This document shows, one piece after another, positions 1 through 64,000 of a stretch of DNA of 64,000 nt (position 1 is its first letter; every line of letters begins with the position of its first letter). The notes beneath the pieces were generated by a model. That model was not told the origin of the DNA. It saw only the letters and a program-made list of their open reading frames with translations, and made no database searches. The stretch spans positions 1,088,001 through 1,152,000 of the forward strand of contig OZ242005.1 in the NCBI GenBank assembly GCA_965204725.1, read 5' to 3'. Origin of the DNA: Candidatus Latescibacterota bacterium (lineage in GTDB: Bacteria; Latescibacterota; UBA2968; UBA8231). The position numbers and the translations under genes are program-made.

Positions 1-175
1 GCTCAACTGGGATAGCATTGAGCTGGAACGCGACGGCCGTGCCGAGGTCATTGACCTCAAGGCTTGTGTCGGCAGGGAGACGGCGGCTTATTATAACGAG
101 GCCCTAGACGCGGCGTCGAGCGTCGAGGATTTGCTCGCCCGATTGGGTCAAAACCCAAAGGAGGTGTCACCATGA
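1..175 (+). CDS. dop: 3' end of Dop/PafA2-family deamidase (partial, cut by window edge)
   Basis: Frame 2 reads LNWDSIELERDGRAEVIDLK...LDAASSVEDLLARLG..., like Dop C-termini; the TGA overlaps the UBact ATG (ATGA); operon context. Confidence 0.7.
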   Translation, partial: LNWDSIELERDGRAEVIDLKACVGRETAAYYNEALDAASSVEDLLARLGQNPKEVSP

Positions 176-360
176 GCGATTTTATTGACTACCGGGAGCG
201 CGCCCCCCGGCCGACCAAGCCGCTAGACGACGGCGAAGGCCCCGATACCGGCCCGCGCCGCCCGCGGGTTGAGCGCCCCAGCACAGACGACATCCTCAAG
301 CGGATGCGCCGAGTCGATCCGAATCAGGCCCGCCGCTATCGCCAGCGCACCGGCCAGTAG
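172..360 (+). CDS. ubact: UBact, Pup-analogous ubiquitin-like modifier
   Basis: 62 aa, P/R/D-rich, ends LKRMRRVDPNQARRYRQRTGQ (R[ST]G[EQ] end); RBS AAGGAGGT at 158-165; lies between dop and prcB. Confidence 0.9.
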   Translation: MSDFIDYRERAPRPTKPLDDGEGPDTGPRRPRVERPSTDDILKRMRRVDPNQARRYRQRTGQ

Positions 361-366
361 CTGCCG

Positions 367-1125
367 ATGGAAAGCTGCGACTTCCTCGACTTGCTCAAGG
401 AGCGGGGGCTTTTGCCCACGGCCCCGGCCGCCGCTCCAGAAGGGTCTTTGCAGCCGGTCGAGGGCACCACGATTGTAGCGGTGCGTTGCGCCGACGGGGT
501 GGTGGTCGCCGGCGACCGCCGCGCCACCATGGGCCACTCAGTGGTGTACGACCGCGCCGACAAAGTGCTGATTATCGACGACGAAGCGGTCATGGCCATT
601 GCCGGCTCGCCCGCGGTGGCGTGGGACATTGCGCGGATGCTGGAAATGTCGGTGCAATATCATCGCCGCAGCCAATTGCAAGGGCTGAGCTTGGACGGCA
701 AAGTGCGAATTTTGTCGCGGCTGTTGCGCCAGAATTTGCCGCTGGCCATGCAGGGGATTGGCGCGGTGGTGCCGATCTTTGCGGCCTTTGATCACGGGTC
801 CGCAAAGGGCAAAATTTTCTTTTACGACCTCTTGGGGGCCGAGTTTGAGTGTGTAGATTTTTGCGCCACCGGGTCGGGTGCCCACATCGTGCGCGGCGCC
901 CTGTACTACCAAAACCGCTGGGGGCCGCAGCCGCTGCGGGAAATGGCCGGGGAGCAGGCGGTCGAACTGGTGCTCAAGATGCTGGAGACCGCCGCTGAAT
1001 ACGACACCGCGACCGGCGGCTTCCGCGAGGCTGCCCACGTCTTTCCCCAAGTCGTGCAGGTGACGGCCGAGGGCTTGAGCATCGTGCCCGACGCGGATTT
1101 GGCTGCGCTCTACCAAAGGACTTGA
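367..1125 (+). CDS. prcB: 20S proteasome beta subunit
   Basis: Propeptide followed by EG|TTIVA (catalytic Thr1), AGDRRATMG, GSG and DTATGG motifs. Confidence 0.92.
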   Translation: MESCDFLDLLKERGLLPTAPAAAPEGSLQPVEGTTIVAVRCADGVVVAGDRRATMGHSVVYDRADKVLIIDDEAVMAIAGSPAVAWDIARMLEMSVQYHRRSQLQGLSLDGKVRILSRLLRQNLPLAMQGIGAVVPIFAAFDHGSAKGKIFFYDLLGAEFECVDFCATGSGAHIVRGALYYQNRWGPQPLREMAGEQAVELVLKMLETAAEYDTATGGFREAAHVFPQVVQVTAEGLSIVPDADLAALYQRT

Positions 1126-1130
1126 GGGGC

Positions 1131-1883
1131 ATGTTAGAGGAACCTTATCGCTGGGTCGAGGCCATCAACAACCGCCGCGAATACGTGGAAGACCAACTCG
1201 CCGGCGGCAGTCCAGTGGTGGGTACGACCTACTCCGACGGGGTGCTGCTGCTGACGGCTACCCCAGGCCCGCGCAAGCTCTTTGAGGTGTACGACGAGAT
1301 CGCCTTTGCGGCCGTGGGGCATCCGGCCGACATCGAGAAGCTGCGCAAAGCCGTCATCGACATCGCCCATGTCGAGGGATTCAACCTGTCGGCCAACGAT
1401 GTGGCCTTGCAGCGATTGGTCAGCTTTGGCATCGGCCCGCTGATGAAGATGGCTTTCGACGAGATTTTCCGCTCGCCCTTTATCGCCCGCGTGCTGATGG
1501 CCGAGCTCGACCCGGATGGCGGCGACGTCTTTTTCACCATTGACGCCGATGGGGCCTTTGCCCAGCGCGGTGGGGCCGCGGCCATTAGCGGCAACGCCGA
1601 GAGCGCCGAGGCCATGATGGCCCAACTGCAAGCTGTTAGCCCCAAGCTCCCCCTCGACCAAGCCTTGGGCACGGCCTTGGAGGTCTGGGGGTTGGGCCGA
1701 TTGACTCTCGAGGCCCGCGATGTCCCCAGCTCAGAGGCGGTGCGCGATTTTCTAAAGGGCGGTTTGCAAGGGCTGACCCTTGAGGCCGCAGTGCTCGACC
1801 GCGAGCGCGCTGCCAAGTCCAAGTTCCGCCTGCTCACCCCGGACCAACTAACCGAGCCGCTCGCTTCCTACTTCAAGGTCTAA
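1131..1883 (+). CDS. prcA: 20S proteasome alpha subunit
   Basis: RREYVEDQLAGGSPVV, RKLFEVYDEIAFAAVG and LEAAVLDR...KFR motifs; ATG 1131 chosen over TTG 1122. Confidence 0.88.
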   Translation: MLEEPYRWVEAINNRREYVEDQLAGGSPVVGTTYSDGVLLLTATPGPRKLFEVYDEIAFAAVGHPADIEKLRKAVIDIAHVEGFNLSANDVALQRLVSFGIGPLMKMAFDEIFRSPFIARVLMAELDPDGGDVFFTIDADGAFAQRGGAAAISGNAESAEAMMAQLQAVSPKLPLDQALGTALEVWGLGRLTLEARDVPSSEAVRDFLKGGLQGLTLEAAVLDRERAAKSKFRLLTPDQLTEPLASYFKV

Positions 1884-1893
1884 AAGGTCTAGT

Positions 1894-3327
1894 ATGGAAG
1901 GTCGCATCTATGGGTTGGAAACCGAGTACGGTTGCCTACCGCCGGCTTCGGATCCCTTTCTGAGTCCCGATTTTGTGTCGATAAAGGCCAAGGACTACGC
2001 GTTCTACCGCGAGCACTTGGGCATTATCGACACGCACTATCGGGGCCGCGACGAACCGCCCGGCAATGGCGGCTTCCTCTTCAACGGCGGACGCCTGTAC
2101 ATCGACATGGGCCACCTAGAGTACGCCACGCCAGAATGCACCGGGCTGTTTGATTTGGTGGCGGCCGACCGGGCGGGCGAGCAGTTGGTGCAGCGCGCGC
2201 TAGAGCAGCTTGGCTTGGCCGATAGCGCGGCCTTCTTCAAGAACAATATCGACCACTACACCGGGGCTACTTTTGGCTGCCACGAAAACTACCTCGTGCG
2301 GCGGGAGGTGCCGTTTTCGCAAGTGCTGTTGCCGACCATGCTGCCCTTTTTCGTCACCCGCCAGATATTCGCCGGCGCCGGTCGCGTCGGTTGCCACACC
2401 GATATCTTCGAGTACAGCAGTGCCGAGGACGAAGGCGTTGATTTCCAGCTCTCCCAGCGGGCCGACCACATCGTCACCGAGATATACCAGTGGATCCAGT
2501 TCAGTCGAGCGATCATCAACACGCGCGACGAGCCGCTGGCCGATTGGGGGCTGTACCGCCGCTTGCACCTGCTGGTGGGCGACTCGAATATGATGGAGTA
2601 CGCCACGGCCCTGAAGGTGGGGACCACGGCCTTGGTGTTGCAGCTTTTGGAAGAGCAAGAGCGCGTAATCTGCGACGATATCAAGCTCCTCGATCCGGTA
2701 CAGGCCATCCGCGACATTTCGCGCGACATGACCTATCGCTGGGAAGTGCAGCTAGAGGACGGCCGCTACACCACGGCTACGGAGATACAACGCACGTACC
2801 TCGACTTGGCCGAGCGCTATCTACGCGGCCGGGACGAAGAGGGCGACTGGGTGTTGGACGAGTGGCGTTTTGTCATTGACGCTTTAGAACACGATCCGGG
2901 GTGTTTGGTCGATCGCGTTGATTGGGTCGCCAAGAAGTGGCTGTTGGAGTACTTCATGCGGGAAGAGGGGCTGGACTGGCAGGATACTTGGATCCAAAGT
3001 TTGGATTTGGAATACCACAATCTCAACGCGGCGCGTAGCCTCTATTTCGACCTGTACGAGCGCGGGATGGTCAAGCGCGTCGTTGACGAGCAGATCAACC
3101 AAGCCATCACGCATCCCCCGGCCAATACCCGCGCTTGCGCTCGCTCCCGAGTGATGAGGGCGCTGACCGACCAAAAGACGCACTCTCAACGCTACCAAAT
3201 TGATTGGGACTCCATTTGCGTGGGCGACGATAAGTTCCTCAGCCTCGACGACCCCTTTCTCACCTACGGCCGCGAAGCCGAAGCCTTCATCGGCGAGTGC
3301 CGACAGACGCCGGTCGATACGTTTTGA
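1894..3327 (+). CDS. pafA: PafA-family Pup/UBact-protein ligase
   Basis: GLETEYG, FLFNGGRLYID-GH-EYATPEC, GCHENY, SQRADH, RDEPLAD, RRLHLLVGDSNM and DLEYH motifs. Confidence 0.9.
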   Translation: MEGRIYGLETEYGCLPPASDPFLSPDFVSIKAKDYAFYREHLGIIDTHYRGRDEPPGNGGFLFNGGRLYIDMGHLEYATPECTGLFDLVAADRAGEQLVQRALEQLGLADSAAFFKNNIDHYTGATFGCHENYLVRREVPFSQVLLPTMLPFFVTRQIFAGAGRVGCHTDIFEYSSAEDEGVDFQLSQRADHIVTEIYQWIQFSRAIINTRDEPLADWGLYRRLHLLVGDSNMMEYATALKVGTTALVLQLLEEQERVICDDIKLLDPVQAIRDISRDMTYRWEVQLEDGRYTTATEIQRTYLDLAERYLRGRDEEGDWVLDEWRFVIDALEHDPGCLVDRVDWVAKKWLLEYFMREEGLDWQDTWIQSLDLEYHNLNAARSLYFDLYERGMVKRVVDEQINQAITHPPANTRACARSRVMRALTDQKTHSQRYQIDWDSICVGDDKFLSLDDPFLTYGREAEAFIGECRQTPVDTF

Positions 3328-3328
3328 T

Positions 3329-3361
3329 GGCTGGGCCGCTCGGAACGCGGGCGTCCCAGCC
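3329..3361. repeat. REP-like hairpin
   Basis: ggctggg...cccagcc stem right after the pafA stop; its core ggaacgcgggcgtccc resembles ggatcgagggcgtccc at ~60782. Confidence 0.45.
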
Positions 3362-3396
3362 GCTCATGTCGTTCTTGCGGAGGCAGGCATACACAG

Positions 3397-4446
3397 ATGA
3401 ATCTGCTCGTCGAAGGCGACAATATCGCTGGCTTGAGCTATCTCTTGCAAGAGAGGAAGCTCCAAGAAAAAATAGACTTAGTGTACATTGACCCCCCCTT
3501 CGCTACCGGCGGCAATTTCACCATTACCGAAGATCGTGCGGCGACGATTAGCAATTCAAAGCGCGGTTCCGTCGCCTATTCTGATCGATTAATGGGTTCT
3601 GAATTTGTCGAGTTTTTGCGCCAAAGGTTGCTCTTGCTAAGGGAGCTTTTATCTGCGAGCGGTTCAATTTACTTGCATACCGACTACAAAATCGGCCATT
3701 ACATCAAAGTTATGATGGATGAAGTGTTTGGCATGGATAACTTTCGCAACGACATAACGAGGGTAAAATGCAATCCCAAGAACTTTAAGAGAACCGGCTA
3801 TGGGAACGTGAAAGACTTGATCCTCTTTTACAGCAAATCGTCGCATCCTATATGGAATGAACCCCAAGAAAAATACTCGGCGAGCGATATAGAGCGGCTA
3901 TTTCCAAAGACGGACCAACGGGGACGGCGCTATACTACGGTGCCGATTCACGCGCCGGGCGAGACGGAACGCGGAAAATCCAATCAGCCGTTTAGAGGTA
4001 TGATGCCGCCAAAGGGCCGCCATTGGCGAACCGACGTCGAGACGCTGGAGCGGTGGGACAGAGACGGCCTGATAGAATGGTCGGCAACGGGCAACCCGAG
4101 AAAAGTTGTATTTGCAGACGAAAGAGAGGGTAAGAGGGTACAAGACATTTGGGACTATAAAGACCCTCAATACCCAGTGTACCCAACGGAGAAAAATGCT
4201 GACTTATTGGACTTGATTATTCGCACCTCGTCCAATCCGGGCAGCATGGTCTTGGACTGTTTCTGTGGGTCGGGGACGACGTTAAAAGCGGCGCAACGGC
4301 TCAACAGAAACTGGATCGGCATGGACCAATCGGAACACGCCATTAGAGCAACTAGGGAAAAACTTGGGGACGGCGAAGGCGACTTTTTTGCGAGCAAGCC
4401 TGCGTACGAGTTTCTGAAGCTCGCTGCCTGTTCTCAAGAGAGATAA
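3397..4446 (+). CDS. Site-specific DNA methyltransferase (N6A/N4C, beta class)
   Basis: YIDPPF catalytic motif, YPTEK, VLDCFCGSGTT SAM-binding motif; lower GC than the backbone. Confidence 0.9.
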   Translation: MNLLVEGDNIAGLSYLLQERKLQEKIDLVYIDPPFATGGNFTITEDRAATISNSKRGSVAYSDRLMGSEFVEFLRQRLLLLRELLSASGSIYLHTDYKIGHYIKVMMDEVFGMDNFRNDITRVKCNPKNFKRTGYGNVKDLILFYSKSSHPIWNEPQEKYSASDIERLFPKTDQRGRRYTTVPIHAPGETERGKSNQPFRGMMPPKGRHWRTDVETLERWDRDGLIEWSATGNPRKVVFADEREGKRVQDIWDYKDPQYPVYPTEKNADLLDLIIRTSSNPGSMVLDCFCGSGTTLKAAQRLNRNWIGMDQSEHAIRATREKLGDGEGDFFASKPAYEFLKLAACSQER

Positions 4447-4449
4447 CGC

Positions 4450-5751
4450 ATGAGTGCTGTTAGTTGCTTCGACGCATTGCGGAAAGCATTGGGTGCCGAT
4501 TTGGATTTTCACGGTACAGACGGCAAGTATGCCTCGCATGGTTGGCATCCGTTCCCCGCCAAGTTTCCGCCGCAATTACCCCAATTTTTCATTGAGCATC
4601 TTTCGGATGTAGAAGATGTAGTTCTCGATCCGATGCTTGGTTCGGGGACGACGCTGGTGGAAGCTATGCGGCTGGGACGGCGCGTCATCGGTTGCGATAT
4701 CGATCCGTTGGCACGCATGATTGCCGCGACCAAGCTGGCTCCTATCGAAGCAGTAAAAACCCTGCAAACTGGATATAGGATTATCGACGCGGCCAAGCGC
4801 GACTATTGGCAAAACCGCGATGCGCTGGAACGGGAGTTGAGTCTGCGCTTCGACGAAAAAACTAGGGAGTTTATCAACTATTGGTTTCTGCCACAGCAGC
4901 AGTTGGAGTTAATCGCGCTTTTGCAGCACATTGAATCCCTGCCCGTGCATTCGCAGGAAAGGATACGAGATTTTCTCAAGATCGTTTTTTCTTCGACGAT
5001 CATTGCCAAATCCGGGGGGGTTTCGCTCGCGCGCGATCTGGCACACACGCGCCCCCACAGGGATACCGACAAAACCCCCAACTCGGCGTTTGCCGAATTT
5101 GCCAAGCGGTTGGAACGCAACCTCGCCGCGTACGATAGAGGCCGCTTGAAGTCCCAGACAACGGGTGCGCCTTTTCAGATTCGAGCGGCTAGCGCGGAAA
5201 AGACCGGGTTGGAAACGGCGAGCGTTGATTTGATTGTGACTTCGCCGCCTTATGCCAACAATGCGATTGACTACATGCGGGCGCACAAGTTTTCGCTGGT
5301 GTGGTTTGGCTGGAAAATAGCCGACCTAACCAAAATTCGCGCCCAGTACTTGGGACATGATGCCGCATCCGGCGAGGCGGGCGATCCCCTGCCGGAGCAA
5401 TGCGAAAAAACACTGGCCAAGCTGACGGAGCTCGATTCAAAAAAGGCAGTAGCTTTGCGCCGATATTTCGGCGAAATGTCCGCCGTGATTGCGGAGATGC
5501 AGCGGGTTTTGAAAAAAGGCAAGGCGGCCGTGATTGTCGTCGGCACCTCGCACTTGCGAGGCCTAGATGTCGAGACGCAAAAGGGGCTCGCCGCCATTGG
5601 CAAAAGCGTCGGTTTTGACTTAGCCGGAATCGGCGTCCGCCGTTTGGACCGCGATAAGCGCATGATGCCGGCGCGCTGGGGCACTAAGCGACACTCGCAG
5701 ATTGAAGAACGGATGCACGAAGAGTATGTGATTGGATTGGTGAAATCGTAA
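4450..5751 (+). CDS. DNA N4-cytosine methyltransferase
   Basis: HPFPAKF, VLDPMLGSGTT, TSPPY motifs. Confidence 0.88.
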   Translation: MSAVSCFDALRKALGADLDFHGTDGKYASHGWHPFPAKFPPQLPQFFIEHLSDVEDVVLDPMLGSGTTLVEAMRLGRRVIGCDIDPLARMIAATKLAPIEAVKTLQTGYRIIDAAKRDYWQNRDALERELSLRFDEKTREFINYWFLPQQQLELIALLQHIESLPVHSQERIRDFLKIVFSSTIIAKSGGVSLARDLAHTRPHRDTDKTPNSAFAEFAKRLERNLAAYDRGRLKSQTTGAPFQIRAASAEKTGLETASVDLIVTSPPYANNAIDYMRAHKFSLVWFGWKIADLTKIRAQYLGHDAASGEAGDPLPEQCEKTLAKLTELDSKKAVALRRYFGEMSAVIAEMQRVLKKGKAAVIVVGTSHLRGLDVETQKGLAAIGKSVGFDLAGIGVRRLDRDKRMMPARWGTKRHSQIEERMHEEYVIGLVKS

Positions 5752-5889
5752 TGTCGGAGAAAATCGAAGAGTTGAGACGTGGCTATCATCGCCGAATTTG
5801 CGACGAGGTATTGCGAGTTGTTGGATACGCTGGTTTGCGGTCGCCGCTTGCGCGACATCAGCGATTTGCCGTTTGATTTGGCGATTTGA
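5751..5889 (+). pseudogene. Internally deleted NgoMIV-family restriction endonuclease remnant
   Basis: ATG overlapping the MTase stop gives MSEKIEELRRGYHRRICDEVL; a different frame gives ELLDTLVCGRRLRDISDLPFDLAI*, resembling NgoMIV-family C-termini; only 139 bp long. Confidence 0.7.
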
Positions 5890-5898
5890 GCATCCCTC

Positions 5899-8800
5899 AT
5901 GCCGCTGCGGTTGTTCCTTTTTCTCGTTTTCGTTCTTCCATCCCAAGCCCTAGCAGCCGAGTTTGCCTGCGCGGCGTTGAAGTCGGCGGCGCAGCCGGTT
6001 GCACCGGCGCCGGAGCATCTAAGCGCGTTGGTTATCTTCGCGCAGTTTGCAGACGAGCGGGCCGGCGACTCAGCCCCCTCGTGGGCGGATGACCTTTTCG
6101 ACGCTGAGTTGCCCGGCAGCTTTGCCCACTTCTACCGCGAGATGTCGGCCGGCCAGCTCCACGTGGGGGGCCAAGTGTTGCCGCGGCGCTATCGCTCGCG
6201 TGCGGCCGCAGCGGCCTATTTGGCCGAGACCGCCGGGGCCTTGGGCCAGTTTGGCCGCTTCAATCTGGAGATTCTCACGGCCGCCGACGCCGACGTTGAC
6301 TTAGGGCTTTTGACAACGATGGCCCCGACGGAGTGCCCAACTCCGGCGACGACGACGGGTACGTCGATATCGTCTTTATCAACCTGCATACCTCGCCCCG
6401 CGACTTTTTTCTCGGCGTGGCCACGGGCATCGCCAGTCTGGGGCTAGACACCGATTACATCAGCGACGACTCAGCGGCCGGCGGCGGCTTTGTGCGAGTG
6501 CGGAGCCGCTTTGAAGGTTTTAGCGGGACTACGCAGCGAGGCCACACCTTCGGCATCACGGCCTCGACGATGTGCCACGAGTTCGCGCATGTGTTGGGCT
6601 TGCCCGATCTCTTCGATCAGACCGCGTTGACCGTGGCCGAGTTGGACCCGGAGGACGATTCAGCCGGCATTGGCAAGTGGGGGATCATGGGCCGAGGGAC
6701 GCTGGGTTGGACCGTGGCCGATGGGCCTAACGCGTTTTCAGCGTGGTCGCTGGCGACCCTCGGTTGGGTGGAGGTGGTGGAAGTGCAAGGGAGCGTTGAG
6801 GGGCTGGAGATCGGGGATATCTTCAGCGACCGGAAGGCGTACAAAATTCCCCTGACCCAAGACGAGTACTTCCTGCTGGAGCACCGGCGCGCCAACGGCT
6901 CATACTACAACCGCAATATCCCGCAAGACGGCCTGCTCGTTTGGCACATAGACGAACGGGCCGACAACGACGAGGAACGCCACAAACGGGTCGATTTAGT
7001 CTGCGCCGATGGGCTTTTTGCCGACCGGGGTTTTCCCAACGGCACCCCCGACCCAGTGGAAGGCCGCGACAACCTCGACTTTTGGTCGCGGGACGGGGCG
7101 TATTCCTCGGCGCACAATGGCAATGAGGGCGACGCGACCGACCCTTTTGACGGCGTTCGCTTTCGCCGCTTTGCTTGGGACACCAATCCGGCCCTCAGCG
7201 GGTACACGGGCTTTGCGCGGAACTTGCCGTTGGGCGTGGCCATCGACAACATCCGCCCGCACGGCGGCGCGATGGTCGTCGATGTGGTCCGGTCGCAACG
7301 CGCCGGGCACATTGTCGGCGATGCGACGTGGACGGGCCGGGTGGATTTGGACGGAGACGTGGTCGTGACGCCGGGCGCAACCCTGACCATTGAAGCCGGT
7401 GCGGAGATCCGCTTGGCCCGCGGCGATGTACAGGGCACGGGGTTTGATCCCGACCGCAGCGAGTTGATCGTCTATGGCGATCTCAAAATCGGGGAAGGAG
7501 CCTCTTTTGCGTCGAGTGCGCCGCGCACTGGTCCGTTGGATTGGTCGGGCATTTACCTGCTCGACGGCCAAGCGGTCAATCCCGCGGCCTTCGCGATCGA
7601 CCACGCCCATCGCGGGATCGTCGGTTTCCGGCTTCCCCCGGGCCGGACTCAGTGGCTGGGCGAGCGGGCCGTGCATGCGGATTTGCTGGTGCCGGTCGGG
7701 TCCGAACTACACATTGGCCCGAGCACCGTGTCTTTTGCCCGCTTTGATCTCGGCCGGCGCGGCGCGTCCGCAGACTTCACCGAGCTGATCGTGGAAGGCG
7801 CGTTGACGATTGCAGGGATGGCCGGGCAGCGGGCGCAGCTAACGACCGATCCCGGGCCGGACAACGATGGCTTGTGGCATGGCATTCGCGTGCGGCCGGG
7901 GGGCCGAGTCGAGGTGCAGCACGCCGAGCTAACGCGCACGGCTTTTGCCTTTGCCGGCGAGATCGACGAGGAGACGATCCTGCGCATCGCCGACTCCGCG
8001 GTGCGCGAAAGCGGCGGCAACGGCCTGCGGCTGACGCTCAATGGCCGAGCGCAGGTAGATCGGAGTGAGTTTACCACCATTGCCGGCCCGGCCGTGCTCG
8101 TCGCCGGCCGCGGCCAACTCGCGTTGTACAACACCACCATTGAGGGCAACGGCCAAGAGGGTATTCTGCTCAATAACGCATCCTTAGAGGCCATTCGCGT
8201 CGCCGTAATCGACAACGGTCGCCTCAACCCGGACGCCCCACGGGCTGGGGTGCGGGCCTTGGGCGGTCGCGGCCAACGCATTGAGATGTGGAAGTCGCAG
8301 ATTGAACAAAACACCGCGCACGGCATGGACTTGGAGGCGTGGCTGGGGGAAGTGGAATTGAACGACAGCCGCCTCGTCGGCAACCAAGGCGATGGATTGC
8401 GGGCCGAGGGCGCGGCGCGTTTGGTCCTTGCGGATGTGTTAGTCGAGCGCAACTTGCGCGCCGGAGCCGAAATCGCCGGGTCGGTGGTGGAGATATGGAA
8501 TTCGACGTTCAGGGCGCATATTGACGCGGGGCTGCGCTTGGGGCCGGGGACGCGGGGTTTGATTGAGCAGAGCACGTTTGTCGGGGGTCGGGGTTTGGAG
8601 CTAACCGGCGTGGAGTCGCTGGAGATTCGCGCCAGCGAGTTTGTCCGCGGGACGCCGGCGCTTCAATCCGTAGATGCTGCGCCGCATATCGTCGGCAACC
8701 GCTTTGCGGACAATACCGTCGCCATCCGGGTCGAAGGCCCTCGGGTGCCGATGGCGGTCCGCGACAACACCTTTGCCAACAACGCCACGGCCCTTGAGAA

Positions 8801-9221
8801 CCGAAGTGCCGACGCGCTCGACGCCCAAGGCAACTACTGGAGCGCGGCCGACAGCGCGGCCATTGCCGCACAGATTGAGGGCGCGGTGGCGTGGGTGCCG
8901 TTTTACTCGGGCGAAGGGGGGGCCAAGGCGGTGGCCCTGCCCGCCGACTTCGCGCTGCATCCGGCCTATCCCAACCCCTTCAACGCCGAGGTCGCGCTGT
9001 CGTTTGACCTGCCAAAGGCCGCGGCGGTCGCGCTGGTGCTCTACGATGCGTTGGGCCAGCCCGTGCGCCATCTCGTAGATGGGCCGTTAGCGGCTGGCCG
9101 CTACCAATTCGCTTGGGACGGCCGCGACCGACGCGGGAGAGCAGTGGCTTCGGGGATTTATTTTTATCGCTTGGTAGCGGATTCGTTTGTCGCGGTGGGC
9201 CGCTTGGCCTTGGTGCGCTGA
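5899..9221 (+). CDS. Secreted M6 (immune inhibitor A-like) metalloprotease with beta-helix and FlgD/T9SS-like C-terminal domain; frameshift at ~6308-6311
   Basis: Signal peptide, HEFAHVLGLPD zincin motif, YPNPFN...WDGRD...SGIYF C-terminus; ORFs 5899-6447 and 6333-9221 join with +1 base, by comparison with the paralog's DLGRFDNDGPDG. Confidence 0.85.
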
Positions 9222-9243
9222 GCGGTGGATGCTCTCATTATTC

Positions 9244-9272
9244 TTGACCCGTCTGCTGTCGAGTAGTAAATT
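9244..9272 (+). promoter_or_regulatory. Putative sigma70 promoter for the downstream structured RNA
   Basis: TTGACC-N17-TAAATT. Confidence 0.5.
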
Positions 9273-9278
9273 CATTCC

Positions 9279-9366
9279 TACGTTTGAACGTTTGAAGTCC
9301 TCCCCTGATGACAAGGGCCCAAGGGGCCCTCTCCGGTGACGGAGTAATCAGGGGGGGCATTTTTTT
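9279..9366 (+). ncRNA. Putative DUF3800-associated structured RNA (three-way junction)
   Basis: Outer stem 9299-9309/9347-9357, hairpins 9314-9330 and 9331-9344, then a T-tract; adjacent to the DUF3800 3' end. The 5' end is estimated from the promoter. Confidence 0.6.
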
Positions 9367-9384
9367 GTCCTGCTCCTACTCAGG

Positions 9385-10113
9385 TCATTCTCGCGCTCCG
9401 GTGCGAAAAATATCGAATTCGCTGCGGACCGCCGATTGGATTCGGTCGAGATAGCCTGTATCCCCTCTTTCCCACTTGCGAAACATCGCCCAGCAGCAAT
9501 AGTCCGCCAACTGCAAGCCGTAGTGTGAGCACGATACGTGGTGGAAGGTTCGGAGCCTTATGTCGCTTGAGAGCATTCGCGCCAACGTGCGCTGCACTAC
9601 GGTCTCGGCTGCGTGTCGCTTGCCGGTGAACGGCAGGGTGTCTGTAATGACGATGAATTTCTTTGAGCCGCTTTCGATTTCCTTGCGAATTACAAACCGG
9701 AGAAGGTAGCCCAGCATTTTCGGATAGAGACGACTTCCTTGTCGCAAAGAAGGCACTGCTTTGCGCTTTTCGACCACTATGCAGTCAATGTGCATCTCGT
9801 CGAGACGGGCAGAAATCAAGTCAAAAACGCGTTCTCGCACGTGTCGGTTGTCGTTGGCGCAGTGAAACGACTCCAAGTCGAGTCCGAATTCGAGGCACTC
9901 GTGCCGGTACTCATCCAGTGGACCCGTCACGGAAAATGGCCGCCGGAGGCTGACACTGGTCAAGACGAAGTAGCGGGACCCACTCGCACTGAAGTCGAAG
10001 TTTCCAGACTCGTCGAGAAAAATGTAGGCGCAGTGGTTCATACTTTGTTCATACTTTATAGGTTGTTCTGATCGGCTAGCAAATAAGTAAAAGGTGAATA
10101 GTGGATCGAACAT
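9385..10113 (-). CDS. DUF3800-family protein (RNase H-like fold)
   Basis: YIFLDESG N-terminal and GLQLADYCCWA C-terminal motifs; true start may be Met 10041. Confidence 0.8.
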   Translation of the reverse strand: MFDPLFTFYLFASRSEQPIKYEQSMNHCAYIFLDESGNFDFSASGSRYFVLTSVSLRRPFSVTGPLDEYRHECLEFGLDLESFHCANDNRHVRERVFDLISARLDEMHIDCIVVEKRKAVPSLRQGSRLYPKMLGYLLRFVIRKEIESGSKKFIVITDTLPFTGKRHAAETVVQRTLARMLSSDIRLRTFHHVSCSHYGLQLADYCCWAMFRKWERGDTGYLDRIQSAVRSEFDIFRTGARE

Positions 10114-10126
10114 ACTGATTTCGGCG

Positions 10127-10161
10127 TTGCTTTGTAGTATATTCGGATGTAGATTCCGAAT
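10127..10161 (+). promoter_or_regulatory. sigma70 promoter with overlapping palindrome; probably a leaderless mRNA
   Basis: TTGCTT-N17-TAGATT ending 6 nt before ATG 10162; attcgga-N7-tccgaat inverted repeat over the -10; no RBS. Confidence 0.5.
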
Positions 10162-11337
10162 ATGCTACAATCTAAGACGTGGATCCAGCGGCCTCACCTG
10201 CTCAGCCGGATCGAAGAGTGCCTCGACGAAGCCCCCACTACCGCTTTGCTAGGAGCGCGCCAGACCGGGAAGACGACCCTCGCCCGTCTCATTGCCTCCC
10301 GTCGCCAGCCCGTCCACTACTTTGACCTCGACCGAGCACCAGACCGCACGGCCCTTTCTACCCCCGAACAGACCCTCGGCACCCTAGATGGGCTCGTCGT
10401 ACTAGATGAAGTACAGCGGCTGCCCGAGCTATTTTCCGTCTTGCGACCGCTGGTCGATCGCCCGGAAAACCCGGCTCGTTTCCTCTTGTTGGGCAGCGCG
10501 TCGCCGGGCTTAGTAAAAGGCGTTTCCGAGACCTTGGCCGGGCGGGTGCTGTTCGTGTCCGTTCCGGGGTTTGTGCTCGCAGAAATCGGGGTAGAAAACC
10601 GCGACTTGCTCTGGCTGCGGGGTGGCTTCCCGCGTTCCTATCTGGCCGCTTCAGACCGCGCCAGTATGCGGTGGCGGGAGGCTTTAGTAGAAACCTTTCT
10701 CGAAAGAGACATCCCGCAGTTGGGGTTTAGCATCCCCGCAGAAACCCTGCGTCGCTTCTGGACCATGCTGAGTCACTATCACGGCCAGACTTGGAACGGT
10801 TCCGAGCTGGCGCGCGCATTGGGCACCAACGAGAAGACGGCACGGCGATATCTGGACATCTTGTCGGGGACCTATTTGGTGCGCGTCCTGCCGCCGTGGT
10901 TTGAGAACATCGGCAAACGCCAGCGGAAAGCCCCCAAAGTGTACATCCGCGACCCGGGCTTGCTCCACACCTTGCTCGGCATTGGGACGATGGCCCAGCT
11001 CCGGTCGCATCCTAAGTACGGGGCCTCTTGGGAGGGGTTTGCGCTAGAACAAGTGCTGATGAACTGCGGCGAGTCCCCGGCGTATTTTTGGGGAACGCAT
11101 CGGGGAGCCGAACTCGACCTATTCATCACCCACGCTGGCAAACGCTACGGTTTTGAGTTCAAATGCACCGACGCGCCGCGCACGACCAAATCCATGCGCA
11201 TCGCCATTGAGGATTTGGAGCTCGAACACCTGTGGGTGATCTATCCCGGGGATTTGGAGTACCCGCTCGCGCCGGATATAACGGCCCTGCCGTTGAAGAG
11301 AATTGGCGATCTCGCGCTGGCGGCGACGAGGCGTTGA
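10162..11337 (+). CDS. AAA_14 ATPase with DUF4143 domain
   Basis: GARQTGKT Walker A, LDEVQ, LLGSAS, ETLAGR, KVYIRDPG, ELDL...FEFK motifs. Confidence 0.9.
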   Translation: MLQSKTWIQRPHLLSRIEECLDEAPTTALLGARQTGKTTLARLIASRRQPVHYFDLDRAPDRTALSTPEQTLGTLDGLVVLDEVQRLPELFSVLRPLVDRPENPARFLLLGSASPGLVKGVSETLAGRVLFVSVPGFVLAEIGVENRDLLWLRGGFPRSYLAASDRASMRWREALVETFLERDIPQLGFSIPAETLRRFWTMLSHYHGQTWNGSELARALGTNEKTARRYLDILSGTYLVRVLPPWFENIGKRQRKAPKVYIRDPGLLHTLLGIGTMAQLRSHPKYGASWEGFALEQVLMNCGESPAYFWGTHRGAELDLFITHAGKRYGFEFKCTDAPRTTKSMRIAIEDLELEHLWVIYPGDLEYPLAPDITALPLKRIGDLALAATRR

Positions 11338-11342
11338 CGGTT

Positions 11343-12773
11343 TTAGAGCTCCAACTGCTGGCGCAACAATTCTTGCACGAGCTGCGGGTTGGCCTTGCCC
11401 CGCGTCGCCCGCATCACTTGACCCATCAGAAATTGCACGGTTTTGTGGTTACCGCCCTTGATTTTTGCGACCGCGTCGGGATGCGCGGCGATCACTTCGG
11501 CTACCGCTTGATCGAGTGCCCCGCTGTCGGAGATTTGCCCTAGGCCGCGGGCGGCGACAATCTCGGCCGGCGAGCCGCCCTGTTCCCACAGTTGGCCAAA
11601 GACTTCGCGGGCCGCGTTTTGGTTGATCGCGCCCTGTTTGATTAGGGATAGCAACTCGACGAGCGCGGCGGGCTGGACCTCGATGGCCTCAATGGATCGG
11701 CCCTCGGCGTTGAGGCGGCGAAAAATTTCCCCGGTGATCCAGTGGCCCACCTGTTTGGGATCTGCGCCTCGTACTTGGGCGGCCTCCTCAAAATACGCGG
11801 CCACGGCTTGGTCCTCGACCAAAGCGGCGATCTCCTGTGGAGTGAGTCCGTAGGTCGCGGCAAAGCGCGCGGCTTTGGCGGCCGGTAGCTCGGGCAAGCG
11901 GGCGCGGACTCGGGCGATCCACTCGTCGTCGAGCTGGGCGACGAGCAGGTCGGGTTCCGGGAAGTAGCGGTAGTCGTCCGAGGTTTCTTTGCTGCGCTGC
12001 GGGCGGGTGATATTGGCGCGTTCATCCCAACCCATCGTCTCTTGCTCGACGTGGCCGCCGGCTTCGACGATGCGTTGCTGGCGCTCGGCTTCATAGGCGA
12101 TGGCACTGCGCACGGCGCGGAAGGAATTGAGGTTTTTAACCTCGACCTTGGTGCCCAATGCTCGGCTGCCAACGGGCCGGATCGAGATGTTGGCCTCGCA
12201 GCGCATGGCCCCTTTCTCCATGTCGCCCGAGGACGCGCCTAAGTAGCGGACCATCTGGCGGATCTGGGTCAAGTACGCATAGCTCTCGTCGGCCGAGCGG
12301 AGCGAGGAGTCGGTGACGATTTCCATTAGTGGCACGCCGGCGCGGTTGTAGTCTATCAGGCTGGCGCGGCTGGCGTGTTGGAGCTTGCCGGTGTCCTCTT
12401 CGAGGTGGACGCGGGCGACGCCGATTTGCTTGGGGCCGCGCTCGCCGCTGATTTCGATCCAGCCGTTCTCGCACAGGGGTTGCTCGTATTGCGAGATCTG
12501 GTAGCCCTTGGGCAAGTCGGGATAGACGTAGTTTTTGCGCGCAAAGACGCTGCGGGGTTTGATTTGGCAATGGAGTGCCATGCCGGTCATAACCGTCAGC
12601 TCGAGGGCGCGGCCATTGATTGCGGGCAAGGCGCCGGGCTGGCCGGTACACACCGGGCAGATGTGGGCGTTGGCCGCCACCTGAAAGTGATCGGCCGCAC
12701 AGGCGCAAAACATCTTGGAGGCGGTTTGCAACTCGACATGGACTTCCATGCCGATGACGGTTTCGTAGCGCAA
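11343..12773 (-). CDS. gatB: Asp/Glu-tRNA amidotransferase subunit B
   Basis: [49 protein letters not shown]; TTG start at 12773 after AAGGAG. Confidence 0.95.
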
Positions 12774-12795
12774 GGGATGCTCCTTGGGGCCAGCT

Positions 12796-14673
12796 TCAGG
12801 CGAAGAGGACGTGCTGGCGGAGGAAGGCTTCGCAGGCTTGATAGAAGGCCCGCACGGTCTCGGGTTTGCGCCAGCCATGGCCCTCGCCTTCGTACAGGTG
12901 ATAGACGTGCGGTATGTTGCGGCGGCGCAGCGAGGCCGCTATTTCCTCGGCTTGGGCCGGGGGCACGACTTGGTCGTCGGTCCCCTGAAAGAGGGCGAGC
13001 GGGTCGCGCAACTGGTCGGCGGCGTAGATCGGCGAGCGCTCGCGATAGACCGCAGCCGCTTCAGGCAGCGGGCCGATCATGGAGTCGAGGTAGCGGGATT
13101 CAAATTTGTGGGTGTCTGCGGCGAGCGCGAAGAGGTTGGCCACGCCGTAGAGGCAGATGCCAGCGCGGAAGAAGCCGGGCCGCGTAGAAAGCGCCCGCAA
13201 GACCGTATAGCCACCGGCACTGCCGCCCATGATGACGAGGCGTTCCGGGTCGGCCAAGCCGCGGGCGACGAGGTGCTCGGCCCCGCCGACCGCATCTTCG
13301 ACGTCGAGGACGCCCCAGCGGGAGCGCAGGGCCTTCATGTACTCCCGCCCGCGCCCGGTGCTCCCTCGGTAGTCCACGTCGAGGACGGCAAAGCCCCGGG
13401 TGGCAAAAAACTGCTGGGTCGGCTCGAAGCCGGTCTCGATCTGGCCGGTGGGGCCGCCGTGGATCAGGACGATCAGCGGCGGCCGGCCTCGGCCAGCAAA
13501 GCGGCGGTTGGCCGGAGGATAGTACAGCCCGTGAACTTGGGTGGCGTCCTCGCTGGCCCAGAAAACGGGCGCGGGCGTGGAGAGATCGGCCGGGGCAAGC
13601 GATTCGCTGGCCGAGCGTGCGCGGACTGCGACTTGGCTCGCTGTACCGGCGACGATGCGAGCGGGGATCGCGCTGGCCGCGGCAATACAGGCCAAGCCCT
13701 TGCCGCGTGGGGCCGTAGCGAGTTGTTCGATGTGGGTGTAGGCGGCCAGCCCTTCGACTGGAGCGACCGCTCCACTGGCAAAGTCGAGGGCGTAGGCTAG
13801 ACGCTGGGCGTTCTCGCTGCGCACGAAATACAAGGTGCGGCTATCGGCGGCCCACGAGAAAGTCCGCAGGCCCTGTACCCAAGCCGGAGTGGCGACGTCG
13901 TTGGCGTCCTCGCACAGGCAGCGCGTGGCTCCGCTGGCGAGGTCGCGGCACCAGAGGTTGCTGTAGCCGCGCTCGTCCGAGGCATAGACCAGATAGCGGC
14001 CGTCGGGAGAAAAACAAGGTTGGGCAATGGCCGTGTCCGCGCCGCCAGCGAGCACCTCGGTTGCGCGTAGGCTGGGCAGCCCGTGCCGGTTGCGGGCAAG
14101 CTGGCCCAGCACGAGGCGGGTGCCGTCCCAAGGCATGTGCGGATGATCCCACTCAACCCAGGCCAAGCGGTCGCCTCTGGGGTGCCAAGCTGGCTGCATG
14201 TAGAAGTCGGCGCCGGCCGCGAGAATTTGCGGCCAGAAGCACCCGGCACCATCGACGATGGCCAACGCATCGCGGTCTTCGTAACTGTGGACGTACGCGA
14301 GATGACGCCCGGTTGGCGATGGCGCAGGCGACGCCGCGTGGCCAAACTGAGGAGTGATGGGCTGGGCTGGGCCGCGGGCGAGCGGCTGGCGGTAGAGGCG
14401 GCCGCCGTGCTCGACGAAGTACGCGTGGCCGCGGGCTACGGCAAAGTCGCCGCCGCCGTAGCCGACTTGCGCTCGCACCGAGAGCGCGGCGTTGAGGTCG
14501 CGTGGGGCCGCGCCCGGCCCTTGGCAGACGAGCACCCCCTGCGGTCCTCGGCCCTCCAGCCAGACGAGGGTGCGGCCGTCGGCATCCCAAGCCACGTCGC
14601 GGAGGCGCGTGGAATGGGCTAACTCGTCGGGCGAGAGGGGGCTGGGCCACGAGCCGAAGGGGCGAACTTCCAT
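12796..14673 (-). CDS. S9 prolyl oligopeptidase / acylaminoacyl peptidase
   Basis: [19 protein letters not shown] nucleophile, EGEGHGW motifs. Confidence 0.92.
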
Positions 14674-14674
14674 C

Positions 14675-15049
14675 CTAGCGCTGCTCCATCAGCTCGATCT
14701 TGACGTTGTCCGGGCCGTTGATAAAGACGATGCGGCTGCCGTCGTCGAGCGTCACAGGCCCCAGCCAGATCTCGACGCCGTGCTCGTCGATGTCGGCGAG
14801 GGTTTGATCGAAGTCGTCGGAGACGAGGGCGAGGTGGTCGTAGCCTTGGTAGCGCCCCAATTCCATCGGGGCAAACTCGCGGTCCGTGACGGTGATTTGC
14901 ACTGCGCCGATGTGGACTGGAATCCAAGTCGCGCCACCGCGCTCAAAGGGCGGGTCGCTGGTGGCGCCGAAGAGCTGCTCGTACCAAGCGACTGCGGCGT
15001 GGACATCAACGGCCTCGTGGTGGATATGGTTGAAGGTGTAGTTGGGCAT
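14675..15049 (-). CDS. VOC/glyoxalase family protein
   Basis: NHIH, DHLAL, GPDNVKIEL motifs. Confidence 0.85.
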   Translation of the reverse strand: MPNYTFNHIHHEAVDVHAAVAWYEQLFGATSDPPFERGGATWIPVHIGAVQITVTDREFAPMELGRYQGYDHLALVSDDFDQTLADIDEHGVEIWLGPVTLDDGSRIVFINGPDNVKIELMEQR

Positions 15050-15120
15050 GAGAAATCCTTTCTGTTGAGTGCCCGAAAGTTCGCAAAAAGGGTGTTCCTG
15101 TCAAGGGAGGTACGCTCGCG

Positions 15121-15939
15121 TCACAGCGCGGCGGCCAGGCCCTTTAGGTAGTGCAAACTACCCGCGGCAATGGTGCGCGGATCCGGGCTGAAGTCGAATA
15201 CTTCCACTGAGACGTAGCGCTGATAATCCAACTGCTTTAGGGTCCGCATGACGCTGGCGAAGTCGGTGTTGCCAAAGCCGGGGCCGCGCTTGTTGGCGTC
15301 GTTGACGTGGACATGGCAGAGGTGCGGGCCGGCGTCGCGCAAAAGCTGGGCGACGGGAATGGCCTCGGTCGAGCCGGAGCACACGTCGACCATGGTCTGG
15401 AAGTGCGGGTGGTCGATCTCGGCGACCATTTTGCGCGCTTGGGCACAGGTGGAGATGATGTTGGTCTGGTCCTTGCTCAGCGACTCGATGCAGAGATAGA
15501 CGCCGTGCTGCTGGGCCAGTGCTAGGCTGCCTTCAAACGCCTCGCGCAGGCGACGCCAGCACTCTTGGTAATCCCAGCCTTCCTGCACGTTGCGCTGCTT
15601 GGGCGACCCAATGATCATCACTTGGCCGCCGAGGTCGCCGCAGAACTGGACGAGCTCCTTGAAATACGCGCAGGTGCGCTGGTAGATGGCCGGGTCGGGA
15701 TGGGTGATGTACAGCCCGTCGGGGCTGGCTAAAAGCCAGTGTAGGCCGGCGATTTCCACGCCGGCGCGCTCGGCGGCCGTGCGGATTTGGGCGCGGCGCG
15801 ACGCGGGGATGTCTTCGACGTGGTCGGCGAGGGTAAAGGGAGCGATTTCGACCGCGTCGTATCCGAGGTCAGCCGCATAGTCGAAGACGTCTTCGATGGG
15901 CCAGTCGGTAAAGTACTCGTTACAGGTGGCGAATTTCAT
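15121..15939 (-). CDS. Sugar phosphate isomerase/epimerase (AP endonuclease 2-type TIM barrel)
   Basis: GYDAVEIAP, CIES, HVHVND, SVEVF motifs. Confidence 0.85.
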   Translation of the reverse strand: MKFATCNEYFTDWPIEDVFDYAADLGYDAVEIAPFTLADHVEDIPASRRAQIRTAAERAGVEIAGLHWLLASPDGLYITHPDPAIYQRTCAYFKELVQFCGDLGGQVMIIGSPKQRNVQEGWDYQECWRRLREAFEGSLALAQQHGVYLCIESLSKDQTNIISTCAQARKMVAEIDHPHFQTMVDVCSGSTEAIPVAQLLRDAGPHLCHVHVNDANKRGPGFGNTDFASVMRTLKQLDYQRYVSVEVFDFSPDPRTIAAGSLHYLKGLAAAL

Positions 15940-16009
15940 GGTTCGTTCCTTAGCAAGGGTTGGATTAGAGGTAACTTGCGTCTTGCTGCTATCTCTGTGT
16001 TCGGATTTC

Positions 16010-16411
16010 TCAACTGCGTGCGTCGAGCGCGAGTAGATGGGGATAAGCTAGGATACGCCCGTCAGCGGTCATAAAGGTCAGGTCGTGTACGACAGCGGTA
16101 GCGACCAGCATTCGGTCTGCAGGGTCTCGATGAAATTCCCCGGGCAGATTATAGGCCGCAATGGCGATCTCGTGGGTGAGGGGAACGGTTTCGGCGAGGA
16201 GTGCATTGAGCGATTCGGATATCCAAGTCTCGAGTCGGCCTGCCAAAGTCAGCCGGTCCCCCCACACTAGGCGGGCGATTTCTAGGGACGATACGGTTGA
16301 GACGCGGAGCGCATTGGTCTCGTCGGCAAGGGTGCTCCGTGCGTCTGGACCGAGCTGTTCCGGCGATTCCTGCGACCAGATCCATACATGCGTGTCGAGT
16401 AAGATCTTCAC
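16010..16411 (-). CDS. vapC: VapC PIN-domain toxin
   Basis: ILLDTH, SSLEI, HRDPADRML, TAD motifs; GTG start overlaps the antitoxin stop. Confidence 0.9.
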   Translation of the reverse strand: MKILLDTHVWIWSQESPEQLGPDARSTLADETNALRVSTVSSLEIARLVWGDRLTLAGRLETWISESLNALLAETVPLTHEIAIAAYNLPGEFHRDPADRMLVATAVVHDLTFMTADGRILAYPHLLALDARS

Positions 16412-16644
16412 AAATCCATCTCCCACTCATCTCCAAAATCAGTATGAACGATGTCGCCGTGGATAGTCATCTGGCCACGCAGTTTGCCTAGCACTCTGTT
16501 CGAGTGGCTTTCTTCGCGGCAAGGGTTGACCGTGGCTATGGGCCGTTTGTTCAAGGTCACGAGGAGCGGTTCCCCCGTCCGTTGCACCTTCTTCAATTCG
16601 TCGATGCACTTCGCCTTGAATTCGGAAATACTTATTTCCTTCAT
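16408..16644 (-). CDS. Phd/YefM family antitoxin
   Basis: ISISEFKAKC...GEPLLVT...PIA; directly upstream of vapC. Confidence 0.88.
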   Translation of the reverse strand: MKEISISEFKAKCIDELKKVQRTGEPLLVTLNKRPIATVNPCREESHSNRVLGKLRGQMTIHGDIVHTDFGDEWEMDL

Positions 16645-16754
16645 CGCGATCCTCCAAGTTCTAGATGGTTAAGATAGGGGTTGGGCGAGATGTATCGCAA
16701 AGGAGACAAAAAGACAAACAGGTGCGGTGTGGTGGCGGGTGTGCGGACGATAAG

Positions 16755-17567
16755 TTATTCGCAGACCATGCCGTCGCCGTCGCCGTCGCGCATGAACGGA
16801 TAGGCCGGATGGCTGCTCGACACCGGCGCGATGGCGTGGCGGCGGGCCTCCGCGCACGTGATGCGGCCGTTGCCGTTGTCGTCCCACAGGCTGAGCGCGT
16901 CGACCTCCGCAGGCACGGGCGGCGTTTCCTCGGGCTCAACAACTGCTCCCTCTGGCCCGATCAGGGCCGTAGAATGGCAGGCGGCCAACACGCGCTCTAA
17001 GGCGTCGGCTTCGCGGCGGTCGATGGTGAGGTTGTACTTGCGGCGCACCGCGACGACGCGGTCGGCAAACCAGCATTGGTTCAGCGGTGGCAGCCATTCG
17101 GCCGCGTCTTGGGCGCATTTGCCGCCCGCTTTACAGCCGTTTACCTCCGGGCTGGCCAAGGTCAGGTTCAATAAGTCGGCCGCAAAGTCGCGGCGAGTTG
17201 CGGCGGTGGCTTCGCACAGGCCGCTGTCGTGAGCCTCGGACATGGCGACGATGTGCTCGATGTGCGTCTGCTTTAGGTCTGCGAAGACTTGCCCGGTATA
17301 GGGGCTATAGATGCTACCGAGCGTTTTGACAATGCGCGGCTCAAGCGATTGCGCGTAGGGATAGTCGCGCCGGCTGTAAGGGGCGCAGCGTTGCTCGGGC
17401 GCGACCGTTAGCCCACGCCACGTTTCGGCCTGGGCTCGTCTGAGTCGGTCGTTTTCCTGTTTCAGTTGAATGTATTGCTGTACGAGGAAAAGGCCGAAGA
17501 GGACGGCAATAAACGCGCCACTCACAAACCAAATCCTAGCCCTATTCTTCTTGTAAAGCGTCGGCAT
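16755..17567 (-). CDS. Membrane-anchored DUF1524/HNH nuclease with Excalibur Ca-binding domain
   Basis: N-terminal TM helix, HIEHIVAMSEAHDSG, NLTLASPEVN, C-terminal RDGDGDGMVCE. Confidence 0.8.
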   Translation of the reverse strand: MPTLYKKNRARIWFVSGAFIAVLFGLFLVQQYIQLKQENDRLRRAQAETWRGLTVAPEQRCAPYSRRDYPYAQSLEPRIVKTLGSIYSPYTGQVFADLKQTHIEHIVAMSEAHDSGLCEATAATRRDFAADLLNLTLASPEVNGCKAGGKCAQDAAEWLPPLNQCWFADRVVAVRRKYNLTIDRREADALERVLAACHSTALIGPEGAVVEPEETPPVPAEVDALSLWDDNGNGRITCAEARRHAIAPVSSSHPAYPFMRDGDGDGMVCE

Positions 17568-17721
17568 TGCGAGTGTCCCTGTTTTAGATGGCTATGAAAT
17601 GGCTTGCAAAAATACGGACGGGTCGCGGATACGGCAAAGGATACAGCGGTGGGTTGGAAGGGATACAGCACTGAGCCGCAAATAAGGCGCGAGGGGATAT
17701 GGCAATCCTACATCATTACAG

Positions 17722-17817
17722 GACTGGATTCCCGCCCCGTGTCGGGGCACGGGGTGACGTTCTTTCGTGGGAATGACGCCTCATAAGCAGAAAAGACCGG
17801 GCCGATCAACATTCCAT
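17722..17817. repeat. Composite REP-like element, copy 1
   Basis: First 60 bp match 52002-52061 with one mismatch; a further 36 bp align without gaps but are diverged; nested inverted repeats. Confidence 0.85.
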
Positions 17818-17844
17818 ACTTTCGAGTCATTTAGGACAGCTATA

Positions 17845-17860
17845 TGGCACGGTCCTTGCA
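17845..17860 (+). promoter_or_regulatory. sigma54 -24/-12 promoter
   Basis: TGGCACGGTCCTTGCA matches TGGCACG-N4-TTGC(A/T), 26 nt before ATG 17887 (RBS AGGAGGA). Confidence 0.7.
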
Positions 17861-17886
17861 TGAGTCGGCAAAGAGGAGGACAGACC

Positions 17887-19428
17887 ATGTGGGGACTATG
17901 GGTGTTGATATTGGTCGGCCCGGTGTGGGCTGATGAGGACTTGGGGGAGGAGGACGCGAGCTATCTAGAGCAGCGGTTGGACGATTTGCGGGCGTTGGAC
18001 GCGGCGGCCGTGCGGTGGCGAGTGCGCGGGACTGAGATGGCTTGGGAGCAGTGGCAGTTGTACCAGCGAGTGGAGGTCGCGCCGGTCAGGGGCCAAGCGT
18101 TTTTTGGCTTGGCCGAGCGCGATCGCGGCGAGGCGAACTGGAGCGATTTTAGGACGTTTTACTACGCAGTGCAGCGGCGTCAATCCGAATGGGTCGTCGG
18201 CGATCTGCGGCCCGGCACGGGCGCGGGCTTGGTGTTTGGGCGCAGCCGCCGCGGGAGTATCGCGCCGAGGATGCCGGCCGGAGACAGTCGGCGCTTGGGG
18301 TATCGCTCCAGCGGGGAGAATCACGCCCTGCGCGGCGCGGCGTGGTGCTATCAAGGCCGTGCGTGGAGCGGGATGCTGCTCGGGGGGTGGACGCACCGGG
18401 ACGGACGCTTGGATGAGCAGGGCCGAGTGCGCTCCCTGCCCGAAAGCGGCTATCACGTAACCGCGACTGAGGTGGCTGGCCGCGACCTGCTGGGCATCCG
18501 GGCCGGCGGCGGCCGCCTGCACTGGCGGGGCGAGCATTGGCAGGGGGGCGCGACGCTGCTCGCCTTGGGCTTTTCCCACGACCTCGACTTGCGTCGGAAC
18601 GGGCGGACGCCTTGGGGTTTTGTCGGCGACGAGCAGCGCATGGGGGCCGTGGATGTGCGCGTGGATTGGGGCCGGGGCCGAGCGGCGTTGGAGGTGGCCA
18701 GCGATGGTGGGGGGCACTGGGGGATGGTGGGTGCAGTGCGGGTGCGGTATGGGGGCCTGCGGCTGCGGACGCTGGGCCGCTACTACGCGCCGGGGTTCCA
18801 CAGTTTCTTTGGCGCGGCACCGGGGACCTCGGCCATGCAAAACGAACAGGGCGTCGTGGCCGAGGTCGGCGGGCGGGGCTGGCGCGCGTACGCAGACGTG
18901 TACCGCCGGCCGGCGCGCTCCTACTTCATACCCGTGCCGGCTATGTATGCCACTTGGGGGGCCGAGCTCAAGAGGCGGTTGGGCCAGCGCTGGGACCTGC
19001 GCGGGCAGTGGCAAAGACGCCTGCGGCCGCACTGGACGGGCGAGCGGTTGGCCTCAGAGCGCAGCCACAAGTGGCGTTTGGACTTGGAGCGGGGCGCTTG
19101 GCGAGGGCGCGGCGAGTGGGTGCGCTGGCACCGCGCCGGGCGCGCGGAGTGGGGCCTGTTGGGCAGTGTGCGGTTTAAGACGCGCTGGCTGACCCTACAC
19201 GTGAGCCGCTTCCGCACGGACTCGTATTGGACGCGGATTTACGAATACGAGGTCGATTTGCCCGGGGCGGTGAGCATTCGCTCGCTCTACGGCACGGGCT
19301 GGCGCGGGTACGCGCTCGTGGCGGTCGCGTATCGCGGCTGGCGGCTGAGCAGCCGCTACCGCATCCAGCACGACCAGCGGCTGCGACACTACGGCGGCGT
19401 GCAGGTGGATTGGACTAAGGGCGATTAG
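17887..19428 (+). CDS. Putative outer-membrane beta-barrel protein
   Basis: Signal peptide, W/Y/R/G-rich amphipathic strands; GxGLVF, SGYH-T-TE and RIYEYE-D motifs recall FCB-group 'ComEA/HhH' barrel proteins, but no HhH is visible. Confidence 0.55.
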   Translation: MWGLWVLILVGPVWADEDLGEEDASYLEQRLDDLRALDAAAVRWRVRGTEMAWEQWQLYQRVEVAPVRGQAFFGLAERDRGEANWSDFRTFYYAVQRRQSEWVVGDLRPGTGAGLVFGRSRRGSIAPRMPAGDSRRLGYRSSGENHALRGAAWCYQGRAWSGMLLGGWTHRDGRLDEQGRVRSLPESGYHVTATEVAGRDLLGIRAGGGRLHWRGEHWQGGATLLALGFSHDLDLRRNGRTPWGFVGDEQRMGAVDVRVDWGRGRAALEVASDGGGHWGMVGAVRVRYGGLRLRTLGRYYAPGFHSFFGAAPGTSAMQNEQGVVAEVGGRGWRAYADVYRRPARSYFIPVPAMYATWGAELKRRLGQRWDLRGQWQRRLRPHWTGERLASERSHKWRLDLERGAWRGRGEWVRWHRAGRAEWGLLGSVRFKTRWLTLHVSRFRTDSYWTRIYEYEVDLPGAVSIRSLYGTGWRGYALVAVAYRGWRLSSRYRIQHDQRLRHYGGVQVDWTKGD

Positions 19429-19511
19429 GTCCCTTGCGCCTGAATAGCGTTAAACTGTTTATTAAAACACATCCCGAACAACTCAATCACTGCTTGGACC
19501 GACCGCGATAA

Positions 19512-19850
19512 ATGGACTGGCATTCATTGTTCAAACTGTATTCGTCCACACGCCGAGCGGTTCGACTGTATTTTAACATTGTTGTCCGAGCGGCTGTCTT
19601 GGCACTGATTTGGGGTGTTCTATTAGCTATCGGCACAGGTCTCAATTGGCTGATAGACTTAGCGCTGGGAGCATTTGATGCCTCTGAAAAGGTTAAAAAT
19701 ATTTCGCTACAGATCTCTCTTGGGTACATTATCGCATTAGGAGTTGCAGCGACTTTGACTAGCCTGAAGGATGTGTGGAATTTGACTCTCGCTAGCCTAC
19801 GCAAGTCTTCCGCCGATGAACCGGACGATCATCAGGAAGAGAAAAAATGA
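19512..19850 (+). CDS. Hypothetical membrane protein (2 TM)
   Basis: Low-GC ORF with two hydrophobic helices; overlaps the next gene (ATGA). Confidence 0.6.
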   Translation: MDWHSLFKLYSSTRRAVRLYFNIVVRAAVLALIWGVLLAIGTGLNWLIDLALGAFDASEKVKNISLQISLGYIIALGVAATLTSLKDVWNLTLASLRKSSADEPDDHQEEKK

Positions 19851-20464
19851 AAAAAGCCCTTCTTCCCGTTGGAGATTTCAAGCTGGCAATCGCATATACC
19901 ACGGCGTGGATGTTCGCGTTTTGGCTGATAGAACATCCCATAGGCGATTGGGCGGTAACGGCAGTCGTTTTGTATGGTTTGCTATGGCTATCAAGAGAAG
20001 TCGTTTCAGTCTTGATACTATTTGTAGAAGAGCGTATGCAAGGGTACGCAAAGCGCGTCGTCCAGAAGGCAGGCGTTACACTTTGCGTGGAATCACTCCC
20101 TGAATACAGCTTTCGGGACAAGTTGTTCCTTGCCGCCGCCGTCTCGCTAACGTTTTTTACCATCATCGGCCTCTCGCTGATCGTCGGGATCCCTGCGATC
20201 CGTCTGTATGGACTTACTCCTCTTCCTTCTTCTTTTACTTGGATAGCTTGGGGGCTCTTTCTCGTCGGCGGGATCAGCGTATCCCTGATATTTGGGATTG
20301 TAATGTGGCTGTTGTCTTCTGCCGAAGCTGGAATTAACACGGCAATCGCCCCCCAGCAAGCCTACGCCGCCACCAACCGCAAACCGACCGAATTAGAATT
20401 GCGTCTATTATTTTTTTACGTACTCCTGTTGTATCGCTTTCATCTGCAATTCGGTCGTCGCTAA
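19847..20464 (+). CDS. Hypothetical multi-pass membrane protein
   Basis: Low-GC ORF with 4-5 hydrophobic segments. Confidence 0.6.
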   Translation: MKKALLPVGDFKLAIAYTTAWMFAFWLIEHPIGDWAVTAVVLYGLLWLSREVVSVLILFVEERMQGYAKRVVQKAGVTLCVESLPEYSFRDKLFLAAAVSLTFFTIIGLSLIVGIPAIRLYGLTPLPSSFTWIAWGLFLVGGISVSLIFGIVMWLLSSAEAGINTAIAPQQAYAATNRKPTELELRLLFFYVLLLYRFHLQFGRR

Positions 20465-20526
20465 CCTAAGGTCTGCCCTGCCCTCCCATAGGGAAACCAC
20501 GAGGGGCGATCTTGCAGACTCGTCGC

Positions 20527-23184
20527 ATGAGATACCTTCTACTGCTCATCGCCGCTTGGGTCGCGGTCGTCGAGGTCGGCGCAGCACCCCTGCAAGACGT
20601 CGTCCCCCAAACCGGGCACATCCACGCCCTGACCGTTTTCGCGCACTTTGCCGACGAAGGCCGCTTGGGCCGCGCGGTTCCGGCTTTTGCGGCGGAGATT
20701 TTTGCCGAGCAACCGGGCAGCTTGACTCACTTCTACCGCGAGATGTCGCGCGGGCAGTTTGAACTCACCGGCGAGGTGCTACCGCGCTGGTATGCGTCGC
20801 GCAGCAATGCCGATGCGTACGTGGGGGCAGGGGGCGATTTTGGTCGCTTCGCCCGCGAGGTCTTACAGGCCGTGGATGACGACGTGGATTTGGGCCGCTT
20901 CGACAACGACGGCCCCGACGGAATGCCCAACTCCGGCGACGACGATGGATACGTGGATTTTGTTTTTATCGTAACGGCCTCGGCCCCACCGGGTTTTTTT
21001 ACCACTCAAGAAGCCACGGGCGTCTTCCGGCTCGGGTTGGGCAACGATTTTGTCAGCCAAGACCGCGCCCAACGCGGCGGCTCCATCCGGGTGCGCTCAG
21101 ATCACGGTGCTGTGCAGCGCGGCCGGTCTTTGGCCGGCGCGGTGGGCATAATGGCCCACGAGTTTGGGCACTTTCTGGGGCTGCCCGACCTGTACGACCT
21201 CGAATATGAGTCCGAGCCGGACGACTCGGGCGGCATTGGCTATTGGGGCTTGATGGGGCACGGCATCCGCGGCTGGAGCGAGGTCGATGGCCCCAACCCC
21301 TTTTGCGTTTGGAGCTTGGCCCAGCTCGGCTGGCTGGGGGTGAACAACCAACAACTCAAGGTGCTGAGCGAAGACCAAGACGACGTGGTTTTTGCCGATG
21401 TCAATGCCGGCGGAGCGGTGTACTTATTGCCCGCGCTCGCCCCGGCCGAGCACTTTTTCCTCGTGGCGTTCCGCAGCCGCCAGCACAGCTACTACGAGCG
21501 CAATCTGCCGGCCGAGGGCTTGCTAATCTGGCGCGTAGATCCCACCCGCTACAGCAATAATGAGGAAACCGCCAAGCGGGTGGATTTGGTATGCGCCGAT
21601 GGGGGGTTCCGCGATGCGGGCTTTCCCTTGGGCCGCGAGCCTGCCCCGTTTACCGGCCGCGACAACCTCGACTTTTGGGCGCACGACGAGGCTTACCGCA
21701 CGAGTTTTGGCGGCAACCTCGGCGACGCGACCGACGTGTTTGACGGCGAGCAATTTACCGACTTCTGGGCTGCGTCCAATCCGGCGTCCTCGCCCGGGAT
21801 TAGCGTGACCCGCATCCGCCGCGCGGGCGACTCTATGGTGGCCGACCTCAAGCTCCAAGACCGCCGCCGCGCCGGTCCGATTGCCGACATCGAGGTCTGG
21901 CGCGATAGCATTGAGGTCGTCGGCGATGTGACTGTCCGGCCCCAAGGCCGGCTTGAGGTCCACGCCGCCGCGCAGGTGCTAGTCGGGCCGGACGCGCTGG
22001 GCGCGGGGGTGGATCCGGCGCGGGTGGAGCTGAATGTGTACGGCACCCTCAACGTCGGGGCCTTGGGGCAGGGGCAGGCCGTCTTTCGCTCGGGTGCGGC
22101 CGATCCACAGCCCGGGGATTGGCAGGGCCTCGTGCTGCACCAAACGGCCTCGGTTTACTTGTACCGCGCCCGCATTGACCACGCCCGCTATGGCCTATTG
22201 GCCAAGAAGCTGGACCACGCCCTGACCTTGGCAGAGGTGGAAATCCACCGCGCCGGCGCGGACGGCATTCGCTTGGAAAAGGTCGAAGAGGAAATCGTCT
22301 TGGATGGCGTACAGGTTGAGGGCGCGGCGGGCGTGGGCATTTGGGTCGCGGGCGCGGGCCTGACGCGAATCCATCGCGCCGAGCTGCGGGCCAATGGGGG
22401 CGCGGGTCTCTGGCGCGAGGGCGGGTTTTTGTCGTTGCGCGACAGCCGCTTCAACGCCAACGGCTCGGCCGCGCCCGAGGAGGCCAACTTGGTCTTGGGG
22501 CGGAGCGTCAGCGGGGAGGTGGTGGGCAATGCGTTTATTGGCGGGATCGGGATTTACTGCGCGGAGACGCGGGAGGTCGAGATCGAGGCCAACACGCTGC
22601 ACAATCACGAGGTCGGCCTTTGGACGAGAAGCGCGCGGCCGCGCATTGTCCGCAATCACTTCACCCGCAATGCGTTGGCCCTGCGGGTGGAGGGGAGCAC
22701 GGTGCCGGCCCGGCTGGTCTTGAACGGCGTCCAAGGCAGCGAGCAATTGCTCGACAATCGGGCCAGCCAACCGCTACAGGCGATCAACAACTGGTGGGGC
22801 AACGACGACGAGGCTTGGATTGAGACGCGGGTCCGCGGCGAGGTGAACTGGCGGCCTTTTCTCAACTTCGACCCGCGCCGGCCCTTGGACTTTGCCTTGG
22901 GGCAGAATTACCCCAACCCGTTCAACGAGGCGACGCAAATCGACTATCAGATCGGGATCAACGACCCCATTGTCGCCGGGCAGACGAGGGTCGAGATCGA
23001 AGTCCGCACGGCGACCGGCAGCTTGGTGCGGCACTTGGTTGAGGACTTGGCGGCACCGGGATTGTACAACACCGCTTGGGATGGCCGCGACGAGCGCGGC
23101 GAGCGCGTGGCCAGCGGTATGTACTACTACATATTGCGCGTTGGGCCGATCGCCCGCGCCAACAAGATGATTTTTATCAAATGA
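20527..23184 (+). CDS. Secreted M6 metalloprotease paralog with FlgD/T9SS-like C-terminal domain
   Basis: Signal peptide, HEFGHFLGLPDLY, QNYPNPFN...WDGRD...SGMY motifs. Confidence 0.88.
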   Translation: MRYLLLLIAAWVAVVEVGAAPLQDVVPQTGHIHALTVFAHFADEGRLGRAVPAFAAEIFAEQPGSLTHFYREMSRGQFELTGEVLPRWYASRSNADAYVGAGGDFGRFAREVLQAVDDDVDLGRFDNDGPDGMPNSGDDDGYVDFVFIVTASAPPGFFTTQEATGVFRLGLGNDFVSQDRAQRGGSIRVRSDHGAVQRGRSLAGAVGIMAHEFGHFLGLPDLYDLEYESEPDDSGGIGYWGLMGHGIRGWSEVDGPNPFCVWSLAQLGWLGVNNQQLKVLSEDQDDVVFADVNAGGAVYLLPALAPAEHFFLVAFRSRQHSYYERNLPAEGLLIWRVDPTRYSNNEETAKRVDLVCADGGFRDAGFPLGREPAPFTGRDNLDFWAHDEAYRTSFGGNLGDATDVFDGEQFTDFWAASNPASSPGISVTRIRRAGDSMVADLKLQDRRRAGPIADIEVWRDSIEVVGDVTVRPQGRLEVHAAAQVLVGPDALGAGVDPARVELNVYGTLNVGALGQGQAVFRSGAADPQPGDWQGLVLHQTASVYLYRARIDHARYGLLAKKLDHALTLAEVEIHRAGADGIRLEKVEEEIVLDGVQVEGAAGVGIWVAGAGLTRIHRAELRANGGAGLWREGGFLSLRDSRFNANGSAAPEEANLVLGRSVSGEVVGNAFIGGIGIYCAETREVEIEANTLHNHEVGLWTRSARPRIVRNHFTRNALALRVEGSTVPARLVLNGVQGSEQLLDNRASQPLQAINNWWGNDDEAWIETRVRGEVNWRPFLNFDPRRPLDFALGQNYPNPFNEATQIDYQIGINDPIVAGQTRVEIEVRTATGSLVRHLVEDLAAPGLYNTAWDGRDERGERVASGMYYYILRVGPIARANKMIFIK

Positions 23185-24725
23185 AAATCGAGGCGGATTA
23201 TCTCGTTCTCGGCAGTGGTATTGCCGGTTTGTTCTTTGCCCTCAAGGCCGCTCAGCACGGGTCGGTGGCCGTGGTGACCAAGCGCGAGCGGCGCGAGTCC
23301 AACACCCAATACGCCCAAGGCGGCATTGCCGCGGCCATGGATGCGGCCGATTCAGTGGCTAGCCACGCGCAGGACACGATCGCGGCGGGCGCGGGTCTGT
23401 GCGACCACGCGGTCGTCAAAGGGGTGGTGGCCGAAGGGCCGGAGGTGATCGACGAGCTGCGGGCGATTGGCGCGCAGTTCAACCAAACGCGGCCCGGGGT
23501 GTTGGCGTTGGGGCGCGAAGGGGGCCACTCGTGTGCGCGGGTGGTTCACGCAGACGACGCGACCGGCCGCGAGGTGACGCGGGCCTTGGTCGCGGCCGTG
23601 CAAACCCTGCCGCAGGTGACTTGGTACGATCACCATCTGGCCCTAGACCTGATCGTGGACGATCAACGGCGGTGCCACGGGGCTTGGGTGTTGGACTCAG
23701 CGCAAGCAGTCGCGGCCTTGGCGCCGGTTACGCTGCTGGCTACGGGCGGCTGCGGGCAGGTTTTTTTGCACACCACCAACCCGCCCGTAGCCTCGGGCGA
23801 TGGCGTGGCCATGGCGTGGCGGGCCGGTGCGCGGGTGGGCAACATGGAGTTTATGCAGTTCCACCCGACCATGCTGTACAATCCAAGCAAGCCCTCGTTC
23901 CTGATTACCGAGGCGTTGCGCGGCTTTGGCGGGGTGCTGATCGACGAGCGCGGCGCGGCATTCACCGACCCGTTGCAGACGCGCGATGTGGTCTCGCGGG
24001 CCATTGTCGCGCAGATGCAGCAAAGCAATGCCGAGTGCGTCTATTTGGACGTCACCGGCCAAGACGCGCAGGAGACCCGCCGCCGCTTTCCCAACATCTA
24101 TCGGCATTGTCTGGGGATGGGGGTAGATATGACCCAGAGACCAATTCCGGTGGTGCCGGCCGCCCACTATAGCTGCGGTGGGGTGTGGACTGGCCTGCAC
24201 GGCCAGACGGATCTCGCGGGCCTATACGCGGCCGGTGAGGTGGCGATGAGTGGGTTTCAGGGGGCCAACCGGCTGGCGAGCAACTCCCTGTTGGAAGGCT
24301 TGGTCTTTGCGCGGCGCGCTGTTGAGCACGCCCGTACCGCCGCGCCCGGAACGGGGGGCCGGTTTGAGATGGAGCATCCGGGCGCGGGGGTTGCGCCCAT
24401 TGCGCTGGAGGAACGGCGGGCACTGCTGCGGCGCTTGATGTGGGACGAAGTGGGCATCGTGCGCAGCGACCGAGGCTTGCAGCGGGCTTGCGAGGAGACC
24501 GCGCGGCTGGCGCGAGAGATTACAGCGTTGTACCGCGGGCAGCGGCTCGACGCCGAGCTGGTTCAGTTGCACAATTTGGCGACCGTGGCCATGCTCATTG
24601 CCCGCTCGGCGCGGCAGCGTTTGGAAAGCCGCGGCGTCCACTACAACCGCGACCATCCCGCACGCGACGATGCCCGCTGGCAGTGGCCGACGCTGCTGGT
24701 GAGGGATCGGGCTGGCCGGTCGTGA
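23181..24725 (+). CDS. nadB: L-aspartate oxidase
   Basis: GSGIAGL, SNTQYAQGGI, REGGHS, QFHPT, LITEALRG, PAAHY, GANRLASNSLLE motifs. Confidence 0.95.
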   Translation: MKIEADYLVLGSGIAGLFFALKAAQHGSVAVVTKRERRESNTQYAQGGIAAAMDAADSVASHAQDTIAAGAGLCDHAVVKGVVAEGPEVIDELRAIGAQFNQTRPGVLALGREGGHSCARVVHADDATGREVTRALVAAVQTLPQVTWYDHHLALDLIVDDQRRCHGAWVLDSAQAVAALAPVTLLATGGCGQVFLHTTNPPVASGDGVAMAWRAGARVGNMEFMQFHPTMLYNPSKPSFLITEALRGFGGVLIDERGAAFTDPLQTRDVVSRAIVAQMQQSNAECVYLDVTGQDAQETRRRFPNIYRHCLGMGVDMTQRPIPVVPAAHYSCGGVWTGLHGQTDLAGLYAAGEVAMSGFQGANRLASNSLLEGLVFARRAVEHARTAAPGTGGRFEMEHPGAGVAPIALEERRALLRRLMWDEVGIVRSDRGLQRACEETARLAREITALYRGQRLDAELVQLHNLATVAMLIARSARQRLESRGVHYNRDHPARDDARWQWPTLLVRDRAGRS

Positions 24726-24726
24726 G

Positions 24727-26274
24727 TCATGCACGGGCGGTCTCGAACGCCACGAGGTTGCGGGTCTGGCGGCTGAACTCTATGGCCACCATGTAAATTG
24801 GCTCGCCCAAAGCGCGGTACTTGTCGGCATAGTGCTTTTCTCTCAACTGCGCCATCGCCGTCCCCTCCGGGGCCGATTCGACCACTTTGAACTCGAACAG
24901 GTAGCAGTTGGCGTTGAAGCGAACTGCCATGTCCAGCCGCCCCTCGCTGCTGCTGTCCTCCACGACGATGTCCAAGCCCACCGACGCGAAGTAGGAGTAG
25001 AACACACTGGCGTAGTAGCCTTCATAGTTGGCTAGGTCGTTGTTGGTGTGCCACTGGTAGGGAATGCTGGAAAAAAACGCCTTGAACAGACTCTCTAGGC
25101 CGGCGAAGTCGTTGACCAACAACAGATCGTACAGCCGAGCGCGGTGCTCTGTACGCTGCGACGGATTGTCGGTCAGATGGTTCAGCAGACTCCGGTTCAG
25201 GCTCTGGCGCACCTCTTGATTGGGGTAGGACAGCCGATAGTACATCTCCCCGCCGCGCGGCTCGGTCTGGCGAATGGTCAGGTAGCCGGTCTGGAACAGC
25301 AAGGCTTCAGTGGCGATGTGATCGACGTCGAAGGCCGACAGCACATCGTCGCTGCCCAGCATGTCGTCCAGCGCCAACGCACCGACCCCGCGCGAGATCA
25401 GCATATCCATTAGGAACGTCGGTGTGCCGGTCTCAAACCAGTAGGCACCGAAACGGCGGCTGTCAAAGAGTAAGAGGATGTCGAACGGGTTGTACACCTT
25501 CTCCTCGCCCAGCCAGCTATAGCCGTTGTACCAGCGGCGGATCTCGTCCCGGTCCAAGCCGGGCAGCTCGGGCGCGAACACCGCGTCTAGGTCTGCATCG
25601 GTGTAGCCGCAGATGGCTGAGTAGCGCGCATCGAGCGTGATGTCCTTGAGATTGTTGAGGTCCGAGAACAGGCTGACCTTGGAGAATTTGCTCACCCCGG
25701 TGAGAAACGCGAACTGGATGTGCGCGTCGCTTACCTTGATGGCCGAATACAGGCCGCGCAGGTAGTCGCGGTTGGCGCGTGCAACCTCCGGCGCCTCGAG
25801 CGCGTCCAGAATCGGCTTGTCGTACTCATCTACCAGCACGGCGACGCGCTGGCCATCCCGCCGATGCAGGGCCTGTATCAAATGGCGGAAGCGCGCCGCC
25901 GCGGTGTCGTGACGCGGCGCGACCCCGGCTTCTTCTTCAATAGCGTCCAACTGCGCCATTGTCTCTTTGTGTAGATCGCCCCGTTCTCCATAATTCCCGC
26001 TACCGAAGTCGAGCCGCACCACCGGATAGCGCACCGACCAATCCCAGCCGTTGTGGATGTCAAGCCCCTCGAACAGCGATTCGTTGCCCTCGAATAATTC
26101 CTTCAAAGTGTCTAGGAACAGGCTTTTGCCAAAGCGCCGCGGTCGCGACAGGAAGTAGTGCTTGCCCTCGTCGGCCAACCGCCGAATGTAAGCGGTCTTA
26201 TCGACATAGTAGCAGTTCGCCTCGCGAATCTCGCGGAAGGTCTGAATGCCAATGGGCAGTCTGCGTCTCGTCAT
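24727..26274 (-). CDS. AAA ATPase with C-terminal PD-(D/E)XK nuclease (PDDEXK_9 type)
   Basis: LPIGIQTF, YYVDKT, RPRRFGKS, DEYDKP, WYNGY, GRLDM...FEFK...KHY motifs. Confidence 0.9.
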   Translation of the reverse strand: MTRRRLPIGIQTFREIREANCYYVDKTAYIRRLADEGKHYFLSRPRRFGKSLFLDTLKELFEGNESLFEGLDIHNGWDWSVRYPVVRLDFGSGNYGERGDLHKETMAQLDAIEEEAGVAPRHDTAAARFRHLIQALHRRDGQRVAVLVDEYDKPILDALEAPEVARANRDYLRGLYSAIKVSDAHIQFAFLTGVSKFSKVSLFSDLNNLKDITLDARYSAICGYTDADLDAVFAPELPGLDRDEIRRWYNGYSWLGEEKVYNPFDILLLFDSRRFGAYWFETGTPTFLMDMLISRGVGALALDDMLGSDDVLSAFDVDHIATEALLFQTGYLTIRQTEPRGGEMYYRLSYPNQEVRQSLNRSLLNHLTDNPSQRTEHRARLYDLLLVNDFAGLESLFKAFFSSIPYQWHTNNDLANYEGYYASVFYSYFASVGLDIVVEDSSSEGRLDMAVRFNANCYLFEFKVVESAPEGTAMAQLREKHYADKYRALGEPIYMVAIEFSRQTRNLVAFETARA

Positions 26275-26288
26275 GGCTTCTTGGCCTT

Positions 26289-27578
26289 CTATGCTATGCA
26301 GTGTCGCGCCACGCGATGCCAACACCAGCCGAGCAAGAGCAGCCCCAACCCACTGAGCCAGATTGTGCGCTCGACAAAAAACGCCAGCCCCAAGCAGGCG
26401 GCTAGGCCGACGAGGGCTATCCACTGGGGGTACAGCCGCTGGGCGGCTGGCAAGCGCAGGGCGCAGAAGTTGGTGATGGCGTAATAGACCAAAATGGAGA
26501 AGGCGCTAAAGGACCAAGTGGTCTTGACGTTGCCCACGAGGACCAGCCCCGCGATGGCTAGCCCGACGACCACCACGGCAATAGAGGGCGTGGTCTGGCC
26601 TCGATTGAGGCGGGCCAGCGCCCGGGGCATATCCCCGCGGCGTCCCATGGCCAGCAGGACCCGCGACAGGCCGAGGATTAGGTTGAGCAGCACCCCAGCC
26701 ATGGCGGTGATCGCGCCCAAGGCTAGGGTCCAAGAGATGCCGGGGGCGTCAAAAGTCTGGGCGATGACCTTTAGCGGAGCGGCCTCGTCCATGGTGGCCG
26801 CGTAGAACGCCTCTGACCCTACGGCCGCTAGGGCGACAGCACCGACGCCCATGTAGACCAGCATGGCGATGAGCAGCGCGGCGACGATGGCGCGCGGGAT
26901 CGTCTTGCGGGGGTGACGCACTTCTTCGCCGAGCGTGGCGATGCGACCGTAGCCCGTATAAGCGACGAACATCAAGGCGCTGGCTTGCAGCAGGGCCAAC
27001 CCGCTATCATCTCGTGAGAAAGGGGTGAGATGCAGGTGGTGCAGGGCGCTGGGTGCGCCGGCCACGACGAAGACGAGCAGCGAGCCGAGCGTCGCGGCGA
27101 CGATCGCGATGTTGACCTTGTTGGTGCGGTCGATGCCCAAGAGGGCGATGAGCGTGAGCGTCAGCACGGCGGCCAAGGCGACCGGAGTGCTCCATGCGGC
27201 TTGGTCTAGGGCGTTGCGCAGGTAGCCGGAAAGCCCCATGGCCGCGGTGGCCGCGGTCGCGCTCTTGGCGCAAAGGAACATCCACCCGGCGGTAAAGCCG
27301 AGGGCTGGCCAAGCGTACTCATAGCCGTATTGGTACGTGCCGCCGCTGAGCGGATGACTGGCGGCTAGCTGGGCACTGGACAGGCCGTTGCAGAGCGCGA
27401 CGAGCGCGGCGATGGCAATGGCGACCAAGACCGCCGGTCCGGCAATGCCCGCGCCGACCCCAATGCTGACAAAGACGCCGGTGCCGACAATCGATCCCAA
27501 GCCGAGGGCGACGGTGCCGACCAGCCCCAGCTCGGGTCGCAGGCGGGCGGATGGAGCGGGTGGATGCGCGGAGGTCAT
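26289..27578 (-). CDS. APC family amino-acid permease
   Basis: GSIVGTGVF, SGGTY, FVAYTGY...GEEVRHP motifs; about 12 TM helices. Confidence 0.9.
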   Translation of the reverse strand: MTSAHPPAPSARLRPELGLVGTVALGLGSIVGTGVFVSIGVGAGIAGPAVLVAIAIAALVALCNGLSSAQLAASHPLSGGTYQYGYEYAWPALGFTAGWMFLCAKSATAATAAMGLSGYLRNALDQAAWSTPVALAAVLTLTLIALLGIDRTNKVNIAIVAATLGSLLVFVVAGAPSALHHLHLTPFSRDDSGLALLQASALMFVAYTGYGRIATLGEEVRHPRKTIPRAIVAALLIAMLVYMGVGAVALAAVGSEAFYAATMDEAAPLKVIAQTFDAPGISWTLALGAITAMAGVLLNLILGLSRVLLAMGRRGDMPRALARLNRGQTTPSIAVVVVGLAIAGLVLVGNVKTTWSFSAFSILVYYAITNFCALRLPAAQRLYPQWIALVGLAACLGLAFFVERTIWLSGLGLLLLGWCWHRVARHCIA

Positions 27579-27736
27579 GCGATAAATATAGTCTGGCGGT
27601 GCGCTCGCGTCTTGTCTGCCCATCGTTTTAGGGCAAAAGACGCCGGCCGCGCCTTGAATACGCGCCTAAAACCCTATATTCTTTTATAATCAATCTATCA
27701 CTGAGCGCAGTGCTCATTAACTACGAGGAGAAAATC

Positions 27737-28279
27737 ATGATCCGAATGATGTCGTTTGTCTTGGCTGGACTGGGGCTGTTTGCCGGAGTCGAAAAAGCCG
27801 CGGCCGCTGCAGGGGACGTAGTAGATCGAGAGACGCTGAAAACTTTCGTGCTGGAAGCGAAGAGCTTGCTGGAGTCGGCGCAAGATGCGGAGGAACGGGC
27901 GGCCATTCTGGAGACCTTCAGGACCGAAGAGTGGAAACAGGGGCCGATTTACCTGTTCATCACCGGGTACGACGGCACCAGCTTCTTTCACGGCGCCCAA
28001 CCAGATCGCGAGGGCACCAATAATATCGACCAAGAGGACAGCAACGGCGTCCAGGTGACGCGGCAGAATATCGCAACGGCCCAAGCTGGGGGCGGCTTTG
28101 TGGAATATCTCTGGGATAATCCCGCGATAGAAGGCGAAGACGAATCCCCCAAGGTGAGCTACGTGGTCCCCATTGAGATTGAGGGGGTGTCCTATTACTT
28201 GGGTGCTGGGTTGTACATTGAGTCGGAGCAGACGAATGTTGCGCCCATTTCGTGGGGTCGGCTAAAAGCACGGCTGTAA
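27737..28279 (+). CDS. Secreted single Cache-domain protein with C-terminal SWGRLK motif
   Basis: Signal peptide, IYLF...FHG...LEG-like core, GGGFVEYLWDNP...PKVSY; paralog at 44059. Confidence 0.8.
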   Translation: MIRMMSFVLAGLGLFAGVEKAAAAAGDVVDRETLKTFVLEAKSLLESAQDAEERAAILETFRTEEWKQGPIYLFITGYDGTSFFHGAQPDREGTNNIDQEDSNGVQVTRQNIATAQAGGGFVEYLWDNPAIEGEDESPKVSYVVPIEIEGVSYYLGAGLYIESEQTNVAPISWGRLKARL

Positions 28280-28282
28280 ACC

Positions 28283-28363
28283 TTGAGCATCGTCGTCCTC
28301 GACTTTGGCGGGCAGACGCTCACCTCGTCGCCTCCGCGTCCATGCGCCGCGGAGGCGACGAGG
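28283..28363 (+). repeat. Degenerate duplicate of the guaA 5' end terminating in a 16-bp perfect hairpin
   Basis: ttgagcatcgtcgtcctcga(c/t)tttggcgggcag matches the guaA start; arms at 28323-28338 and 28348-28363. Confidence 0.85.
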
Positions 28364-28431
28364 CGTGTCACCGCTGTGCAGAGGGCGACCAGTGCCGATG
28401 CTGACAAAGACACGAAAAAAGGAGGTCCATA

Positions 28432-28746
28432 ATGGATGTGAAAGAAGCCGCACGGACAGCGCGAGCATATATTGCGGACCTTTTTGCCGATGAAAACGTG
28501 CAACACGTCGGTTTAGAAGAGGTTAAGTTCGACGACGTATCGGAAATTTGGAACATAACTATCGGTTTCTCTCGACCGTGGGAACTTTCTAAGGATCCCC
28601 CTAAGGATTCTGCCTCTTCTTTTCCTGTTTGGTTGCCAGAGTTAAACCCGCCAACACCGCAGCGCTCCTACAAGATCGTCCGCGTACGCGACAGTGACGG
28701 TTGCGTCGTATCCGTCACGCACCGTGCGCTAGCGGAGCATAATTGA
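28432..28746 (+). CDS. Hypothetical protein (family I associate with PIN-toxin neighbours)
   Basis: Strong RBS AAGGAGGT; GLEEV...WNITIGF...RSYKIV pattern; low GC. Confidence 0.65.
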   Translation: MDVKEAARTARAYIADLFADENVQHVGLEEVKFDDVSEIWNITIGFSRPWELSKDPPKDSASSFPVWLPELNPPTPQRSYKIVRVRDSDGCVVSVTHRALAEHN

Positions 28747-28786
28747 GCCAATTCACCGCCGTCGCCCTCGTTCACCGGAGATCCTC

Positions 28787-30580
28787 TTGAGCATCGTCGT
28801 CCTCGATTTTGGCGGGCAGTACGCCCATCTAATCGCCAATCGCATTCGTCGCCTCCGCGTCCATGCCGAGATTCGCTCGCCAGCGGCCGCGGTCGCCGAT
28901 TTACAAGACGCCGACGGGCTGATTTTGTCAGGCGGCCCGGCCAGCGTCTATGACCCGCAAGCTCCGGCGTACAACCCCGAGATTTTGGCGATGGGCAAGC
29001 CGATGCTGGGCTTGTGCTACGGCCACCAACTGCTCTGCCACCGCTTGGGGGGCCAAGTTGAGCGGGGGGCGACGCACGAGTTTGGCGCGGCCTATCTGCA
29101 CGTCCAAAAAGCAGAGGGCGTGCTGGCCGGACTGGACGCCCGCGAGCGGGTGTGGATGAGCCATCGCGACCACGTCGCGGCCCTGCCGCCCGGGTTTGCC
29201 GTCTTGGGCGCGACCGAGAACTGCCCGGTGGCGGCCATGGGCGACCCCGAGCGCAAGATATACGGCTTGCAGTTTCATCCCGAAGTGACGCATACCGTGC
29301 GGGGCATGGAAATCCTCGATAACTTCGCCGCGCTCTGCGGTGCCGAGCGGTGCTGGACGATGGAGCGCTACGCCGAGCAGGCGATAGCGCGGATCCGAGC
29401 GCAGGCGAAGGGGCGCAACGTCCTTTTATTCGTCAGCGGCGGGGTCGATTCGTCGGTGGCGTTCTTCTTGCTCAACCGCGCCTTGGGCGCAGAGCGAGTG
29501 CTGGGCTTGCACATTGACAACGGCTTTATGCGGGCGGGCGAGACGGCGCGGGTCGAGCGGCTGATGAAGGGGGCCGGCCTGCACAACCTAAAGGTCGTTG
29601 ACGCCAATGCGGATTTCCTCGCCGCCACAAAGGAGATTGTCGACCCAGAGGAAAAGCGGCGGCGGATCGGCGCGGAGTTCATCCGCGCCCGCGAGCGGGC
29701 ACTGGTCTCGCTGACCCTGAACCCGGACGAGTGGCTGTTGGGCCAAGGGACGCTCTACACGGATACCATTGAGTCCGGCGGCACGGAAAACGCAGCGGTC
29801 ATCAAGACGCACCACAATCGCGTTGGCGTCATCGAGCGGCTTTTGGCCGAGGGCAAGGTCATTGAGCCGCTCGATCAGCTCTACAAGGATGAAGTGCGCA
29901 CCTTAGGCGAAACGCTCGGCTTGCCACACCACTTGATCTGGCGGCATCCGTTCCCGGGGCCGGGGCTGGCGGTCCGGGTGTTGTGTAGCGAGGCGTCGAG
30001 CGCACAAAACGCCGATTCCGGTTTGGTCTCCGAGGCGCAGAAGGTGGCCGCGGCATTCGGCTTGGAGCTTGACGTGCTGCCGTTGCGCAGCGTCGGGGTG
30101 CAGGGCGATGGGCGGACCTACGCCCATCCAGCGGTGGTCACCGGCCCGCGCGAGTGGAAAACGCTGGAGGCGCTGTCCACCGAGCTGACCAATCGCTTTC
30201 CGTCGATCAATCGGGTGATCTACCTGTTGGGGCCGACGCCGCGGCCACGGCAAAACCTCAAAGCAGGGTATTTAACCTGCGACCGGCTCGATCGCCTGCG
30301 TCAGGCCGATGCCATCGCCATGGAGGAGTTGGAGCGCCACGGGCTGATGCGGGAAGTGACCCAGATGCCGACCGTGCTGCTACCGCTGTCATCCGATGGG
30401 GTCCGGGAGAGCGTGGTGCTGCGGCCGATTGCGACTTCCGACTTTATGACCGCGCGCTTTTGCCGATTGCCGCTGGCGTTTTTGGACGCTGTGTGCAAGC
30501 GGCTGTTGTCACTGGAGGGCATTGAAGCGGTCTTTTACGACATTACCCACAAGCCGCCGGGCACGGTCGAGTGGGAGTGA
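28787..30580 (+). CDS. guaA: GMP synthase (glutamine-hydrolysing)
   Basis: LDFGGQY, SGGP, LCYGHQ, QFHPEV, SGGVDS, IKTHHN, RHPFPGPGL, KPPGTVEWE motifs. Confidence 0.96.
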   Translation: MSIVVLDFGGQYAHLIANRIRRLRVHAEIRSPAAAVADLQDADGLILSGGPASVYDPQAPAYNPEILAMGKPMLGLCYGHQLLCHRLGGQVERGATHEFGAAYLHVQKAEGVLAGLDARERVWMSHRDHVAALPPGFAVLGATENCPVAAMGDPERKIYGLQFHPEVTHTVRGMEILDNFAALCGAERCWTMERYAEQAIARIRAQAKGRNVLLFVSGGVDSSVAFFLLNRALGAERVLGLHIDNGFMRAGETARVERLMKGAGLHNLKVVDANADFLAATKEIVDPEEKRRRIGAEFIRARERALVSLTLNPDEWLLGQGTLYTDTIESGGTENAAVIKTHHNRVGVIERLLAEGKVIEPLDQLYKDEVRTLGETLGLPHHLIWRHPFPGPGLAVRVLCSEASSAQNADSGLVSEAQKVAAAFGLELDVLPLRSVGVQGDGRTYAHPAVVTGPREWKTLEALSTELTNRFPSINRVIYLLGPTPRPRQNLKAGYLTCDRLDRLRQADAIAMEELERHGLMREVTQMPTVLLPLSSDGVRESVVLRPIATSDFMTARFCRLPLAFLDAVCKRLLSLEGIEAVFYDITHKPPGTVEWE

Positions 30581-30586
30581 GAAGGT

Positions 30587-30925
30587 ATGTTCGACACCCG
30601 CATCCTCAACGAAGCCGTGAGAACGCGCCGCCAGCGGCTGATGGCCGAGCAAGCCGAGTTGTTCGCCTGTGTCCGCGGCACCCTGTTGGCGTTGCGGCAG
30701 CCGCTCGGAATCGAGGCCGCGTACATCGTCGGCTCGCTGCGGTCGCCCAATTCTTGGCGGGAAGCGTCCGATATCGACGTGGTCGTGGGGGGCTGCTCGC
30801 CCGTTGTGCTCGAAATAATGAAAGCTCTAGAGGACGCCACCGGCAGAATGGTAGATGTAATCGACCTCGACCGGCATCCCGCCCCTCAATCCTTTGTCCA
30901 ATCTGGAGTCAAGGTGTATGGATAA
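30587..30925 (+). CDS. MNT nucleotidyltransferase antitoxin
   Basis: GS...SDIDV...VDVIDL motif; upstream of a HEPN gene. Confidence 0.85.
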   Translation: MFDTRILNEAVRTRRQRLMAEQAELFACVRGTLLALRQPLGIEAAYIVGSLRSPNSWREASDIDVVVGGCSPVVLEIMKALEDATGRMVDVIDLDRHPAPQSFVQSGVKVYG

Positions 30926-31382
30926 AGGAGCCTTCTCCATCCTCGAAGCGGAATTGCGGGCGCGTTCCCGGGATATCGACCGCATCGGCGATCTCATTGA
31001 GGAACGCCTGAGCACGTTTGCCCATAGTGCCGAAGGGATAGACAGCATGGGATACCAACTCCACAACCTCTACGGCGCGTTTGAGCAGTTGTTCGAGGAA
31101 GTAGCGCGCTTTTTTGAAAACCAAATCGACGCAGCAAGGTATCACGCGGATATGATCAGGCGAATGCAGCTAGAAATCCAAGGCATCCGCCCGGCCCTCC
31201 TGTCTGCCGAGACGGCTGCCGACCTCGATGAGTTGCGACGCTTTCGCCATCTGTTTCGCCACGCATATTCCGCGAATTTGGATCCCGACAAAGTGGCGGA
31301 TTTAGCGGTCCAAGCCGTGCGCGCCCAGCGCGCCTTTGCGCGGGACTTCGAGCGATTTCTAACGCGCTTGCGGCCCGAGTAA
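30918..31382 (+). CDS. HepT-like HEPN ribonuclease toxin
   Basis: LHNLYGAFE, IRPALLS, RRFRHLFRHAY (Rx4-6H) motifs. Confidence 0.85.
   Translation: MDKGAFSILEAELRARSRDIDRIGDLIEERLSTFAHSAEGIDSMGYQLHNLYGAFEQLFEEVARFFENQIDAARYHADMIRRMQLEIQGIRPALLSAETAADLDELRRFRHLFRHAYSANLDPDKVADLAVQAVRAQRAFARDFERFLTRLRPE
31353..31381 (+). repeat. 29-bp direct repeat, left copy (3' end of the HEPN gene)
   Basis: cgatttctaacgcgcttgcggcccgagta; one mismatch to 35771-35799. Confidence 0.9.
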
Positions 31383-31514
31383 GGTATCCTTATCTGAATA
31401 GATCTTTGAGCAGAAACGTCAAGCTGCACGAACTTACGATCTTGCCGGCCTGTGCCTATCCGACGGACGCGCCGATCACAAGCAACCAGCTAGCTAGGTG
31501 ATAGTTCCGAAAGG

Positions 31515-34500
31515 ATGGATGTGGACTCACTCCTTACCTACGACATTGAAAATGAGAACGCCGAATTTGTCACCGAGGCGGACTGGATACCTAGCTTCTG
31601 GAATTTCCTACTTGGCCTTGAGCGCAATGATCTAATAGCTGAACTCATTCAAAACGATCTCGACCAGAATGCAACGCGCACCGTCATTTCGTTTGAACAG
31701 GACCAGCTCGTCTGTGAAGGCAACGGTAAACCAGTGGAGCCCGAAGGCTGGCAGCGGCTTCGTAAAATTCAGGGTGCCGGCGATAGTGTTCCCGCCAAAC
31801 GCAGGGGGATTGGAATAAAGAATCACGGTCTGAAGACTGCGTTCACGATTGGCGATGAAATCCGTATATCATCGGACGGACAGTCAATATCTCAAACACT
31901 TTACGCTCACGGACGGAACAGTGCTCCATATCCTGGTGCATACCCAGAACCACGACCTGATCCGCAGGCACCCCGCAAGGGATGTCGTGTCATCATCAGA
32001 TACCGAGACAAGAATATTGAGCCTCGCGAGGGCGAAGCAATCGTCTTCGACGCTATCAGCACACAAGACATTGACGATCTATTCAAATCGGCCTGTTCTA
32101 GCACCCCCGAGCAATTTGTCGGCATCGTTTCGCCAAGAGTGGTGCCGCAATATGAGATCATCCTTCGTCATTGGCGTCTTGGCGAGGCGCGATTCGTGTT
32201 TTCCTGTAGACAGCGGAAGGCTGCTAGAGGCATCGAAATCTTTCGCAGGCGTTGTTCTGTCAGTGGGACCGCATCGTCCCTAGCCTCCAGTGTACAAGAA
32301 GAAGCGGTCCGCCGTTTGCTCCCTCTGAGTGGGCACCTAAATCAGCGTATCGCTGATTTTTATCGAAGCCGAAACCGCTTTTTTGTTGAAGTATCTTGGC
32401 CGATAGATGGACGCGGTAAACCGAGAACGGGAACCGGAAGATTCCGGTATCCTATTGGCTACCCTGACGGTTTACAGGCGCGAACAGGACACGGCGCATC
32501 TTTCAATGCGCCCTTTGTATCGGACACAGAGCGACATGGCTTAGCACGGAATAATGAAACCAATAAGAAACTACGCGAAGACTGCGAGAAACTGCTGGCC
32601 GACGTGCTCGCGCGCCATACCATCCCGCGCTGGGGACCTGATGGGCTCAACCCGCTAGTGCCAATCCCGAACTCCGACAATGAAGCTGAGGCAGTGCGAC
32701 CGTTGCTAACAGCACTAGCTCGGCGTGGTGCCATGCCGACACTCAGGTGGAGAGCCGCGGCGGTCCGAGTACTTAAGAGCAAGAAACAGAAAGCTAGTGC
32801 CAGAGCGGCTACTAAACAAAGGCCTAAGGAACCGCAGCAGTACCGTTTTGTTGTGCCGACTATGAGAAAATCGGAGGTGATTCACGCTTCTCTGTCTGTA
32901 ATCTGTCCCCTCTCGGAAAGACAACTTGATCCACGAGTTCATCAGGACATCGTACGGCTTCTATCGGATGGATGTACAGACGGTTTTTGCGAGGACTTCA
33001 AAACTTTCGATGAAAAAGACGCACTAAGCAGGGCTAAGGGCGAAGGCAATAAGTACTTTGCCGTGTCCAATAACCTTGAGCGAGAATTCGCGCAGCCGCT
33101 CATCGCGTACTCCTATTTGGACGTGATTGAGGAGTCGATAGAGGAGGACAAGTGCAATGCGGGGGAAATTTCATCGTTGCAGGAGGCTCTGTTGCTTCCC
33201 GATGTACACGCCAAATCAGCACGATTCAAAGACTTACATGCCAGCGCACCCCTTCCTGCGGATATACCGGGCTTATGCCTGCCACCAATTTTGCATCAGG
33301 ATTTGGCGTCCCATCCGATCTTTCGGCGTACTAAATGGAAAAGGCCAAAGTACACGATGGAGAAGTTTCTAGGAGGTGGGGTGCTTCAGAATGCGGATGA
33401 GCAAATACGTAAACTGTTCTGGAAGTGGTTATGTCGGAACGAACACAGCATTGGGCCACGTGAACGCACCAAACTGGCTGACATAGAAATATGGCCAGAT
33501 GCTGACGGTAAACTCTGCAAGCTTTCGGCCCTCTGCGATGTGCGATCCCAGCGCATTGCAACAATTCTCGGTGATTCAATCCGCAGGCCACATGAGCATG
33601 TACGTCAATTAAGAAGGATAGTTTCTTTTGGTAAAAAACGCCGAACATCTATCCGTTGCTTCCCTTCGCAAGACGAAATTGCTGACTGGATCGAAAGACG
33701 CATAGCACCTCTTGTACCCGACGACACGCCGGACGCAGACACCATTGTCGCTCTACAATGCTTTGAAGCCGACTTGATGATTCTCCTGAAAAACCCAGTC
33801 ATCGCTCGTATGCTCAACGCGGCAGAAATGACTTTGCCGGCACTTGCGCAAGATGGCTCGATCCGACCACGAGAAGGGCTAGTCCTGCCGAGCAAGAATA
33901 TTGAGCGACTTGCATTGAGAAAACGGTTTCTGCTCAAGACCAATCGTCGTACTACCGCACTCAACAAGCTATCGCCGGCCCTGTCCGAGCCAACGGCGGC
34001 AATGCTCATCTGCACGTTAGACGAGGATCGTGAAAACTTCGGTGCCTTGCAGGCACGCCTTCGTCAGTTCATGGCGTTGACCCGACACTCGGATTGCTAT
34101 CGGGACCGACTTTCCAGTATGGAGATCCTCCCGGTTGGTGGCTGTCCTCGGTCTCCGAATGATTTGGCGTTCAAAAGTAAGAAGGGAGACTATTGGGGTA
34201 ACTGGAAAACCCAGATTTGGCCAACGGGTCTATCTCAAGACGATCAGCAACGTTACCGGGAGGCTGGTGTCACGTCAGCTTTCCCGACCAGTGAAACTAG
34301 CCGTGCCTTTTTTCAATGGCTATCGCAGCAGGATGAGGCGGTTCTGAGGAGTCATGTCAGTTGCGTACTTCGCCACATAGTACATCAAAACGGACCTGAG
34401 AGTTGGGCCGAAGTCTTTACGGACATACCATTCATCGTAGTGAAAAATAGCAGGGGCTTGCAGCTCGTACCTTTGCACACGGCGCGTCGCCGCCCGGTCT

Positions 34501-35780
34501 ATCTACCCGATGCAGAAAAAGAGATCGCTGACGCAGTGGTTGAGAATGATCCAGGTGTTTTGCTGGTCATAGACCGAGTCAAAGAAGTTTCCGAACCAAT
34601 CTCCGAGCCATTGCGGAGACTGGGTGTAAAATCGCTCCGTGAAAAAATCGGTGAACCTGAGCGAGTTGTCGGAAATGGCAACATCCAACAGGCTCCCCCC
34701 AAGGTCCTTCGCGGGGTTGCCGCTCTACTCCGCCCGAAGTTCCGCTGTACATTCCGCAAGCATATCGTTGAACTTGGCGTTGAATCCGATCTGTTATGGA
34801 ACGACTGGCATGACCGGCTGTCGCGCATTAAAGAGGTACGATTCGCTGACAGTGTTGAAGCGCACTACCGCTTTCGCCGCAAGCCATATCCCATCGCAGT
34901 TGACGCCGGATTTGATCCTGACTCCCGCATATTCTGGATCAAGGAAGGGTACGGACTGCGTAGCCTCTACGAAACCATTGCGAAGCAACTGGTCTTCAAG
35001 CCGACTGCAAAACCTATACATTTTATGGCTTTGCAGCGGGTACTAGAATTGGAGTCTCACGATCCGAGTTTCGGGTCCCCGGATCCCACGATTCTGGAGA
35101 ATGGGGAAAGCATCTTGGACGAAGAAACTCTCGATACAGATAGTGAATCCAGCGATAACGGCACTGGAGAGGCCAGACTCGGGCACTCTCCTTTTAAGCC
35201 TGATCCCCAGGGGAACGTTCCGAGACCTAGCCCTATCTCATCTACCTCAAGCGTAGCCTCGCCACCGGGCGAACACGGAGCGACTAATGGGAACAGCCCA
35301 AGTAAAGGCGGCAGCAACAACGAATCCGCACCGGAACTTGAGAAGAAGCATATCGGGGAATTGAAGCAGGATCATTATGCGAGTCACTGTCAGATGTGCC
35401 TTTGCAAACGGCCACCTCAAGAGCTTGCCCCGGTCGACAGCTATATTGAGTGGGAGGAAGTACGGCGGCATGTCGTAGAAGCCCATCATGTCGATCTAAA
35501 ATCAGCCGGCGGTGCTCGCCACGCCGGAAATCTAATCTTGTTATGCAAGTTACACCACAATAATTATGGTCGGCGGCTTACACGTATAGCGATAATCGAT
35601 GCTCTTCGGGGCCAGAAAAAAGACAAGGAGATTTGCTTTGGTGTAGGTGTGGTAAAGGGCCAATCCATAAAAATTGAGCTCCCGGATACAGATGAAGTCG
35701 TTGAAGTCTTTTTCACAAACGATCATGCCGATTATTGGCTTTCTGTTGGCGGAGCAGACGGTCTTGGCATCGATTCCTAA
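31515..35780 (+). CDS. 1421-aa protein with sacsin-like GHKL ATPase N-terminus and C-terminal HNH nuclease
   Basis: ELIQNDLD, GNG, GIKNHGLKTAF motifs; C-terminal CQMC...VEAHH...GNLILLCKLHH; lower GC. Confidence 0.75.
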   Translation: MDVDSLLTYDIENENAEFVTEADWIPSFWNFLLGLERNDLIAELIQNDLDQNATRTVISFEQDQLVCEGNGKPVEPEGWQRLRKIQGAGDSVPAKRRGIGIKNHGLKTAFTIGDEIRISSDGQSISQTLYAHGRNSAPYPGAYPEPRPDPQAPRKGCRVIIRYRDKNIEPREGEAIVFDAISTQDIDDLFKSACSSTPEQFVGIVSPRVVPQYEIILRHWRLGEARFVFSCRQRKAARGIEIFRRRCSVSGTASSLASSVQEEAVRRLLPLSGHLNQRIADFYRSRNRFFVEVSWPIDGRGKPRTGTGRFRYPIGYPDGLQARTGHGASFNAPFVSDTERHGLARNNETNKKLREDCEKLLADVLARHTIPRWGPDGLNPLVPIPNSDNEAEAVRPLLTALARRGAMPTLRWRAAAVRVLKSKKQKASARAATKQRPKEPQQYRFVVPTMRKSEVIHASLSVICPLSERQLDPRVHQDIVRLLSDGCTDGFCEDFKTFDEKDALSRAKGEGNKYFAVSNNLEREFAQPLIAYSYLDVIEESIEEDKCNAGEISSLQEALLLPDVHAKSARFKDLHASAPLPADIPGLCLPPILHQDLASHPIFRRTKWKRPKYTMEKFLGGGVLQNADEQIRKLFWKWLCRNEHSIGPRERTKLADIEIWPDADGKLCKLSALCDVRSQRIATILGDSIRRPHEHVRQLRRIVSFGKKRRTSIRCFPSQDEIADWIERRIAPLVPDDTPDADTIVALQCFEADLMILLKNPVIARMLNAAEMTLPALAQDGSIRPREGLVLPSKNIERLALRKRFLLKTNRRTTALNKLSPALSEPTAAMLICTLDEDRENFGALQARLRQFMALTRHSDCYRDRLSSMEILPVGGCPRSPNDLAFKSKKGDYWGNWKTQIWPTGLSQDDQQRYREAGVTSAFPTSETSRAFFQWLSQQDEAVLRSHVSCVLRHIVHQNGPESWAEVFTDIPFIVVKNSRGLQLVPLHTARRRPVYLPDAEKEIADAVVENDPGVLLVIDRVKEVSEPISEPLRRLGVKSLREKIGEPERVVGNGNIQQAPPKVLRGVAALLRPKFRCTFRKHIVELGVESDLLWNDWHDRLSRIKEVRFADSVEAHYRFRRKPYPIAVDAGFDPDSRIFWIKEGYGLRSLYETIAKQLVFKPTAKPIHFMALQRVLELESHDPSFGSPDPTILENGESILDEETLDTDSESSDNGTGEARLGHSPFKPDPQGNVPRPSPISSTSSVASPPGEHGATNGNSPSKGGSNNESAPELEKKHIGELKQDHYASHCQMCLCKRPPQELAPVDSYIEWEEVRRHVVEAHHVDLKSAGGARHAGNLILLCKLHHNNYGRRLTRIAIIDALRGQKKDKEICFGVGVVKGQSIKIELPDTDEVVEVFFTNDHADYWLSVGGADGLGIDS

Positions 35781-35799
35781 CGCGCTTGCGGCCCGAGTA
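35771..35799 (+). repeat. 29-bp direct repeat, right copy
   Basis: cgattcctaacgcgcttgcggcccgagta; supplies the TAA stop of the 1421-aa gene and ends 1 bp before the tyrS stop. Confidence 0.9.
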
Positions 35800-35800
35800 G

Positions 35801-37051
35801 CTAGCAGACGAGGGTGTACTTTTTTTTGCCGCGGCGCACGATCCAGTATTTGCCGTGTAGGCCCTCTGGGCGTCGCATGATCCGCGCCAAGTCCGTGCAG
35901 CGCTCGCCGTTGATATAGATGGAGCCGTTTTGCACGTCTTGGCGGGCTTGGCGCTTGGAGGAAGAGACGCCGGCCGCGACGAGCAGATCAATTAGTCCGA
36001 GTTCCTCCCGATCCATCGCGTGCGTTGGCACGTCGCCAAAGCCTTCGAGGATTTCGTCCTCGGATAGGTCCTGAAAAGCCCCGTAAAAGAGTGCGTGCGA
36101 GATGCGTTCGGCGCGGTGTGCGGCGTCGGCTCCATGCACTAAGGTCGTTACTTGGGCTGCGAGGGTGCGCTGGGCTTCGCGCCGCTCGGGCCGGTCGCGG
36201 ACGGTTTCGGCGAGCTGGAGGATCGCGTCTTGCTCCAAGAAGGTGTACGTTTTCAGGTAATCGACGACCTTCAGGTCCTCGGCGTTGATCCAGAACTGGT
36301 AAAACTGATAGGCCGAGGTCTTAGCAGCGTCGAGCCAGATCGTGCCCGCTTCGGTCTTGCCGAATTTAGTGCCGTCTGCTTTGGTCACGAGCGGGCAAGT
36401 CAGGCCAAAGGCCCGGTTGCCGGCGCGGCGGCGGATCAGGTCGGTGCCAGCGGTGATATTGCCCCACTGATCCGAGCCGCCAGTCTGCAACTCGCAGCCG
36501 TATTCTCGATTGAGGACCCAGAAGTCATAAGCCTGTAGCACCATGTAGCTGAACTCGGTGTAGGAAATGCCCGCTTCCAAGCGCGAGGCGACCGAGTCCT
36601 TGGCTAGCATGTAGGATACTGGAAAGTGCTTGCCGACGTCGCGCATAAAGTCGATGGCCGCGAGTTGGCTGAGCCAGTCGTAGTTGTTGACCGCGATGGC
36701 AGGGTTGGGGCCATCGAACTCTAGGAAGCGCGATAGCTGGGCTTTGACCTGCTCAGTCCATGCGGCCACCACGTCGTCGGCATTGAGTTGGCGTTCCTCG
36801 GCCTTGCCGCTTGGATCGCCAATCAGGCCGGTGCCGCCGCCGGCTAGGGCAATGACCTTGTGACCGGCGAGTTGGAAGCGGCGCAGGAGCAGGATCGGCA
36901 CGAGGTTGCCTACCGTCAGGCTGTCAGCGGTTGGGTCGAAGCCGTTGTAGAGCGTGAGCGGACCGGCCGCGAGGCGCTCGGCGAGGCCATCGAGGTCGGT
37001 GGCTTGGTAAATCAAGCCGCGAAATTGCAGATCGGGTATGATGTTCATCAC
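35801..37051 (-). CDS. tyrS: Tyrosine-tRNA ligase
   Basis: GFDPTADSL, IGDPSG, EFSY..LQAYDF, GGSDQWGNI, KFGKT motifs and S4 domain ending RRGKK. Confidence 0.97.
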   Translation of the reverse strand: MMNIIPDLQFRGLIYQATDLDGLAERLAAGPLTLYNGFDPTADSLTVGNLVPILLLRRFQLAGHKVIALAGGGTGLIGDPSGKAEERQLNADDVVAAWTEQVKAQLSRFLEFDGPNPAIAVNNYDWLSQLAAIDFMRDVGKHFPVSYMLAKDSVASRLEAGISYTEFSYMVLQAYDFWVLNREYGCELQTGGSDQWGNITAGTDLIRRRAGNRAFGLTCPLVTKADGTKFGKTEAGTIWLDAAKTSAYQFYQFWINAEDLKVVDYLKTYTFLEQDAILQLAETVRDRPERREAQRTLAAQVTTLVHGADAAHRAERISHALFYGAFQDLSEDEILEGFGDVPTHAMDREELGLIDLLVAAGVSSSKRQARQDVQNGSIYINGERCTDLARIMRRPEGLHGKYWIVRRGKKKYTLVC

Positions 37052-37075
37052 AGGTCCTTAATTCCTTATGGGCAT

Positions 37076-37102
37076 AAAAAAAGCCCCTGTAATCAGGGGC
37101 TT
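37076..37102 (-). terminator. Intrinsic terminator in the tyrS leader (attenuator)
   Basis: Minus strand AAGCCCCTG-ATTA-CAGGGGCTT running into a 7-U tract. Confidence 0.85.
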
Positions 37103-37134
37103 GTAAACGCGGTTGGGACGATAAAACGAGCGCA

Positions 37135-37197
37135 CTACCCCTCTGTGTGACGCGAATAATAGGGGTAGCGGCGATCAGGGCGTACGGTCTGCATCAT
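37135..37197 (-). CDS. Putative tyrS leader peptide MMQTVRPDRRYPYYSRHTEG
   Basis: RBS GGAG at 37203-37206; three Tyr codons (TAC, TAT, TAT) within four codons; followed by the terminator. Confidence 0.8.
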   Translation of the reverse strand: MMQTVRPDRRYPYYSRHTEG

Positions 37198-37213
37198 TCA
37201 TTCTCCGCACAAA

Positions 37214-37242
37214 AATATAGCCGCGCCCTCTATCCCAGTCAA
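37214..37242 (-). promoter_or_regulatory. sigma70 promoter of the tyrS leader
   Basis: TTGACT-N17-TATATT. Confidence 0.7.
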
Positions 37243-38495
37243 TCGCCCCGATAGCCCTGTGCGGCCCAGACTTTTCGGGCCAGCTTTTTCGCCTCGGCCG
37301 AAGGTTCGATTGCGCCCAAAAGACTGCTTGGCGGCTGCCCTTGCTTTTTGCGCTCGGGGTCGGGCGACCAGTCGTCTTGGGCGTATTTTCGGCGCACGGA
37401 CTCGCGGCGGAAATCGGGCACTTCCATCGGTGCCGAGTCGTTGAGCGCGGACCGCCACGCTTGAATCCCGGCGATGCTCATGTCGAGGCCGCGGTACACG
37501 TCGAGATAGGGTGGCTCGCCAGTGCGGATGGCCTCGGCAAAGTGGTAGCTGGTGAAAAAGTCGCCGCCGCCGTGGCCGGTGCGAGTGGCTTGGGCGCGAT
37601 GCACGGGGAAGTCGGGCTTGTACACCGTTTCGACCGGATCGCGCTCGCGCTTTTCCCACGGCTCGTACCACACGCGCAGCCGCTGTTTGTCGCCGTGGCG
37701 GCAGTTTTCCATCACCCCCTTGTTGCCGTGGATGCGGACGTAGTTGCCGTGGCCGCGCAACGCGCCGTGCAGCGACTTCATCACCGCGTCGTTGTCCATC
37801 CGGCAGATGATCACCGCGGCCGTGTCGCTGCGGTTCACGTGCAGCGTTTGGGTGGGATCGGCGAAATCATAAGGGATGACAAAGCCGTTTACTTTTACGG
37901 GCCGGGTGTCGGTGATGTATAGGACCGGGGCGATGGAATGGGTGCAGTAGTATGTGGCGGGGATCCAGTTGCGCCAGTGGTCGCGCCCGCAACTGCGCGC
38001 CAGCTTCACTTCGGCCGGGTCGGGATGGACGTACTCGCCCTCGCCGTATTTGAACTCGCCGACGCGGCCCTTTTGGTAGAGCCGCCTCATCTCCTGATTG
38101 AAGACCATGTAGGGATAGTTCTCGGCGAACATGTAAATCTGGCCGCTTTGCTCGACCGCTCGCGCCAGTGCCACGCCTTCGCCCAAGGTGTGGCAGGCCG
38201 CGGTCTCGCTCATTACGTGTTTGCCGGCGTTGAGTGCTTTGATGGCAAACGGGGCGTGCTGGTGGAAGTAGTTGGCGAGCACGACCGCGTCGAGGTCGCA
38301 GCCGAGAAATTCGTCGTAATCGACGAATGTCGGCACGTTGAGAGCCTTGCCCTCTGCAATGAGGCGTTCTTCCCAGATGTCGCAAATGGCGACTAGCTCC
38401 ATGCTGGTCGCAGCGGCGGCCTGCATGAAGGAGCGACCGCGACCGACGCCGACTACGCCGACTCGGATGGGATGTGGTTTGCCGCGTTTTTTCAT
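37239..38495 (-). CDS. Gfo/Idh/MocA oxidoreductase
   Basis: VGVVGVGRG, AGKHVMSE, AENY, YCTH, GHGGGD motifs. Confidence 0.9.
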   Translation of the reverse strand: MKKRGKPHPIRVGVVGVGRGRSFMQAAAATSMELVAICDIWEERLIAEGKALNVPTFVDYDEFLGCDLDAVVLANYFHQHAPFAIKALNAGKHVMSETAACHTLGEGVALARAVEQSGQIYMFAENYPYMVFNQEMRRLYQKGRVGEFKYGEGEYVHPDPAEVKLARSCGRDHWRNWIPATYYCTHSIAPVLYITDTRPVKVNGFVIPYDFADPTQTLHVNRSDTAAVIICRMDNDAVMKSLHGALRGHGNYVRIHGNKGVMENCRHGDKQRLRVWYEPWEKRERDPVETVYKPDFPVHRAQATRTGHGGGDFFTSYHFAEAIRTGEPPYLDVYRGLDMSIAGIQAWRSALNDSAPMEVPDFRRESVRRKYAQDDWSPDPERKKQGQPPSSLLGAIEPSAEAKKLARKVWAAQGYRGD

Positions 38496-38510
38496 GGTTT
38501 AAGCCGATGT

Positions 38511-39194
38511 CTAAGGGGCCGCCTGTTCCTTCCCTGCGGCGGCATCCACGTACTCCTTCACCAAAAGAAGGTCTTCCATGGAGCCGCCCAACAGCAGCTC
38601 CAACGGCTCTCGTTCATCTAGCAAGGGGTGCCGTTCGCGCAGCCATTCGTTTTCAACTTCCAAATCGCGAAAGAGCGAGGACAGCGTCGCTCTGATATGA
38701 AAAAGATGGGCAATTCGATCTCGAATGTCTCGGCCGTGCAGGTCAGCAGCTCCTGCCAAAATCGCTCGCACGAGATTGTTGTCCGTCTGATCGAATCCCA
38801 GCAGGGGGACCGCATCGTCTCTGCTCAAATGCCAGTTCTCAAGCAATTTCAAGACGAACTGAATTGGTCCGCTGACCCGTTTCGGCGCAAAGACACTTAG
38901 TTTCCAACTCACAACGTCGGAACCGACATCTGACGAGTGAACTGCGATAAGTCCCAACGTTGACTTATATGCAGACGAACCGCTAGCGAAGGAAGGAAAG
39001 GCAGGTCTCGGCTTCCACTGATAAAAGTGGCTCGCATGTAAACCAGCCCCGACTTTGGACGGTCCATCATAGCCGGAGTTTCGCATTAAGAGGGAGTCAT
39101 TAGCTCCTTCTCCAAGAGCCGGTCCTAATAGTTCTGTTGCAGTCGTCATGTTAGTTCCACCTGAATCCGCGACAGTATCCCGCCTATCAGACAA
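38511..39194 (-). CDS. Xre/MbcA/ParS-type antitoxin (C-terminal toxin-binding domain), orphan
   Basis: C-terminal LSSLF...EWLRERHPLLDEREPLELLLGG; start uncertain; no RES toxin adjacent. Confidence 0.65.
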   Translation of the reverse strand: MSDRRDTVADSGGTNMTTATELLGPALGEGANDSLLMRNSGYDGPSKVGAGLHASHFYQWKPRPAFPSFASGSSAYKSTLGLIAVHSSDVGSDVVSWKLSVFAPKRVSGPIQFVLKLLENWHLSRDDAVPLLGFDQTDNNLVRAILAGAADLHGRDIRDRIAHLFHIRATLSSLFRDLEVENEWLRERHPLLDEREPLELLLGGSMEDLLLVKEYVDAAAGKEQAAP

Positions 39195-39309
39195 TACTGT
39201 TCCAACTTCCTAATCGATATACGTCTAATAAGACTGTAATTGATACTCTGTCAATCTACCCCGACCCGCTAACGACGGATCGAGTACGTTCAGGCGGCGA
39301 TAGGGGCAC

Positions 39310-40653
39310 CTAAAACGTCGAGGGTTTGGGCGTTGCTGGGGGCCAGTAGCCGTCGGGATCTTCGTCCCACGCTGCGCCGCACATCCGCGAGATAACCGCC
39401 CATTCCGCTGCGGTCAGGTGGGCGTGGTTGTGGAAGAGGAAGCGTTGCAGCCCGGCCGCTTCCGACGCTTGGAGAATGTGGAAGAGGTCGCCGGCGGTCA
39501 TGGGGTCGCCGCCGTGGGGCATGCGCCCGGTATCGACCCAAGGTAGAATTTTTTGCGGGTCGCCGACCGCGGCCATGGCGCGGCGCGTCTCTTCCTGTAC
39601 CACCTCGTTGAAAAACGCCGGTGGAAACCCCAACTCCAAGTCGGCGAGGCACTCCACCTCGGGCAGGCGGACGCCGAGCCAAGCGCGGACGACGGTCCAG
39701 CACTGGGCCTCGCTCAACGCTGGATTCCATTCCCCAATCTGCCGCACCCAACGGGCGATTGTGCCGTATAGGCCGTCGAAGCCGCGATGCCAGAAGTAGT
39801 GCTTGACCAAGAGCAAATCCACGATTTGGCCCCAAGCGCAGAAGTCGAGTGCGGTCATGCCGGAAAACACGGCCGAGCGCGGGCCGTTGCCCAACAGCAG
39901 GGGGCGCGGCAACTCGTTGAGGGCTTGGCGGAAGGCGCGTCCTTGGCGGATGCTGTCTTCGCGTCGCCAGCGCAGCCAATAGAGCGCGTCCTCGTTGATG
40001 TCGAAAAGGTTCATCTCCGAGAGCACGCCGTAGGCGCCGTAGTAATCTACTTCGGCGGGCGTGAAGGACTGGAAGCGCCGGTGCAAGTGCTGGCGGCCCC
40101 GATCGAGCCGCGCCGCGTCGTAGCCTCTGGCCGTTGCCTCTTGGCGCTGGCCGTCGCTGAGCGGGCGGAAAACCGCATTGCCGTGGTGATACGTTAGCTC
40201 GTAGGCCGACTCGGTCCAGCCATCGACAATGCCGCCATCGGCTTCGGGGAACGCCGCGAAGATGTCCTCCCAAGCCGCAGCGCGTAGCTCGGTGCCGTAG
40301 GGATCGTCCGCCAACGGCAATCCCTCGGCGGCAATGGCGCCAGAGGCCGGCGCGAAGATCATCAGGGTCCAGCCGCGATCTTTGGCGTTGGCCAGCATGG
40401 CATGTAGCCGCTTTTCTTTGGCAGGTTGCAGGGGCACATCGCGCCGGTGGGCTTTGAGGCCGCGCTTTTGGTAGGGCGCGAGATCGCCCTTGAACGCGGG
40501 TATGGTGTACTGGCCCTGCTCGTCGGCAAACAGCAGGCGGCCAAAGACTAGGCCGCGGATGCCGCCTTGTTCCCAAGCGTCGAAGATGCACTCGTAGTCG
40601 GACAGGACCGTCTCTAAGGGCTGGCCGATGCGAATCCAAGGGGTCAGAGCCAT
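39310..40653 (-). CDS. Hypothetical protein (possible TIM-barrel)
   Basis: Long ORF with host-like codon usage and RBS GGAGA; no recognised catalytic motif. Confidence 0.7.
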   Translation of the reverse strand: MALTPWIRIGQPLETVLSDYECIFDAWEQGGIRGLVFGRLLFADEQGQYTIPAFKGDLAPYQKRGLKAHRRDVPLQPAKEKRLHAMLANAKDRGWTLMIFAPASGAIAAEGLPLADDPYGTELRAAAWEDIFAAFPEADGGIVDGWTESAYELTYHHGNAVFRPLSDGQRQEATARGYDAARLDRGRQHLHRRFQSFTPAEVDYYGAYGVLSEMNLFDINEDALYWLRWRREDSIRQGRAFRQALNELPRPLLLGNGPRSAVFSGMTALDFCAWGQIVDLLLVKHYFWHRGFDGLYGTIARWVRQIGEWNPALSEAQCWTVVRAWLGVRLPEVECLADLELGFPPAFFNEVVQEETRRAMAAVGDPQKILPWVDTGRMPHGGDPMTAGDLFHILQASEAAGLQRFLFHNHAHLTAAEWAVISRMCGAAWDEDPDGYWPPATPKPSTF

Positions 40654-40819
40654 GGCGTGTTCTCCCGTTGATGGGCAGGGCAATATATCGCGTGGGTGGG
40701 GCGGCGTCCATTTCCTTGCGGCCTTGTAGCTTTTCGGCTACGCTGTTTCCATGCCGGAGGCGGCCTTCGGTAGCCGCAGTCCGCGATCCCGCAGCCATCT
40801 AAACAAGGAGATAAGCATA

Positions 40820-42565
40820 ATGGACCGCGAAGTGATGACCAACGAAGAGAATTACTGTTTTGACGTGGCCGGGTATTTGCACGTGCCGGGGACATTGACG
40901 CGGCCGGAGGTCGAGCGGCTCAATAGGGAGATTGACGCCGTGGGGGCGACCGAGGGCATGCTGGGCTGGCCGGGATCGGCGCGAGAGCCGTTCCGCGACT
41001 TGCTGGTGCATCCGGCGTTGGTGTGGTATCTCAACCAGATCGTCGGCGCGGGGTTTATCCTCGACCGCGAACCAGAAATCTGGTGTGAGGAGACCGGCGA
41101 CCCGGGTGCGCCGCTCGTCGGCGGCAACGAGCCGCGGGATCCCGCCATTGCGTACTACTTCCAGAACGGGCGGCGCTTCAGCGAGGGGGTGCGGGTGCTG
41201 TGGGCACTGGAGGATGTGGAGGAGGGGGATGGCGGCTTTGTGTTGGTGCCGTGTAGTCACAAGGCCCATTTGGCGACGCCAGCGGCCGTGGCGACCGGGG
41301 CCGACGATATGGGGCTGACCTCGCAGCCGGTGCTCAAAGCGGGGGACTTGCTGATCGTGGCGCTGGCGACCGTGCAGGGAATGCGCCCGTGGCAGGGGCC
41401 GGGGCGTCAGCGGCTGTTGAGTTACGAATTCGTGGGGCGCGGCGTGATTCGCAGCGCGGGGACCGGGCCGCAGACCAAGGCGGAGCCGCGCCCGGAGTGG
41501 CATGCCGAGTTGAGTGCGGTCCAGCGGGCCTCGCTCTACAAACCGGGCTACCAAGCCACGTCGCCGCCGCCGACGATTGCGACCGATGGCAAGACGACGC
41601 GGCTGGAGTCCGGGGGCTTCCATCCGTCGCTTTTGCAGGTGGATCCCGACAGCGGCATCGACTACCGGGAGTTTTACTTTTGGGATCTCAACGGCTATCT
41701 GGTCTTGCGCGGGGTGATGGACGAGGAGTGGTTGGCCGCGGCCAACGAGGCCGTGGACCGCTTTGCGGAGCGGATTGAGGTCGGCGAAGAGCTGGCGCGG
41801 GGATCCAAAAGTCTGGCGGGCACCGGGCGGCCCTTGTTGCCCGGACTGCTCGAACTGCCGCAGCCCTATTGCGAACCGTTCCGGCGCATGGTCGCGCATC
41901 CGGCGGTTGAGCACCGGCTGAACTGGATGGGCGGCAGCGGGGGGCGCATGGGCGGGGCGACGGGTTTTGTCTCGGTCCAAGGAACCAGCGGCCACGCACT
42001 ACACGACGCCAACGAGCCGCTCAACCCCGGGCGCGGCTATGTGTATCACAACGGTCGCAGCTATTGCGAGGCGATCACCGTGACTTGGCAGCTCCGGGAT
42101 GTCCGGGCGGGCGACGGGGGGTTTGCCTGCGTGCCGGGCAGCCACAAGGCATACTACAAAATGCCCCCCGGCGTGCGGACCTGCGACCGCGATATGGGGC
42201 TGGTCAAACACGTTGAGATGAAGGCCGGCGACGTGTTGTTCTTCGGCGACGGCGGCACGACCCACGGGGCGTTGGCTTGGCAGAGCGAACTGGCGCGGCG
42301 GGGGATCTTAATCAAGTATTCGTCGCGCAACTTCAACCGCAGCGGCGGGGCGATGGTCCACCCAGAAAACCGCTGGGGCGAATTGGTCGAGGGGATGAGC
42401 GACGCCCAGTTGGCGGTGATGCGCGGCCCAGACCGCGATGTGTTCCACAACAACGTGCCGCGGCTGGAGGTGGCCCATGGCGAGGTGACCGTGTCGTACG
42501 AGCGCGGATCGTCGCTCTACAGCAAGGAAGCACCGACCGGGCCGTTGGCAGCGGACTCGACCTGA
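40820..42565 (+). CDS. Tandem PhyH (phytanoyl-CoA dioxygenase family) domain protein
   Basis: Two FD..GYL...GGF...PGSHK...KAGD repeats; RBS AAGGAG. Confidence 0.85.
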   Translation: MDREVMTNEENYCFDVAGYLHVPGTLTRPEVERLNREIDAVGATEGMLGWPGSAREPFRDLLVHPALVWYLNQIVGAGFILDREPEIWCEETGDPGAPLVGGNEPRDPAIAYYFQNGRRFSEGVRVLWALEDVEEGDGGFVLVPCSHKAHLATPAAVATGADDMGLTSQPVLKAGDLLIVALATVQGMRPWQGPGRQRLLSYEFVGRGVIRSAGTGPQTKAEPRPEWHAELSAVQRASLYKPGYQATSPPPTIATDGKTTRLESGGFHPSLLQVDPDSGIDYREFYFWDLNGYLVLRGVMDEEWLAAANEAVDRFAERIEVGEELARGSKSLAGTGRPLLPGLLELPQPYCEPFRRMVAHPAVEHRLNWMGGSGGRMGGATGFVSVQGTSGHALHDANEPLNPGRGYVYHNGRSYCEAITVTWQLRDVRAGDGGFACVPGSHKAYYKMPPGVRTCDRDMGLVKHVEMKAGDVLFFGDGGTTHGALAWQSELARRGILIKYSSRNFNRSGGAMVHPENRWGELVEGMSDAQLAVMRGPDRDVFHNNVPRLEVAHGEVTVSYERGSSLYSKEAPTGPLAADST

Positions 42566-42577
42566 GCCTCCACGCGC

Positions 42578-43690
42578 CTAGGAGACGACAATTGAGTGAA
42601 TGGTGGTCGCGGCCATGGCCTCCCAGTCCACCGCGAGGCCAAGGCCCGGCCCGGCGGGCGCGTAGGCATAGCCGTCGGGTTGGGCGCGGATGACGTCTTG
42701 CATCCCGTATTCGTAGGGTTCGCAGGGAACCGACTGCTCAAAATAGGAGCAGTTGTCGTAGGCTAGCATCAGGTGCAGGTTGGCGGCCGACACGAGGCTG
42801 TAGCCCCACGACATGATCTCGCATTTCATGCCGGCCGCTTCGGCGAGGGCAATCGCTTTGTTGGCTTGGGTTATCCCGCCCATCATGGCCACATCGGTCC
42901 GGGCGCGTCCCCACGCCTTTGAATGCAGGGCCGCGGCAAAGGAGTGGAGGTCTTGGAACCAGTTGCCGGACGGCAGGATGGGAATGGTCACCCGGCTGGT
43001 CAGATCCCGATAGCCGTCGAGATCCGAGTCGTGCAGCGGCGCTTCAAACCACGTAAAGCCCATCGCTTCGAGTTGTTGGGCGACGCGCAGGGCCCCGTCG
43101 CGGTCGTAGTTGTTTTCCGCGTCGAGCATGAAGGCGATGTCGTGGCCGGGGTACTGCTTGCGGACGGCGCGGGCGAGTTCGAGGTCTAGCTCGGGGATGC
43201 ACCAAGTGTGGAACTTGATGGCCTTGAAGCCTTGGGCGATGAACTCCTCGGCATTCTTGAGATAGGATTCGACATCCGCAAAAAGCGGGGTGCTGGCATA
43301 GGCGGGAATTTTGTCGCGCGCTCCGCCCAACAGCCGGTAGAGCGGCAGCCCCGCGGCCTTGCCGGCCAGATCCCACAGGGCGATGTCGAGGGCCGCCAGC
43401 GCTTGGGGCGGCAGCGGAAAGACGCGCGGCCTGATCTCGTGCCATATACGCTCTCGCAAGAGCGGGTCCTTGCCCAGCAGGATGGGGGCGAGGTGGCGGA
43501 TGGCTTCGGCCGTATAGCGCTCAAAGTCAAAGGAGGTCGCATTCCAGACGCCGGCGACTCCCTCGATGCCCTCGTCCGTATAGAGCCGGACGACCGTGTT
43601 GGTCGAGTACTGGTCCGGCAGATCGTCCGACCAAGTGAAGCGATCGACCGGCGGGGCCACAGTGCGTATTTCGACTTTGGTGATGTGCAT
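42578..43690 (-). CDS. Mandelate racemase/muconate lactonising enzyme family protein
   Basis: DIALWDLAGKAAGLPLYRLLGG, KFH, MLDA, WFEAP, PGLG motifs. Confidence 0.9.
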   Translation of the reverse strand: MHITKVEIRTVAPPVDRFTWSDDLPDQYSTNTVVRLYTDEGIEGVAGVWNATSFDFERYTAEAIRHLAPILLGKDPLLRERIWHEIRPRVFPLPPQALAALDIALWDLAGKAAGLPLYRLLGGARDKIPAYASTPLFADVESYLKNAEEFIAQGFKAIKFHTWCIPELDLELARAVRKQYPGHDIAFMLDAENNYDRDGALRVAQQLEAMGFTWFEAPLHDSDLDGYRDLTSRVTIPILPSGNWFQDLHSFAAALHSKAWGRARTDVAMMGGITQANKAIALAEAAGMKCEIMSWGYSLVSAANLHLMLAYDNCSYFEQSVPCEPYEYGMQDVIRAQPDGYAYAPAGPGLGLAVDWEAMAATTIHSIVVS

Positions 43691-43741
43691 GGGTATCCCA
43701 CCTTTCAGTTACGGAGCGTTTCGATGCCCCCGGCCGATTTT

Positions 43742-43770
43742 ATAATAGCCCTGTTCTATCGCATTGACAA
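43742..43770 (-). promoter_or_regulatory. sigma70 promoter
   Basis: TTGTCA-N17-TATTAT upstream of the enolase-superfamily gene. Confidence 0.55.
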
Positions 43771-43920
43771 TCAGAGGTTTGACGTGCCGACTTGCGCTGG
43801 CTTACAGCAAACAGGGCCTCGACTTCGAGGCCGGGGCGGCCATGGCTCGGTATGAACAAATCGTCGCGGCGGGTGAGGAGTAATTGCAGGTACGCATCGG
43901 AATGGCTATGCTTAGAGCAT

Positions 43921-43997
43921 GGGCGGTTAGCTCAGTTGGTCAGAGCGCCTGCCTTACAAGCAGGATGTCCCCAGTTCGAGTCTGGGATCGCCCACCA
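43921..43997 (+). tRNA. tRNA-Val(TAC)
   Basis: GGGCGGT/ATCGCCC acceptor stem, TAGCTCAGTTGG D arm, CCTGC-CTTACAA-GCAGG anticodon arm, TTCGAG T loop, encoded CCA. Confidence 0.97.
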
Positions 43998-44008
43998 CTT
44001 TACTTTGC

Positions 44009-44035
44009 AAGCCCCTGAGCAATCAGGGGCTTTTT
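44009..44035 (+). terminator. Intrinsic terminator after tRNA-Val
   Basis: AAGCCCCTGA-GCAA-TCAGGGGCTTTTT. Confidence 0.9.
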
Positions 44036-44058
44036 ATTGGTGACAAGGAGGATTACTC

Positions 44059-44625
44059 ATGCGGCGTTTGGTATGCGCGTTGGGGCTGGTGGCCCTGTTT
44101 TGCAATGCCCGGCCGGCCTTTGCTCAGGACGACATTGTGGCCGAAGACGTGGTCGATCGGGAGACTGTGAAGGCGTTTGTCCTGAGAGCGAAGTCGGTAG
44201 TGGAGGGCTTTGGCTCCCTCGCCGAGGCTTTGGGTTCCTTTGAGACGTTCCGCGCCGAAGGCGAGTGGCGCAAAGGGCCGATCTATCTCTACGTGTACGC
44301 CCTCAACGGGAACTGCATCTTTCACGGGGCCGATCAAAGCCTAGAGGGCCAAAACCGGCTCGACATCGAAGACGTCAACGGCGTCAAAATAATCCAAGAG
44401 CTCCTCGCCGCGGCAGCCGCGGGCGGCGGATATGTGGAGTATTTTCGCGACAATCCGGCCGTAGAGGGCGATGAAGCAATGGGCTCGCCCAAGGTGGGGT
44501 ACGCCGCTCCGCTCGACGTTTTTGGGCAAGAGCTGATGATTGGCTCTGGGTTTTACCCGGTGGACGCTGCCTCGACCGCGGTCGAGCGCATTTCTTGGGG
44601 CCAGCTAAAAGGCGCGCTTCAATAG
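44059..44625 (+). CDS. Secreted single Cache-domain protein with C-terminal SWGQLK motif
   Basis: Paralog of 27737-28279; signal peptide; RBS AAGGAGGA. Confidence 0.82.
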   Translation: MRRLVCALGLVALFCNARPAFAQDDIVAEDVVDRETVKAFVLRAKSVVEGFGSLAEALGSFETFRAEGEWRKGPIYLYVYALNGNCIFHGADQSLEGQNRLDIEDVNGVKIIQELLAAAAAGGGYVEYFRDNPAVEGDEAMGSPKVGYAAPLDVFGQELMIGSGFYPVDAASTAVERISWGQLKGALQ

Positions 44626-46583
44626 ACTACGGCGAGGCTCCGTTCCCGCGCCCATTGCCCGTGGTCGGTTTGGGCGCGCACCTGCACGACGTACAGTCCG
44701 GGCGCGACGAGTTGCTCCTTTTCGTCGCGTCCGTTCCACAAGGCTCGATGGCGGCCGCTGCGTTGTGCGCCGAGGGCCTGCCGCCACGCCGAGCGGCCGT
44801 CGAGCGCGTAGATTTCCAGCTCTACCTCGGCGGTCGCTAGCAAGCGGAACAAGGTGTACTCGATCGTCACGTGGTCGTTGATCCCGTCCCCCTGCGGAGT
44901 GAACGCGGTCGGTTGCACCTCCACATTCCCCAATACCCCCGCCAAGGCCCGCCCGCTGGCGACTAGGCGCAGCTGATCCGTGCCCAAGGCGTCGCTGGCG
45001 TCGCCCCCTTCCACTTGCTGCGGCAGGCTCTGCCCAGAGCGTACGAATACTTCGGCTTGCACCGCGCCCGAAGCCGTGTACAGGCTGGTTTCCAAGCGCA
45101 AGCGCAGCGTTTGCGCGCCCCCGTCGCGGATGGGTTCGGGCAGATAGATCGCTAGGCCCTCGGGTTCGGAGACGACGCTGTCGGCCGCCACCGGCTGCAA
45201 GGGGTGGCCCATTTCCACGCCGAGCAGGGCACCTGCGCCGGGCAGGGTCAGGCGCACCGCGTCAAAACCGGCTTGTCCGGCCGCAAACTCGGCTCGCAGG
45301 TCGCAGACCAACTCGATCGTGTGCCCGGCCGGGACCTCGGCAATGTGACCGGTGGGCTGTAGGTCGCCGGCCGCGGCTACCTCGCCCACCACCCGCTCGG
45401 CCAGCAGCGGAGCATACTCCAGCGCCAGCGAATCCAAGCGGGTAAAATCCCACAGCGTTTCGGTCGTCAAGGTCAGGCGCACCTGCCAGTAGCGGCCGCT
45501 CGGAACTCGGGGCCGCTCGCCGGAATGGCGCAGCGGCGGCGACCAAAAGCTCCAGTGATCCGCGTCGTCGATAATGGGGCCGCGCCAGCCGACGGCCGGG
45601 GGATCCCAAGGCCATATCCGCTGCTTGAGCCGTTCGTATTTGCTTTGCGTTACTTCCACGAGTTGGCCGATGTCGTCGTACCCGTGATAGCCGGTGGGCG
45701 TGGGGTCTAGACCGGACTTGATCTCTACTTGCGCGGAGGTGGGCGCGTTGGGCGCGGCCGCGATGTGGTCGCCTTCGCGCCGCCACCGGCTCGCGCCAAA
45801 GCGCACGCGCCCGATGTTCACCTCTTGCCCCAAATCGATTACTTGCGATGTCCAAGTGGCGTGCGGCGGGAAGCCCCGGCCGGACACTGCTAGTTCGGCC
45901 AAGGCGAATTTGGTGTAGTACCGGCCGTTGTCCGGGAAGAAGTAGATGCGCAGAAAGCGCAGGTATTGCAGGGGAAACTCAATCTGGACGACGGCCTCGG
46001 TATTCAGATCGACGCTGGATAGCAGGACGTCCAAGGGCCGGTAGTGGGTGCCCTCTTCCGAGGCGACGCTGGCCGGGTCGAGGCTGCCGGAGAGTTCGTA
46101 TTTGGCAAAGGCGAAGTTGGGGCGATACGGCTCTTGGGTGAACGCGTCGCGGCCCTCGGGTGGGTAGAAAGCAAAGCGATCGACCGGCGCGGGTGCGCCG
46201 AGGTCAATGGTGTAGAATTCGTGGGGGTCGTAGTAGGAATGCGCCGAGAAGAAGGTCGCGAGGTCGCCGTCGACAAAGTCGCGTGGCTCGGCGCGGGGCC
46301 GGAGGTAATTGATCCCGCGCCAGATGCGGGCATCGCCCAAGCGATATGTGGATTCGCCGGGGGAGCGCCAGCGATACCAAGGCCCTAATTGGGGGAGCAA
46401 GTTTTCCCCGGGTTTGAGCGTGCGCGGCTGGAGGACAGACGGGTCGGTCTCGTCGTCCATCATCCGCAGTTGCCCGGTCCACGTCGCCCACGGCACTGCG
46501 CCGCCGAGGCGAAACTCATCGACCGCCCACGAGTGCGCCGACAGACCGCTGAGCATCAAGGCAAGGGCGAACGCATGTCGCAT
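44619..46583 (-). CDS. Secreted protein with discoidin-like region and FlgD-like C-terminal domain
   Basis: Signal peptide, IDLG, WSFWS, FTPQGDGIND...WNGRD...PGLY motifs. Confidence 0.75.
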   Translation of the reverse strand: MRHAFALALMLSGLSAHSWAVDEFRLGGAVPWATWTGQLRMMDDETDPSVLQPRTLKPGENLLPQLGPWYRWRSPGESTYRLGDARIWRGINYLRPRAEPRDFVDGDLATFFSAHSYYDPHEFYTIDLGAPAPVDRFAFYPPEGRDAFTQEPYRPNFAFAKYELSGSLDPASVASEEGTHYRPLDVLLSSVDLNTEAVVQIEFPLQYLRFLRIYFFPDNGRYYTKFALAELAVSGRGFPPHATWTSQVIDLGQEVNIGRVRFGASRWRREGDHIAAAPNAPTSAQVEIKSGLDPTPTGYHGYDDIGQLVEVTQSKYERLKQRIWPWDPPAVGWRGPIIDDADHWSFWSPPLRHSGERPRVPSGRYWQVRLTLTTETLWDFTRLDSLALEYAPLLAERVVGEVAAAGDLQPTGHIAEVPAGHTIELVCDLRAEFAAGQAGFDAVRLTLPGAGALLGVEMGHPLQPVAADSVVSEPEGLAIYLPEPIRDGGAQTLRLRLETSLYTASGAVQAEVFVRSGQSLPQQVEGGDASDALGTDQLRLVASGRALAGVLGNVEVQPTAFTPQGDGINDHVTIEYTLFRLLATAEVELEIYALDGRSAWRQALGAQRSGRHRALWNGRDEKEQLVAPGLYVVQVRAQTDHGQWARERSLAVVY

Positions 46584-46672
46584 GGGGGACCTCTTTACTC
46601 TAGGACTATCATCTTCCGCTCAACCACTATCCGAAGAACGGAGTGCCCGTGTCAATAGGTACTTCGTCGGGG

Positions 46673-47923
46673 TTAGGGAATGCTAGGGGTGCGCGTCGGT
46701 CGTAGCCCGAAGAAGGCTGCCATGATTAGGCCGCTTGCGATCCGCGCCGCGCAGGCCAAGCCGAAGGCGGCCCCGTAGCCATAGTCGAGGATGAGTGTGC
46801 CGCCTAGGAGGCTGCCGAGGAAGTTCAAAAGCTGGAAGCCGCAGACGCGCAGGCCCTGAATCCGCGCCCAGTAGCGCCGGGGTAGCACTTGGGTGGAGAA
46901 GTGCTGGTCGGATGGGTTGTCGATGACTTCGCCGATGCGGACGAGCAGGAACATGGGTACGGCCAACGGCAGGCTGATAAAGGCACCCATAATCCCGAGG
47001 GCGCTGCCGCCCACAGTGCGGGCCGGAAGGATGGTCAGGGTCGGGCCGAAGCGGCGCACTAGCGTTGGCGCGGCAAAGGTCGCGGGCAGGCCGGCGAGTT
47101 GGCTGAGGAAGAAGATCGCGCCGATTGCAACCGGGCCGATGCCCAGCTCGGCCTCGAAGAACACGTTGAAGAATGGATACGTCAGCCCCATGGAGAAGCC
47201 GCGCGTACCGCTCAAGGCGGTAATGGCGGCAAAGACCCGCCACGGGGTGGCCGCCGGCCGGTCCTCGTCCGGTGACCGGCGCGGTGGTGCTCTTTCGCGG
47301 CGGGTTTGGCCGGATGCGTACAACAGCGGCACGACCGCGATGAGCGAGCAAGCCGCGCCGAGAAGCAGGGCGTAGCGGAAGGGCGCGGGGGCCTCGGTGG
47401 AAAGGCCGAGGAAGTAGCCCATGACCCCGGGCATGAAGCCGCCGATTAGGCTCAAGAGCATGCGGACGATGATTTGCAGGGCCGACCATATAGCGAGGGC
47501 TTCGGCGCGTCGGGCCGGATGGGCGTTGTCCGAGAGGAAGGGGACGTGGTTGACCCAGACGAAGGCCATGGCCACGCCGCCGACAAACGAGAACGCCAGC
47601 AGGGACCCCGGCGACGTGGTCCAGCACAGGCCCACCTGAGAAACAGCCAGCAGCAGACCCGAGGCAATGAGGAAGGGCCGGCGGCCGAGGCGGTCGCTGA
47701 GGATGCCGGTGGGCAGCGCGAGCAGGCCGGTCGCCAGCGGTGCCATGCTGGCGACTTGGCCGATGAAGTCCTCTTGGTAGCTCAGGCGCAGTAGATAGAG
47801 GTTGTACAGCAGGGAGAAGAGCGCCATGCCGGCGTTGATCGAAGTGCCAAAAGCGAAAAACAGCCGGACATTGCGGTTGAATTCCCGCAGCCGAAAGCGG
47901 CTTAGGGCAGTGCCGATGGGCAT
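46673..47923 (-). CDS. MFS transporter
   Basis: GILSDRLGRR motif; about 12 TM helices. Confidence 0.9.
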   Translation of the reverse strand: MPIGTALSRFRLREFNRNVRLFFAFGTSINAGMALFSLLYNLYLLRLSYQEDFIGQVASMAPLATGLLALPTGILSDRLGRRPFLIASGLLLAVSQVGLCWTTSPGSLLAFSFVGGVAMAFVWVNHVPFLSDNAHPARRAEALAIWSALQIIVRMLLSLIGGFMPGVMGYFLGLSTEAPAPFRYALLLGAACSLIAVVPLLYASGQTRRERAPPRRSPDEDRPAATPWRVFAAITALSGTRGFSMGLTYPFFNVFFEAELGIGPVAIGAIFFLSQLAGLPATFAAPTLVRRFGPTLTILPARTVGGSALGIMGAFISLPLAVPMFLLVRIGEVIDNPSDQHFSTQVLPRRYWARIQGLRVCGFQLLNFLGSLLGGTLILDYGYGAAFGLACAARIASGLIMAAFFGLRPTRTPSIP

Positions 47924-48930
47924 CCGGCGTGGCGTTTCTCAAAGACCTCGACGGCTTTTTGCACGGCTATCTTTGCGGTTTGGACTCGCTCGGCAAAGGG
48001 CCGCTCCATGCCGGTCTCAATGGTGAAGGCCAAGCCGTAGGTGTGCGCGGCAAAGTCGGCGAGGTTGAGGCCCTCGCCGCGTTGCTGGGGATTGAGCCAG
48101 AAGACGCTGCGCGGCCCTTTGGTAAAAAAGGCCCCGGGCAAATAATCGCTCGGAGCGAGGGCCGCGCCCGAGGCCGCAACCGCCGAGATCATCTCGCCGG
48201 CGAGGGCCTCCTCCCACTGCTGGTCGCTAAGAGTGCGCTGGTGTCGCGCCGAAAACCAGAAGAAGTCGCCTTGGTGCTCGTGGAGGTCCAGCGTCAGGCC
48301 GGGCCTTATGGCGGCCATGAGATCGCGGGTGCAACGCGGCTCGATGGGTGCCCAAGGGGTGTCGTGGAAGCGATTGAGGTGGAGGACTTGGCCGGCCGGG
48401 TCAATCACCAGCGTGTACGCGCGTTCGACGCCGGGATTGCGGGTGGAGAAATAGAGCCGACGGCCCTTGAGGGCTTCGATCCAGTCGCCGACCGGATGGT
48501 TGTACAAATTGCGCGTTGCGTAGCCGGCCTCGCCGATGAGGGCGACCACGGTATCGCCTTCGTCCAAGAGGACTTGGCCGCACTCTTTGAGCAAGGGGGC
48601 TACGTCGTCGAGGCCGCTGAGATCGGGGACGGTCGCTAGGCTCATACCGAGCGCGTAGGCCAGTCCATTCAGGCCGATGGGGTCGCGGGTGGGAATGGTG
48701 TAGAGCGAGTGCTCGGTCTCGATCTCGTTGATGAGGGCGCAGGCCGCGCTGACGCCCGCCTGTTCGGTGGCGTGGCTGCCGGCGCTGATGAAAATGGCCG
48801 GTGCCTTGTTGCCGCCGCTTTTGACCGCGACGATGGGTTGTCCGTCGATTGTGTAGCCGATGGTCTGCGGGGTGTGACCGGCGTCCCGTATGTAGGCGAT
48901 CAGCTCGGGGTAGTGGTTGAATGGCTGCAT
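47902..48930 (-). CDS. M14 zinc carboxypeptidase/deacylase-like protein
   Basis: GSHATE (HxxE), LNR, DLHE, TIET motifs. Confidence 0.75.
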   Translation of the reverse strand: MQPFNHYPELIAYIRDAGHTPQTIGYTIDGQPIVAVKSGGNKAPAIFISAGSHATEQAGVSAACALINEIETEHSLYTIPTRDPIGLNGLAYALGMSLATVPDLSGLDDVAPLLKECGQVLLDEGDTVVALIGEAGYATRNLYNHPVGDWIEALKGRRLYFSTRNPGVERAYTLVIDPAGQVLHLNRFHDTPWAPIEPRCTRDLMAAIRPGLTLDLHEHQGDFFWFSARHQRTLSDQQWEEALAGEMISAVAASGAALAPSDYLPGAFFTKGPRSVFWLNPQQRGEGLNLADFAAHTYGLAFTIETGMERPFAERVQTAKIAVQKAVEVFEKRHAGCPSALP

Positions 48931-48935
48931 GGCGT

Positions 48936-49943
48936 TTAGGCGCACAGGGGATGCGCCATCTGGGCGCGGCGGAAGGGGATGTCGATTTGGTCGCCCTGAT
49001 TGATGGCGGCCATTTTGGCCCGCGCCTCCAGCCACAGCCGGTGCCACTCGGCCGGATCGCGCAATTCGCTGGCTGGGTCGCGGCGGCTGCGGGCGACAAA
49101 CCCGGGGAAGGCGATGCGCCCGGTGGGCTGGTCGGTGGGATTGTAGCGCAGGTCAAAGCTCCAACGAACCTCGTCGCTGAGGTTGGAATACGAGCCGTGG
49201 ACGGTCTGCTTGTGCATGCAGATGACGTCGCCGCGCTCCACCGGCAGGGGGATGGCCCGGTCGGCCGCGAAGAGCTTTTCCGGGACTTGGGCGGCCCCGG
49301 CAAACTGGGGCGCGTTGTCCATGTAGTTGGGGCAGTGCGGCAAGAGGCCGTTTTTGTGCGAGCCGGGCGCGACCATCAGCGGCCCCTTCTCAACGGGGGT
49401 GTCTTGCAGCGGGAACCACACCGTTAGCATCTGGGTGTCGTCGGCTTCTTCGGTTACGACGCCGTGGTCTTGGTGCCATTGGGTGGCCCCGAGGACGGCG
49501 TTGCCGAACTGGTTTTTGGGCAGGTAGCGCTCGGGCGGCTTGATCCGCACGTGCTGGACCGGGTTGGAGTAGATTTCCGGGCCGATTAGCGACTCGACGA
49601 CGTCGAGCAGGTTGGGGTCGGTGAAGGCGCGGAAGACGGCTGGCCCGGCCCAGAAGGGGGTGTCGGCCTGGACGTTCTGAAAGGGCAGCGAGAAGTCGAA
49701 GTACTGGCTGTGGACGCGGCCGGTTTCCACGCAGATTTGGATGTAGCGGTCGCCGAAGCCGAGCTCGTGGTAGCGCGAGGCAATCTCGCCTTGATCGTAG
49801 AGCTCGTCGGCCAAGTGGTCGAGGACGGTGGCATATTCGTCAATGACCGGGTCGAGGGTGTTGACCGGATCGAGGACGCCTTTGACGACGAGGTAGCCTT
49901 CGCTGGCAAAGTGGTCGAGTTGGGCGGGGGTGAGGGCGGGCAT
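48936..49943 (-). CDS. PhyH family dioxygenase
   Basis: WHQD, PGSH, TVHGS, RWSFDLRY motifs; RBS GGAGG. Confidence 0.9.
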   Translation of the reverse strand: MPALTPAQLDHFASEGYLVVKGVLDPVNTLDPVIDEYATVLDHLADELYDQGEIASRYHELGFGDRYIQICVETGRVHSQYFDFSLPFQNVQADTPFWAGPAVFRAFTDPNLLDVVESLIGPEIYSNPVQHVRIKPPERYLPKNQFGNAVLGATQWHQDHGVVTEEADDTQMLTVWFPLQDTPVEKGPLMVAPGSHKNGLLPHCPNYMDNAPQFAGAAQVPEKLFAADRAIPLPVERGDVICMHKQTVHGSYSNLSDEVRWSFDLRYNPTDQPTGRIAFPGFVARSRRDPASELRDPAEWHRLWLEARAKMAAINQGDQIDIPFRRAQMAHPLCA

Positions 49944-49998
49944 GGGCGTAGCCTCCATTGGGTTCGGGTCAGTGGCTGGCGGTCTCTCTACAATACAG

Positions 49999-50023
49999 TA
50001 GGTTGCTGCGGTCTGGCAAGGGG
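49999..50023 (-). repeat. phyH upstream (promoter-like) segment, duplicated at 53360-53384
   Basis: taggttgctgcggtctggcaagggg vs taggttattgcggtctggcaagggg (23/25); contains a TTGCCA -35-like hexamer on the minus strand. Confidence 0.8.
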
Positions 50024-50062
50024 CATCATAGCCGTTGCTTTGCGGATGTTTCTCCGATTTCC

Positions 50063-51982
50063 TCAATCGGCCTTTTGTTTTGCCTTTTGCAGTTGGTTAT
50101 AGCGCTCCAGAAATTCGTCGTGTGCTCGTTTTACCATGTCGAGTAGGTCTGTGTACCTTCTGACGTAGATTTGCGAGTTTGCTAAAATGTCTTTTTTTCC
50201 TCTCGCTTGATCAGTATTAACCAAATCTCCGCAAAGGAGATACCCGGTGACTGTCTCATATTGATAATCACTATCCGTCGTCCGGTTAATGTAAGCTCGC
50301 ATAAAGATAACGTACTCTTCAATTTGGTTGAGTTCCTTCACAGAAGCGTTTGACTGTGGGCGTTTGATTTCTACTACGACCAAGTTCGCGCCTTCTCGTA
50401 CACAGAGGAAATCAATGCGTCTGTCTCTTTCCGGGGCGTCGCTGTCTTCTGGGAATTTGTCGCGCAGTAGTTGACTGTATGTTACCTCGTCATCTACCAA
50501 CGACCAACGCGGGTCAATCACCCAAGGGAATTCTTTTAGGAAGTTGTGGAGCGTCGGCACTTCCAACGCATTGTCTTCAATCAGTTTTTGGAGTTTTTCA
50601 ATCGTCGTTATGCGCCCTTGAGTAACTCGCGCCATTTCTTTGGCTTCGACGATTTCCCACTCGCGGAATAGGTTGAGGAGCTTTTCGGTGTCCTCGAACT
50701 CCGTTTCAGTTAGGTCTTCGGCGATTTCCCAAAAGGCATCGAACTCGAGAAAATCGAGGGATGTTTGGATGACGGGTTCGATCTCCTCGACATCGGCGGT
50801 TGGGTTCTTGTCGATCACTTGACGCACCAAGCGGTCGGCGAGCTTCAGGGCGCGGTTATTGCCCGTTTCCTCGGCTTGCTCACGGAACTTAACGTAGAGT
50901 GCATTTTCCTCTAGTTGCTGTTCGTTATCGTCGCGGCGTTTTTTGGCCCACTTACGGGCGATTTTTTTGACCTCTTTTTGGCCCCACTCCTTGAGAGCCG
51001 TATTGGGTTCCGTGTCCCATACTAGCGAGTTTCGCGTCGTCCCGATTGTATCTTCCCCTTCATCGACAAACTCGACGTGGAGTTCGCCAATAAGGTAAGA
51101 GAGGGCGAATTGTTGACCGACAACGGCTTCAAAAACATAAGGCTCTTGTACTAGCTTGCCTCTCGCCATGAGAACGATTCCTCGGTCTATGCCGTCAATG
51201 TCCGGCGTCGTGCGGTTTAATGCACCGATCCAGCCCGATACGGTCCAGCCCGTTTGGGGCTGGATTTCTACGTCGTCGTACTCCCATAAGTACGGCTTGC
51301 CGTCCATGTCTTTGTCGAGTAGGGATTTGAGGTCGCGGTCTTCAGGCGAGATTGGGTCGCCGTTAATGACGACCTCGAAGCCTTGTTGTGCGCCAATGAC
51401 GGAGAATCGTCTGGCGAGTCCTCTACGGATTCTCTGAATCGAAATGCGGCGGCTTTTGAATTTTGTGATATGTCTGAGTATGATTTTCGTTCCTTTGGAG
51501 ACGGTTCCGGTAGGCGGCAGCGGCGGAAACTCGATGGTGCGTTCATCCGCTTTTTCCAACAGTTCGTCGTAGTTCATGCGGAAGTGGCTGCCTTCGCTGT
51601 CTTTCACGCTTTCTATGTCGATCTCTTTGGCGATGCCAAAGGCCGAGAATTTGCCAATGCCTTTTCGGCCCATGATCTTGCGGTTGTGCGGCGAAGGTGT
51701 CAGGTCGGATTGCTCGTTTTCGCGGCGGTCTCGGCCGACGATGAGGTACTTGTTCCGCACGTCCTCGTCGGACATGCCCATTCCGTCGTCGCTGATGATG
51801 ATTTCCGAGTGTTCGTCAATCGGTTTTTCGGGTATCTCAATCTCAACTTTGGTTGCGTTTGCGTCCCAGCCGTTGGCGACGAGTTCGCCGATGACGGGTG
51901 GCAGGGTCGAGTACATCTGCAAGCCGAGGTGTTTGATGGTGCAAACGTCGAACTCCATTCGGTAGGGGTCTCTAGAAGCCAT
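50063..51982 (-). CDS. GHKL (MORC/MutL-like) ATPase fused to a PD-(D/E)XK nuclease; putative restriction component
   Basis: ELVANGWDA, DDGMGM, GRKGIGK, KGT motifs; C-terminal RIDFLC...VEIKRP...QIEEY. Confidence 0.85.
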   Translation of the reverse strand: MASRDPYRMEFDVCTIKHLGLQMYSTLPPVIGELVANGWDANATKVEIEIPEKPIDEHSEIIISDDGMGMSDEDVRNKYLIVGRDRRENEQSDLTPSPHNRKIMGRKGIGKFSAFGIAKEIDIESVKDSEGSHFRMNYDELLEKADERTIEFPPLPPTGTVSKGTKIILRHITKFKSRRISIQRIRRGLARRFSVIGAQQGFEVVINGDPISPEDRDLKSLLDKDMDGKPYLWEYDDVEIQPQTGWTVSGWIGALNRTTPDIDGIDRGIVLMARGKLVQEPYVFEAVVGQQFALSYLIGELHVEFVDEGEDTIGTTRNSLVWDTEPNTALKEWGQKEVKKIARKWAKKRRDDNEQQLEENALYVKFREQAEETGNNRALKLADRLVRQVIDKNPTADVEEIEPVIQTSLDFLEFDAFWEIAEDLTETEFEDTEKLLNLFREWEIVEAKEMARVTQGRITTIEKLQKLIEDNALEVPTLHNFLKEFPWVIDPRWSLVDDEVTYSQLLRDKFPEDSDAPERDRRIDFLCVREGANLVVVEIKRPQSNASVKELNQIEEYVIFMRAYINRTTDSDYQYETVTGYLLCGDLVNTDQARGKKDILANSQIYVRRYTDLLDMVKRAHDEFLERYNQLQKAKQKAD

Positions 51983-52001
51983 AACATACCTCCTTATTCA
52001 A

Positions 52002-52097
52002 GACTGGATTCCCGCCCCGTGTCGGGGCACGGGGTGACGTTCTTTCGCGGGAATGACGCCTTAGTATGAAAAAAAACGGTTCCGATGAACATTCCAT
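52002..52097. repeat. Composite REP-like element, copy 2
   Basis: Matches 17722-17817; fills most of the gap between the C5 MTase and GHKL-nuclease genes. Confidence 0.85.
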
Positions 52098-52098
52098 G

Positions 52099-53118
52099 TC
52101 AACATGAATCGGCGATTGATTGGCCCAATTGTTCGGCGAGTTTTACCGGGACGGCGTTGCCGATTTGGCCCGATAAAAATAGAAAAGATGGGCCGAAAAA
52201 TTCGTAATCGTCGCCAAAGGTTTGGAGCGCGGCGGCCTCGCGCAATGAGATGCCTCTGTCTTGCTCGGGGTGGATGAAGCGGCCACAATAGACGTCTGTG
52301 CAGCGGCACGTTAGGGTTGGGCTCGGCGCGTCCCATGTCATGCGGCCAAATACGTCTTTGTGGGCGTTCGGCTGCTTTTGGTGGCACTTGAGTAGGATGG
52401 ACGTGTCCGCTACTTCCCGTCGGCTGCCGCCGTTTTTGGGGACGGCCGCGACAATGCGTTTGTGGTGTGGTTGCAGTTTTCTGGCGACGTGATTCGGGTA
52501 TGCCGCTGATGCTTCGCCATCGGCAATAGTCGGGTACTGGCCAATGGCGCGGCGCACGGTTGCATGGGCGGCGGTCTGTGGGCTGGGGAGCGCGGCGGCC
52601 CCGTGTCGGGAGGCCACGACGATGAATCGCTTGCGCGTCTGCGGAACGCCGAAATGTTTTGCGTCGATTAAGTCCGCTGCTTCTGAAAAGCCGCATCTTC
52701 TCAGGACCGACAGAAACTCTCGGTAGATTTCTTTGCCGTAAGCGTTGTTTAGTCCGGGAACGTTTTCTGCTAGGATGAAGTCGGGGGGGCGTTCCGCGAC
52801 GATTTTGGCAAAGTCCAGTAGGAGGGCTTTTCGTTTGTCTTGACCTTTTAGCTTATTGAGGGTGGAGAAGGGTTGGCACGGCGTACAAGCCGCGTAGAGC
52901 GTCAAGTCGTCGTCTTCAATGCCGAGCTCTTGGAGGAGTTTGTGGATTTGAATGTCGTTGATGTCGCTGTTGATGAAGCGGCATGGTTTGTTATTGTGTA
53001 TGTAGGTCTCCCGCAAACGTAGATCATTATCGACGCCGGCCAGCACCGAGATGCCGACATTCAACAGTCCTCTGGTTAGACCGCCCGCTCCGCAGAAGAA
53101 GTCAATGGCTTTAATCAT
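52099..53118 (-). CDS. dcm: DNA (cytosine-5) methyltransferase
   Basis: DFFCGAGG, PCQPFS, ENVPG, GVPQTRKR, REAAALQTF, IGNAVP motifs. Confidence 0.95.
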   Translation of the reverse strand: MIKAIDFFCGAGGLTRGLLNVGISVLAGVDNDLRLRETYIHNNKPCRFINSDINDIQIHKLLQELGIEDDDLTLYAACTPCQPFSTLNKLKGQDKRKALLLDFAKIVAERPPDFILAENVPGLNNAYGKEIYREFLSVLRRCGFSEAADLIDAKHFGVPQTRKRFIVVASRHGAAALPSPQTAAHATVRRAIGQYPTIADGEASAAYPNHVARKLQPHHKRIVAAVPKNGGSRREVADTSILLKCHQKQPNAHKDVFGRMTWDAPSPTLTCRCTDVYCGRFIHPEQDRGISLREAAALQTFGDDYEFFGPSFLFLSGQIGNAVPVKLAEQLGQSIADSC

Positions 53119-53359
53119 GGGGGGCCTCGTGGTGCTCTAAGGCGGGCAATCCCTTCACGATCTTCACTGTCTCCAAACTCACCGTAATCATCTTGCCGAT
53201 CAACTCGACGATGTATTGCGGCTCGTCCCCTCGATTCGGATCATTGGTGATACCGCTTCGTTTGTCTGTCTTGACGCGGTACTGGTCGATTATCCATTCC
53301 AACGCCGACCGATTCCCGAGTTGATAGTCATAAGTTTCCGGTGGAATCCCGTCGAGTGT
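53111..53359 (-). pseudogene. Duplicated 3' end of the Type ISP/IIG RM gene
   Basis: 53136-53359 aligns without gaps to 57601-57824 (21 mismatches in 224 bp by manual count); its stop overlaps the dcm start. Confidence 0.9.
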
Positions 53360-53483
53360 TAGGTTATTGCGGTCTGGCAAGGGGGTTATGCGCCGATTGA
53401 GCGGCAAATCTCGGCCTGAGTTAGTGATCATAATCTTTCCGCCTCAAGAGGAACTTAGGTTCTTCGGCGATTGGCCTAAGCTA

Positions 53484-54980
53484 TCACCGTGAGTAGTCCG
53501 ATGGATTTTTCATGTTACCATTGATCACAAATACAAATGCCTTAGATGGAAAATCTTTGGCTGTATCGACTCCCCCATGAGTCTCGACATCAGTGAGAAT
53601 AATATCGTTCCGAATGTCCCCAGGAGGTTTATCTTTAGTCGTCAGGTCGAGCACGAGAAGGATGCTGACTTGTCGGGCTTCGACGCCTGCGTATTGAGTA
53701 GCTTGGGCTGTGTACTTTTTCGAGATGTGCTCTCGGTCACCGTTTTCCTTTTCGACTTTTAGTTCGACAATCACTCCGAGATACCTAATATCTGTGACGC
53801 CTCCTGCTTGGCTTGAGTGTTCTTGTACATCCTGTCCGAGCACATTCCGAAGATCTCGAAGCACTGTTGCTTGGAACTCGGACTCCGATACATCACTCTG
53901 TCCCTTGTAGATTGCTTCTTGAGCATAAGTAGCTAGCAGACGAGTGAGAGCCTGAAGCATCTTTAACAAGTCAGGAAGTTCATCTCGGACCTTGGGACAG
54001 TCTGAAAGCAGACTTGTGGCAAGTTCGTTAATGTGTTGATCCAGCCTCCGGTTGCCTGTCATCAGGGGATGCCTGTCTTCATTAACAACTTTGAGACGCA
54101 GCTCATTGTGCCCAATTACGGGGAGTTCAATGAACTTCCCGTCGGACGTTTCAAATGCACCACGAACTGTAAACACAAGATCATCTAGACCGATACTTTG
54201 CTCTGAATTGAACTTAATTTGTCCTGCTAATTTCCCCCGATATTCGCCGTTTTCAACACTACCCGGTGCGTCCAGCGCAAACTTGGAAACCGAGAACTCG
54301 GTTGAGGGACACGTCGTAAGCAAGTCAAGGTGAAGGCGAACCGCATCATTTGGCCATGTGAGGCCACGCACCCGAAATTCCAAAGGGTACAAAATATTGG
54401 GCTTTAAGAGTTGCGGACTTGCAAGCGGAGCATGATCCAGAAATACAATCACCCTCAACATCGGGCTTAGCGTAGCTACGGGTTCTTCTACCTCATCTTG
54501 ATACGGAAGATCCAATTTGCTTCTATGCCAGTACAATATAGGTAGTGGGACTGCCAATAGGAATGTACGCAGTTCGTCGGAATCGTATTGCCCTGTTTGG
54601 AGCAACGGTTGACGAGTTGAATCCGCGATACCCGGCAGTGTGAGAGTGTCCGCCGAAATCCAACGTCGTAGCTCACCAACTAAGACATCGCATCTTGTAC
54701 GTTCCGCAACCAAGTCACCTTCACTCCCTTGGGCAATTGCTACACAAGTAACTTGACTGACCAAGACACGTAGGCCGGCAACTATGACCTTCCACTCTAT
54801 AGGTACATGTTCATCTGGTGTCTGTTTAATAAGTTTGTCAATCTGATCGACGAAGGTATCAACTTTCTGACGCCATTCTACTTTGTCATAAGTTGTCGAG
54901 TTCAAAATCGTGCGTATATCATGAATGAGTGCTACTGAATTAGAAGCATGGTTAATATCCAACTTGGATTCCCGCATCAA
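53484..54980 (-). CDS. Uncharacterised protein with C-terminal PD-(D/E)XK-like nuclease
   Basis: ESEFQ...GGVTDIRY..VIVELK...QATQY...LLVLD pattern; low GC; start overlaps the upstream stop. Confidence 0.7.
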   Translation of the reverse strand: MMRESKLDINHASNSVALIHDIRTILNSTTYDKVEWRQKVDTFVDQIDKLIKQTPDEHVPIEWKVIVAGLRVLVSQVTCVAIAQGSEGDLVAERTRCDVLVGELRRWISADTLTLPGIADSTRQPLLQTGQYDSDELRTFLLAVPLPILYWHRSKLDLPYQDEVEEPVATLSPMLRVIVFLDHAPLASPQLLKPNILYPLEFRVRGLTWPNDAVRLHLDLLTTCPSTEFSVSKFALDAPGSVENGEYRGKLAGQIKFNSEQSIGLDDLVFTVRGAFETSDGKFIELPVIGHNELRLKVVNEDRHPLMTGNRRLDQHINELATSLLSDCPKVRDELPDLLKMLQALTRLLATYAQEAIYKGQSDVSESEFQATVLRDLRNVLGQDVQEHSSQAGGVTDIRYLGVIVELKVEKENGDREHISKKYTAQATQYAGVEARQVSILLVLDLTTKDKPPGDIRNDIILTDVETHGGVDTAKDFPSKAFVFVINGNMKNPSDYSR

Positions 54981-57541
54981 GTTTTATCCTTTCCCTTAGC
55001 AAAATATGCTTCAGCCGCTACTATGTCACCTGTTTGTAGTGATGCGTTTCCTGCGGCGATCATAGCAAGTTGCTTTAATTTTGTGCGAAATGCTTTGTTC
55101 CTTGGTTCTTCAGGGAGAGCGTTGAATGCGGTCTCCAATACTTTTTGCTCATACCGAAATGAACGAAAGTGCGTGAAAAGGCTTGCGAAATGGCATGATT
55201 CCCAAGGGTCGAGTTTGGCCAATTTTTGGGCGGAGACTAAGAGGTCACCTGCTACGTGCTGATACGTCGCTTCCGGTAGTTTATGTAACCACTCGAAGAA
55301 TCGAAGACGTTTTGAATGTCCGTAGTAATTATAGCGATCTCTGCTATGGTGTGCTAGATGCACACCAATGTCCTTGGCAACAAATTTAGCAATTTCTTCG
55401 CTTGGCTCGCAGAACCAAATCAGACTTTCCGCGATCTTGCTATCTACAAGGTCTTCTTTAGTCGGAAAGACAGACTCAACTAGGCGCAACGCTACTGGTT
55501 TGAAGATCGCATCTTGCTGGCCAATTTTCAGGATTGCATCGCAGATACTTTCGAGTTGATATTTATCATTATGGTACACACGAAGGTGTGCTTCAAGACA
55601 ATTAAGAACTTCAAGTAGTTGACTTTTATTAAACCACCTTGAACACCGAGCCACGGCTTGTCGTGCAGCCTGATGAACAATTACTTTCGGGTCTTGTAGG
55701 TGAACGACAATGGTGTCCACAAGATTTTGGGGTGGCATAGTAGTCGAAAAAGAGAACATCTCGACTGTTGCGTTTATTGCTTTAGCCCGCACCCAAGCTG
55801 AATCGTAATCCATCAACGTACGCCAAATCAAAGGCAGTACGCGTGTTTGGAGAGTATAGTTCTTGCCAAGCTCACCGAGCAACGATACACAGCACACCTT
55901 GAATTCGTCCTCAAGATGTACTGGCGGTTGGTTCAAACAGTTGAAGACAGAATCGAATGTCTCTGAAGGATTGGCCTTGCAGAGTTCGTTCAAGCATCCC
56001 TGCAATCGTCCTTTGAATAAATCCCATTCTTGGATGCGCCCTAATTCTTCTAGCTGCTCAAGTTGAGTATCCTGTGCCTGAGTCTGGTTAGGTAACAGAA
56101 TCGTGGGTGGTGGAGAGGGCGGACGTTCCTCGCCACTAATGATGGCAAAATAACCGAGGAGAGAGTCAAAATGATTCAGCATCTCTGCCGAGGCATTCAT
56201 ACAGGCAATTTTCAATGCCTCAAGTGCATAGGATCGAATATCGATCTCGAATCTGTCATCTTTAGTCCATGAAAGTAGTCTTTTAATTGCAATCTTTTCC
56301 TGTTCATCTACTTCAGTTCGGTTTCTATGCTCATGCCGTTCATCCCAGCTTATGGTCTGGTCGAAAAATTGGCCTAGGTACACGAGAACAATATCTTCTT
56401 GCACGGCTGGACGAACGCGGATCATTGACCCGGCAAGAAACTGGTCAACTCTCTCTGAGGAACATCGAAACGCCGATTGCAAAATTTGGATAATCTGCCT
56501 TGATGGCCTCACTTCATGTGACCGTGTATTTTCGTAAAATTCAAGTGATTGAACTAAGTCACCAAGTAGATTCTCGACTATCTGTGGTCGTTCGCACTGA
56601 ATAAGTTTGATTGCTCCACACAATTGGAAGCGTACGGCCACATTCTCGTTTTGTAGTTCACGGCGAATAATGTCTTGCACACTCTCTGGATCAGTGTCAA
56701 AATTTCGTACGATGACTGTGGTACTGTGACAGGAGTGATTCTGTGAAAATATCAAGTGTTTGATACATACTTCACTAAGTGGATACTCAACGGCGTCATC
56801 GAGCGCGTTAATCACCTCAGCAGACAGTTCTGTATATTGTCCTTTCTCAATGTTGTCAAAAGCTACTTGGCTAAAACGAGAGCCTAACTCAGAGCGTCTG
56901 CTGGCGAGTTCTGTGCAGACTGGAAGCATTAGATCAGAAAAATCGTTGGAACCAGCAAGCAGCAAGATCAGATCAATCGCAGCTTCAGGGAAAAGGTCCG
57001 CCCCCAAGCGTGCTGATTGTTGCAAGCGTTCGGCTGCTTCCTTGCGTTCTGCTTCATTTTCTGAGAAAATCGTCTCAAGATACTCAAGTATGCGATAAGA
57101 CTCAGATTCTGATTCCGAACTAATTTCTTTGGATTTTTCACGTAGGTCAGAGCGAAGTTGGGATATTCGCTCCGCTTCTGTTTCGGCTGCTTGAGTACGT
57201 TCTTGGACTTCTATCCGGTGTTTATCGATAATCTCTTGTCCCCACGAGGTATCTCCATTAGGGGTATGATGCGGACAAGTAGCACAATGTTTTACAAGAA
57301 AATTGGAGAAAATACAACGAAGATTCATGGACTCGCGCATGCCCTCTACTTTGGGACAGCCTATGCTATGGCTTGCGATGGGAAGCCCTGTCATCTGTGC
57401 GTAAAGCCCTTCAGTAGTTCGCTCGATCTCTACATATTTGCACCAACTCCGCATTTGGCTTATGCACTCAGCATTGTCCTCACCGAGCTTTATAGCCTGA
57501 TTAAGCTCATTAGCTTGAGATTCGTCAAATCGTCGCATCAT
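54977..57541 (-). CDS. Uncharacterised HEAT/ARM-repeat protein with N-terminal Cys/His motif
   Basis: C...CxxCxHH motif, coiled coil, HEAT-like units (VRFQLCGAI, IRSYALEAL, VRAKAINA, LQDPKVIVHQAA), TPR-like end. Confidence 0.7.
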   Translation of the reverse strand: MMRRFDESQANELNQAIKLGEDNAECISQMRSWCKYVEIERTTEGLYAQMTGLPIASHSIGCPKVEGMRESMNLRCIFSNFLVKHCATCPHHTPNGDTSWGQEIIDKHRIEVQERTQAAETEAERISQLRSDLREKSKEISSESESESYRILEYLETIFSENEAERKEAAERLQQSARLGADLFPEAAIDLILLLAGSNDFSDLMLPVCTELASRRSELGSRFSQVAFDNIEKGQYTELSAEVINALDDAVEYPLSEVCIKHLIFSQNHSCHSTTVIVRNFDTDPESVQDIIRRELQNENVAVRFQLCGAIKLIQCERPQIVENLLGDLVQSLEFYENTRSHEVRPSRQIIQILQSAFRCSSERVDQFLAGSMIRVRPAVQEDIVLVYLGQFFDQTISWDERHEHRNRTEVDEQEKIAIKRLLSWTKDDRFEIDIRSYALEALKIACMNASAEMLNHFDSLLGYFAIISGEERPPSPPPTILLPNQTQAQDTQLEQLEELGRIQEWDLFKGRLQGCLNELCKANPSETFDSVFNCLNQPPVHLEDEFKVCCVSLLGELGKNYTLQTRVLPLIWRTLMDYDSAWVRAKAINATVEMFSFSTTMPPQNLVDTIVVHLQDPKVIVHQAARQAVARCSRWFNKSQLLEVLNCLEAHLRVYHNDKYQLESICDAILKIGQQDAIFKPVALRLVESVFPTKEDLVDSKIAESLIWFCEPSEEIAKFVAKDIGVHLAHHSRDRYNYYGHSKRLRFFEWLHKLPEATYQHVAGDLLVSAQKLAKLDPWESCHFASLFTHFRSFRYEQKVLETAFNALPEEPRNKAFRTKLKQLAMIAAGNASLQTGDIVAAEAYFAKGKDKT

Positions 57542-57572
57542 TTCCTCGATTCTCCCTGTCAGATGTCGCTAT

Positions 57573-60500
57573 CTATATATGTTTTTTGTTTTTCTGCACA
57601 TCCAACTCCGGCAACCCCTTCACGATCTCCACCGTCTCCAAGCTCACCGTAATCACCTTGCCGATTAGTTTGACGATGTATTGCGGCTCGTCCCCTCGAT
57701 TCGGATCATTGATGATGCCGCTTCGTTTGTCTGTCTTGACGCGATACTGGTCAATTACCCATTCCAACGCCGAGCGATTCCCGAGTTGATAATCATAAGT
57801 TTCCGGTGGAATCTCGTCGAGTGTCAAGAAGTCGTTGTACTTGATATGCGTCTTGTCTTTGGATAGGCGCATTTTCTCTACGCGCCAGTCGAGCGGCGCG
57901 TCCGGGTTTTCGATGAAGTTGAGCCGATGTTCGGGTTGGGCTTCATAGCCGACGTGGAGTTCTGCCAAGCGTTGCCCCGCTTTGGCAAAGGCCCAGAAGT
58001 CCGGGGCGTAAGGGATGTGCGGCAAGTCTCGCTTGAGGTTGGCTTGGTATCGCGTCCGGTATTCCGGGTGGTGGAGCAAGCCATAGACGTAGTGGAAGAT
58101 GGCGCATTTGGTGATGGTGTCGTCGCTGTAATGCGAGCGGAATTGGGTCAAGGCCCAGTCGGTGATGTTCTCGCGGCGGTTGCTGCCGTCCTCGTCGTAG
58201 ATGTAGAAGGAGAAGCATTGGGTTTTTTCAAGTATGTCAAGACACGGAATCATAGAAGCCATCAGGGTTTGAAAAGGTTTGTTACTTCCGATGCCACTGA
58301 CACAAATCACTCGATTTTCTTTTTCTGTCTCAGGTATGGGGAAGATGGAGGGGAAAGCGTACACCCTCTCGTTCATCAATCGGTCAAAGTAGAGGTTCGG
58401 TTTCGTGAATGGACGATAGGATGATACCCTTATCTTTTTTTCTGAAAAATTAGCGGTTCTCCCTCTTGCTAAGTTTCGTTTAAGGGCCTCGCTCCACTTG
58501 ATTTTTTGATCATCAGAAGTCACAAAGTCATCGATATTTGCATCTTGATCCGTCCGTTGTTTCCATCTGGATCTCTGCTCGTTGTAGGTATCAATCATCC
58601 GCTTCATGTTACCAGTGAGCACATTTCGATCAAAGTTGTACGCCCAATCATTGCGGCTCGTGTTGACACCAAGGCTATAAATCTTAAATATCACATCCGC
58701 TCCCTCGCCCTTCTTCGCCTTTGCTTCCCGACTTCCCATCGGCACAAAAATTTCAAATCCTGTGTCGAGTCCTTCCGTGAGCCATGTATGTTGTCTGTCT
58801 GGCGTTATTGGTTTCCATTCGACGTTGCGGTAGTGTTCCTTTGAAGCAAGATAGCGATACTTTTCTTCTTTGCGCCAGAACTCGTCAACACGAGCGTAAG
58901 AAATTTTGGTAGGGGAATTTGCACTGTCGTTCTTTTTGATAAAGATGTTAATGCTCACACCGACTTGGATTCCAAAGACGTTGTGCGTCGTGCCGGAGAG
59001 CTTTGGATTTTTGCGAACATTCCCGCTCAAATCGAGAATGTAAATCGCGTCAAAATCATCTGCCAAATGTTTTCGCATTCCGTCAAATGCCACGCCTTCG
59101 AGAAATCCATTGTTCGTTACCAGCGCGATAATGCCTTCATTTCCGATCCGGTCTGATGCCCACCGAATCGCTTTTACATAATGATCGGAGAGTTTACTTT
59201 TATTTGACGCCTTAGAGGCTCGCGAATACGTCTCCGCAACCCGCTTATCCATCGTCTCGTACTTCCGATTTTTGTTATTGTCGTTCTCGTTGACTTGGCC
59301 GACGTTGTAAGGCGGATTGCCGACAATCACAAACATTTCCGTTTCCTTTTGCCGTTCAACCCGCGCCGTGTTCTCCTCAGTAAACAACGCCAACTGATGC
59401 TCCTCGGCCAGTTCAAACGTATCGACCAAGCACAGCCCTTCAAACGGCTGATAACGCCCCGTCGCCTCGTAGAACTCGTGCTCAATGTTCATGGACGCGA
59501 TGTAGTAAGGCAACAGCATCACCTCGTTGCAGTGAAGCTCGGACGAATACTTGGCCTCCAGCGCAGTGCGGCGAATCTCGCGCATCATGCGGACGATGAA
59601 ATTACCCGTGCCGACAAACGGGTCGATGATGTGAACGCCCGCGTCCGAGAGCGAGCGACCAAACTCAGTCTGCAAAATCTGCTCAACACTTCTCGCCATA
59701 AAATCGACAATCGGCTGCGGCGTATAGACAATGCCGTGCGTATCGGCGACTTCCACTGAAAACCCCTGAAAAAACTGCTCATAAACCGTGTTGAGGAAAT
59801 GCTGCTTTTGAGAAAAGTCATGGATGGTTTCCGCTGTTCGCTCAATCGCGACATAGAAGCGGTCGAGGCTCTCGAGAAAATCGCGGCGGCTAAACGACTG
59901 AGACGTAAGCGCGTCAATGACCCGCTCGATCTCGTGGGCAATCACGTTGCGCCGCGTAAAATCGGGATTGCTAAAGACGGTGCGGAAAATCCGCTCGGTC
60001 AACAGATGCTGAACGAGCATCTCCTCAACAGCGGCTTGAGAAAGATTGGGATTGATGGACTGCCGACACTTATCGTAGAAATCCGCAAAGGCCGTGGTGA
60101 AGCGGCGGTTGGTCTGCCGCTCCCGTTGAATCAACGCCGCCAACCCTCGCCCAATGTCGGGAACCTTGTCCTTGAACTGAGCGACCGCCTCGTCCCATTC
60201 GGCAATCGCCGGCGGCCGGTGCGAAAAAAAGGCGTCGAGCGTCTGGACGAGTTGCGCTGGGTCGGTCAGATCAGCGTCGAGAACAAGGGCGTCGTTCTGC
60301 CACAAGATCGCTCGTTGGGGCGTTTGGAACAGGATGTTGTCGCTGGGATACCCAGCCGCAAACTTGCGCTGCACTTCGGCGGGCAAGTCGTCGTCTATGT
60401 CCTTAGCCTCCCAATAGCCATGCGGCAAATTAAACTCGTCGATCAGGGCACCATCGACGCGAATGCGCTTGTTCTGAGGGAGCGCGATAGAATGCTCCGG

Positions 60501-60662
60501 CACAAGCGTCCACCGAAACTGCTTCCCACACGTTTCAAGCAACGATTGAAACGCCGAGCGCACCGCAGTCTCATGCTCGACGCCGATCTGCTTAAAGGCA
60601 TCGAGCGATTCGTAGTACGCCGTAACGGGCTTGTGCGTGGGCTTGAGATTGAGAGTCGGCAT
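57573..60662 (-). CDS. Single-chain restriction-modification enzyme (Type ISP/IIG-like, no helicase domain seen)
   Basis: RVDG...YWEAKD nuclease, GIVYTP, DPFVGTGNF, GNPPY, YRPF, YVYGLLHHPEYR motifs. Confidence 0.9.
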   Translation of the reverse strand: MPTLNLKPTHKPVTAYYESLDAFKQIGVEHETAVRSAFQSLLETCGKQFRWTLVPEHSIALPQNKRIRVDGALIDEFNLPHGYWEAKDIDDDLPAEVQRKFAAGYPSDNILFQTPQRAILWQNDALVLDADLTDPAQLVQTLDAFFSHRPPAIAEWDEAVAQFKDKVPDIGRGLAALIQRERQTNRRFTTAFADFYDKCRQSINPNLSQAAVEEMLVQHLLTERIFRTVFSNPDFTRRNVIAHEIERVIDALTSQSFSRRDFLESLDRFYVAIERTAETIHDFSQKQHFLNTVYEQFFQGFSVEVADTHGIVYTPQPIVDFMARSVEQILQTEFGRSLSDAGVHIIDPFVGTGNFIVRMMREIRRTALEAKYSSELHCNEVMLLPYYIASMNIEHEFYEATGRYQPFEGLCLVDTFELAEEHQLALFTEENTARVERQKETEMFVIVGNPPYNVGQVNENDNNKNRKYETMDKRVAETYSRASKASNKSKLSDHYVKAIRWASDRIGNEGIIALVTNNGFLEGVAFDGMRKHLADDFDAIYILDLSGNVRKNPKLSGTTHNVFGIQVGVSINIFIKKNDSANSPTKISYARVDEFWRKEEKYRYLASKEHYRNVEWKPITPDRQHTWLTEGLDTGFEIFVPMGSREAKAKKGEGADVIFKIYSLGVNTSRNDWAYNFDRNVLTGNMKRMIDTYNEQRSRWKQRTDQDANIDDFVTSDDQKIKWSEALKRNLARGRTANFSEKKIRVSSYRPFTKPNLYFDRLMNERVYAFPSIFPIPETEKENRVICVSGIGSNKPFQTLMASMIPCLDILEKTQCFSFYIYDEDGSNRRENITDWALTQFRSHYSDDTITKCAIFHYVYGLLHHPEYRTRYQANLKRDLPHIPYAPDFWAFAKAGQRLAELHVGYEAQPEHRLNFIENPDAPLDWRVEKMRLSKDKTHIKYNDFLTLDEIPPETYDYQLGNRSALEWVIDQYRVKTDKRSGIINDPNRGDEPQYIVKLIGKVITVSLETVEIVKGLPELDVQKNKKHI

Positions 60663-60668
60663 TGTATT

Positions 60669-60828
60669 ATGGCTCGGTTGTCGTCGCTACGTCCGGGATC
60701 GAGGGCGTCCCGACGTGCGATCCTTATCTATGGTCGATTGTCCTAGCCGCCCCGATGGCTCGGTTGTCGCCGTTGCGTCCGGGATCGAGGGCGTCCCGCC
60801 CTCGCCGAGGGCAAGATGCCCTCGATCC
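60669..60828. repeat. 44-bp near-tandem direct repeat plus REP palindrome
   Basis: 60669-60712 vs 60755-60798 (3 mismatches); ggatcgagggc...gccctcgatcc palindrome at 60782-60828. Confidence 0.8.
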
Positions 60829-60930
60829 GTGGAGGCTGGTGTCGCGTAATAAGACTTTCATTATTATAAACACAGAACAACGTCAAGGGCCATCCAACTC
60901 GTCCGCCGCCCATCCTCGGAGGAAGCCGCC

Positions 60931-63248
60931 GTGCCTCCCGCACTCCAAATTCCGCTGTATCCCCGCCTGCTCAAAATCCTGCAAAGCGTCGGCGCGGTCC
61001 TCTCGCTCGCCAGTGCGCTCTCAGCCGAGTCGCTCCGCTTTGACGCGGCCAATGAGTGGCAGACTTGGCCCTTGCCGCTGGGGATTGTCGCGCTCGACGA
61101 CGCCGGAGTCATCCGCCCGGTCGAAATCCGCAAAAACCCCGACCCGGTGCGCGATGCCGCAGCCTTTGGCGGCGGAATTCACGCAGCAGGCTCCAACTCG
61201 CTGGCCGCAGCGCGAGCCATAGACGGAGATCAGCAAACCGGCTGGAGCCCCAACTTGGCCGACGACTTAGACGACTGGTGGATCGAGATCGACTTGGGAC
61301 GAGCCGTGGCCGCGCGGCGAGTAGTGCTGACCTTTTTGGAAACTGCGCCGCCGTGTGCGCTGTTCGACGTGTTGCTTTCCACCGGGGAGCCAGCCATCGA
61401 CGTAGTTGGCAACCCGATTGAAGGCAGCCTCGTGTACCGCGTGCAGGAGCGCTTCAAGGAAAACCAACGGCCGCAGGTCGCGCTAGAGCTAGACCCGGTG
61501 CGCGACCCGTTCGTGCAATTTATCCGCGTCGAAATGCTCGACTGTGGGGCCGACGCCGCACTGGCCGAGGTGGCGGTCGAAGCCATCGGCGACAACCTCG
61601 CCTTGGGGCTGGCGGACAAGGGCGGGGGCTTGGAACTCATCGTGGATATTGACGGCTTTGGCGACGCCGCGTCGTTTGCCAATGTGCTGCCGCTGGCCGA
61701 CGGCCGGTTTTCCCTGTGGACAGAAAACCGCCGCATCAACCGCTCGGTGGATGTAATCTCGCGCATGACGTTGGACTTGGGTGCGGTCTTTTGGGTGGAT
61801 TTAGTCCGCATCGTCGGGACTTTTTGTCGCGCCCGGGGCAATTCCGCTTCAACTTCGACCGCTACGAGGTGCTGACCGCAGATGGGTCGCTGGCACCAGA
61901 CGGCACGCGGATATGGCACCGGCAATTCGCCGGCAAGGCCACCATGTCCAATCGCCAGCTCGGGATCGCCAACCACCACTTCGCGCCGCTTGCGACGCGC
62001 TACGTGCGGGTCGAATGGGTGTTTTGGGACGCGGCCTGCGCGGCCGCTTGCGTGGGGTGCGGCATTGTGCCGCCCTGCCAGTTTTGGGGCGGTACGCGCG
62101 AGTTGCAGGTCTTTGGCGAGGGCTATCCGCAGCGGGTGGTGTTGCCCTCGCCCCTGATCGACTTAGGCGGCGACAAGCAGGTACACGCGATCCGCTGGCA
62201 GGCCGACGCGCCCGCCCAAACGCGGGTGGAAGTCCGCAGCCGCACCGGCAACGACCTGCAAATGGACATCACCTATCACGACAAAAACGGCCGGGTCGTT
62301 TCCGAGCGAAAGTACAACAAGCTCATTCCGTCCTTTAAGGGCCGGATTGACACCGCGCTTTCCCCAGGGGCCGATTGGAGTCCGTGGAGCAAGCTGTATT
62401 TGCAGCCGGGCGAGCCGTTCGCGTCGCCCTCGCCCCGCCGCTACGCCGAGTTGGAGGTCGCCTTGGTGTCCGAGCGGCCGGATGCGGGGGCGGCCTTGGA
62501 TTGGCTAGTGCTTGAGTTCGGCGACCCGGTGGCGCGCACCGTGGTGGGGGAGATTTTTCCGGTCGAGGTGCAGCCGGGGGAGCGGACCGAGTTTGCCTAT
62601 TACATTCGTCCGCAGCAGGTGGCCGGCCGCGGCTTTGACCACTTGGCGGTGGAGACCTCCGCGCCGATTGAGTTTGTCTCGGTGTTGGTTGAGGGCGAGG
62701 TGGTGGAAGCAACGGCGGAGCCAACGGAAGGGGGGCTGGCGGTCGCCTTAGCCGCGCCGGTTAAGAGCCGCCAGTTAGTGGAGCTGCGCTTTGCGGGAAC
62801 CGTGTTTGTCGATGCCACGCGCTTTGACGCCTTTATTGGCCAAGACCAAGTGCGGCAGCGAGTGGAGGCGGGCGATGCGTCCTCAGCAGTCGCCAGCAGT
62901 ACCAATGCCGTGCGCTTGCCCGTGGGAGCGCGGCTGTTGGCCAACGTGTCGATGGGGCCGCTGTGGTTGACTCCCAACGGCGACGGGGTCAACGACGCCC
63001 TACGAGTGGAATTCGACTTGGTCAATATGTTGGCCGCCCGGTCTATCGGCCTGCGGATTTTCGACCTTGCGGGGCGACTGGTGTGGGTGCGGGCAGAGGA
63101 GGGCCGGGCCGGTGGTCGGGCTTGGGTTTGGGACGGCCGGGGGCGTTGGGGGGCGCCGGTGGGGCCGGGGTTGTACATCGTAGAGTTGCGCGTTGAGGGG
63201 GACGAGCAAAGCTACAGTCGGCAGCGCGTGGTCGCCGTGGCGTACTAG
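60931..63248 (+). CDS. Secreted discoidin/FlgD-like protein (paralog of 44619-46583); frameshift at ~61816
   Basis: ORFs 60931-61875 and 61716-63248 join with +1 G (IVG|DFLSRPG); IDLG, WSPWS, TPNGDGVND motifs. Confidence 0.72.
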
Positions 63249-63291
63249 CGCTTGATTACCCAAAACCATCCCCCGCACAGGAGAACCGAAC

Positions 63292-63954
63292 ATGAGATTG
63301 ATCCTCGTAGGTTGCGAATACGCTGGTAAGACGACCTTGGCCAACGCCATCGTCGGTTGGATTGAACGCACCTTTGGCTCGTCGCGCACCTTCCACGACC
63401 ACTTCAGCCTGCCGTGCAACGAGTTTCCCGTAGAGGAACAGGAGCAACTGCTGGCCCTCAGCCCGCGGCTGAAGGAGATGTTCCAGCGCTACATGATGCA
63501 CTATCACTTCCACCCCGCCTTCTACAGCGACCCAGACCACAACTTGGTGGGTTTTCACATTGAAGAGGCCGTGTACGCGCCCCTGTACTACGGCTACGGC
63601 GGCCGAGGCGAGTACGCCGACCGCACCGCGCTGGCGCGTGCCCTTGACGAGGAGGTCATGCAGCACGCGCCCGACACGGTACTCGTGCTGCTGCGGGCGC
63701 GGCCCCAAGTCATTGCCCAGCGCATGCGCGATCAGCCACACAAGCGGCCGGTAGTGCAGGAAAAGGACATCGAACTCGTGTTGCAGCGCTTTGAGGAGGA
63801 ATACCGCGACTCGCTCATCCGCAAGAAGTTCGCCCTCGACACGTCCGACGCCACCGTGGAGCAGACCTTGGCCGAGTTCACAGGACAAATCAAAAAGCAC
63901 CTCAGCGACGCCGACCGCCTGCGCCTTTTGGCCCAGCAGAACTGGCCGACCTAG
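63292..63954 (+). CDS. P-loop nucleotide kinase-like protein
   Basis: GCEYAGKTT Walker A, LVLLRA...IAQR, LDTS motifs; RBS AGGAG. Confidence 0.75.
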   Translation: MRLILVGCEYAGKTTLANAIVGWIERTFGSSRTFHDHFSLPCNEFPVEEQEQLLALSPRLKEMFQRYMMHYHFHPAFYSDPDHNLVGFHIEEAVYAPLYYGYGGRGEYADRTALARALDEEVMQHAPDTVLVLLRARPQVIAQRMRDQPHKRPVVQEKDIELVLQRFEEEYRDSLIRKKFALDTSDATVEQTLAEFTGQIKKHLSDADRLRLLAQQNWPT

Positions 63955-63957
63955 GCC

Positions 63958-64000
63958 ATGCCGCAGCCCTTTCTCGACTGGTACGGCGTGTGGCCCGGCC
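63958..64000 (+). CDS. 5' fragment of the next ORF (cut by window edge)
   Basis: ATG 3 nt after the previous stop; open to the window end. Confidence 0.35.
   Translation, partial: MPQPFLDWYGVWPG

Follow-up and report, generated by a model that had tools for sequence, protein, structure and literature searches.

How transcription of tyrS, the gene for tyrosine--tRNA ligase, is adjusted to need is the question raised by a small element on contig OZ242005.1 of a Candidatus Latescibacterota genome. The window, that is, the whole stretch of 64,000 nucleotides that was analysed, carries tyrS on its minus strand, and the initial annotation had read the sequence directly before the gene as a promoter, an RBS, a Tyr-rich leader peptide, and a GC hairpin followed by seven U residues. 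Judging from sequence comparison, this element is very probably a classical ribosome-mediated (leader-peptide) attenuator, which would couple the transcription of tyrS to the supply of charged tRNA-Tyr through a presumed response to tyrosine. The evidence for this reading, and the alternatives that were weighed against it, are described below.

Organization of the tyrS locus

The product of tyrS was identified by Pfam tRNA-synt_1b (265 bits) together with the SYY C-terminal and S4 domains, and by NCBIfam TIGR00234 (404.5 bits against a cut-off of 113.8), and a single copy of the gene was found in the genome. According to the genus alignment, the start conserved in relatives was the ATG at 37048 and not the GTG at 37051. 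The surroundings of the gene included a 1421-aa frame that converges on tyrS from downstream (31515-35780, plus strand) and a 502-aa frame (39290-40798, minus strand), both without a Pfam match, as well as a 227-aa frame (38511-39194, minus strand) with an Xre/MbcA/ParS antitoxin C-terminal domain. The 64-kb window contained one tRNA gene, tRNA-Val at 43921-43997.

All of the elements described in the initial annotation were found on the minus strand, in the order and at the places that it had given. The positions are summarized in Table 1, which also lists two candidate leaders from elsewhere in the genome. The whole element comprised approximately 165 nt, with a leader of approximately 130 nt. 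Its -35 hexamer overlapped the stop codon of the GFO/IDH/MocA gene that lies upstream. The two hexamers, separated by a spacer of 17, together matched the consensus at 10 of 12 positions. This promoter (37242-37214) was the sole promoter-like site detected on either strand of 35500-39500, while dinucleotide shuffles of the same region contained 1.3 sites on average. As the scan detected no promoter-like site between the terminator and tyrS, the gene must be transcribed through the hairpin.

Table 1. Features of the tyrS leader and of two candidate leaders elsewhere in the genome
Feature	Position	Strand	Remark
-35 hexamer	37242-37237	-	First five bases invariant in 23 of 23 genus loci
-10 hexamer	37219-37214	-	Five of six positions invariant in the 23-sequence alignment
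Shine-Dalgarno of leader frame	37206-37203	-	Present in 19 of 23 aligned sequences
Leader peptide frame, 20 codons from first ATG	37197-37135	-	TAG stop at 37137-37135
Regulatory codons Tyr, Pro, Tyr, Tyr	37167-37156	-	Runs of 2-6 Tyr here in relatives
Segment 1, 5' side of the helix sequestering segment 2 without a ribosome	37172-37161	-	Minimum-free-energy fold; putative function
Segment 2, with G-run 37141-37138 and the stop codon	37142-37130	-	Partner is segment 1 or the terminator 5' arm
Intrinsic terminator	37102-37076	-	Stem 37102-37094 / 37089-37081, loop 37093-37090, T-run 37082-37076
Shine-Dalgarno of tyrS	37059-37055	-	
tyrS (tyrosine--tRNA ligase), 415 aa from conserved ATG	35801-37048	-	Pfam, NCBIfam
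GFO/IDH/MocA oxidoreductase	38495-37239	-	Upstream same-strand gene
Candidate thrS leader	L185:2240-2362 (G000:C1:13539-13661)	-	13 codons, four consecutive Thr codons; outside the window
Tandem aspS candidate	L186:159-445 (G000:C1:4788358-4788644)	+	Two leader and terminator units; outside the window

The leader frame opened with two adjacent ATG codons, and the second of these (37194) was the start conserved in the genus alignment, from which the frame has 19 codons. It contained three Tyr codons only (37167-37165 and 37161-37156), with a Pro codon interrupting them, and the G-run near its end was the sole run of at least four G in the leader. The terminator stem consisted of nine pairs, six of them GC, closed by a 4-nt loop and followed by seven T; its 5' and 3' arms are referred to as segments 3 and 4. 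Folded alone, the hairpin had an energy of -15.5 kcal/mol, and the distance from its T-run to the start of tyrS was approximately 30 nt.

When the leader was folded without constraints, segment 1, which lies over the Tyr codons, and segment 2, which lies over the stop, formed a 12-bp helix, and the terminator formed as well. The initial annotation had paired two 8-nt segments, and both were contained in this predicted helix. The fold energy of the whole leader corresponded to z = -2.3 only, and thus the case for the element stands on conservation, not on folding energy. Assembled Logan contigs of four RNA-library runs contained small shares of the query words, and starts, ends, strand, and transcription are not readable from such contigs. 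In run X1, one 425-nt contig consisted of tyrS and the terminator (36852-37142) followed by sequence like the Tyr leader of a relative, and in run X4 one contig covered 37165-37244; transcription cannot be inferred from either contig.

Conservation of the element in the genus, family, and phylum

A TyrS search of 41 related genomes yielded 30 loci, of which 23 belonged to the same genus and seven to another genus of the class. In all 23 same-genus loci, tyrS was directly preceded by the promoter, the small frame, and the hairpin, and the core of the terminator stem was invariant in every one of these sequences. At least two adjacent Tyr residues, and up to six, were present in 22 of the 23 frames. 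The exception, L021 (G024:C22), had two non-adjacent Tyr and comes from a draft sequence whose leader contains N's. The assembly to which it belongs, G024, has a listed contamination of 6% and also contains, at the end of a contig, a DAHP synthase fragment preceded by an aromatic leader (L119, G024:C183). In the seven loci of the other genus, tyrS was placed directly behind another gene, and no leader was found.

These loci also bear on a simpler explanation, namely, that the hairpin merely terminates the GFO/IDH/MocA gene upstream and that the small frame is a chance ORF. In favor of it, this same-strand gene stops at 37239 in the window, and no separate terminator lies between its end and the hairpin. 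However, the upstream neighbor of the unit varied among the relatives: a same-strand GFO gene was found in L001, L018, and L019 and something else in L008 and L009, and most of the other same-genus loci had a divergent gene, yet the promoter, frame, and hairpin were kept and the unit stayed with tyrS. A chance frame is also at odds with the shuffle control of the Tyr frames described below (46 observed against a mean of 2.65). The explanation by a mere terminator was consequently considered barely credible.

To extend the comparison to the family, tyrS was sampled from every remaining genus, with one to four genomes each. Before counting, L113, L114, and L146 were left out as duplicates of L054, L058, and L057, as were L151, in which a contig ends inside the leader, and L119, which has no tyrS. 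An automatic caller, applied without hand-picking, detected a terminator and a Tyr-bearing frame in 14 of the 18 loci of other genera, and with the more distant loci added, the promoter, Tyr-bearing frame, and terminator were kept in 14 of the 18 genera of the family. The initial annotation had made its reading depend on the conservation of the Tyr codons in relatives, and they were found in 22 of 23 loci of the genus and in 14 of 18 genera of the family. No element was called at the remaining four loci (L142, L144, L153, and L154), among which L144 was a poor match at a contig start and L154 a tyrS match with internal stops. Even in distant tyrS loci, with proteins 66-71% identical, a promoter was present, together with a Tyr-bearing frame that had Gly codons at its end and a hairpin whose arm contained a C-run. 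Some genera had only one or two Tyr codons and no G-run (genus g22).

Moreover, a rigid pattern composed of two Tyr codons, 45-72 nt, the hairpin core, and a T-run was searched in 168 genomes of the phylum. It matched 38 of them, at one locus per genome and all in one family; besides the genome of the window, 37 of 75 family genomes were matched and 0 of 92 genomes in the other 13 families, where a miss of so narrow a pattern is not evidence of absence. The reversed pattern gave 0 matches in the same 168 genomes. Two of the 38 matches preceded a DAHP synthase gene and not tyrS.

A unit with its own promoter and a strong terminator could also be an independent small gene, encoding a micro-protein or a small RNA, with tyrS expressed without regulation by leaky read-through or from an unseen promoter. 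Weak, sub-threshold Rfam matches of the leader to several small-RNA families point in this direction, but they were driven by the terminator. In this case, however, it would be surprising that the unit was always directly upstream of tyrS, whatever lay further upstream, that only approximately 30 nt without a promoter-like site separate the T-run from the start of tyrS, that the peptide was conserved only in its Tyr run and Gly-rich end, and that the pattern occurred once per genome. An independent small gene was therefore regarded as very unlikely.

Tyr codons and translation of the leader frame

The amino acid content of the encoded peptides was determined from one leader per genus, i.e., from 14 leaders. 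Tyr accounted for 48 of the 273 leader residues (17.6%), a 5.7-fold enrichment over the long ORFs of the genome, in which it makes up 3.09%. Since related genomes are not independent, binomial figures for this set are indicative only. Among the other residues, Met was enriched 3.2-fold, reflecting the start codons, Arg 2.2-fold, and Thr 2.0-fold, while Phe was depleted (0.27-fold). Since the frames had been chosen for their Tyr content, the same choice was applied to shuffled spacers as a control. The summed best-frame Tyr count was 46, whereas 200 shuffles averaged 2.65 and never exceeded 13. In this test, one leader with a GTG start was counted as 0. For L057 and L021, the start of the frame had been set by hand. 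Two further properties of the codons were noted: in most genera, an Arg codon was located directly 5' of a Tyr codon (37156-37173 in the window, and the aligned leaders), and the Tyr codons of the leaders favored TAT, with 28 of 48 in one leader per genus and 95 of 144 overall, compared with 34% genome-wide.

The Tyr triplets followed the reading frame, with 48 of them in the frame of the leader and 3 in both other frames together. In the genus alignment, all three gap blocks within the frame were multiples of three (3, 6, and 9 columns), whereas outside the frame this was the case for 4 of 20. The two Tyr codons interchanged between relatives. Taken from the alignments, in-frame gaps, in-frame Tyr triplets, and codon interchange indicate selection on the reading frame, and the leader frame appears to be translated on account of its frame-preserving gaps and in-frame Tyr triplets.

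As an alternative, the attenuator might respond to the overall capacity for translation or to a different amino acid, for example Arg, with the Tyr codons being incidental or secondary. The 2.2-fold enrichment of Arg, the Arg codon that precedes a Tyr codon in most genera, and the genera that keep only one or two Tyr codons would all be compatible with this. However, the 5.7-fold enrichment of Tyr far exceeded that of any other residue, and Tyr matches the regulated gene; its runs extended to six codons, and the sister leader at the DAHP synthase gene, described below, switches to mixed aromatic codons. Sensing of Arg or of general translation was thus judged unlikely, and a leader that would report on charged tRNA-Tyr was preferred.

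Searches for T-boxes and other known leader families

In Firmicutes, tyrS is a classical T-box target, as the title of PMC2879506 indicates. Accordingly, the leader might be a ligand-, tRNA-, or protein-binding RNA switch, for example a divergent T-box or a TRAP-like target, in which the small frame is irrelevant; the logic of terminator and antiterminator is common to all such systems. The T-box family of Rfam (RF00230) gave no match in 36900-37450 even at E up to 10 and was absent from the whole genome, which is 94% complete. As a control of this search, the RF00230 scores were obtained in five control genomes, two of which were above the cut-off. Thus, the T-box covariance model, which the initial annotation had named as something that could explain the leader differently, explained it neither in the window nor in the genome. 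Moreover, the leader of approximately 130 nt is shorter than the 219-position T-box model, and the frame-preserving gaps and in-frame Tyr triplets point to translation. A binding RNA switch of this sort was therefore considered highly improbable.

At the gathering score, the only Rfam family matched in the whole window was tRNA (43921-43994), and none was matched at the leader. With E raised to 10, the leader gave sub-threshold, terminator-driven matches only. The best match of a leader type was Phe_leader (RF01859), with 24.4 bits against a gathering score of 55, and Trp_leader (RF00513) reached 15 bits against a gathering score of 41; in both cases, the aligned part was mainly the terminator.

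Proposed mechanism and predicted RNA switch

With the preferred leader-peptide attenuator, transcription would start from the conserved promoter approximately 10 nt before the leader start codon, and a ribosome would translate the frame of 19 or 20 codons while the RNA polymerase moves on. When Tyr-tRNA is plentiful, the ribosome would arrive at the stop codon and cover the G-run in the last codons (segment 2), so that the terminator hairpin would form and transcription would end approximately 30 nt before tyrS. When Tyr-tRNA is scarce, the ribosome would stall at the Tyr codons, 6-9 codons before the stop, and mask segment 1. The G-run, left free, would then bind the C-run in the newly made terminator 5' arm, so that the hairpin would not form and the polymerase would read into tyrS. 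If the leader is not translated, segments 1 and 2 would pair, and termination would be the default.

To compare this scheme with predicted structures, 44 leaders from 14 genera were folded with ViennaRNA. In the free fold, the terminator was formed in 43 of the 44 leaders, and segment 2 was likewise paired into the frame in 43, with its partner under a Tyr-stalled ribosome in 41 of these. Across genera, the partner of segment 2 resembled a copy of the terminator 3' arm. A stalled ribosome was simulated by masking the leader to 14 nt past a Tyr codon and cutting the transcript before the 3' arm. Under this condition, segment 2 and the terminator 5' arm were predicted to pair over 4 bp or more in 43 of 44 leaders. 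In the window leader, masking at the Tyr codons resulted in 6 bp between the stop-codon G-run and the terminator 5' arm, and in the genus, the antiterminator amounted to 5-7 bp of G-run with C-run. When the ribosome was instead placed on the stop codon, the 5' arm of the nascent RNA had at least three other partners in 34 of the 44 leaders and at most two paired bases in 10.

The position of the G-run was also conserved. Exactly one run of at least four G was present in the leaders of 12 of the 14 genera, and none in the other two. Relative to the first base of the stop codon, it started 4-16 nt upstream, where a terminating ribosome would cover it. Of the 12 runs, 11 started between -15 and +12 of the stop, an interval that makes up 26% of the region. 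Gly codons at the leader end were GGG in 14 of 24 cases, compared with 25% genome-wide.

In the case of the antiterminator, controls were also applied to the predicted pairing itself. In the 23-sequence genus alignment, RNAalifold returned the terminator only, without compensatory changes, and other pairs unlike the model; the terminator and the G-run were invariant within the genus, and consequently there was no covariation support for the alternative pairing. When the spacer was shuffled, a pairing of 4 bp or more with the C-rich arm persisted in 49-93% of the shuffles. For the nascent folds, z-scores ranged from +1.1 to -3.9, with only 5 of 14 below -2. After segment 2 was swapped between genera, the own partner had a mean rank of 6.6 compared with 7.5 expected, and 3358 of 20000 permutations were as good. 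The initial annotation had proposed that segment 2 can alternatively pair with the terminator 5' arm. This pairing was predicted and the position of its G-run was conserved, while covariation and a gain over the controls were not obtained. As the pairing was not better than in the shuffled or swapped controls, we continue to infer the antiterminator step, and from the position of the G-run, the modelled antiterminator is the likely mechanism.

Related leaders before other genes

As described previously, the rigid pattern was also matched before DAHP synthase genes. In one genus member, it preceded a fragment of such a gene, and the leader had 8 aromatic residues (Tyr, Phe, Trp) out of 20. A family search with the fragment revealed a DAHP synthase paralogue in several genera of the family. 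Among the 12 best paralogue loci (L155-L166), 10 had a promoter and a hairpin of the tyrS type, and their frames contained three or more Tyr, Phe, or Trp residues, with a maximum of 10 in 24. The hairpins and aromatic runs of these leaders were read from the sequences by eye (e.g., L155, G024:C183:23904-25712), and the aromatic run was weaker in two of the ten, L164 and L166. The housekeeping DAHP synthase paralogue, in contrast to these loci, had no aromatic run at the 18 loci inspected, and the genome of the window has this housekeeping paralogue only, without a leader. As far as the sequences tell, a Tyr-only leader at tyrS and a mixed aromatic leader at the first enzyme of the common pathway would be the arrangement that codon-matched sensing predicts.

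Two crude genome-wide scans for a leader followed by a terminator were also conducted. Both were noisy, and in the second, from which candidates at thrS and aspS were obtained, the tyrS leader itself failed the cut of p < 0.002. The terminator of the thrS candidate was located 24 nt before thrS, and its Thr codons comprised all four synonymous codons. In other genera, thrS was preceded by a terminator and longer leaders with Thr-rich stretches, which were less clear. The tandem units were located directly before one of two aspS paralogues, the first with five Asn codons and the second with five Asn codons and one Asp codon. This tandem arrangement was conserved in two other genera, where the AspRS was 82-88% identical. 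The second AspRS, approximately 43-44% identical, had no leader, and the genome also contains asnS.

From these candidates, it is as likely as not that this uncultured family, which may lack T-boxes, controls several of its translation and aromatic-pathway genes by leader-peptide attenuators with matching codons. These leaders may carry Tyr codons at tyrS, Tyr, Phe, and Trp codons at the second DAHP synthase, four Thr codons at thrS, and tandem Asn and Asp codons at the second aspartyl-tRNA synthetase. The units at tyrS and at the DAHP synthase gene may share one chassis, composed of the promoter, the G-run at the leader stop, and the hairpin with a C-run in its arm.

Comparison with known attenuators and implications

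A close parallel to the element is E. coli pheM-pheST, the attenuation of which is described in part of PMC11802643. In both cases, a leader frame with cognate codons and then an intrinsic terminator precede the synthetase gene, and stalling is expected to cause read-through (excerpts of PMC11802643 and PMC1262725). Unlike pheM-pheST, the present element combines Tyr codons with tyrS instead of Phe codons, belongs to an uncultured phylum, and has no sequence relationship to its counterpart. The arrangement of segments corresponds to that of E. coli trpL, with segment 1 over the regulatory codons, segment 2 at the stop, and segments 3 and 4 as the terminator; in contrast to trpL, the antiterminator here is short, at 5-7 bp in the genus, and without statistical support.

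Classical attenuators are known for pheST and predicted for trpS and leuS in Streptomyces, as far as the available portion of PMC1262725 goes. Similar to these predictions, the tyrS element is a computationally predicted attenuator of a synthetase gene outside proteobacteria, but the amino acid and the phylum differ. The same portion of PMC1262725 describes tyrosine genes as regulated by T-boxes. Compared with the T-box of Bacillus subtilis tyrS, the gene, the signal (charging of tRNA-Tyr), and the output (antitermination) would be the same. However, the T-box RNA, of approximately 200 nt, reads uncharged tRNA directly, whereas here a translated frame was indicated and no T-box was matched. 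In the case of the aromatic leaders at the DAHP synthase genes, the leader peptide aroR (Phe-Tyr-Phe) before aroF of C. glutamicum, on a DAHP synthase operon, is a precedent; according to the excerpt of PMC11802643, it responds to Phe and not to Tyr, unlike the tyrS leader, which is Tyr-only and would control a synthetase gene.

The mechanism is classical, but its use for this amino acid, on this target gene, and in this phylum is new within the literature searched. No paper with a Tyr-codon leader for tyrS was found in full-text searches, in agreement with the initial annotation, which knew of no characterized leader of this kind; the study of Lopatovskaya et al. 2010 was outside that scope and may bear on the novelty. 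It is reportedly a comparative study of the attenuation of amino-acid and aminoacyl-tRNA operons.

Published leader-peptide attenuation covers few amino acids and few synthetase genes; pheST was found, and trpS and leuS are only predicted, as far as the excerpt of PMC1262725 extends. A conserved Tyr leader on tyrS thus adds a new amino acid and a new target to leader-peptide attenuation. Since the element is small (approximately 165 nt) and self-contained, it is testable in a heterologous host, and it could serve as a sensor of tyrosine-tRNA charging. In biological terms, a phylum recognized from metagenomes only would solve the task of the Firmicutes T-box in a different way. If the wider set of leaders is real, it includes amino acids (Tyr and Asn) for which a published attenuator was not found, and this would be a lineage in which attenuators read by the ribosome took over the role that T-boxes have elsewhere.

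Follow-up and report, generated by a model that had tools for sequence, protein, structure and literature searches.

It is still debated how defence islands acquire and shed systems when they show no mobility genes. Joining of DNA by ordinary plus illegitimate recombination is known from bacterial toxin loci and is not known to have been described for defence islands. A 2026 study of phage and satellite hotspots gives homologous recombination, shared domains as regions of homology, and illegitimate recombination as untested options (PMC13586616). The nearest precedents for the locus described here are the orphan arrays of Rhs, CDI and T6SS loci, and insertions of restriction-modification (RM) systems that duplicate a long stretch of the target. 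PMC5361080, citing Jackson 2009, Poole 2011 and Koskiniemi 2014, discusses how C termini are displaced and orphan modules arise in Rhs, CdiA and T6SS effector-immunity loci; it proposes homology-facilitated illegitimate recombination both for the effector-immunity arrays of T6SS and for the C-terminal displacement seen in Rhs. In that account, the upstream gene is conserved and has a variable 3' tip and cargo behind it, a new module enters beside the conserved gene, and the old one moves downstream with a conserved 3' fragment. The arrays have a single orientation and no integrase, a homologous anchor and an illegitimate join are proposed, and the old module is kept since its loss harms. The RM insertions, as described in PMC2853133, are few-kb units of R and M genes only; they lack a mobility gene, are flanked by direct repeats of the target, and have an empty site in a related genome.

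The window, by which we mean the whole 64-kb stretch of DNA that was analysed, is best read as holding a defence island upstream of phyH, its anchor being a type IIG RM gene that is mobile and present in many copies. Cassettes behind the RM gene are, on this best reading, exchanged and at times stacked. We describe the island along the minus strand. An earlier note had given the order on this strand as RM, cargo A, a junction, dcm, a GHKL-type nuclease and phyH, and this order was borne out; cargo A consists of two genes (A1 and A2), the GHKL-type gene encodes a restriction endonuclease (REase), and phyH starts at ~49958. The left border of the island (60663..60930) lies between the last homology to the host flank and the start of the RM gene, and contains two direct repeats of 44 nt (60669-60712 and 60755-60798) as well as an inverted repeat of 23 nt (60782-60828). 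On the right, host sequence starts with a gene for a phyH-family dioxygenase (48936..49958), which is syntenic in two related loci, L001 and L016. The window has 50 ORFs with a length of 90 aa or more, and no recombinase was found among them; no tRNA gene in the window adjoins the island, the sole tRNA being 6 kb away. As in integron arrays, newcomers would be proximal and older cassettes would be pushed distally. Unlike integrons and integrase-driven islands, the window has no integrase or recombinase and no defined att or attC-like sites, and cassette borders vary among loci rather than falling at a fixed nucleotide.

The RM gene (57573..60662) encodes a single chain of 1029 aa with a coupler (Pfam ISP_coupler, 3.1e-19), an N6-adenine methylase (N6_Mtase, 2e-13) and a Type_ISP_C target-recognition domain (2.7e-106). 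The combination of N6-adenine methylase and target-recognition domain in one polypeptide is that of type IIG enzymes, and the protein matches the PADLOC REase_MTase_IIG model PDLC03621 over positions 13-1018 of 1024 (E 1.3e-189). Its N-terminal ~160 aa lie inside this full-length match; no Pfam nuclease domain was matched there. Type ISP identity was rejected: Pfam finds no helicase domain, the protein has 1029 aa, and a 1646-position ISP-like PADLOC model aligns with it from position 743 onward only. The earlier note had treated the RM gene as a host flank. It is not host sequence: it is low-GC, its family is multi-copy and spans several phyla (363 relatives, from metagenome-assembled genomes, MAGs, of Latescibacterota, Poribacteria and Caldilineaceae), and it recurs with a cassette at unrelated sites, one of them (L006) inside a fab cluster. 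Core defence hotspots (PMC10250203) and P2/P4 hotspots (PMC13586616), as described, resemble the window in having alternative systems between conserved flanks and transposase-free swaps. Unlike in those hotspots, one "flank" in the window is a mobile defence gene recurring at many chromosomal sites. Furthermore, the P2/P4 study leaves the mechanism open, whereas the window keeps a recombination scar.

This scar is formed by two repeats, both located where they had been claimed. X (57601..57824), a stretch at the 3' end of the RM gene, recurs as X' (53136..53359), with 203 of 224 nt identical (90.6%), no gaps, and a longest exact run of 40 nt. The second repeat, Y, is found upstream of phyH (49999-50023, with a -35-like TTGCCA) and at the junction (53360-53384), the two copies matching at 23 of 25 positions. 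Allowing up to 3 mismatches, the Y 25-mer has only these two sites in the 64 kb, and shuffling gave 0 matches in 100 of 100 trials. The Y copy and X' abut at 53359/53360, with no base common to both sides of the join. The phyH-upstream copy at the junction had been put at 25 bp; this is the part duplicated within the window, but comparison with the orthologous locus L001 reveals that the flank copy is really 94 bp (53360..53453; 87% identical), with Y as its last 25 bp. A chimeric ORF of 106 aa (53111..53431) runs over the junction: its ATG and 23 further codons come from the flank copy and are fused in frame to X' and the B-type RM tail, and its stop overlaps the dcm start (ATGATTAA). The repeat unit of 3,361 bp consists of dcm, the REase gene and the RM' fragment, and nothing else. 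The junction breaks after CCTA, the nucleotide at which a 17-nt repeat bracketing the whole L001 island ends. The two ends of that island match at 15 of 17 positions, and with up to 2 mismatches the 17-mer has 4 sites in 1.76 Mb, all at island borders.

Sequence comparison indicates that X' is an orphan 3' fragment derived from the RM genes of this very locus. In the tree, X, X' and the L016 RM gene form a clade (support 100/98) with L001 as sister, the L006 and L015 RM genes fall outside, and X and X' are sisters (99/72). Of the 21 differences between X and X', 14 are on the X' branch. Their spread over codon positions (5:2:7, compared with 0:1:6 on the X branch) points to relaxed constraint, as expected for an orphan fragment. 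Along its length the RM gene is evenly 85-93% identical to its L001 orthologue (88.4% overall, nucleotide level), and it is mosaic when compared with other family members. Orphan RM 3' fragments were found in the window, L009 (two), L018, L019 and L066 (two), all in RM-gene orientation; RM-tail orphans were also counted at L015 and L016, likewise on the + strand relative to RM.

As in the Rhs, CDI and T6SS loci, the window has X', the B-type tail and cargo B downstream in the same orientation, behind a conserved gene with a variable 3' tip. Moreover, the tip and cargo of the orphan are found on a full-length gene elsewhere, the L006 RM gene, whose B-type tail overlaps dcm. Unlike in the toxin loci, the role of anchor falls to a type IIG RM gene, and each cargo is a whole defence system rather than a toxin tip with its immunity gene. 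The RM tail of ~10 codons matches no domain; it is probably without function, and is not a functional domain such as a toxin. A further difference is that part of the right flank is duplicated in the scar. In naturally transformable bacteria, homology-facilitated illegitimate recombination, as cited in PMC5361080, likewise brings in foreign DNA through a homologous anchor and a non-homologous join, with no recombinase; unlike that process, the window is known from its sequence alone, and its join has no microhomology (3 bp in L015).

Cargo B begins with dcm, a gene for a C5 cytosine DNA methylase (52099..53118; DNA_methylase, 1.7e-53; TIGR00675, 2.7e-39). It adjoins the gene for a restriction enzyme with a GHKL ATPase fold (50063..51982; HATPase_c_3, 3.3e-22), an arrangement of the BbrUII/HgiDII type, and a 39-bp spacer (50024-50062) follows the REase stop. 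The REase scores 373.3 bits over 7-633 of 639 aa against equivalog NF050001, under the curated cut-off of 550. Hence, it is clearly related to BbrUII/HgiDII but may differ in specificity. We take cargo B to be a complete type II RM system (dcm plus an HgiDII-like REase). "HEAT + nuclease", the earlier description of cargo A, holds at the level of fold and motif. A1 (54977..57541, 854 aa) has a Cys-rich N-terminal head followed by a predicted HEAT-type alpha-solenoid, whose nearest PDB folds are SF3B1, Kap121p and CAND1. The SMC-like LmuB of Lamassu was rejected for A1, since the LmuB match is at E 4.6e-4 only and the model is a HEAT-type solenoid. A2 (53484..54980, 498 aa) has a helical bundle, a beta-sandwich and a C-terminal PD-(D/E)XK-like domain in which D397, E406 and K408 are invariant. 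Pfam and NCBIfam searches of A2 gave no matches; one model of LmuA, the Lamassu effector protein, aligns through its C-terminal third with residues 300-497 (1.8e-20), the rest being unmatched.

What do related loci reveal about the order of events? L001 has both flanks syntenic, the same RM gene, one different cargo (SIR2+NACHT) and a single, uninterrupted Y upstream of phyH, which makes it an empty site for B. In L016 the order is RM, SIR2/NACHT, cargo B and phyH, with B adjoining phyH. The window and L016 are 94.0% identical in dcm, 90.5% in the REase gene and 90.8% in phyH-M14, and a trace of the RM' tail (…EAPHD*) precedes dcm in both. The equal divergence of B and phyH, together with the common tail trace, suggests that B with the RM' tail probably adjoined phyH before the window and L016 split. 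In L006, cargo B follows an intact RM gene directly, with an 8-bp RM/dcm overlap identical to that in the window. L015 has the order RM–A–B and a scar that is independent yet alike in topology: 81 bp of flank are duplicated (98.8%) and fused to an RM tail, …CGTTTG being joined to TGGAGGGG…, with 3 bp of microhomology. Cargo A is 90.2% identical between the window and L015, compared with 79.8% for RM and 76.7% for dcm, so A looks like a later arrival. B is distal in all five stacked loci (the window, L015, L016, L018 and L019), behind three kinds of proximal cassette (A, SIR2/NACHT and TIR), and is decayed in L018 and L019.

Together, L001, L006, L016, the placement of X' in the tree and the lack of a recombinase bear out the proposal that cargos A and B are alternatives at a single locus, concatenated without an integrase. 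The single-cargo alleles that this proposal led one to look for in relatives were found in part: L001 has a single cargo and L006 has RM–B alone, but the exact RM-A-phyH and RM-B-phyH alleles were not found in a scan of a genome collection with one genome per species.

We give about an even chance to the following reading, that an older RM'–B allele gave way to an RM–A allele through a homologous exchange on one side and an illegitimate join on the other. The pieces on the two sides of the join are allelic, and illegitimate joins of this kind recur in relatives; we infer which allele was resident, the use of one-ended homology and the reason for the retention of B. The older allele would have had RM' followed directly by the type II RM system, next to phyH. 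A second allele of the same locus would have supplied RM and cargo A together with 94 bp of the flank on the right. On its left side, the incoming DNA would recombine by homology, either upstream of the RM gene or within it; at the right end it would join illegitimately, bluntly and with no microhomology, 253 bp before the end of RM'. B would thus be shifted distally with an orphan RM' tail, and the duplicated 25 bp would be the stretch of incoming flank that reached past the right border of B itself. B may have been retained because loss of a complete type II RM system is harmful and because the ORF left by the join still has its stop at the dcm start. Four observations count against this reading. 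First, X and X' are sisters (99/72); with B resident before the split from L016, this needs a closely related donor, gene conversion or in-situ duplication. Second, illegitimate joins usually use a few bases of microhomology, and the window join has none. Third, the exact single-cargo alleles were not found in the scan of one genome per species. Fourth, flank duplication accompanies just 2 of 9 orphan fragments tested (the window and L015). In addition, the CCTA common to the junction and the end of the L001 island repeat hints at a preferred site, which the displacement model does not predict.

An alternative explanation, put forward earlier and in our view unlikely, is that an illegitimate join turned a fragment with the RM 3' end, a cargo and flank into a circle, which a single homologous crossover then brought into the other allele. 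The circle could have been [X-A-94 bp], entering a resident B allele through the 224 bp of RM homology, or [X'-B-Y], entering through the 25-bp Y of a resident A allele. The order of flank and RM fragment is exactly that of a circle junction, the same topology occurs again in L015 with an 81-bp repeat, the 40-nt identical block of X/X' is long enough for homologous crossover, and direct repeats around RM units are a known class reported to amplify units (PMC2853133). However, the same illegitimate join is still needed, plus one step more. A B circle would more likely cross in the nine-fold longer X and so end up proximal, whereas B is distal in every stacked case, which fits displacement of an older B. 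Hence, a circle is neither needed nor favoured. The accompanying suggestion that cargo A could loop out again is mechanically plausible for a route through X/X', given the 40-nt block.

We consider it distinctly improbable that the RM 3' end, cassette and flank were duplicated in tandem in situ, by unequal sister-chromosome exchange, and that one cassette was then replaced by homologous recombination through the duplicated arms. This would account for X and X' being each other's closest relatives in the tree (99/72), the join of flank to start is a classical novel joint, and there is a genuine local case in L066, where a hicB-like gene and an RM fragment are duplicated in tandem (174 bp, 90%). 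Nonetheless, two events are required, and the Y copies differ at 2/25 while X and X' differ at ~9%. X' also has the B-type tail and 8-bp dcm overlap seen behind the intact RM gene in L006, and so has the look of an RM'-B unit's own end, not of a copy of an A-type end.

Doubtful to a similar or slightly greater degree is an RM-driven insertion with long target duplication, in which a break between CCTA and CTGT upstream of phyH captured the B unit along with part of the RM gene that used to neighbour it, and 25 bp of target were duplicated during repair. The insert, comprising R and M genes only in a direct-repeat-flanked unit of 3,361 bp (below 20 kb, with no other mobile element) and having an empty site in the related genome L001, fits the class described in PMC2853133. 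Moreover, the 17-mer (15/17) bracketing the L001 island ends at the same CCTA. Against this, the 25-bp repeat is under the criterion of more than 30 bp in PMC2853133, which the 81-bp repeat of L015 exceeds. The two differences between the Y copies indicate that they were not created identical, or that the event is old. This reading leaves unexplained the phyH-level divergence that B shares with L016, and B being always distal. Unlike the class as described in PMC2853133, the unit brings with it the 3' end of the RM gene that belongs to the neighbouring locus, a sign of allelic rather than foreign origin. Chimeric assembly of two co-existing strains, RM-A-phyH and RM'-B-phyH, is highly improbable even though the relatives are all MAGs: the sides of the join share no sequence on which overlap or k-mer graphs could mis-join, the exact junction ORF occurs on 4 contigs in a public protein collection (one of 5.38 Mb, the longest), and the chromosome-scale records L015 and L016 have comparable stacked architectures.

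What is the significance of this locus? It keeps the scar of one recombination event at base resolution, and relatives provide the empty site, an intact donor-type unit and a second, independent scar, so the mechanism is testable here. The "orphan module" logic of polymorphic toxin loci is extended here to anti-phage immunity. The locus also suggests a ratchet through which addictive RM systems can make islands accumulate systems. A bolder reading, which we think less likely than not, is that in these symbiont-type genomes a multi-copy type IIG RM gene acts as a portable anchor for recombination, with its conserved 3' end as the shared left arm for swapping whole defence systems or, if the resident RM system is addictive, stacking them, and with orphan tails as the record. 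A sequence-directed break at the re-used CCTA, possibly made by an RM enzyme, would choose the insertion point, and cassettes would accrete without an integrase.

On the minus strand of the window, a type IIG RM gene (60662-57573) is followed by two genes that make up cargo A, A1 (57541-54977) and A2 (54980-53484). A spacer of ~30 bp leads to a 94-bp copy of the sequence upstream of phyH, which ends at 53360. This flank copy abuts, with zero bases in common at the join, a copy of the RM gene 3ʹ end (X', 53359-53136), and X' is followed by 25 nt of RM tail that differ from the tail on the A side. Cargo B comes next, consisting of dcm (53118-52099) and a GHKL-type restriction endonuclease (REase) gene (51982-50063), and then a 39 bp spacer, the phyH-proximal copy of Y, a 25-bp phyH-upstream sequence (50023-49999), and phyH itself (from ~49958). 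X' is identical to the corresponding part of the RM gene (X, 57824-57601) at 203 of 224 positions, without gaps, and the longest stretch of unbroken identity spans 40 nt. Hence, the earlier note was right to describe a 224-bp, ~91% identical RM 3ʹ copy joined directly to phyH-upstream sequence. Y has two copies in the window (23/25 identical; the second at 53360-53384) and no third at up to 3 mismatches, and 0 of 100 shuffles matched. Since Y is otherwise found only at the borders of one relative locus, L001, we rule out a dispersed repeat or regulatory motif.

GC content drops from ~0.63 to 0.45-0.56 exactly at 50000 and returns only near 60500-61000, which places the RM gene within the island. 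The earlier note took both flanks for host sequence; the RM gene is instead a low-GC island gene, and belongs to a multi-copy family found across phyla. Integrase, transposase and adjacent tRNA genes are all absent from the window, ruling out site-specific integration and upholding the proposal that the two cargos were concatenated without an integrase. Promoter and terminator scans gave background levels (3 promoter-like sites versus 2.1 expected). Directly upstream of the RM start (60669-60828), a 23-nt inverted repeat adjoins two 44-nt direct repeats that are 86 bp apart and 93% identical; L001 is ~90 bp shorter here. A repeat element of ~120 bp that contains a GC-rich hairpin lies between dcm and the REase gene in both the window (51996-52098) and another relative locus, L016. 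A second copy in L016 occupies the gap between cargo C and dcm (the two L016 copies are at 18402-18524 and 19556-19673), and another is at an unrelated site in the window (17697-17845); the element looks like a small non-autonomous mobile element. Elsewhere in the window, genes of defence or toxin-antitoxin type are abundant (3397-5751, 9385-11337, 16010-17567, 24727-26424, 30587-31382 and 38511-39194), and include two N6/N4 methylases, DUF3800, AAA_14/DUF4143, PIN, GmrSD_C, AAA-ATPase_like with PDDEXK_9, a nucleotidyltransferase with HepT, and an Xre/MbcA-type antitoxin. The stretch 367-3327 encodes a Pup ligase and proteasome subunits. Hexamer palindromes are strongly avoided throughout the window: 10 of 64 are absent, among them GTGCAC (0 versus 11.3 expected) and TCCGGA (0 versus 11.1), and GTCGAC occurs 5 times versus 42.3 expected. 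This avoidance fits a heavy restriction load.

Cargo B is a complete type II RM system, with a C5 methylase and an REase that has a GHKL ATPase domain and is related to the BbrUII/HgiDII family (373 bits, under the 550-bit equivalog cut-off). Cargo A is a conserved two-gene module without a name in any library. A1 has 114 relatives, some with Pfam HEAT_2; its model, which is confident (pLDDT 88, pTM 0.71), consists of a Cys-rich head and a ~700-residue alpha-solenoid, for which the closest PDB folds are, without exception, HEAT proteins. The 217 relatives of A2 are all annotated as “hypothetical”, with D397, E406 and K408 invariant, and its C-terminal domain is predicted to have the order α-β-β-β-α-β, as in PD-(D/E)XK nucleases. 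Comparison of the whole A2 model with the PDB (Foldseek) gave uninformative TM scores of ≤0.2 only, PDB sequence searches with A1 and A2 gave no useful match, and the atlas look-alikes of both were unnamed clusters and weak HEAT/PDDEXK leads only. The LmuB test ruled out Lamassu as an identity for cargo A. The A1-A2 gene pair (53484-57541 in the window) is kept across phyla, and homologues with consecutive locus tags occur in one Gemmatimonadetes MAG and one Candidatus Electrothrix MAG. Only the context of cargo A suggests a role in defence; the pair is a candidate for an uncharacterised defence system.

The RM gene has coupler, N6-methylase and Type_ISP_C domains, matches the type IIG PADLOC model over its full length, and, unlike type ISP enzymes, has no helicase. 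A scan of a collection with one genome per species matched 384 stretches, 363 of which encode relatives. The best 80 of these 363 are from MAGs labelled Latescibacterota, Poribacteria, Caldilineaceae and, in a few cases, Acidobacteriota. Several copies can share a chromosome, with 7 of the 80 on one Caldilineaceae record. Sequence downstream of the RM gene was available for 77 loci, and at least ten gene modules recur there. The modules adjacent to the RM gene are mostly of defence type: SIR2 + NACHT (PADLOC candidate PDC-M54A), a SMEK-NACHT fusion, a TIR protein, PDC-S11/DUF4268, PDC-S60/DUF4062, PIN and a HicB-like gene. Past these modules lie housekeeping genes that differ at each locus. 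In five loci (L030, L037, L049, L052 and L069), IS605 OrfB/TnpB-like (Cas12f-like) genes follow the RM gene at a distance of up to 8 kb, and these are the sole transposon-type genes seen near the family.

RM fragments recur in the family in other arrangements. In L009 (13245-14034), a TIR gene lies amid two serial RM tail fragments, and in L066 (13392-13622 and 14568-14800) a hicB-like gene plus an RM tail fragment are duplicated locally in tandem (174 bp, 90% identical). L054 (7426-10276) has the mirror image of the 3ʹ orphans, where the full-length RM gene is preceded by three tandem copies of its initial ~90 codons, ~1.2 kb apart. The protein collection holds 1,789 proteins of 58-186 aa with a Type_ISP_C tail, many of them on contigs that range from hundreds of kb to several Mb, so this RM class may have orphan tails that are widespread well past this family. 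The idea that an RM tail always moves with its own cassette is true for A and B; the SIR2/NACHT cassette in L020 contradicts it.

Relative loci clarify the history of the junction. L001 has both host flanks and an RM gene 88.4% identical to that of the window, evenly along its length, but SIR2+NACHT replaces everything from the RM tail to the 94-bp element. Its phyH-upstream sequence is uninterrupted: positions 18318-18411 correspond to the junction flank (53453-53360; 87%) and 18387-18470 to the phyH-proximal sequence (50023-49940; 89%). Because these two matches run on continuously, L001 is an empty site for B, and the duplication in the window is 25 bp only. The 25-bp copy described in the earlier note is therefore correct as the extent of the duplication, but the flank copy at the junction is 94 bp long. 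Part of this copy (53385-53453; L001:18318-18386) shows weak similarity to the RM coding region immediately upstream of X, in frame once a gap of 27 nt is allowed, and could be a very old orphan RM relic. We set this candidate aside on profile scores of only ~1 bit, though the real sequences came 1st and 3rd among 804 targets.

The other loci show B in different company. The order in L016 is RM, SIR2/NACHT, 124-bp repeat element, dcm, REase, phyH and M14; B is ~90-94% identical to that of the window, as is phyH, and a trace of the tail of RM', the RM allele from which X' derives (…EAPHD*), precedes dcm in both. In L006, RM, dcm and REase are consecutive, and the overlap of RM stop and dcm start is exactly that of X' in the window. 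This unit (L006:8842-18545) has a fabD-like acyltransferase and a fabG-like reductase on either side and a ketoacyl synthase downstream; its position amid fatty-acid synthesis genes indicates that it is an insertion there. L015 is colinear with the window over RM-A1-A2 (84.8%; 90.2% for A1-A2 alone), and a 720-bp spacer separates A2 from dcm and REase. At the end of this spacer is an 81-bp sequence, the 5ʹ end of the next gene, which is repeated after the REase gene at 98.8% identity. It is joined to what remains of an RM tail (…CGTTTG, then TGGAGGGG…), with 3 bp in common at the join. In L018 and L019, RM is followed by a TIR gene, an RM fragment of 85 nt and a decayed dcm.

What process could have produced this arrangement? 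At least one illegitimate join is needed, because the flank copy breaks off suddenly and the sequence goes on within the RM reading frame. Homology between two alleles of the locus is the second ingredient. We favour displacement, in which incoming RM-A-flank DNA, with a single homologous anchor at its left and a single illegitimate join at its right, would have pushed a resident RM'-B allele aside; we infer the direction. Three observations argue for this: B, with its RM' tail, has phyH-level divergence to L016; A is far closer to that of L015 than the surrounding genes are; and B is distal in all five stacked loci among the window and the best 80 of 363, behind three different proximal cassettes and decaying in two. 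A mechanism that this one mirrors has been proposed for Rhs orphans and for T6SS effector-immunity arrays (PMC5361080).

A maximum-likelihood tree of 43 RM 3ʹ ends places X' with L016 and X (100/98), with L001 as sister and apart from the L006/L015 lineage. X' therefore derives from the same locus, either as a duplicate or as the tail of one of its RM alleles. We polarised the 21 differences between X and X' against 25 ungapped homologues. The X branch has 7 changes (0:1:6 at codon positions 1:2:3) and the X' branch 14 (5:2:7), a pattern that, read from these alignments, is that of a working gene versus an orphan whose constraint is relaxed. The tree makes X and X' sisters (99/72), which fits an old resident less well than it fits duplication in situ or a very closely related donor. 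Two further results count against displacement: the join in the window lacks microhomology, and the single-cargo alleles that the earlier note expected in relatives (RM-A-phyH and RM-B-phyH) were not found in exact form in the best 80 of 363, from one genome per species. A circle integrating by one crossover would yield a product identical to that of displacement, and needs the same illegitimate join; it is disfavoured by the consistently distal position of B alone. An assembly chimera is unlikely since the two sides of the join have no common sequence on which mis-assembly could be based, the exact chimeric junction ORF is on 4 contigs in the protein collection, one of 5.38 Mb (no diverged copies were found there, the next match being 73% identical), and similar stacks are seen in chromosome-scale records.

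The position of the break may not be arbitrary. In L001, a 17-mer (15/17 identical) occurs ~80 bp upstream of the RM start (9903-9919) and again at the end of Y (18395-18411); in the window it is at 49999-50015 and 53360-53376. At up to 2 mismatches it has four sites in 1.76 Mb, all at these borders. Of the window, L006, L015, L016 and L001, only L001 has a convincing direct repeat bracketing the island, a 21-mer in L015 and a 17-mer in L006 being candidates only. With the 17-mer at both ends, the whole L001 island seems to have entered with target duplication. The break in L001, immediately after CCTA, is at the same nucleotide as the window junction; a related motif is present at the left border of L016, and a diverged trace only at that of the window. 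The position may be a break or insertion site that is used repeatedly. If true, such a preference would bring in a sequence-directed element, which is not predicted by any of the recombination models.

Loss of type II RM systems is known to be lethal to cells. As B is a complete system of this type, its retention is plausibly selected. At the three loci with an intact orphaned B, an ORF that begins with ATG extends into the RM' tail and ends on the dcm start; its length is 106 aa in the window, 47 aa in L015 and 27 aa in L016. As regards retention, this is suggestive only.

In the way it works, the process resembles C-terminal displacement in polymorphic toxin loci and Kobayashi-type RM insertions. 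Unlike in either, the anchor is the RM gene, the cargos are whole defence systems, and the scar is an orphan gene tail with a flank duplication. We found no account of such a process for RM or defence genes in a library of open-access papers. With this locus, the integrase-free turnover of defence islands becomes testable.

Follow-up and report, generated by a model that had tools for sequence, protein, structure and literature searches.

The two overlapping genes analysed here, A and B (proteins P0001 and P0002), form in our view a deep-branching member of the "long form" of the Olokun (OloA/OloB) defence system, acquired horizontally as a cassette within a restriction-modification island; we give this reading a probability of about 75 %. 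The pair lies in a 64,000-nucleotide stretch of DNA from a Candidatus Latescibacterota bacterium, hereafter called the window (Table 1). To judge from remote homology detected for both proteins, it is a relative of Olokun and represents a known kind of system. A previous sequence-only reading had proposed an undescribed system matching no named one, and had stated that matching the pair to a system with a name would speak against this; at the level of remote homology, such a match was found. The PADLOC check proposed there, run with PADLOC v2, produced a partial OloB match for B (1.6e-5) and no OloA match for A. The earlier failure to match the pair is understandable, because Pfam is silent and PADLOC v2 gives just this partial result.

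Table 1. Features of the A-B pair and its neighbours (positions in the window).
Feature	Coordinates	Strand	Basis or remarks
Gene A, OloA-like, 854 aa, ATG start	54977..57541	-	ORF; Cys4 domain, long helix, HEAT/adaptin-like solenoid
A, N-terminal domain, residues 1-97, presumed Zn site	57251..57541	-	invariant C34, C62, C86, C89
A, single long helix, residues 99-143	57113..57247	-	DSSP on AF2 model
A, alpha-solenoid, residues 146-851	54989..57106	-	AF2 secondary structure, Foldseek
Gene B, OloB-like nuclease subunit, 498 aa from TTG	53484..54980	-	ORF
B, N-terminal helical bundle, residues 1-146	54543..54980	-	inferred docking site for A
B, Ig-like beta sandwich, residues 174-301	54078..54461	-	
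B, predicted C-terminal PD-(D/E)xK-type nuclease domain, residues 385-498	53487..53828	-	topology, motif, PADLOC
B, codon of D397	53790-53792	-	
B, codon of E406	53763-53765	-	
B, codon of K408	53757-53759	-	
Type ISP/IIG restriction-modification gene, 1029 aa, directly upstream of A	57573..60662	-	Pfam Type_ISP_C 2.7e-106, ISP_coupler, N6_Mtase
106-aa ORF, second copy of ISP 3' end, overlaps dcm start	53111..53431	-	Type_ISP_C 2.1e-14
dcm-type C5 cytosine methyltransferase	52099..53118	-	PF00145 1.7e-53
GHKL-ATPase restriction enzyme, BbrUII/HgiDII type	50063..51982	-	PF13589 3.3e-22, NF050001, PADLOC REase_II

The two reading frames meet at the junction ...ACT TGA TG..., which offers two start codons for gene B: TTG at 54980 (4-nt overlap with A, 498 aa) or ATG at 54977 (TGATG, 1-nt overlap, 497 aa). 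The commonest length among the B homologues is 497 aa, and because this holds for the majority of them the ATG is favoured. Both starts are compatible with translational coupling of A and B, as proposed in the sequence-only reading. The low GC content described there was also recovered (0.451 for A and 0.470 for B vs 0.645 and 0.639 in the flanks). The genes are not chance ORFs, since a word-index search (E<=0.001) found homologues for both, 116 for A and 217 for B, and the B superfamily comprises 529 clusters at 50 % identity.

The link to Olokun was made through L029, a gammaproteobacterial pair whose two genes overlap and follow the same A-B order (P0243, 851 aa, and P0244, 481 aa), and which is strongly scored by the PADLOC models for OloA (PDLC03925, 4.3e-45) and OloB (PDLC03926, 7.9e-51). 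In BLASTP, P0001 aligned with P0243 at E 1e-21 (23 % identity over 709 columns, residues 8-659 of A) with the W-C...C...CxxC pattern included, and P0002 aligned with P0244 at E 1e-21 (26 % identity over 365 columns, residues 141-498 of B). With P0121 left out of its construction, the HMM for the A clade of the window gave 111 bits for P0243 and 102 bits for P0121, and the B clade HMM gave 101 bits for P0244. Since the homology of both proteins to this PADLOC-positive pair spans most of their length, we consider the window pair matched to a named system. It also displays the arrangement of Olokun, two adjacent co-directional genes with oloA preceding oloB, and A is built of adaptin-like helical repeats and lacks an NTPase. 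A direct OloA match is missing: P0001 had none at E<=0.1, and among ten other members of its clade the model recognised only P0111 (9.9e-4). The OloB model aligned to residues 288-452 of P0002 (22 bits, profile positions 214-455 of 556), with the same result on the genome. Its scores were high in the clade of P0244 (7.9e-51, 6.9e-36 and 1e-21); in the other B clades eight of nine proteins fell between 7.4e-14 and 1.5e-3, and the ninth, P0295, had no match at E<=0.01.

These modest scores bear on the alternative that the pair is a distinct, unnamed defence system whose only common element with Olokun and a Lamassu LmuA variant is the nuclease domain, the architecture being convergent. The top PADLOC match of B is indeed LmuA (PDLC03853, 1.8e-20, residues 300-497 to profile positions 445-653 of 655), stronger than OloB, and in the B tree a branch with 100 % SH-aLRT support separates the window's 27-row clade from the PADLOC-positive clade, placing the two in opposite halves. 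However, the similarity to L029 extends well beyond the nuclease domain in B and covers most of A together with the invariant cysteine pattern, and the lengths (851+481 vs 854+498 aa) and gene order agree. We therefore regard a distinct system as unlikely and retain the assignment to long-form Olokun. On this assignment, much of the family escapes the current PADLOC v2 models, only one tested clade being strongly scored. Olokun is therefore probably more prevalent than present figures suggest, and loci such as that of the window will go on being flagged as novel.

The AF2 model of A (pLDDT 88.8) consists of a small alpha/beta N-terminal domain, a long helix and an all-helical solenoid reaching the C-terminus. 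Foldseek with this model retrieved only HEAT proteins (E 8e-7 to 2e-5, TM 0.2-0.35), namely SF3B1, karyopherins (Kap121p, transportin) and CAND1, and some A homologues carry precomputed HEAT_2 (PF13646) or Adaptin_N (PF01602) annotations. HEAT-like repeats had been read from the sequence before; the "coiled coil" and the "TPR-like end" of the same reading correspond in the model to the one long helix and to part of the HEAT-type solenoid. It also pointed out an N-terminal cysteine cluster, and the four cysteines listed in Table 1 are invariant across a 29-sequence alignment, together with G20, N23, W33, G45, L53 and P54; the first 90 residues thereby hold 10 of the 21 invariant columns. The four-cysteine pattern is kept in P0243, in P0121 and in all 12 A-like fusion proteins described below. 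Judging by these residues, the module presumably binds a metal, zinc. It is the most conserved part of long OloA and a suitable target for mutagenesis, and it is not mentioned in the accessible part of the description of OloA (10.1101/2025.07.10.664194). A motif scan for Walker A ([AG]x4GK[ST]), already reported missing from A, found none in A or B, and Pfam assigned no domain, NTPase included, to either protein. The PADLOC model of LmuB gave a weak match to A (4.6e-4) in the long-helix region, residues 78-252.

The AF2 model of B (pLDDT 79) starts with a helical bundle (residues 9-143) followed by an Ig-like beta sandwich (175-298), in agreement with the helical N-terminus and beta-rich middle suggested before, and continues through linker helices (305-381) into an alpha-beta-beta-beta-alpha-beta C-terminus. 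The previously noticed D...ELK...QxxxY motif is conserved, with D397, E406, K408, Q426, Q429 and Y430 invariant in 27 sequences; in the model D397 lies at strand 2 and E406-L-K408 within strand 3. The prediction of a PD-(D/E)xK restriction fold for this domain rests on the AF2 topology, the motif and the PADLOC domain matches. Structure searches with B showed no nuclease among the matches listed, which were taken up by its two larger domains. The LmuA match is common across the B clades (seven of ten representatives, 1e-13 to 1e-20). The proposed combination of an NTPase-free solenoid protein with a predicted restriction-fold nuclease is supported.

The linkage between A and B is strict. In 17 of 19 genome loci B is immediately preceded by an A-like sequence, and in the remaining two a contig end truncates B, so the co-occurrence expected for the pair is seen in 17/17 loci with upstream sequence. 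Among 150 listed B representatives 15 are 1201-1498 aa long, and 12 of these contain an A-like N-terminal part, which makes at least 12 A-B fusion cluster representatives; the tree requires at least five separate origins of fusion. Such recurrent fusion supports direct contact of the OloA C-terminus with the OloB N-terminus. We also observed the N-terminal module of B joined to PNP-type nucleosidases (P0321, P0356) and to EAD1 (P0348).

As stated in the sequence-only reading, the pair is located between a Type ISP/IIG gene and a dcm/GHKL pair. The GHKL protein, which with dcm lies downstream of B, matched NF050001 at 2.4e-111 (373 bits, under the NCBIfam cut-off of 550 bits) and PADLOC REase_II at 5.6e-51. 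The ISP stop is separated from the A start by 31 nt on the same strand, and one could suppose that A and B assist the ISP enzyme as accessory subunits, encoded in an ISP-A-B operon and functional only together with it. In line with this, an ISP gene with 72-77 % identity is found directly upstream of A in L001 and L007, and the ISP 3' end occurs a second time next to the A-B cassette. This second copy, the 106-aa ORF (Type_ISP_C profile positions 285-342 of 342), contains the first arm of a 224-nt direct repeat that is 91 % identical (53136-53359 and 57601-57824); the extra fragment is absent at L001 and L007. Against such an operon, tblastn detected no ISP homologue within the locus in 15 of the 17 other loci with upstream sequence, the long fusions never include an ISP-sized addition, and both L029 and the PADLOC-defined family consist of two genes alone. 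The Type ISP gene is thus a neighbour and not a conserved partner of A-B, and joint function with it is very unlikely.

The wider surroundings speak for a defence island, gained by horizontal transfer, around the pair. The GC content of the island is 0.45-0.56 vs 0.64 in the host, and the nearest neighbours are of restriction-modification, DarT or Schlafen type in 4 of the 10 other loci scanned, or in 7 of 13 if one includes the three loci with ISP (the window, L001 and L007). The 130 neighbouring ORFs of 14 loci included N6_Mtase (6), ResIII (3), AAA_15 (3), rve (3) and DDE_Tnp_1 (3). A role other than phage defence, be it maintenance of a mobile element, a toxin-type module or DNA processing on behalf of the island, would fit two more loci whose nearest neighbours are mobile-element genes (L012 and L018; Replic_Relax, Mu-type transposase) and three of the ten with housekeeping neighbours only (L010, L014 and L016). 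We find it quite unlikely, given the defence-type neighbours in the majority of the 13 loci, the lack of any match to the pair in 50,697 phage records with just two weak partial matches in 72,556 plasmids, and a homologous family that is catalogued as anti-phage and reported as defensive in the accessible part of the preprint (10.1101/2025.07.10.664194).

Assuming a long-form Olokun, A would serve as an NTPase-free HEAT/adaptin-like scaffold tipped by the presumed zinc-binding module, and B would be the effector, docking on A through its helical bundle and Ig-like sandwich and carrying the putative nuclease at its C-terminus. By analogy with PfOlokun (see below), the two would probably assemble 2:2 with the nuclease domains side by side, and the assembly would cut phage DNA while sparing host DNA via some cue. 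For the window pair, the complex and its stoichiometry are only inferred, as are zinc binding, an anti-phage phenotype, nuclease activity and the ability to tell phage DNA apart.

A broader picture is possible, which we put forward tentatively and as a whole: Olokun as named could represent a single branch within a much larger group of NTPase-free immune sensors, most of them not yet catalogued, whose invariant cysteine module at the tip of the HEAT solenoid might sense the trigger or DNA. The helical-bundle and Ig module of B might then be a general adaptor linking this sensor to interchangeable effectors, the PD-(D/E)xK nuclease of the window, PNP-type nucleosidases or EAD1, with sensor and effector repeatedly fused into one chain. 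The exchange of effectors is in itself possible given the domains found with the B module. The detection gap, the cysteine module, the fusions and the variety of effectors leave the category of the pair unchanged; it is a known kind of system.

Among the known systems considered, Avs/STAND proteins resemble the pair in that they, too, join a repeat solenoid to a restriction-fold effector and occur in defence islands. However, their central STAND NTPase is missing from A and B (Pfam, Walker A scan), and Avs is one chain whereas the window system has two subunits, fused forms excepted. Membership in Avs/STAND, which had been mentioned earlier as an analogy, was rejected for the missing NTPase. 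Lamassu shares with B a domain-level similarity, in which the C-terminal 200 positions of the LmuA model match about 200 C-terminal residues, but not the full length; its SMC-type LmuB partner is not represented by A, which lacks Walker A and matches LmuB just weakly. Lamassu was rejected in the absence of this ATPase and with the LmuA match confined to the C-terminus.

Olokun is a named defence system, and the only biochemical study in the literature searched is 10.1101/2025.07.10.664194. Its accessible part describes OloA as adaptin-like, without naming it among the P-loop accessory proteins listed there, and OloB as combining a helical domain at the N-terminus with a PD-(D/E)XK nuclease. 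According to the same part, PfOlokun forms an OloA-OloB 2:2 complex, nicks plasmids and degrades the DNA of T7, SEC 17 and SPO1 but not of E. coli, and every operon tested defended against at least one phage. The domain order described fits the window pair, compared by description and not by sequence, and from the wording of the preprint we infer that PfOlokun belongs to the long form; its complex, DNA degradation and nicking are experimental, whereas the window pair is known from genes and models.

The short-form pairs (L026, L027 and L028; OloA 521-580 aa, OloB 564-578 aa) reach the highest scores on the same PADLOC models and likewise consist of two overlapping genes, A then B, with a helical OloA. 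They nevertheless show no detectable similarity to the long form or to the window proteins, with E values of 0.24-0.44 in BLASTP and 0.4-0.6 in hhalign and HMM scores of 5 bits at most, which counts against the assignment of the window pair. The displayed part of the OloA N-terminus also lacks a Cys4 module, and OloB has, as read from the sequence, a nuclease-like D...SxK motif near its N-terminus. The long form, as seen in L029, stands at only 23-26 % identity to the window proteins and in the opposite half of the B tree, and of 11 tested members of the window's clade PADLOC OloA detects one, with OloB weak and partial. It nonetheless corresponds to the window pair in subunit lengths and in overlapping genes, in an A with the x-C...C...CxxC module followed by a helical solenoid without Walker A, in a B with a helical N-terminus, beta-rich middle and C-terminal AGG(I/V)TD...ELK nuclease motif, and in significant similarity over most of the length of both proteins.

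The two overlapping low-GC reading frames that the sequence-only reading had placed between a Type ISP gene and a dcm/GHKL pair were confirmed, and their coordinates are listed with those of the surrounding features in the table. The junction between the OloA-like gene (A, protein P0001) and the OloB-like gene (B, P0002) reads ACT-TGA-TG. B could therefore also start at the ATG at 54977, with one base common to the stop and the start codon, which would give a protein of 497 aa, the same length as the majority of its homologues. A and B have GC contents of 0.451 and 0.470, respectively, versus 0.64 in the flanks. The low-GC island around them contains only, in gene order, the Type ISP/IIG restriction-modification gene (ISP; Type_ISP_C match 2.7e-106), A, B, a 106-aa ORF, dcm and a GHKL restriction enzyme. 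The GHKL enzyme and dcm probably represent a separate Type II system; weak HSDR_N-like matches were noticed around residues 518-570 of the GHKL protein.

Features of the island and its surroundings (window positions)
Feature	Position	Strand	Remark
A (P0001)	57541..54977	minus	854 aa, ATG start
B (P0002)	54980..53484	minus	498 aa if TTG start
Short ORF	53111-53431		106 aa; second copy of the ISP 3' end, overlaps the dcm start
GHKL restriction enzyme, BbrUII/HgiDII type	50063-51982		NCBIfam 373 bits, under the 550-bit cut-off
Low-GC island	about 50,000 to 60,700
Direct repeat of the ISP 3' end	53136-53359 / 57601-57824		224 nt, 91% identical
Repeat after B and after the GHKL gene	53360-53384 / 49999-50023		25 nt
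GC-rich direct repeat	60669-60712 / 60755-60798		44 nt, 93% identical, 86 nt apart
tRNA-Val (TAC)	43921-43997

The flanks of the island carry ordinary chromosomal genes (PhyH, MFS and CHU_C/T9SS-signal proteins), and no integrase was seen within it. A scan of promoters and terminators gave nothing informative, terminator-like sites being fewer than in shuffled sequences. The tRNA-Val gene is located about 6 kb from the low-coordinate edge, with genes for Cache, T9SS-signal, MFS, M14-like and PhyH proteins in between, and the GC-rich direct repeat is at the high-coordinate edge.

Searches of A against Pfam and NCBIfam returned no useful match. In the AF2 model (pLDDT 88.8, pTM 0.69) the protein consists of a small alpha/beta N-terminal domain, a long helix (99-143) and an unbroken helical solenoid extending to residue 851, for which Foldseek recovered only generic HEAT proteins (SF3B1, karyopherins, CAND1). 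The HEAT-like repeats and the lack of a Walker A motif described earlier thus hold, the latter by motif search. The Cys cluster noticed before is also real, as C34, C62, C86 and C89 are invariant in an alignment of 29 sequences, where the first 90 residues contain 10 of the 21 invariant columns. Such a pattern is typical of a metal site, structural or functional, and A may accordingly bind metal, as far as can be judged from the residues. No usable match to residues 1-145 was found in the ESM Atlas.

In the AF2 model of B (pLDDT 79), a helical bundle (9-143) is followed by a beta sandwich (175-298), a pair of long linker helices and, as the fourth part, a C-terminal alpha-beta-beta-beta-alpha-beta unit. 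Invariant residues are D397 at the second strand of this unit and E406-L-K408 in the third. Searches with the whole model using Foldseek and VIA-align (wide) listed matches only to the helical bundle and the Ig-like sandwich and none to a nuclease, and these lists are uninformative on the small C-terminal domain. The putative restriction fold of B therefore rests on topology, the motif and domain matches from PADLOC, in which the C-terminal part was hit by the Lamassu model LmuA (PDLC03853, 1.8e-20) and by OloB (PDLC03926, 1.6e-5). Sequence searches with profiles of A and B against solved structures recovered only HEAT repeats and one designed helical binder.

We identified 116 homologues of A and 217 of B, with near-constant length in both families, in Latescibacterota, Planctomycetota, Chloroflexota, Cyanobacteria, Gammaproteobacteria, Bacteriovoracales and others. 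The exhaustive profile search with B yielded 529 clusters at 50% identity (E ≤ 0.001), of which 415 remained at 1e-10 and 161 at 1e-30. Searching the phage collection with B (tblastn) gave no match, and the plasmid collection two weak partial ones.

The check suggested for the two genes was co-occurrence or fusion, and both are seen. In the scan of species genomes, 17 of 19 loci have an A-like sequence immediately upstream of B; in the remaining two (L015 and L019) the contig end truncates B. A is full-length and in a single piece in 12 of the 17; elsewhere it meets the contig end (L002), is interrupted (L005), is matched over its last 303 residues only (L006) or is matched in two to three pieces (L017, L018). 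At L005 (5373-9604) an insert of about 1.7 kb, with a 559-aa ORF on the same strand (6509-8188), interrupts the A homologue, and B downstream is intact. Among the 150 B clusters listed, 15 are 1201-1498 aa long and 12 of these have an A-like N-terminal part. The four-cysteine pattern is kept in all 12: in seven it satisfies the W-C regular expression, and in the other five, inspected by eye, it reads H-C. In a maximum-likelihood tree with 96 rows the fusions must have arisen independently at least five times, and in every case it is the C-terminal end of A that is joined to the N-terminal end of B (e.g. P0094).

The helical bundle and Ig-like sandwich that make up the N-terminal module of B (about residues 1-300) are also joined to other C-terminal domains, namely PNP_UDP_1 in P0321 and P0356 (1.1e-13 and 1.5e-19) and EAD1 in P0348 (6.7e-19). 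P0283 has TPR repeats joined to the same nuclease domain as B. A metagenome scan with P0321 kept 80 loci, all matching the PNP part alone, and none of the 80 contained A-like or B N-terminal sequence. The various domain combinations are signs that effectors may have been exchanged.

We inspected the nearest ORFs of at least 130 aa on each side in 10 other loci (20 proteins). Neighbours of defence type were Type I S subunits (L003, L005), DarT (L003), a DNA methylase (L004), Schlafen/AlbA_2 (L005) and Type IIG (L008), and mobile-element genes (Replic_Relax or Mu-type transposase) are the neighbours at L012 and L018. When the window, L001 and L007, each with ISP, are counted in, a gene of defence type is next to the pair in 7 of 13 loci. 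L010, L014 and L016 have housekeeping neighbours only; at L013 neither neighbour had a Pfam match. The Pfam tally over 130 neighbouring ORFs at 14 loci, from which L002, L015 and L019 were excluded for their short length and L009 and L011 because they nearly duplicate L010, was N6_Mtase 6 and ResIII, AAA_15, HATPase_c_4, rve and DDE_Tnp_1 3 each. Of the 17 other loci, 2 have ISP, which is not a conserved partner of A-B.

The two 224-nt copies of ISP 3'-end sequence lie on either side of the A-B cassette, and the 25-nt repeat is found after B and again after the GHKL gene. Only the window has a second ISP fragment, which is absent from L001 and L007, and the ISP-fragment repeats appear to be left over from recombination between related islands. 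A form without the cassette between the 224-nt repeats was sought in contigs of four sequencing runs (49500-61500) and no reliable case was found; the joints 53188/53190 to 57726/57736 are unreliable, with just 22-24 letters on the shorter side. One contig of sequencing run X5 is without 53197-53480. DNA of 53484-57541, whole or in part, was found in 20 run rows from 9 studies, with half or more of the sampled words in 13 rows. The labels of runs with near-identical DNA include marine metagenome and sponge metagenome, besides others, and there were no RNA runs among those listed. At L001 (4281-15211, another Latescibacterota genome) the five genes ISP, A, B, dcm and GHKL enzyme have the same order as in the window, at protein identities of 77%, 80%, 92%, 80% and 85%, respectively. 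The entire island, beyond the A-B pair, has moved between lineages.

Olokun was reportedly named by Millman et al. in 2022; the name is absent from the bioRxiv version of that paper. We sought Olokun loci with the PADLOC OloB model in 401 genomes of the class of locus L002, and four had matches ≤ 1e-10. Three of these (L026, L027, L028) are of a short form, with OloA of 521-580 aa and OloB of 564-578 aa. The fourth, the gammaproteobacterial locus L029, is of a long form (P0243 and P0244; 851 and 481 aa), which PADLOC recognized at 4.3e-45 (OloA) and 7.9e-51 (OloB). Both window proteins align with the L029 proteins over most of their length (BLASTP E 1e-21 for each; 709 columns for A and 365 for B), and HMMs built from the window clades alone score them at 111 bits (A) and 101 bits (B). 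The two pairs also have in common the N-terminal x-C...C...CxxC of A and the AGG(I/V)TD...ELK of B.

PADLOC itself captured the window pair only in part: B had the partial OloB match, but A had no OloA match at E ≤ 0.1, and only one of 10 other members of its clade was matched (9.9e-4). The OloB model scored all three tested B proteins of the L029 clade at 1e-21 or better; outside this clade, eight of nine tested fell between 7e-14 and 1.5e-3 and P0295 had no match at E ≤ 0.01. In the B tree, the window protein belongs to a 27-row clade (SH-aLRT 99), separated by a branch with 100% SH-aLRT from the 15-row clade with the three strong OloB scorers. The window pair thus belongs to the same superfamily as a deep branch rather than as a close member. 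The short-form pairs are the top scorers on both models, yet BLASTP, hhalign and HMM comparisons detected no similarity between them and the long-form or window proteins. The simplest reading is that PADLOC OloA (PDLC03925) and OloB were built from mixed seeds.

Other systems were considered and rejected: Lamassu, as there is no SMC ATPase; Avs/STAND, as there is no NTPase; and DISARM/BREX, suggested by the methylase neighbour, as the PADLOC search matched no components beyond a weak PglX hit (2.4e-4) on the ISP gene. The interpretation of the pair as an NTPase-free sensor and nuclease of defence type is supported, but the pair is not undescribed, since it is homologous to the Olokun-called L029 pair. 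Judged by this homology, it is a divergent member of the Olokun kind missed by one standard model set. As useful by-products, the analysis brought out this detection gap, an invariant Cys4 module, repeated A-B fusion and signs of effector exchange.

According to a preprint (10.1101/2025.07.10.664194), OloA and OloB form a 2:2 complex of about 278 kDa with the PD-(D/E)XK domains adjacent to each other, and OloA is not in the list of P-loop accessory proteins. [quoted passage not shown] Its wording suggests that PfOlokun may be of the long form. By analogy with this complex and from the A-B fusions, A would bind B at its helical N-terminus in an assembly that is probably 2:2, bringing two nuclease domains together. 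Metal-dependent DNA cleavage could proceed via D397, E406 and K408, as the motif suggests. As there is no NTPase in the pair, activation could not be driven by nucleotide hydrolysis within it. The architecture of the A-B pair is that of Olokun, as described in the preprint (10.1101/2025.07.10.664194).
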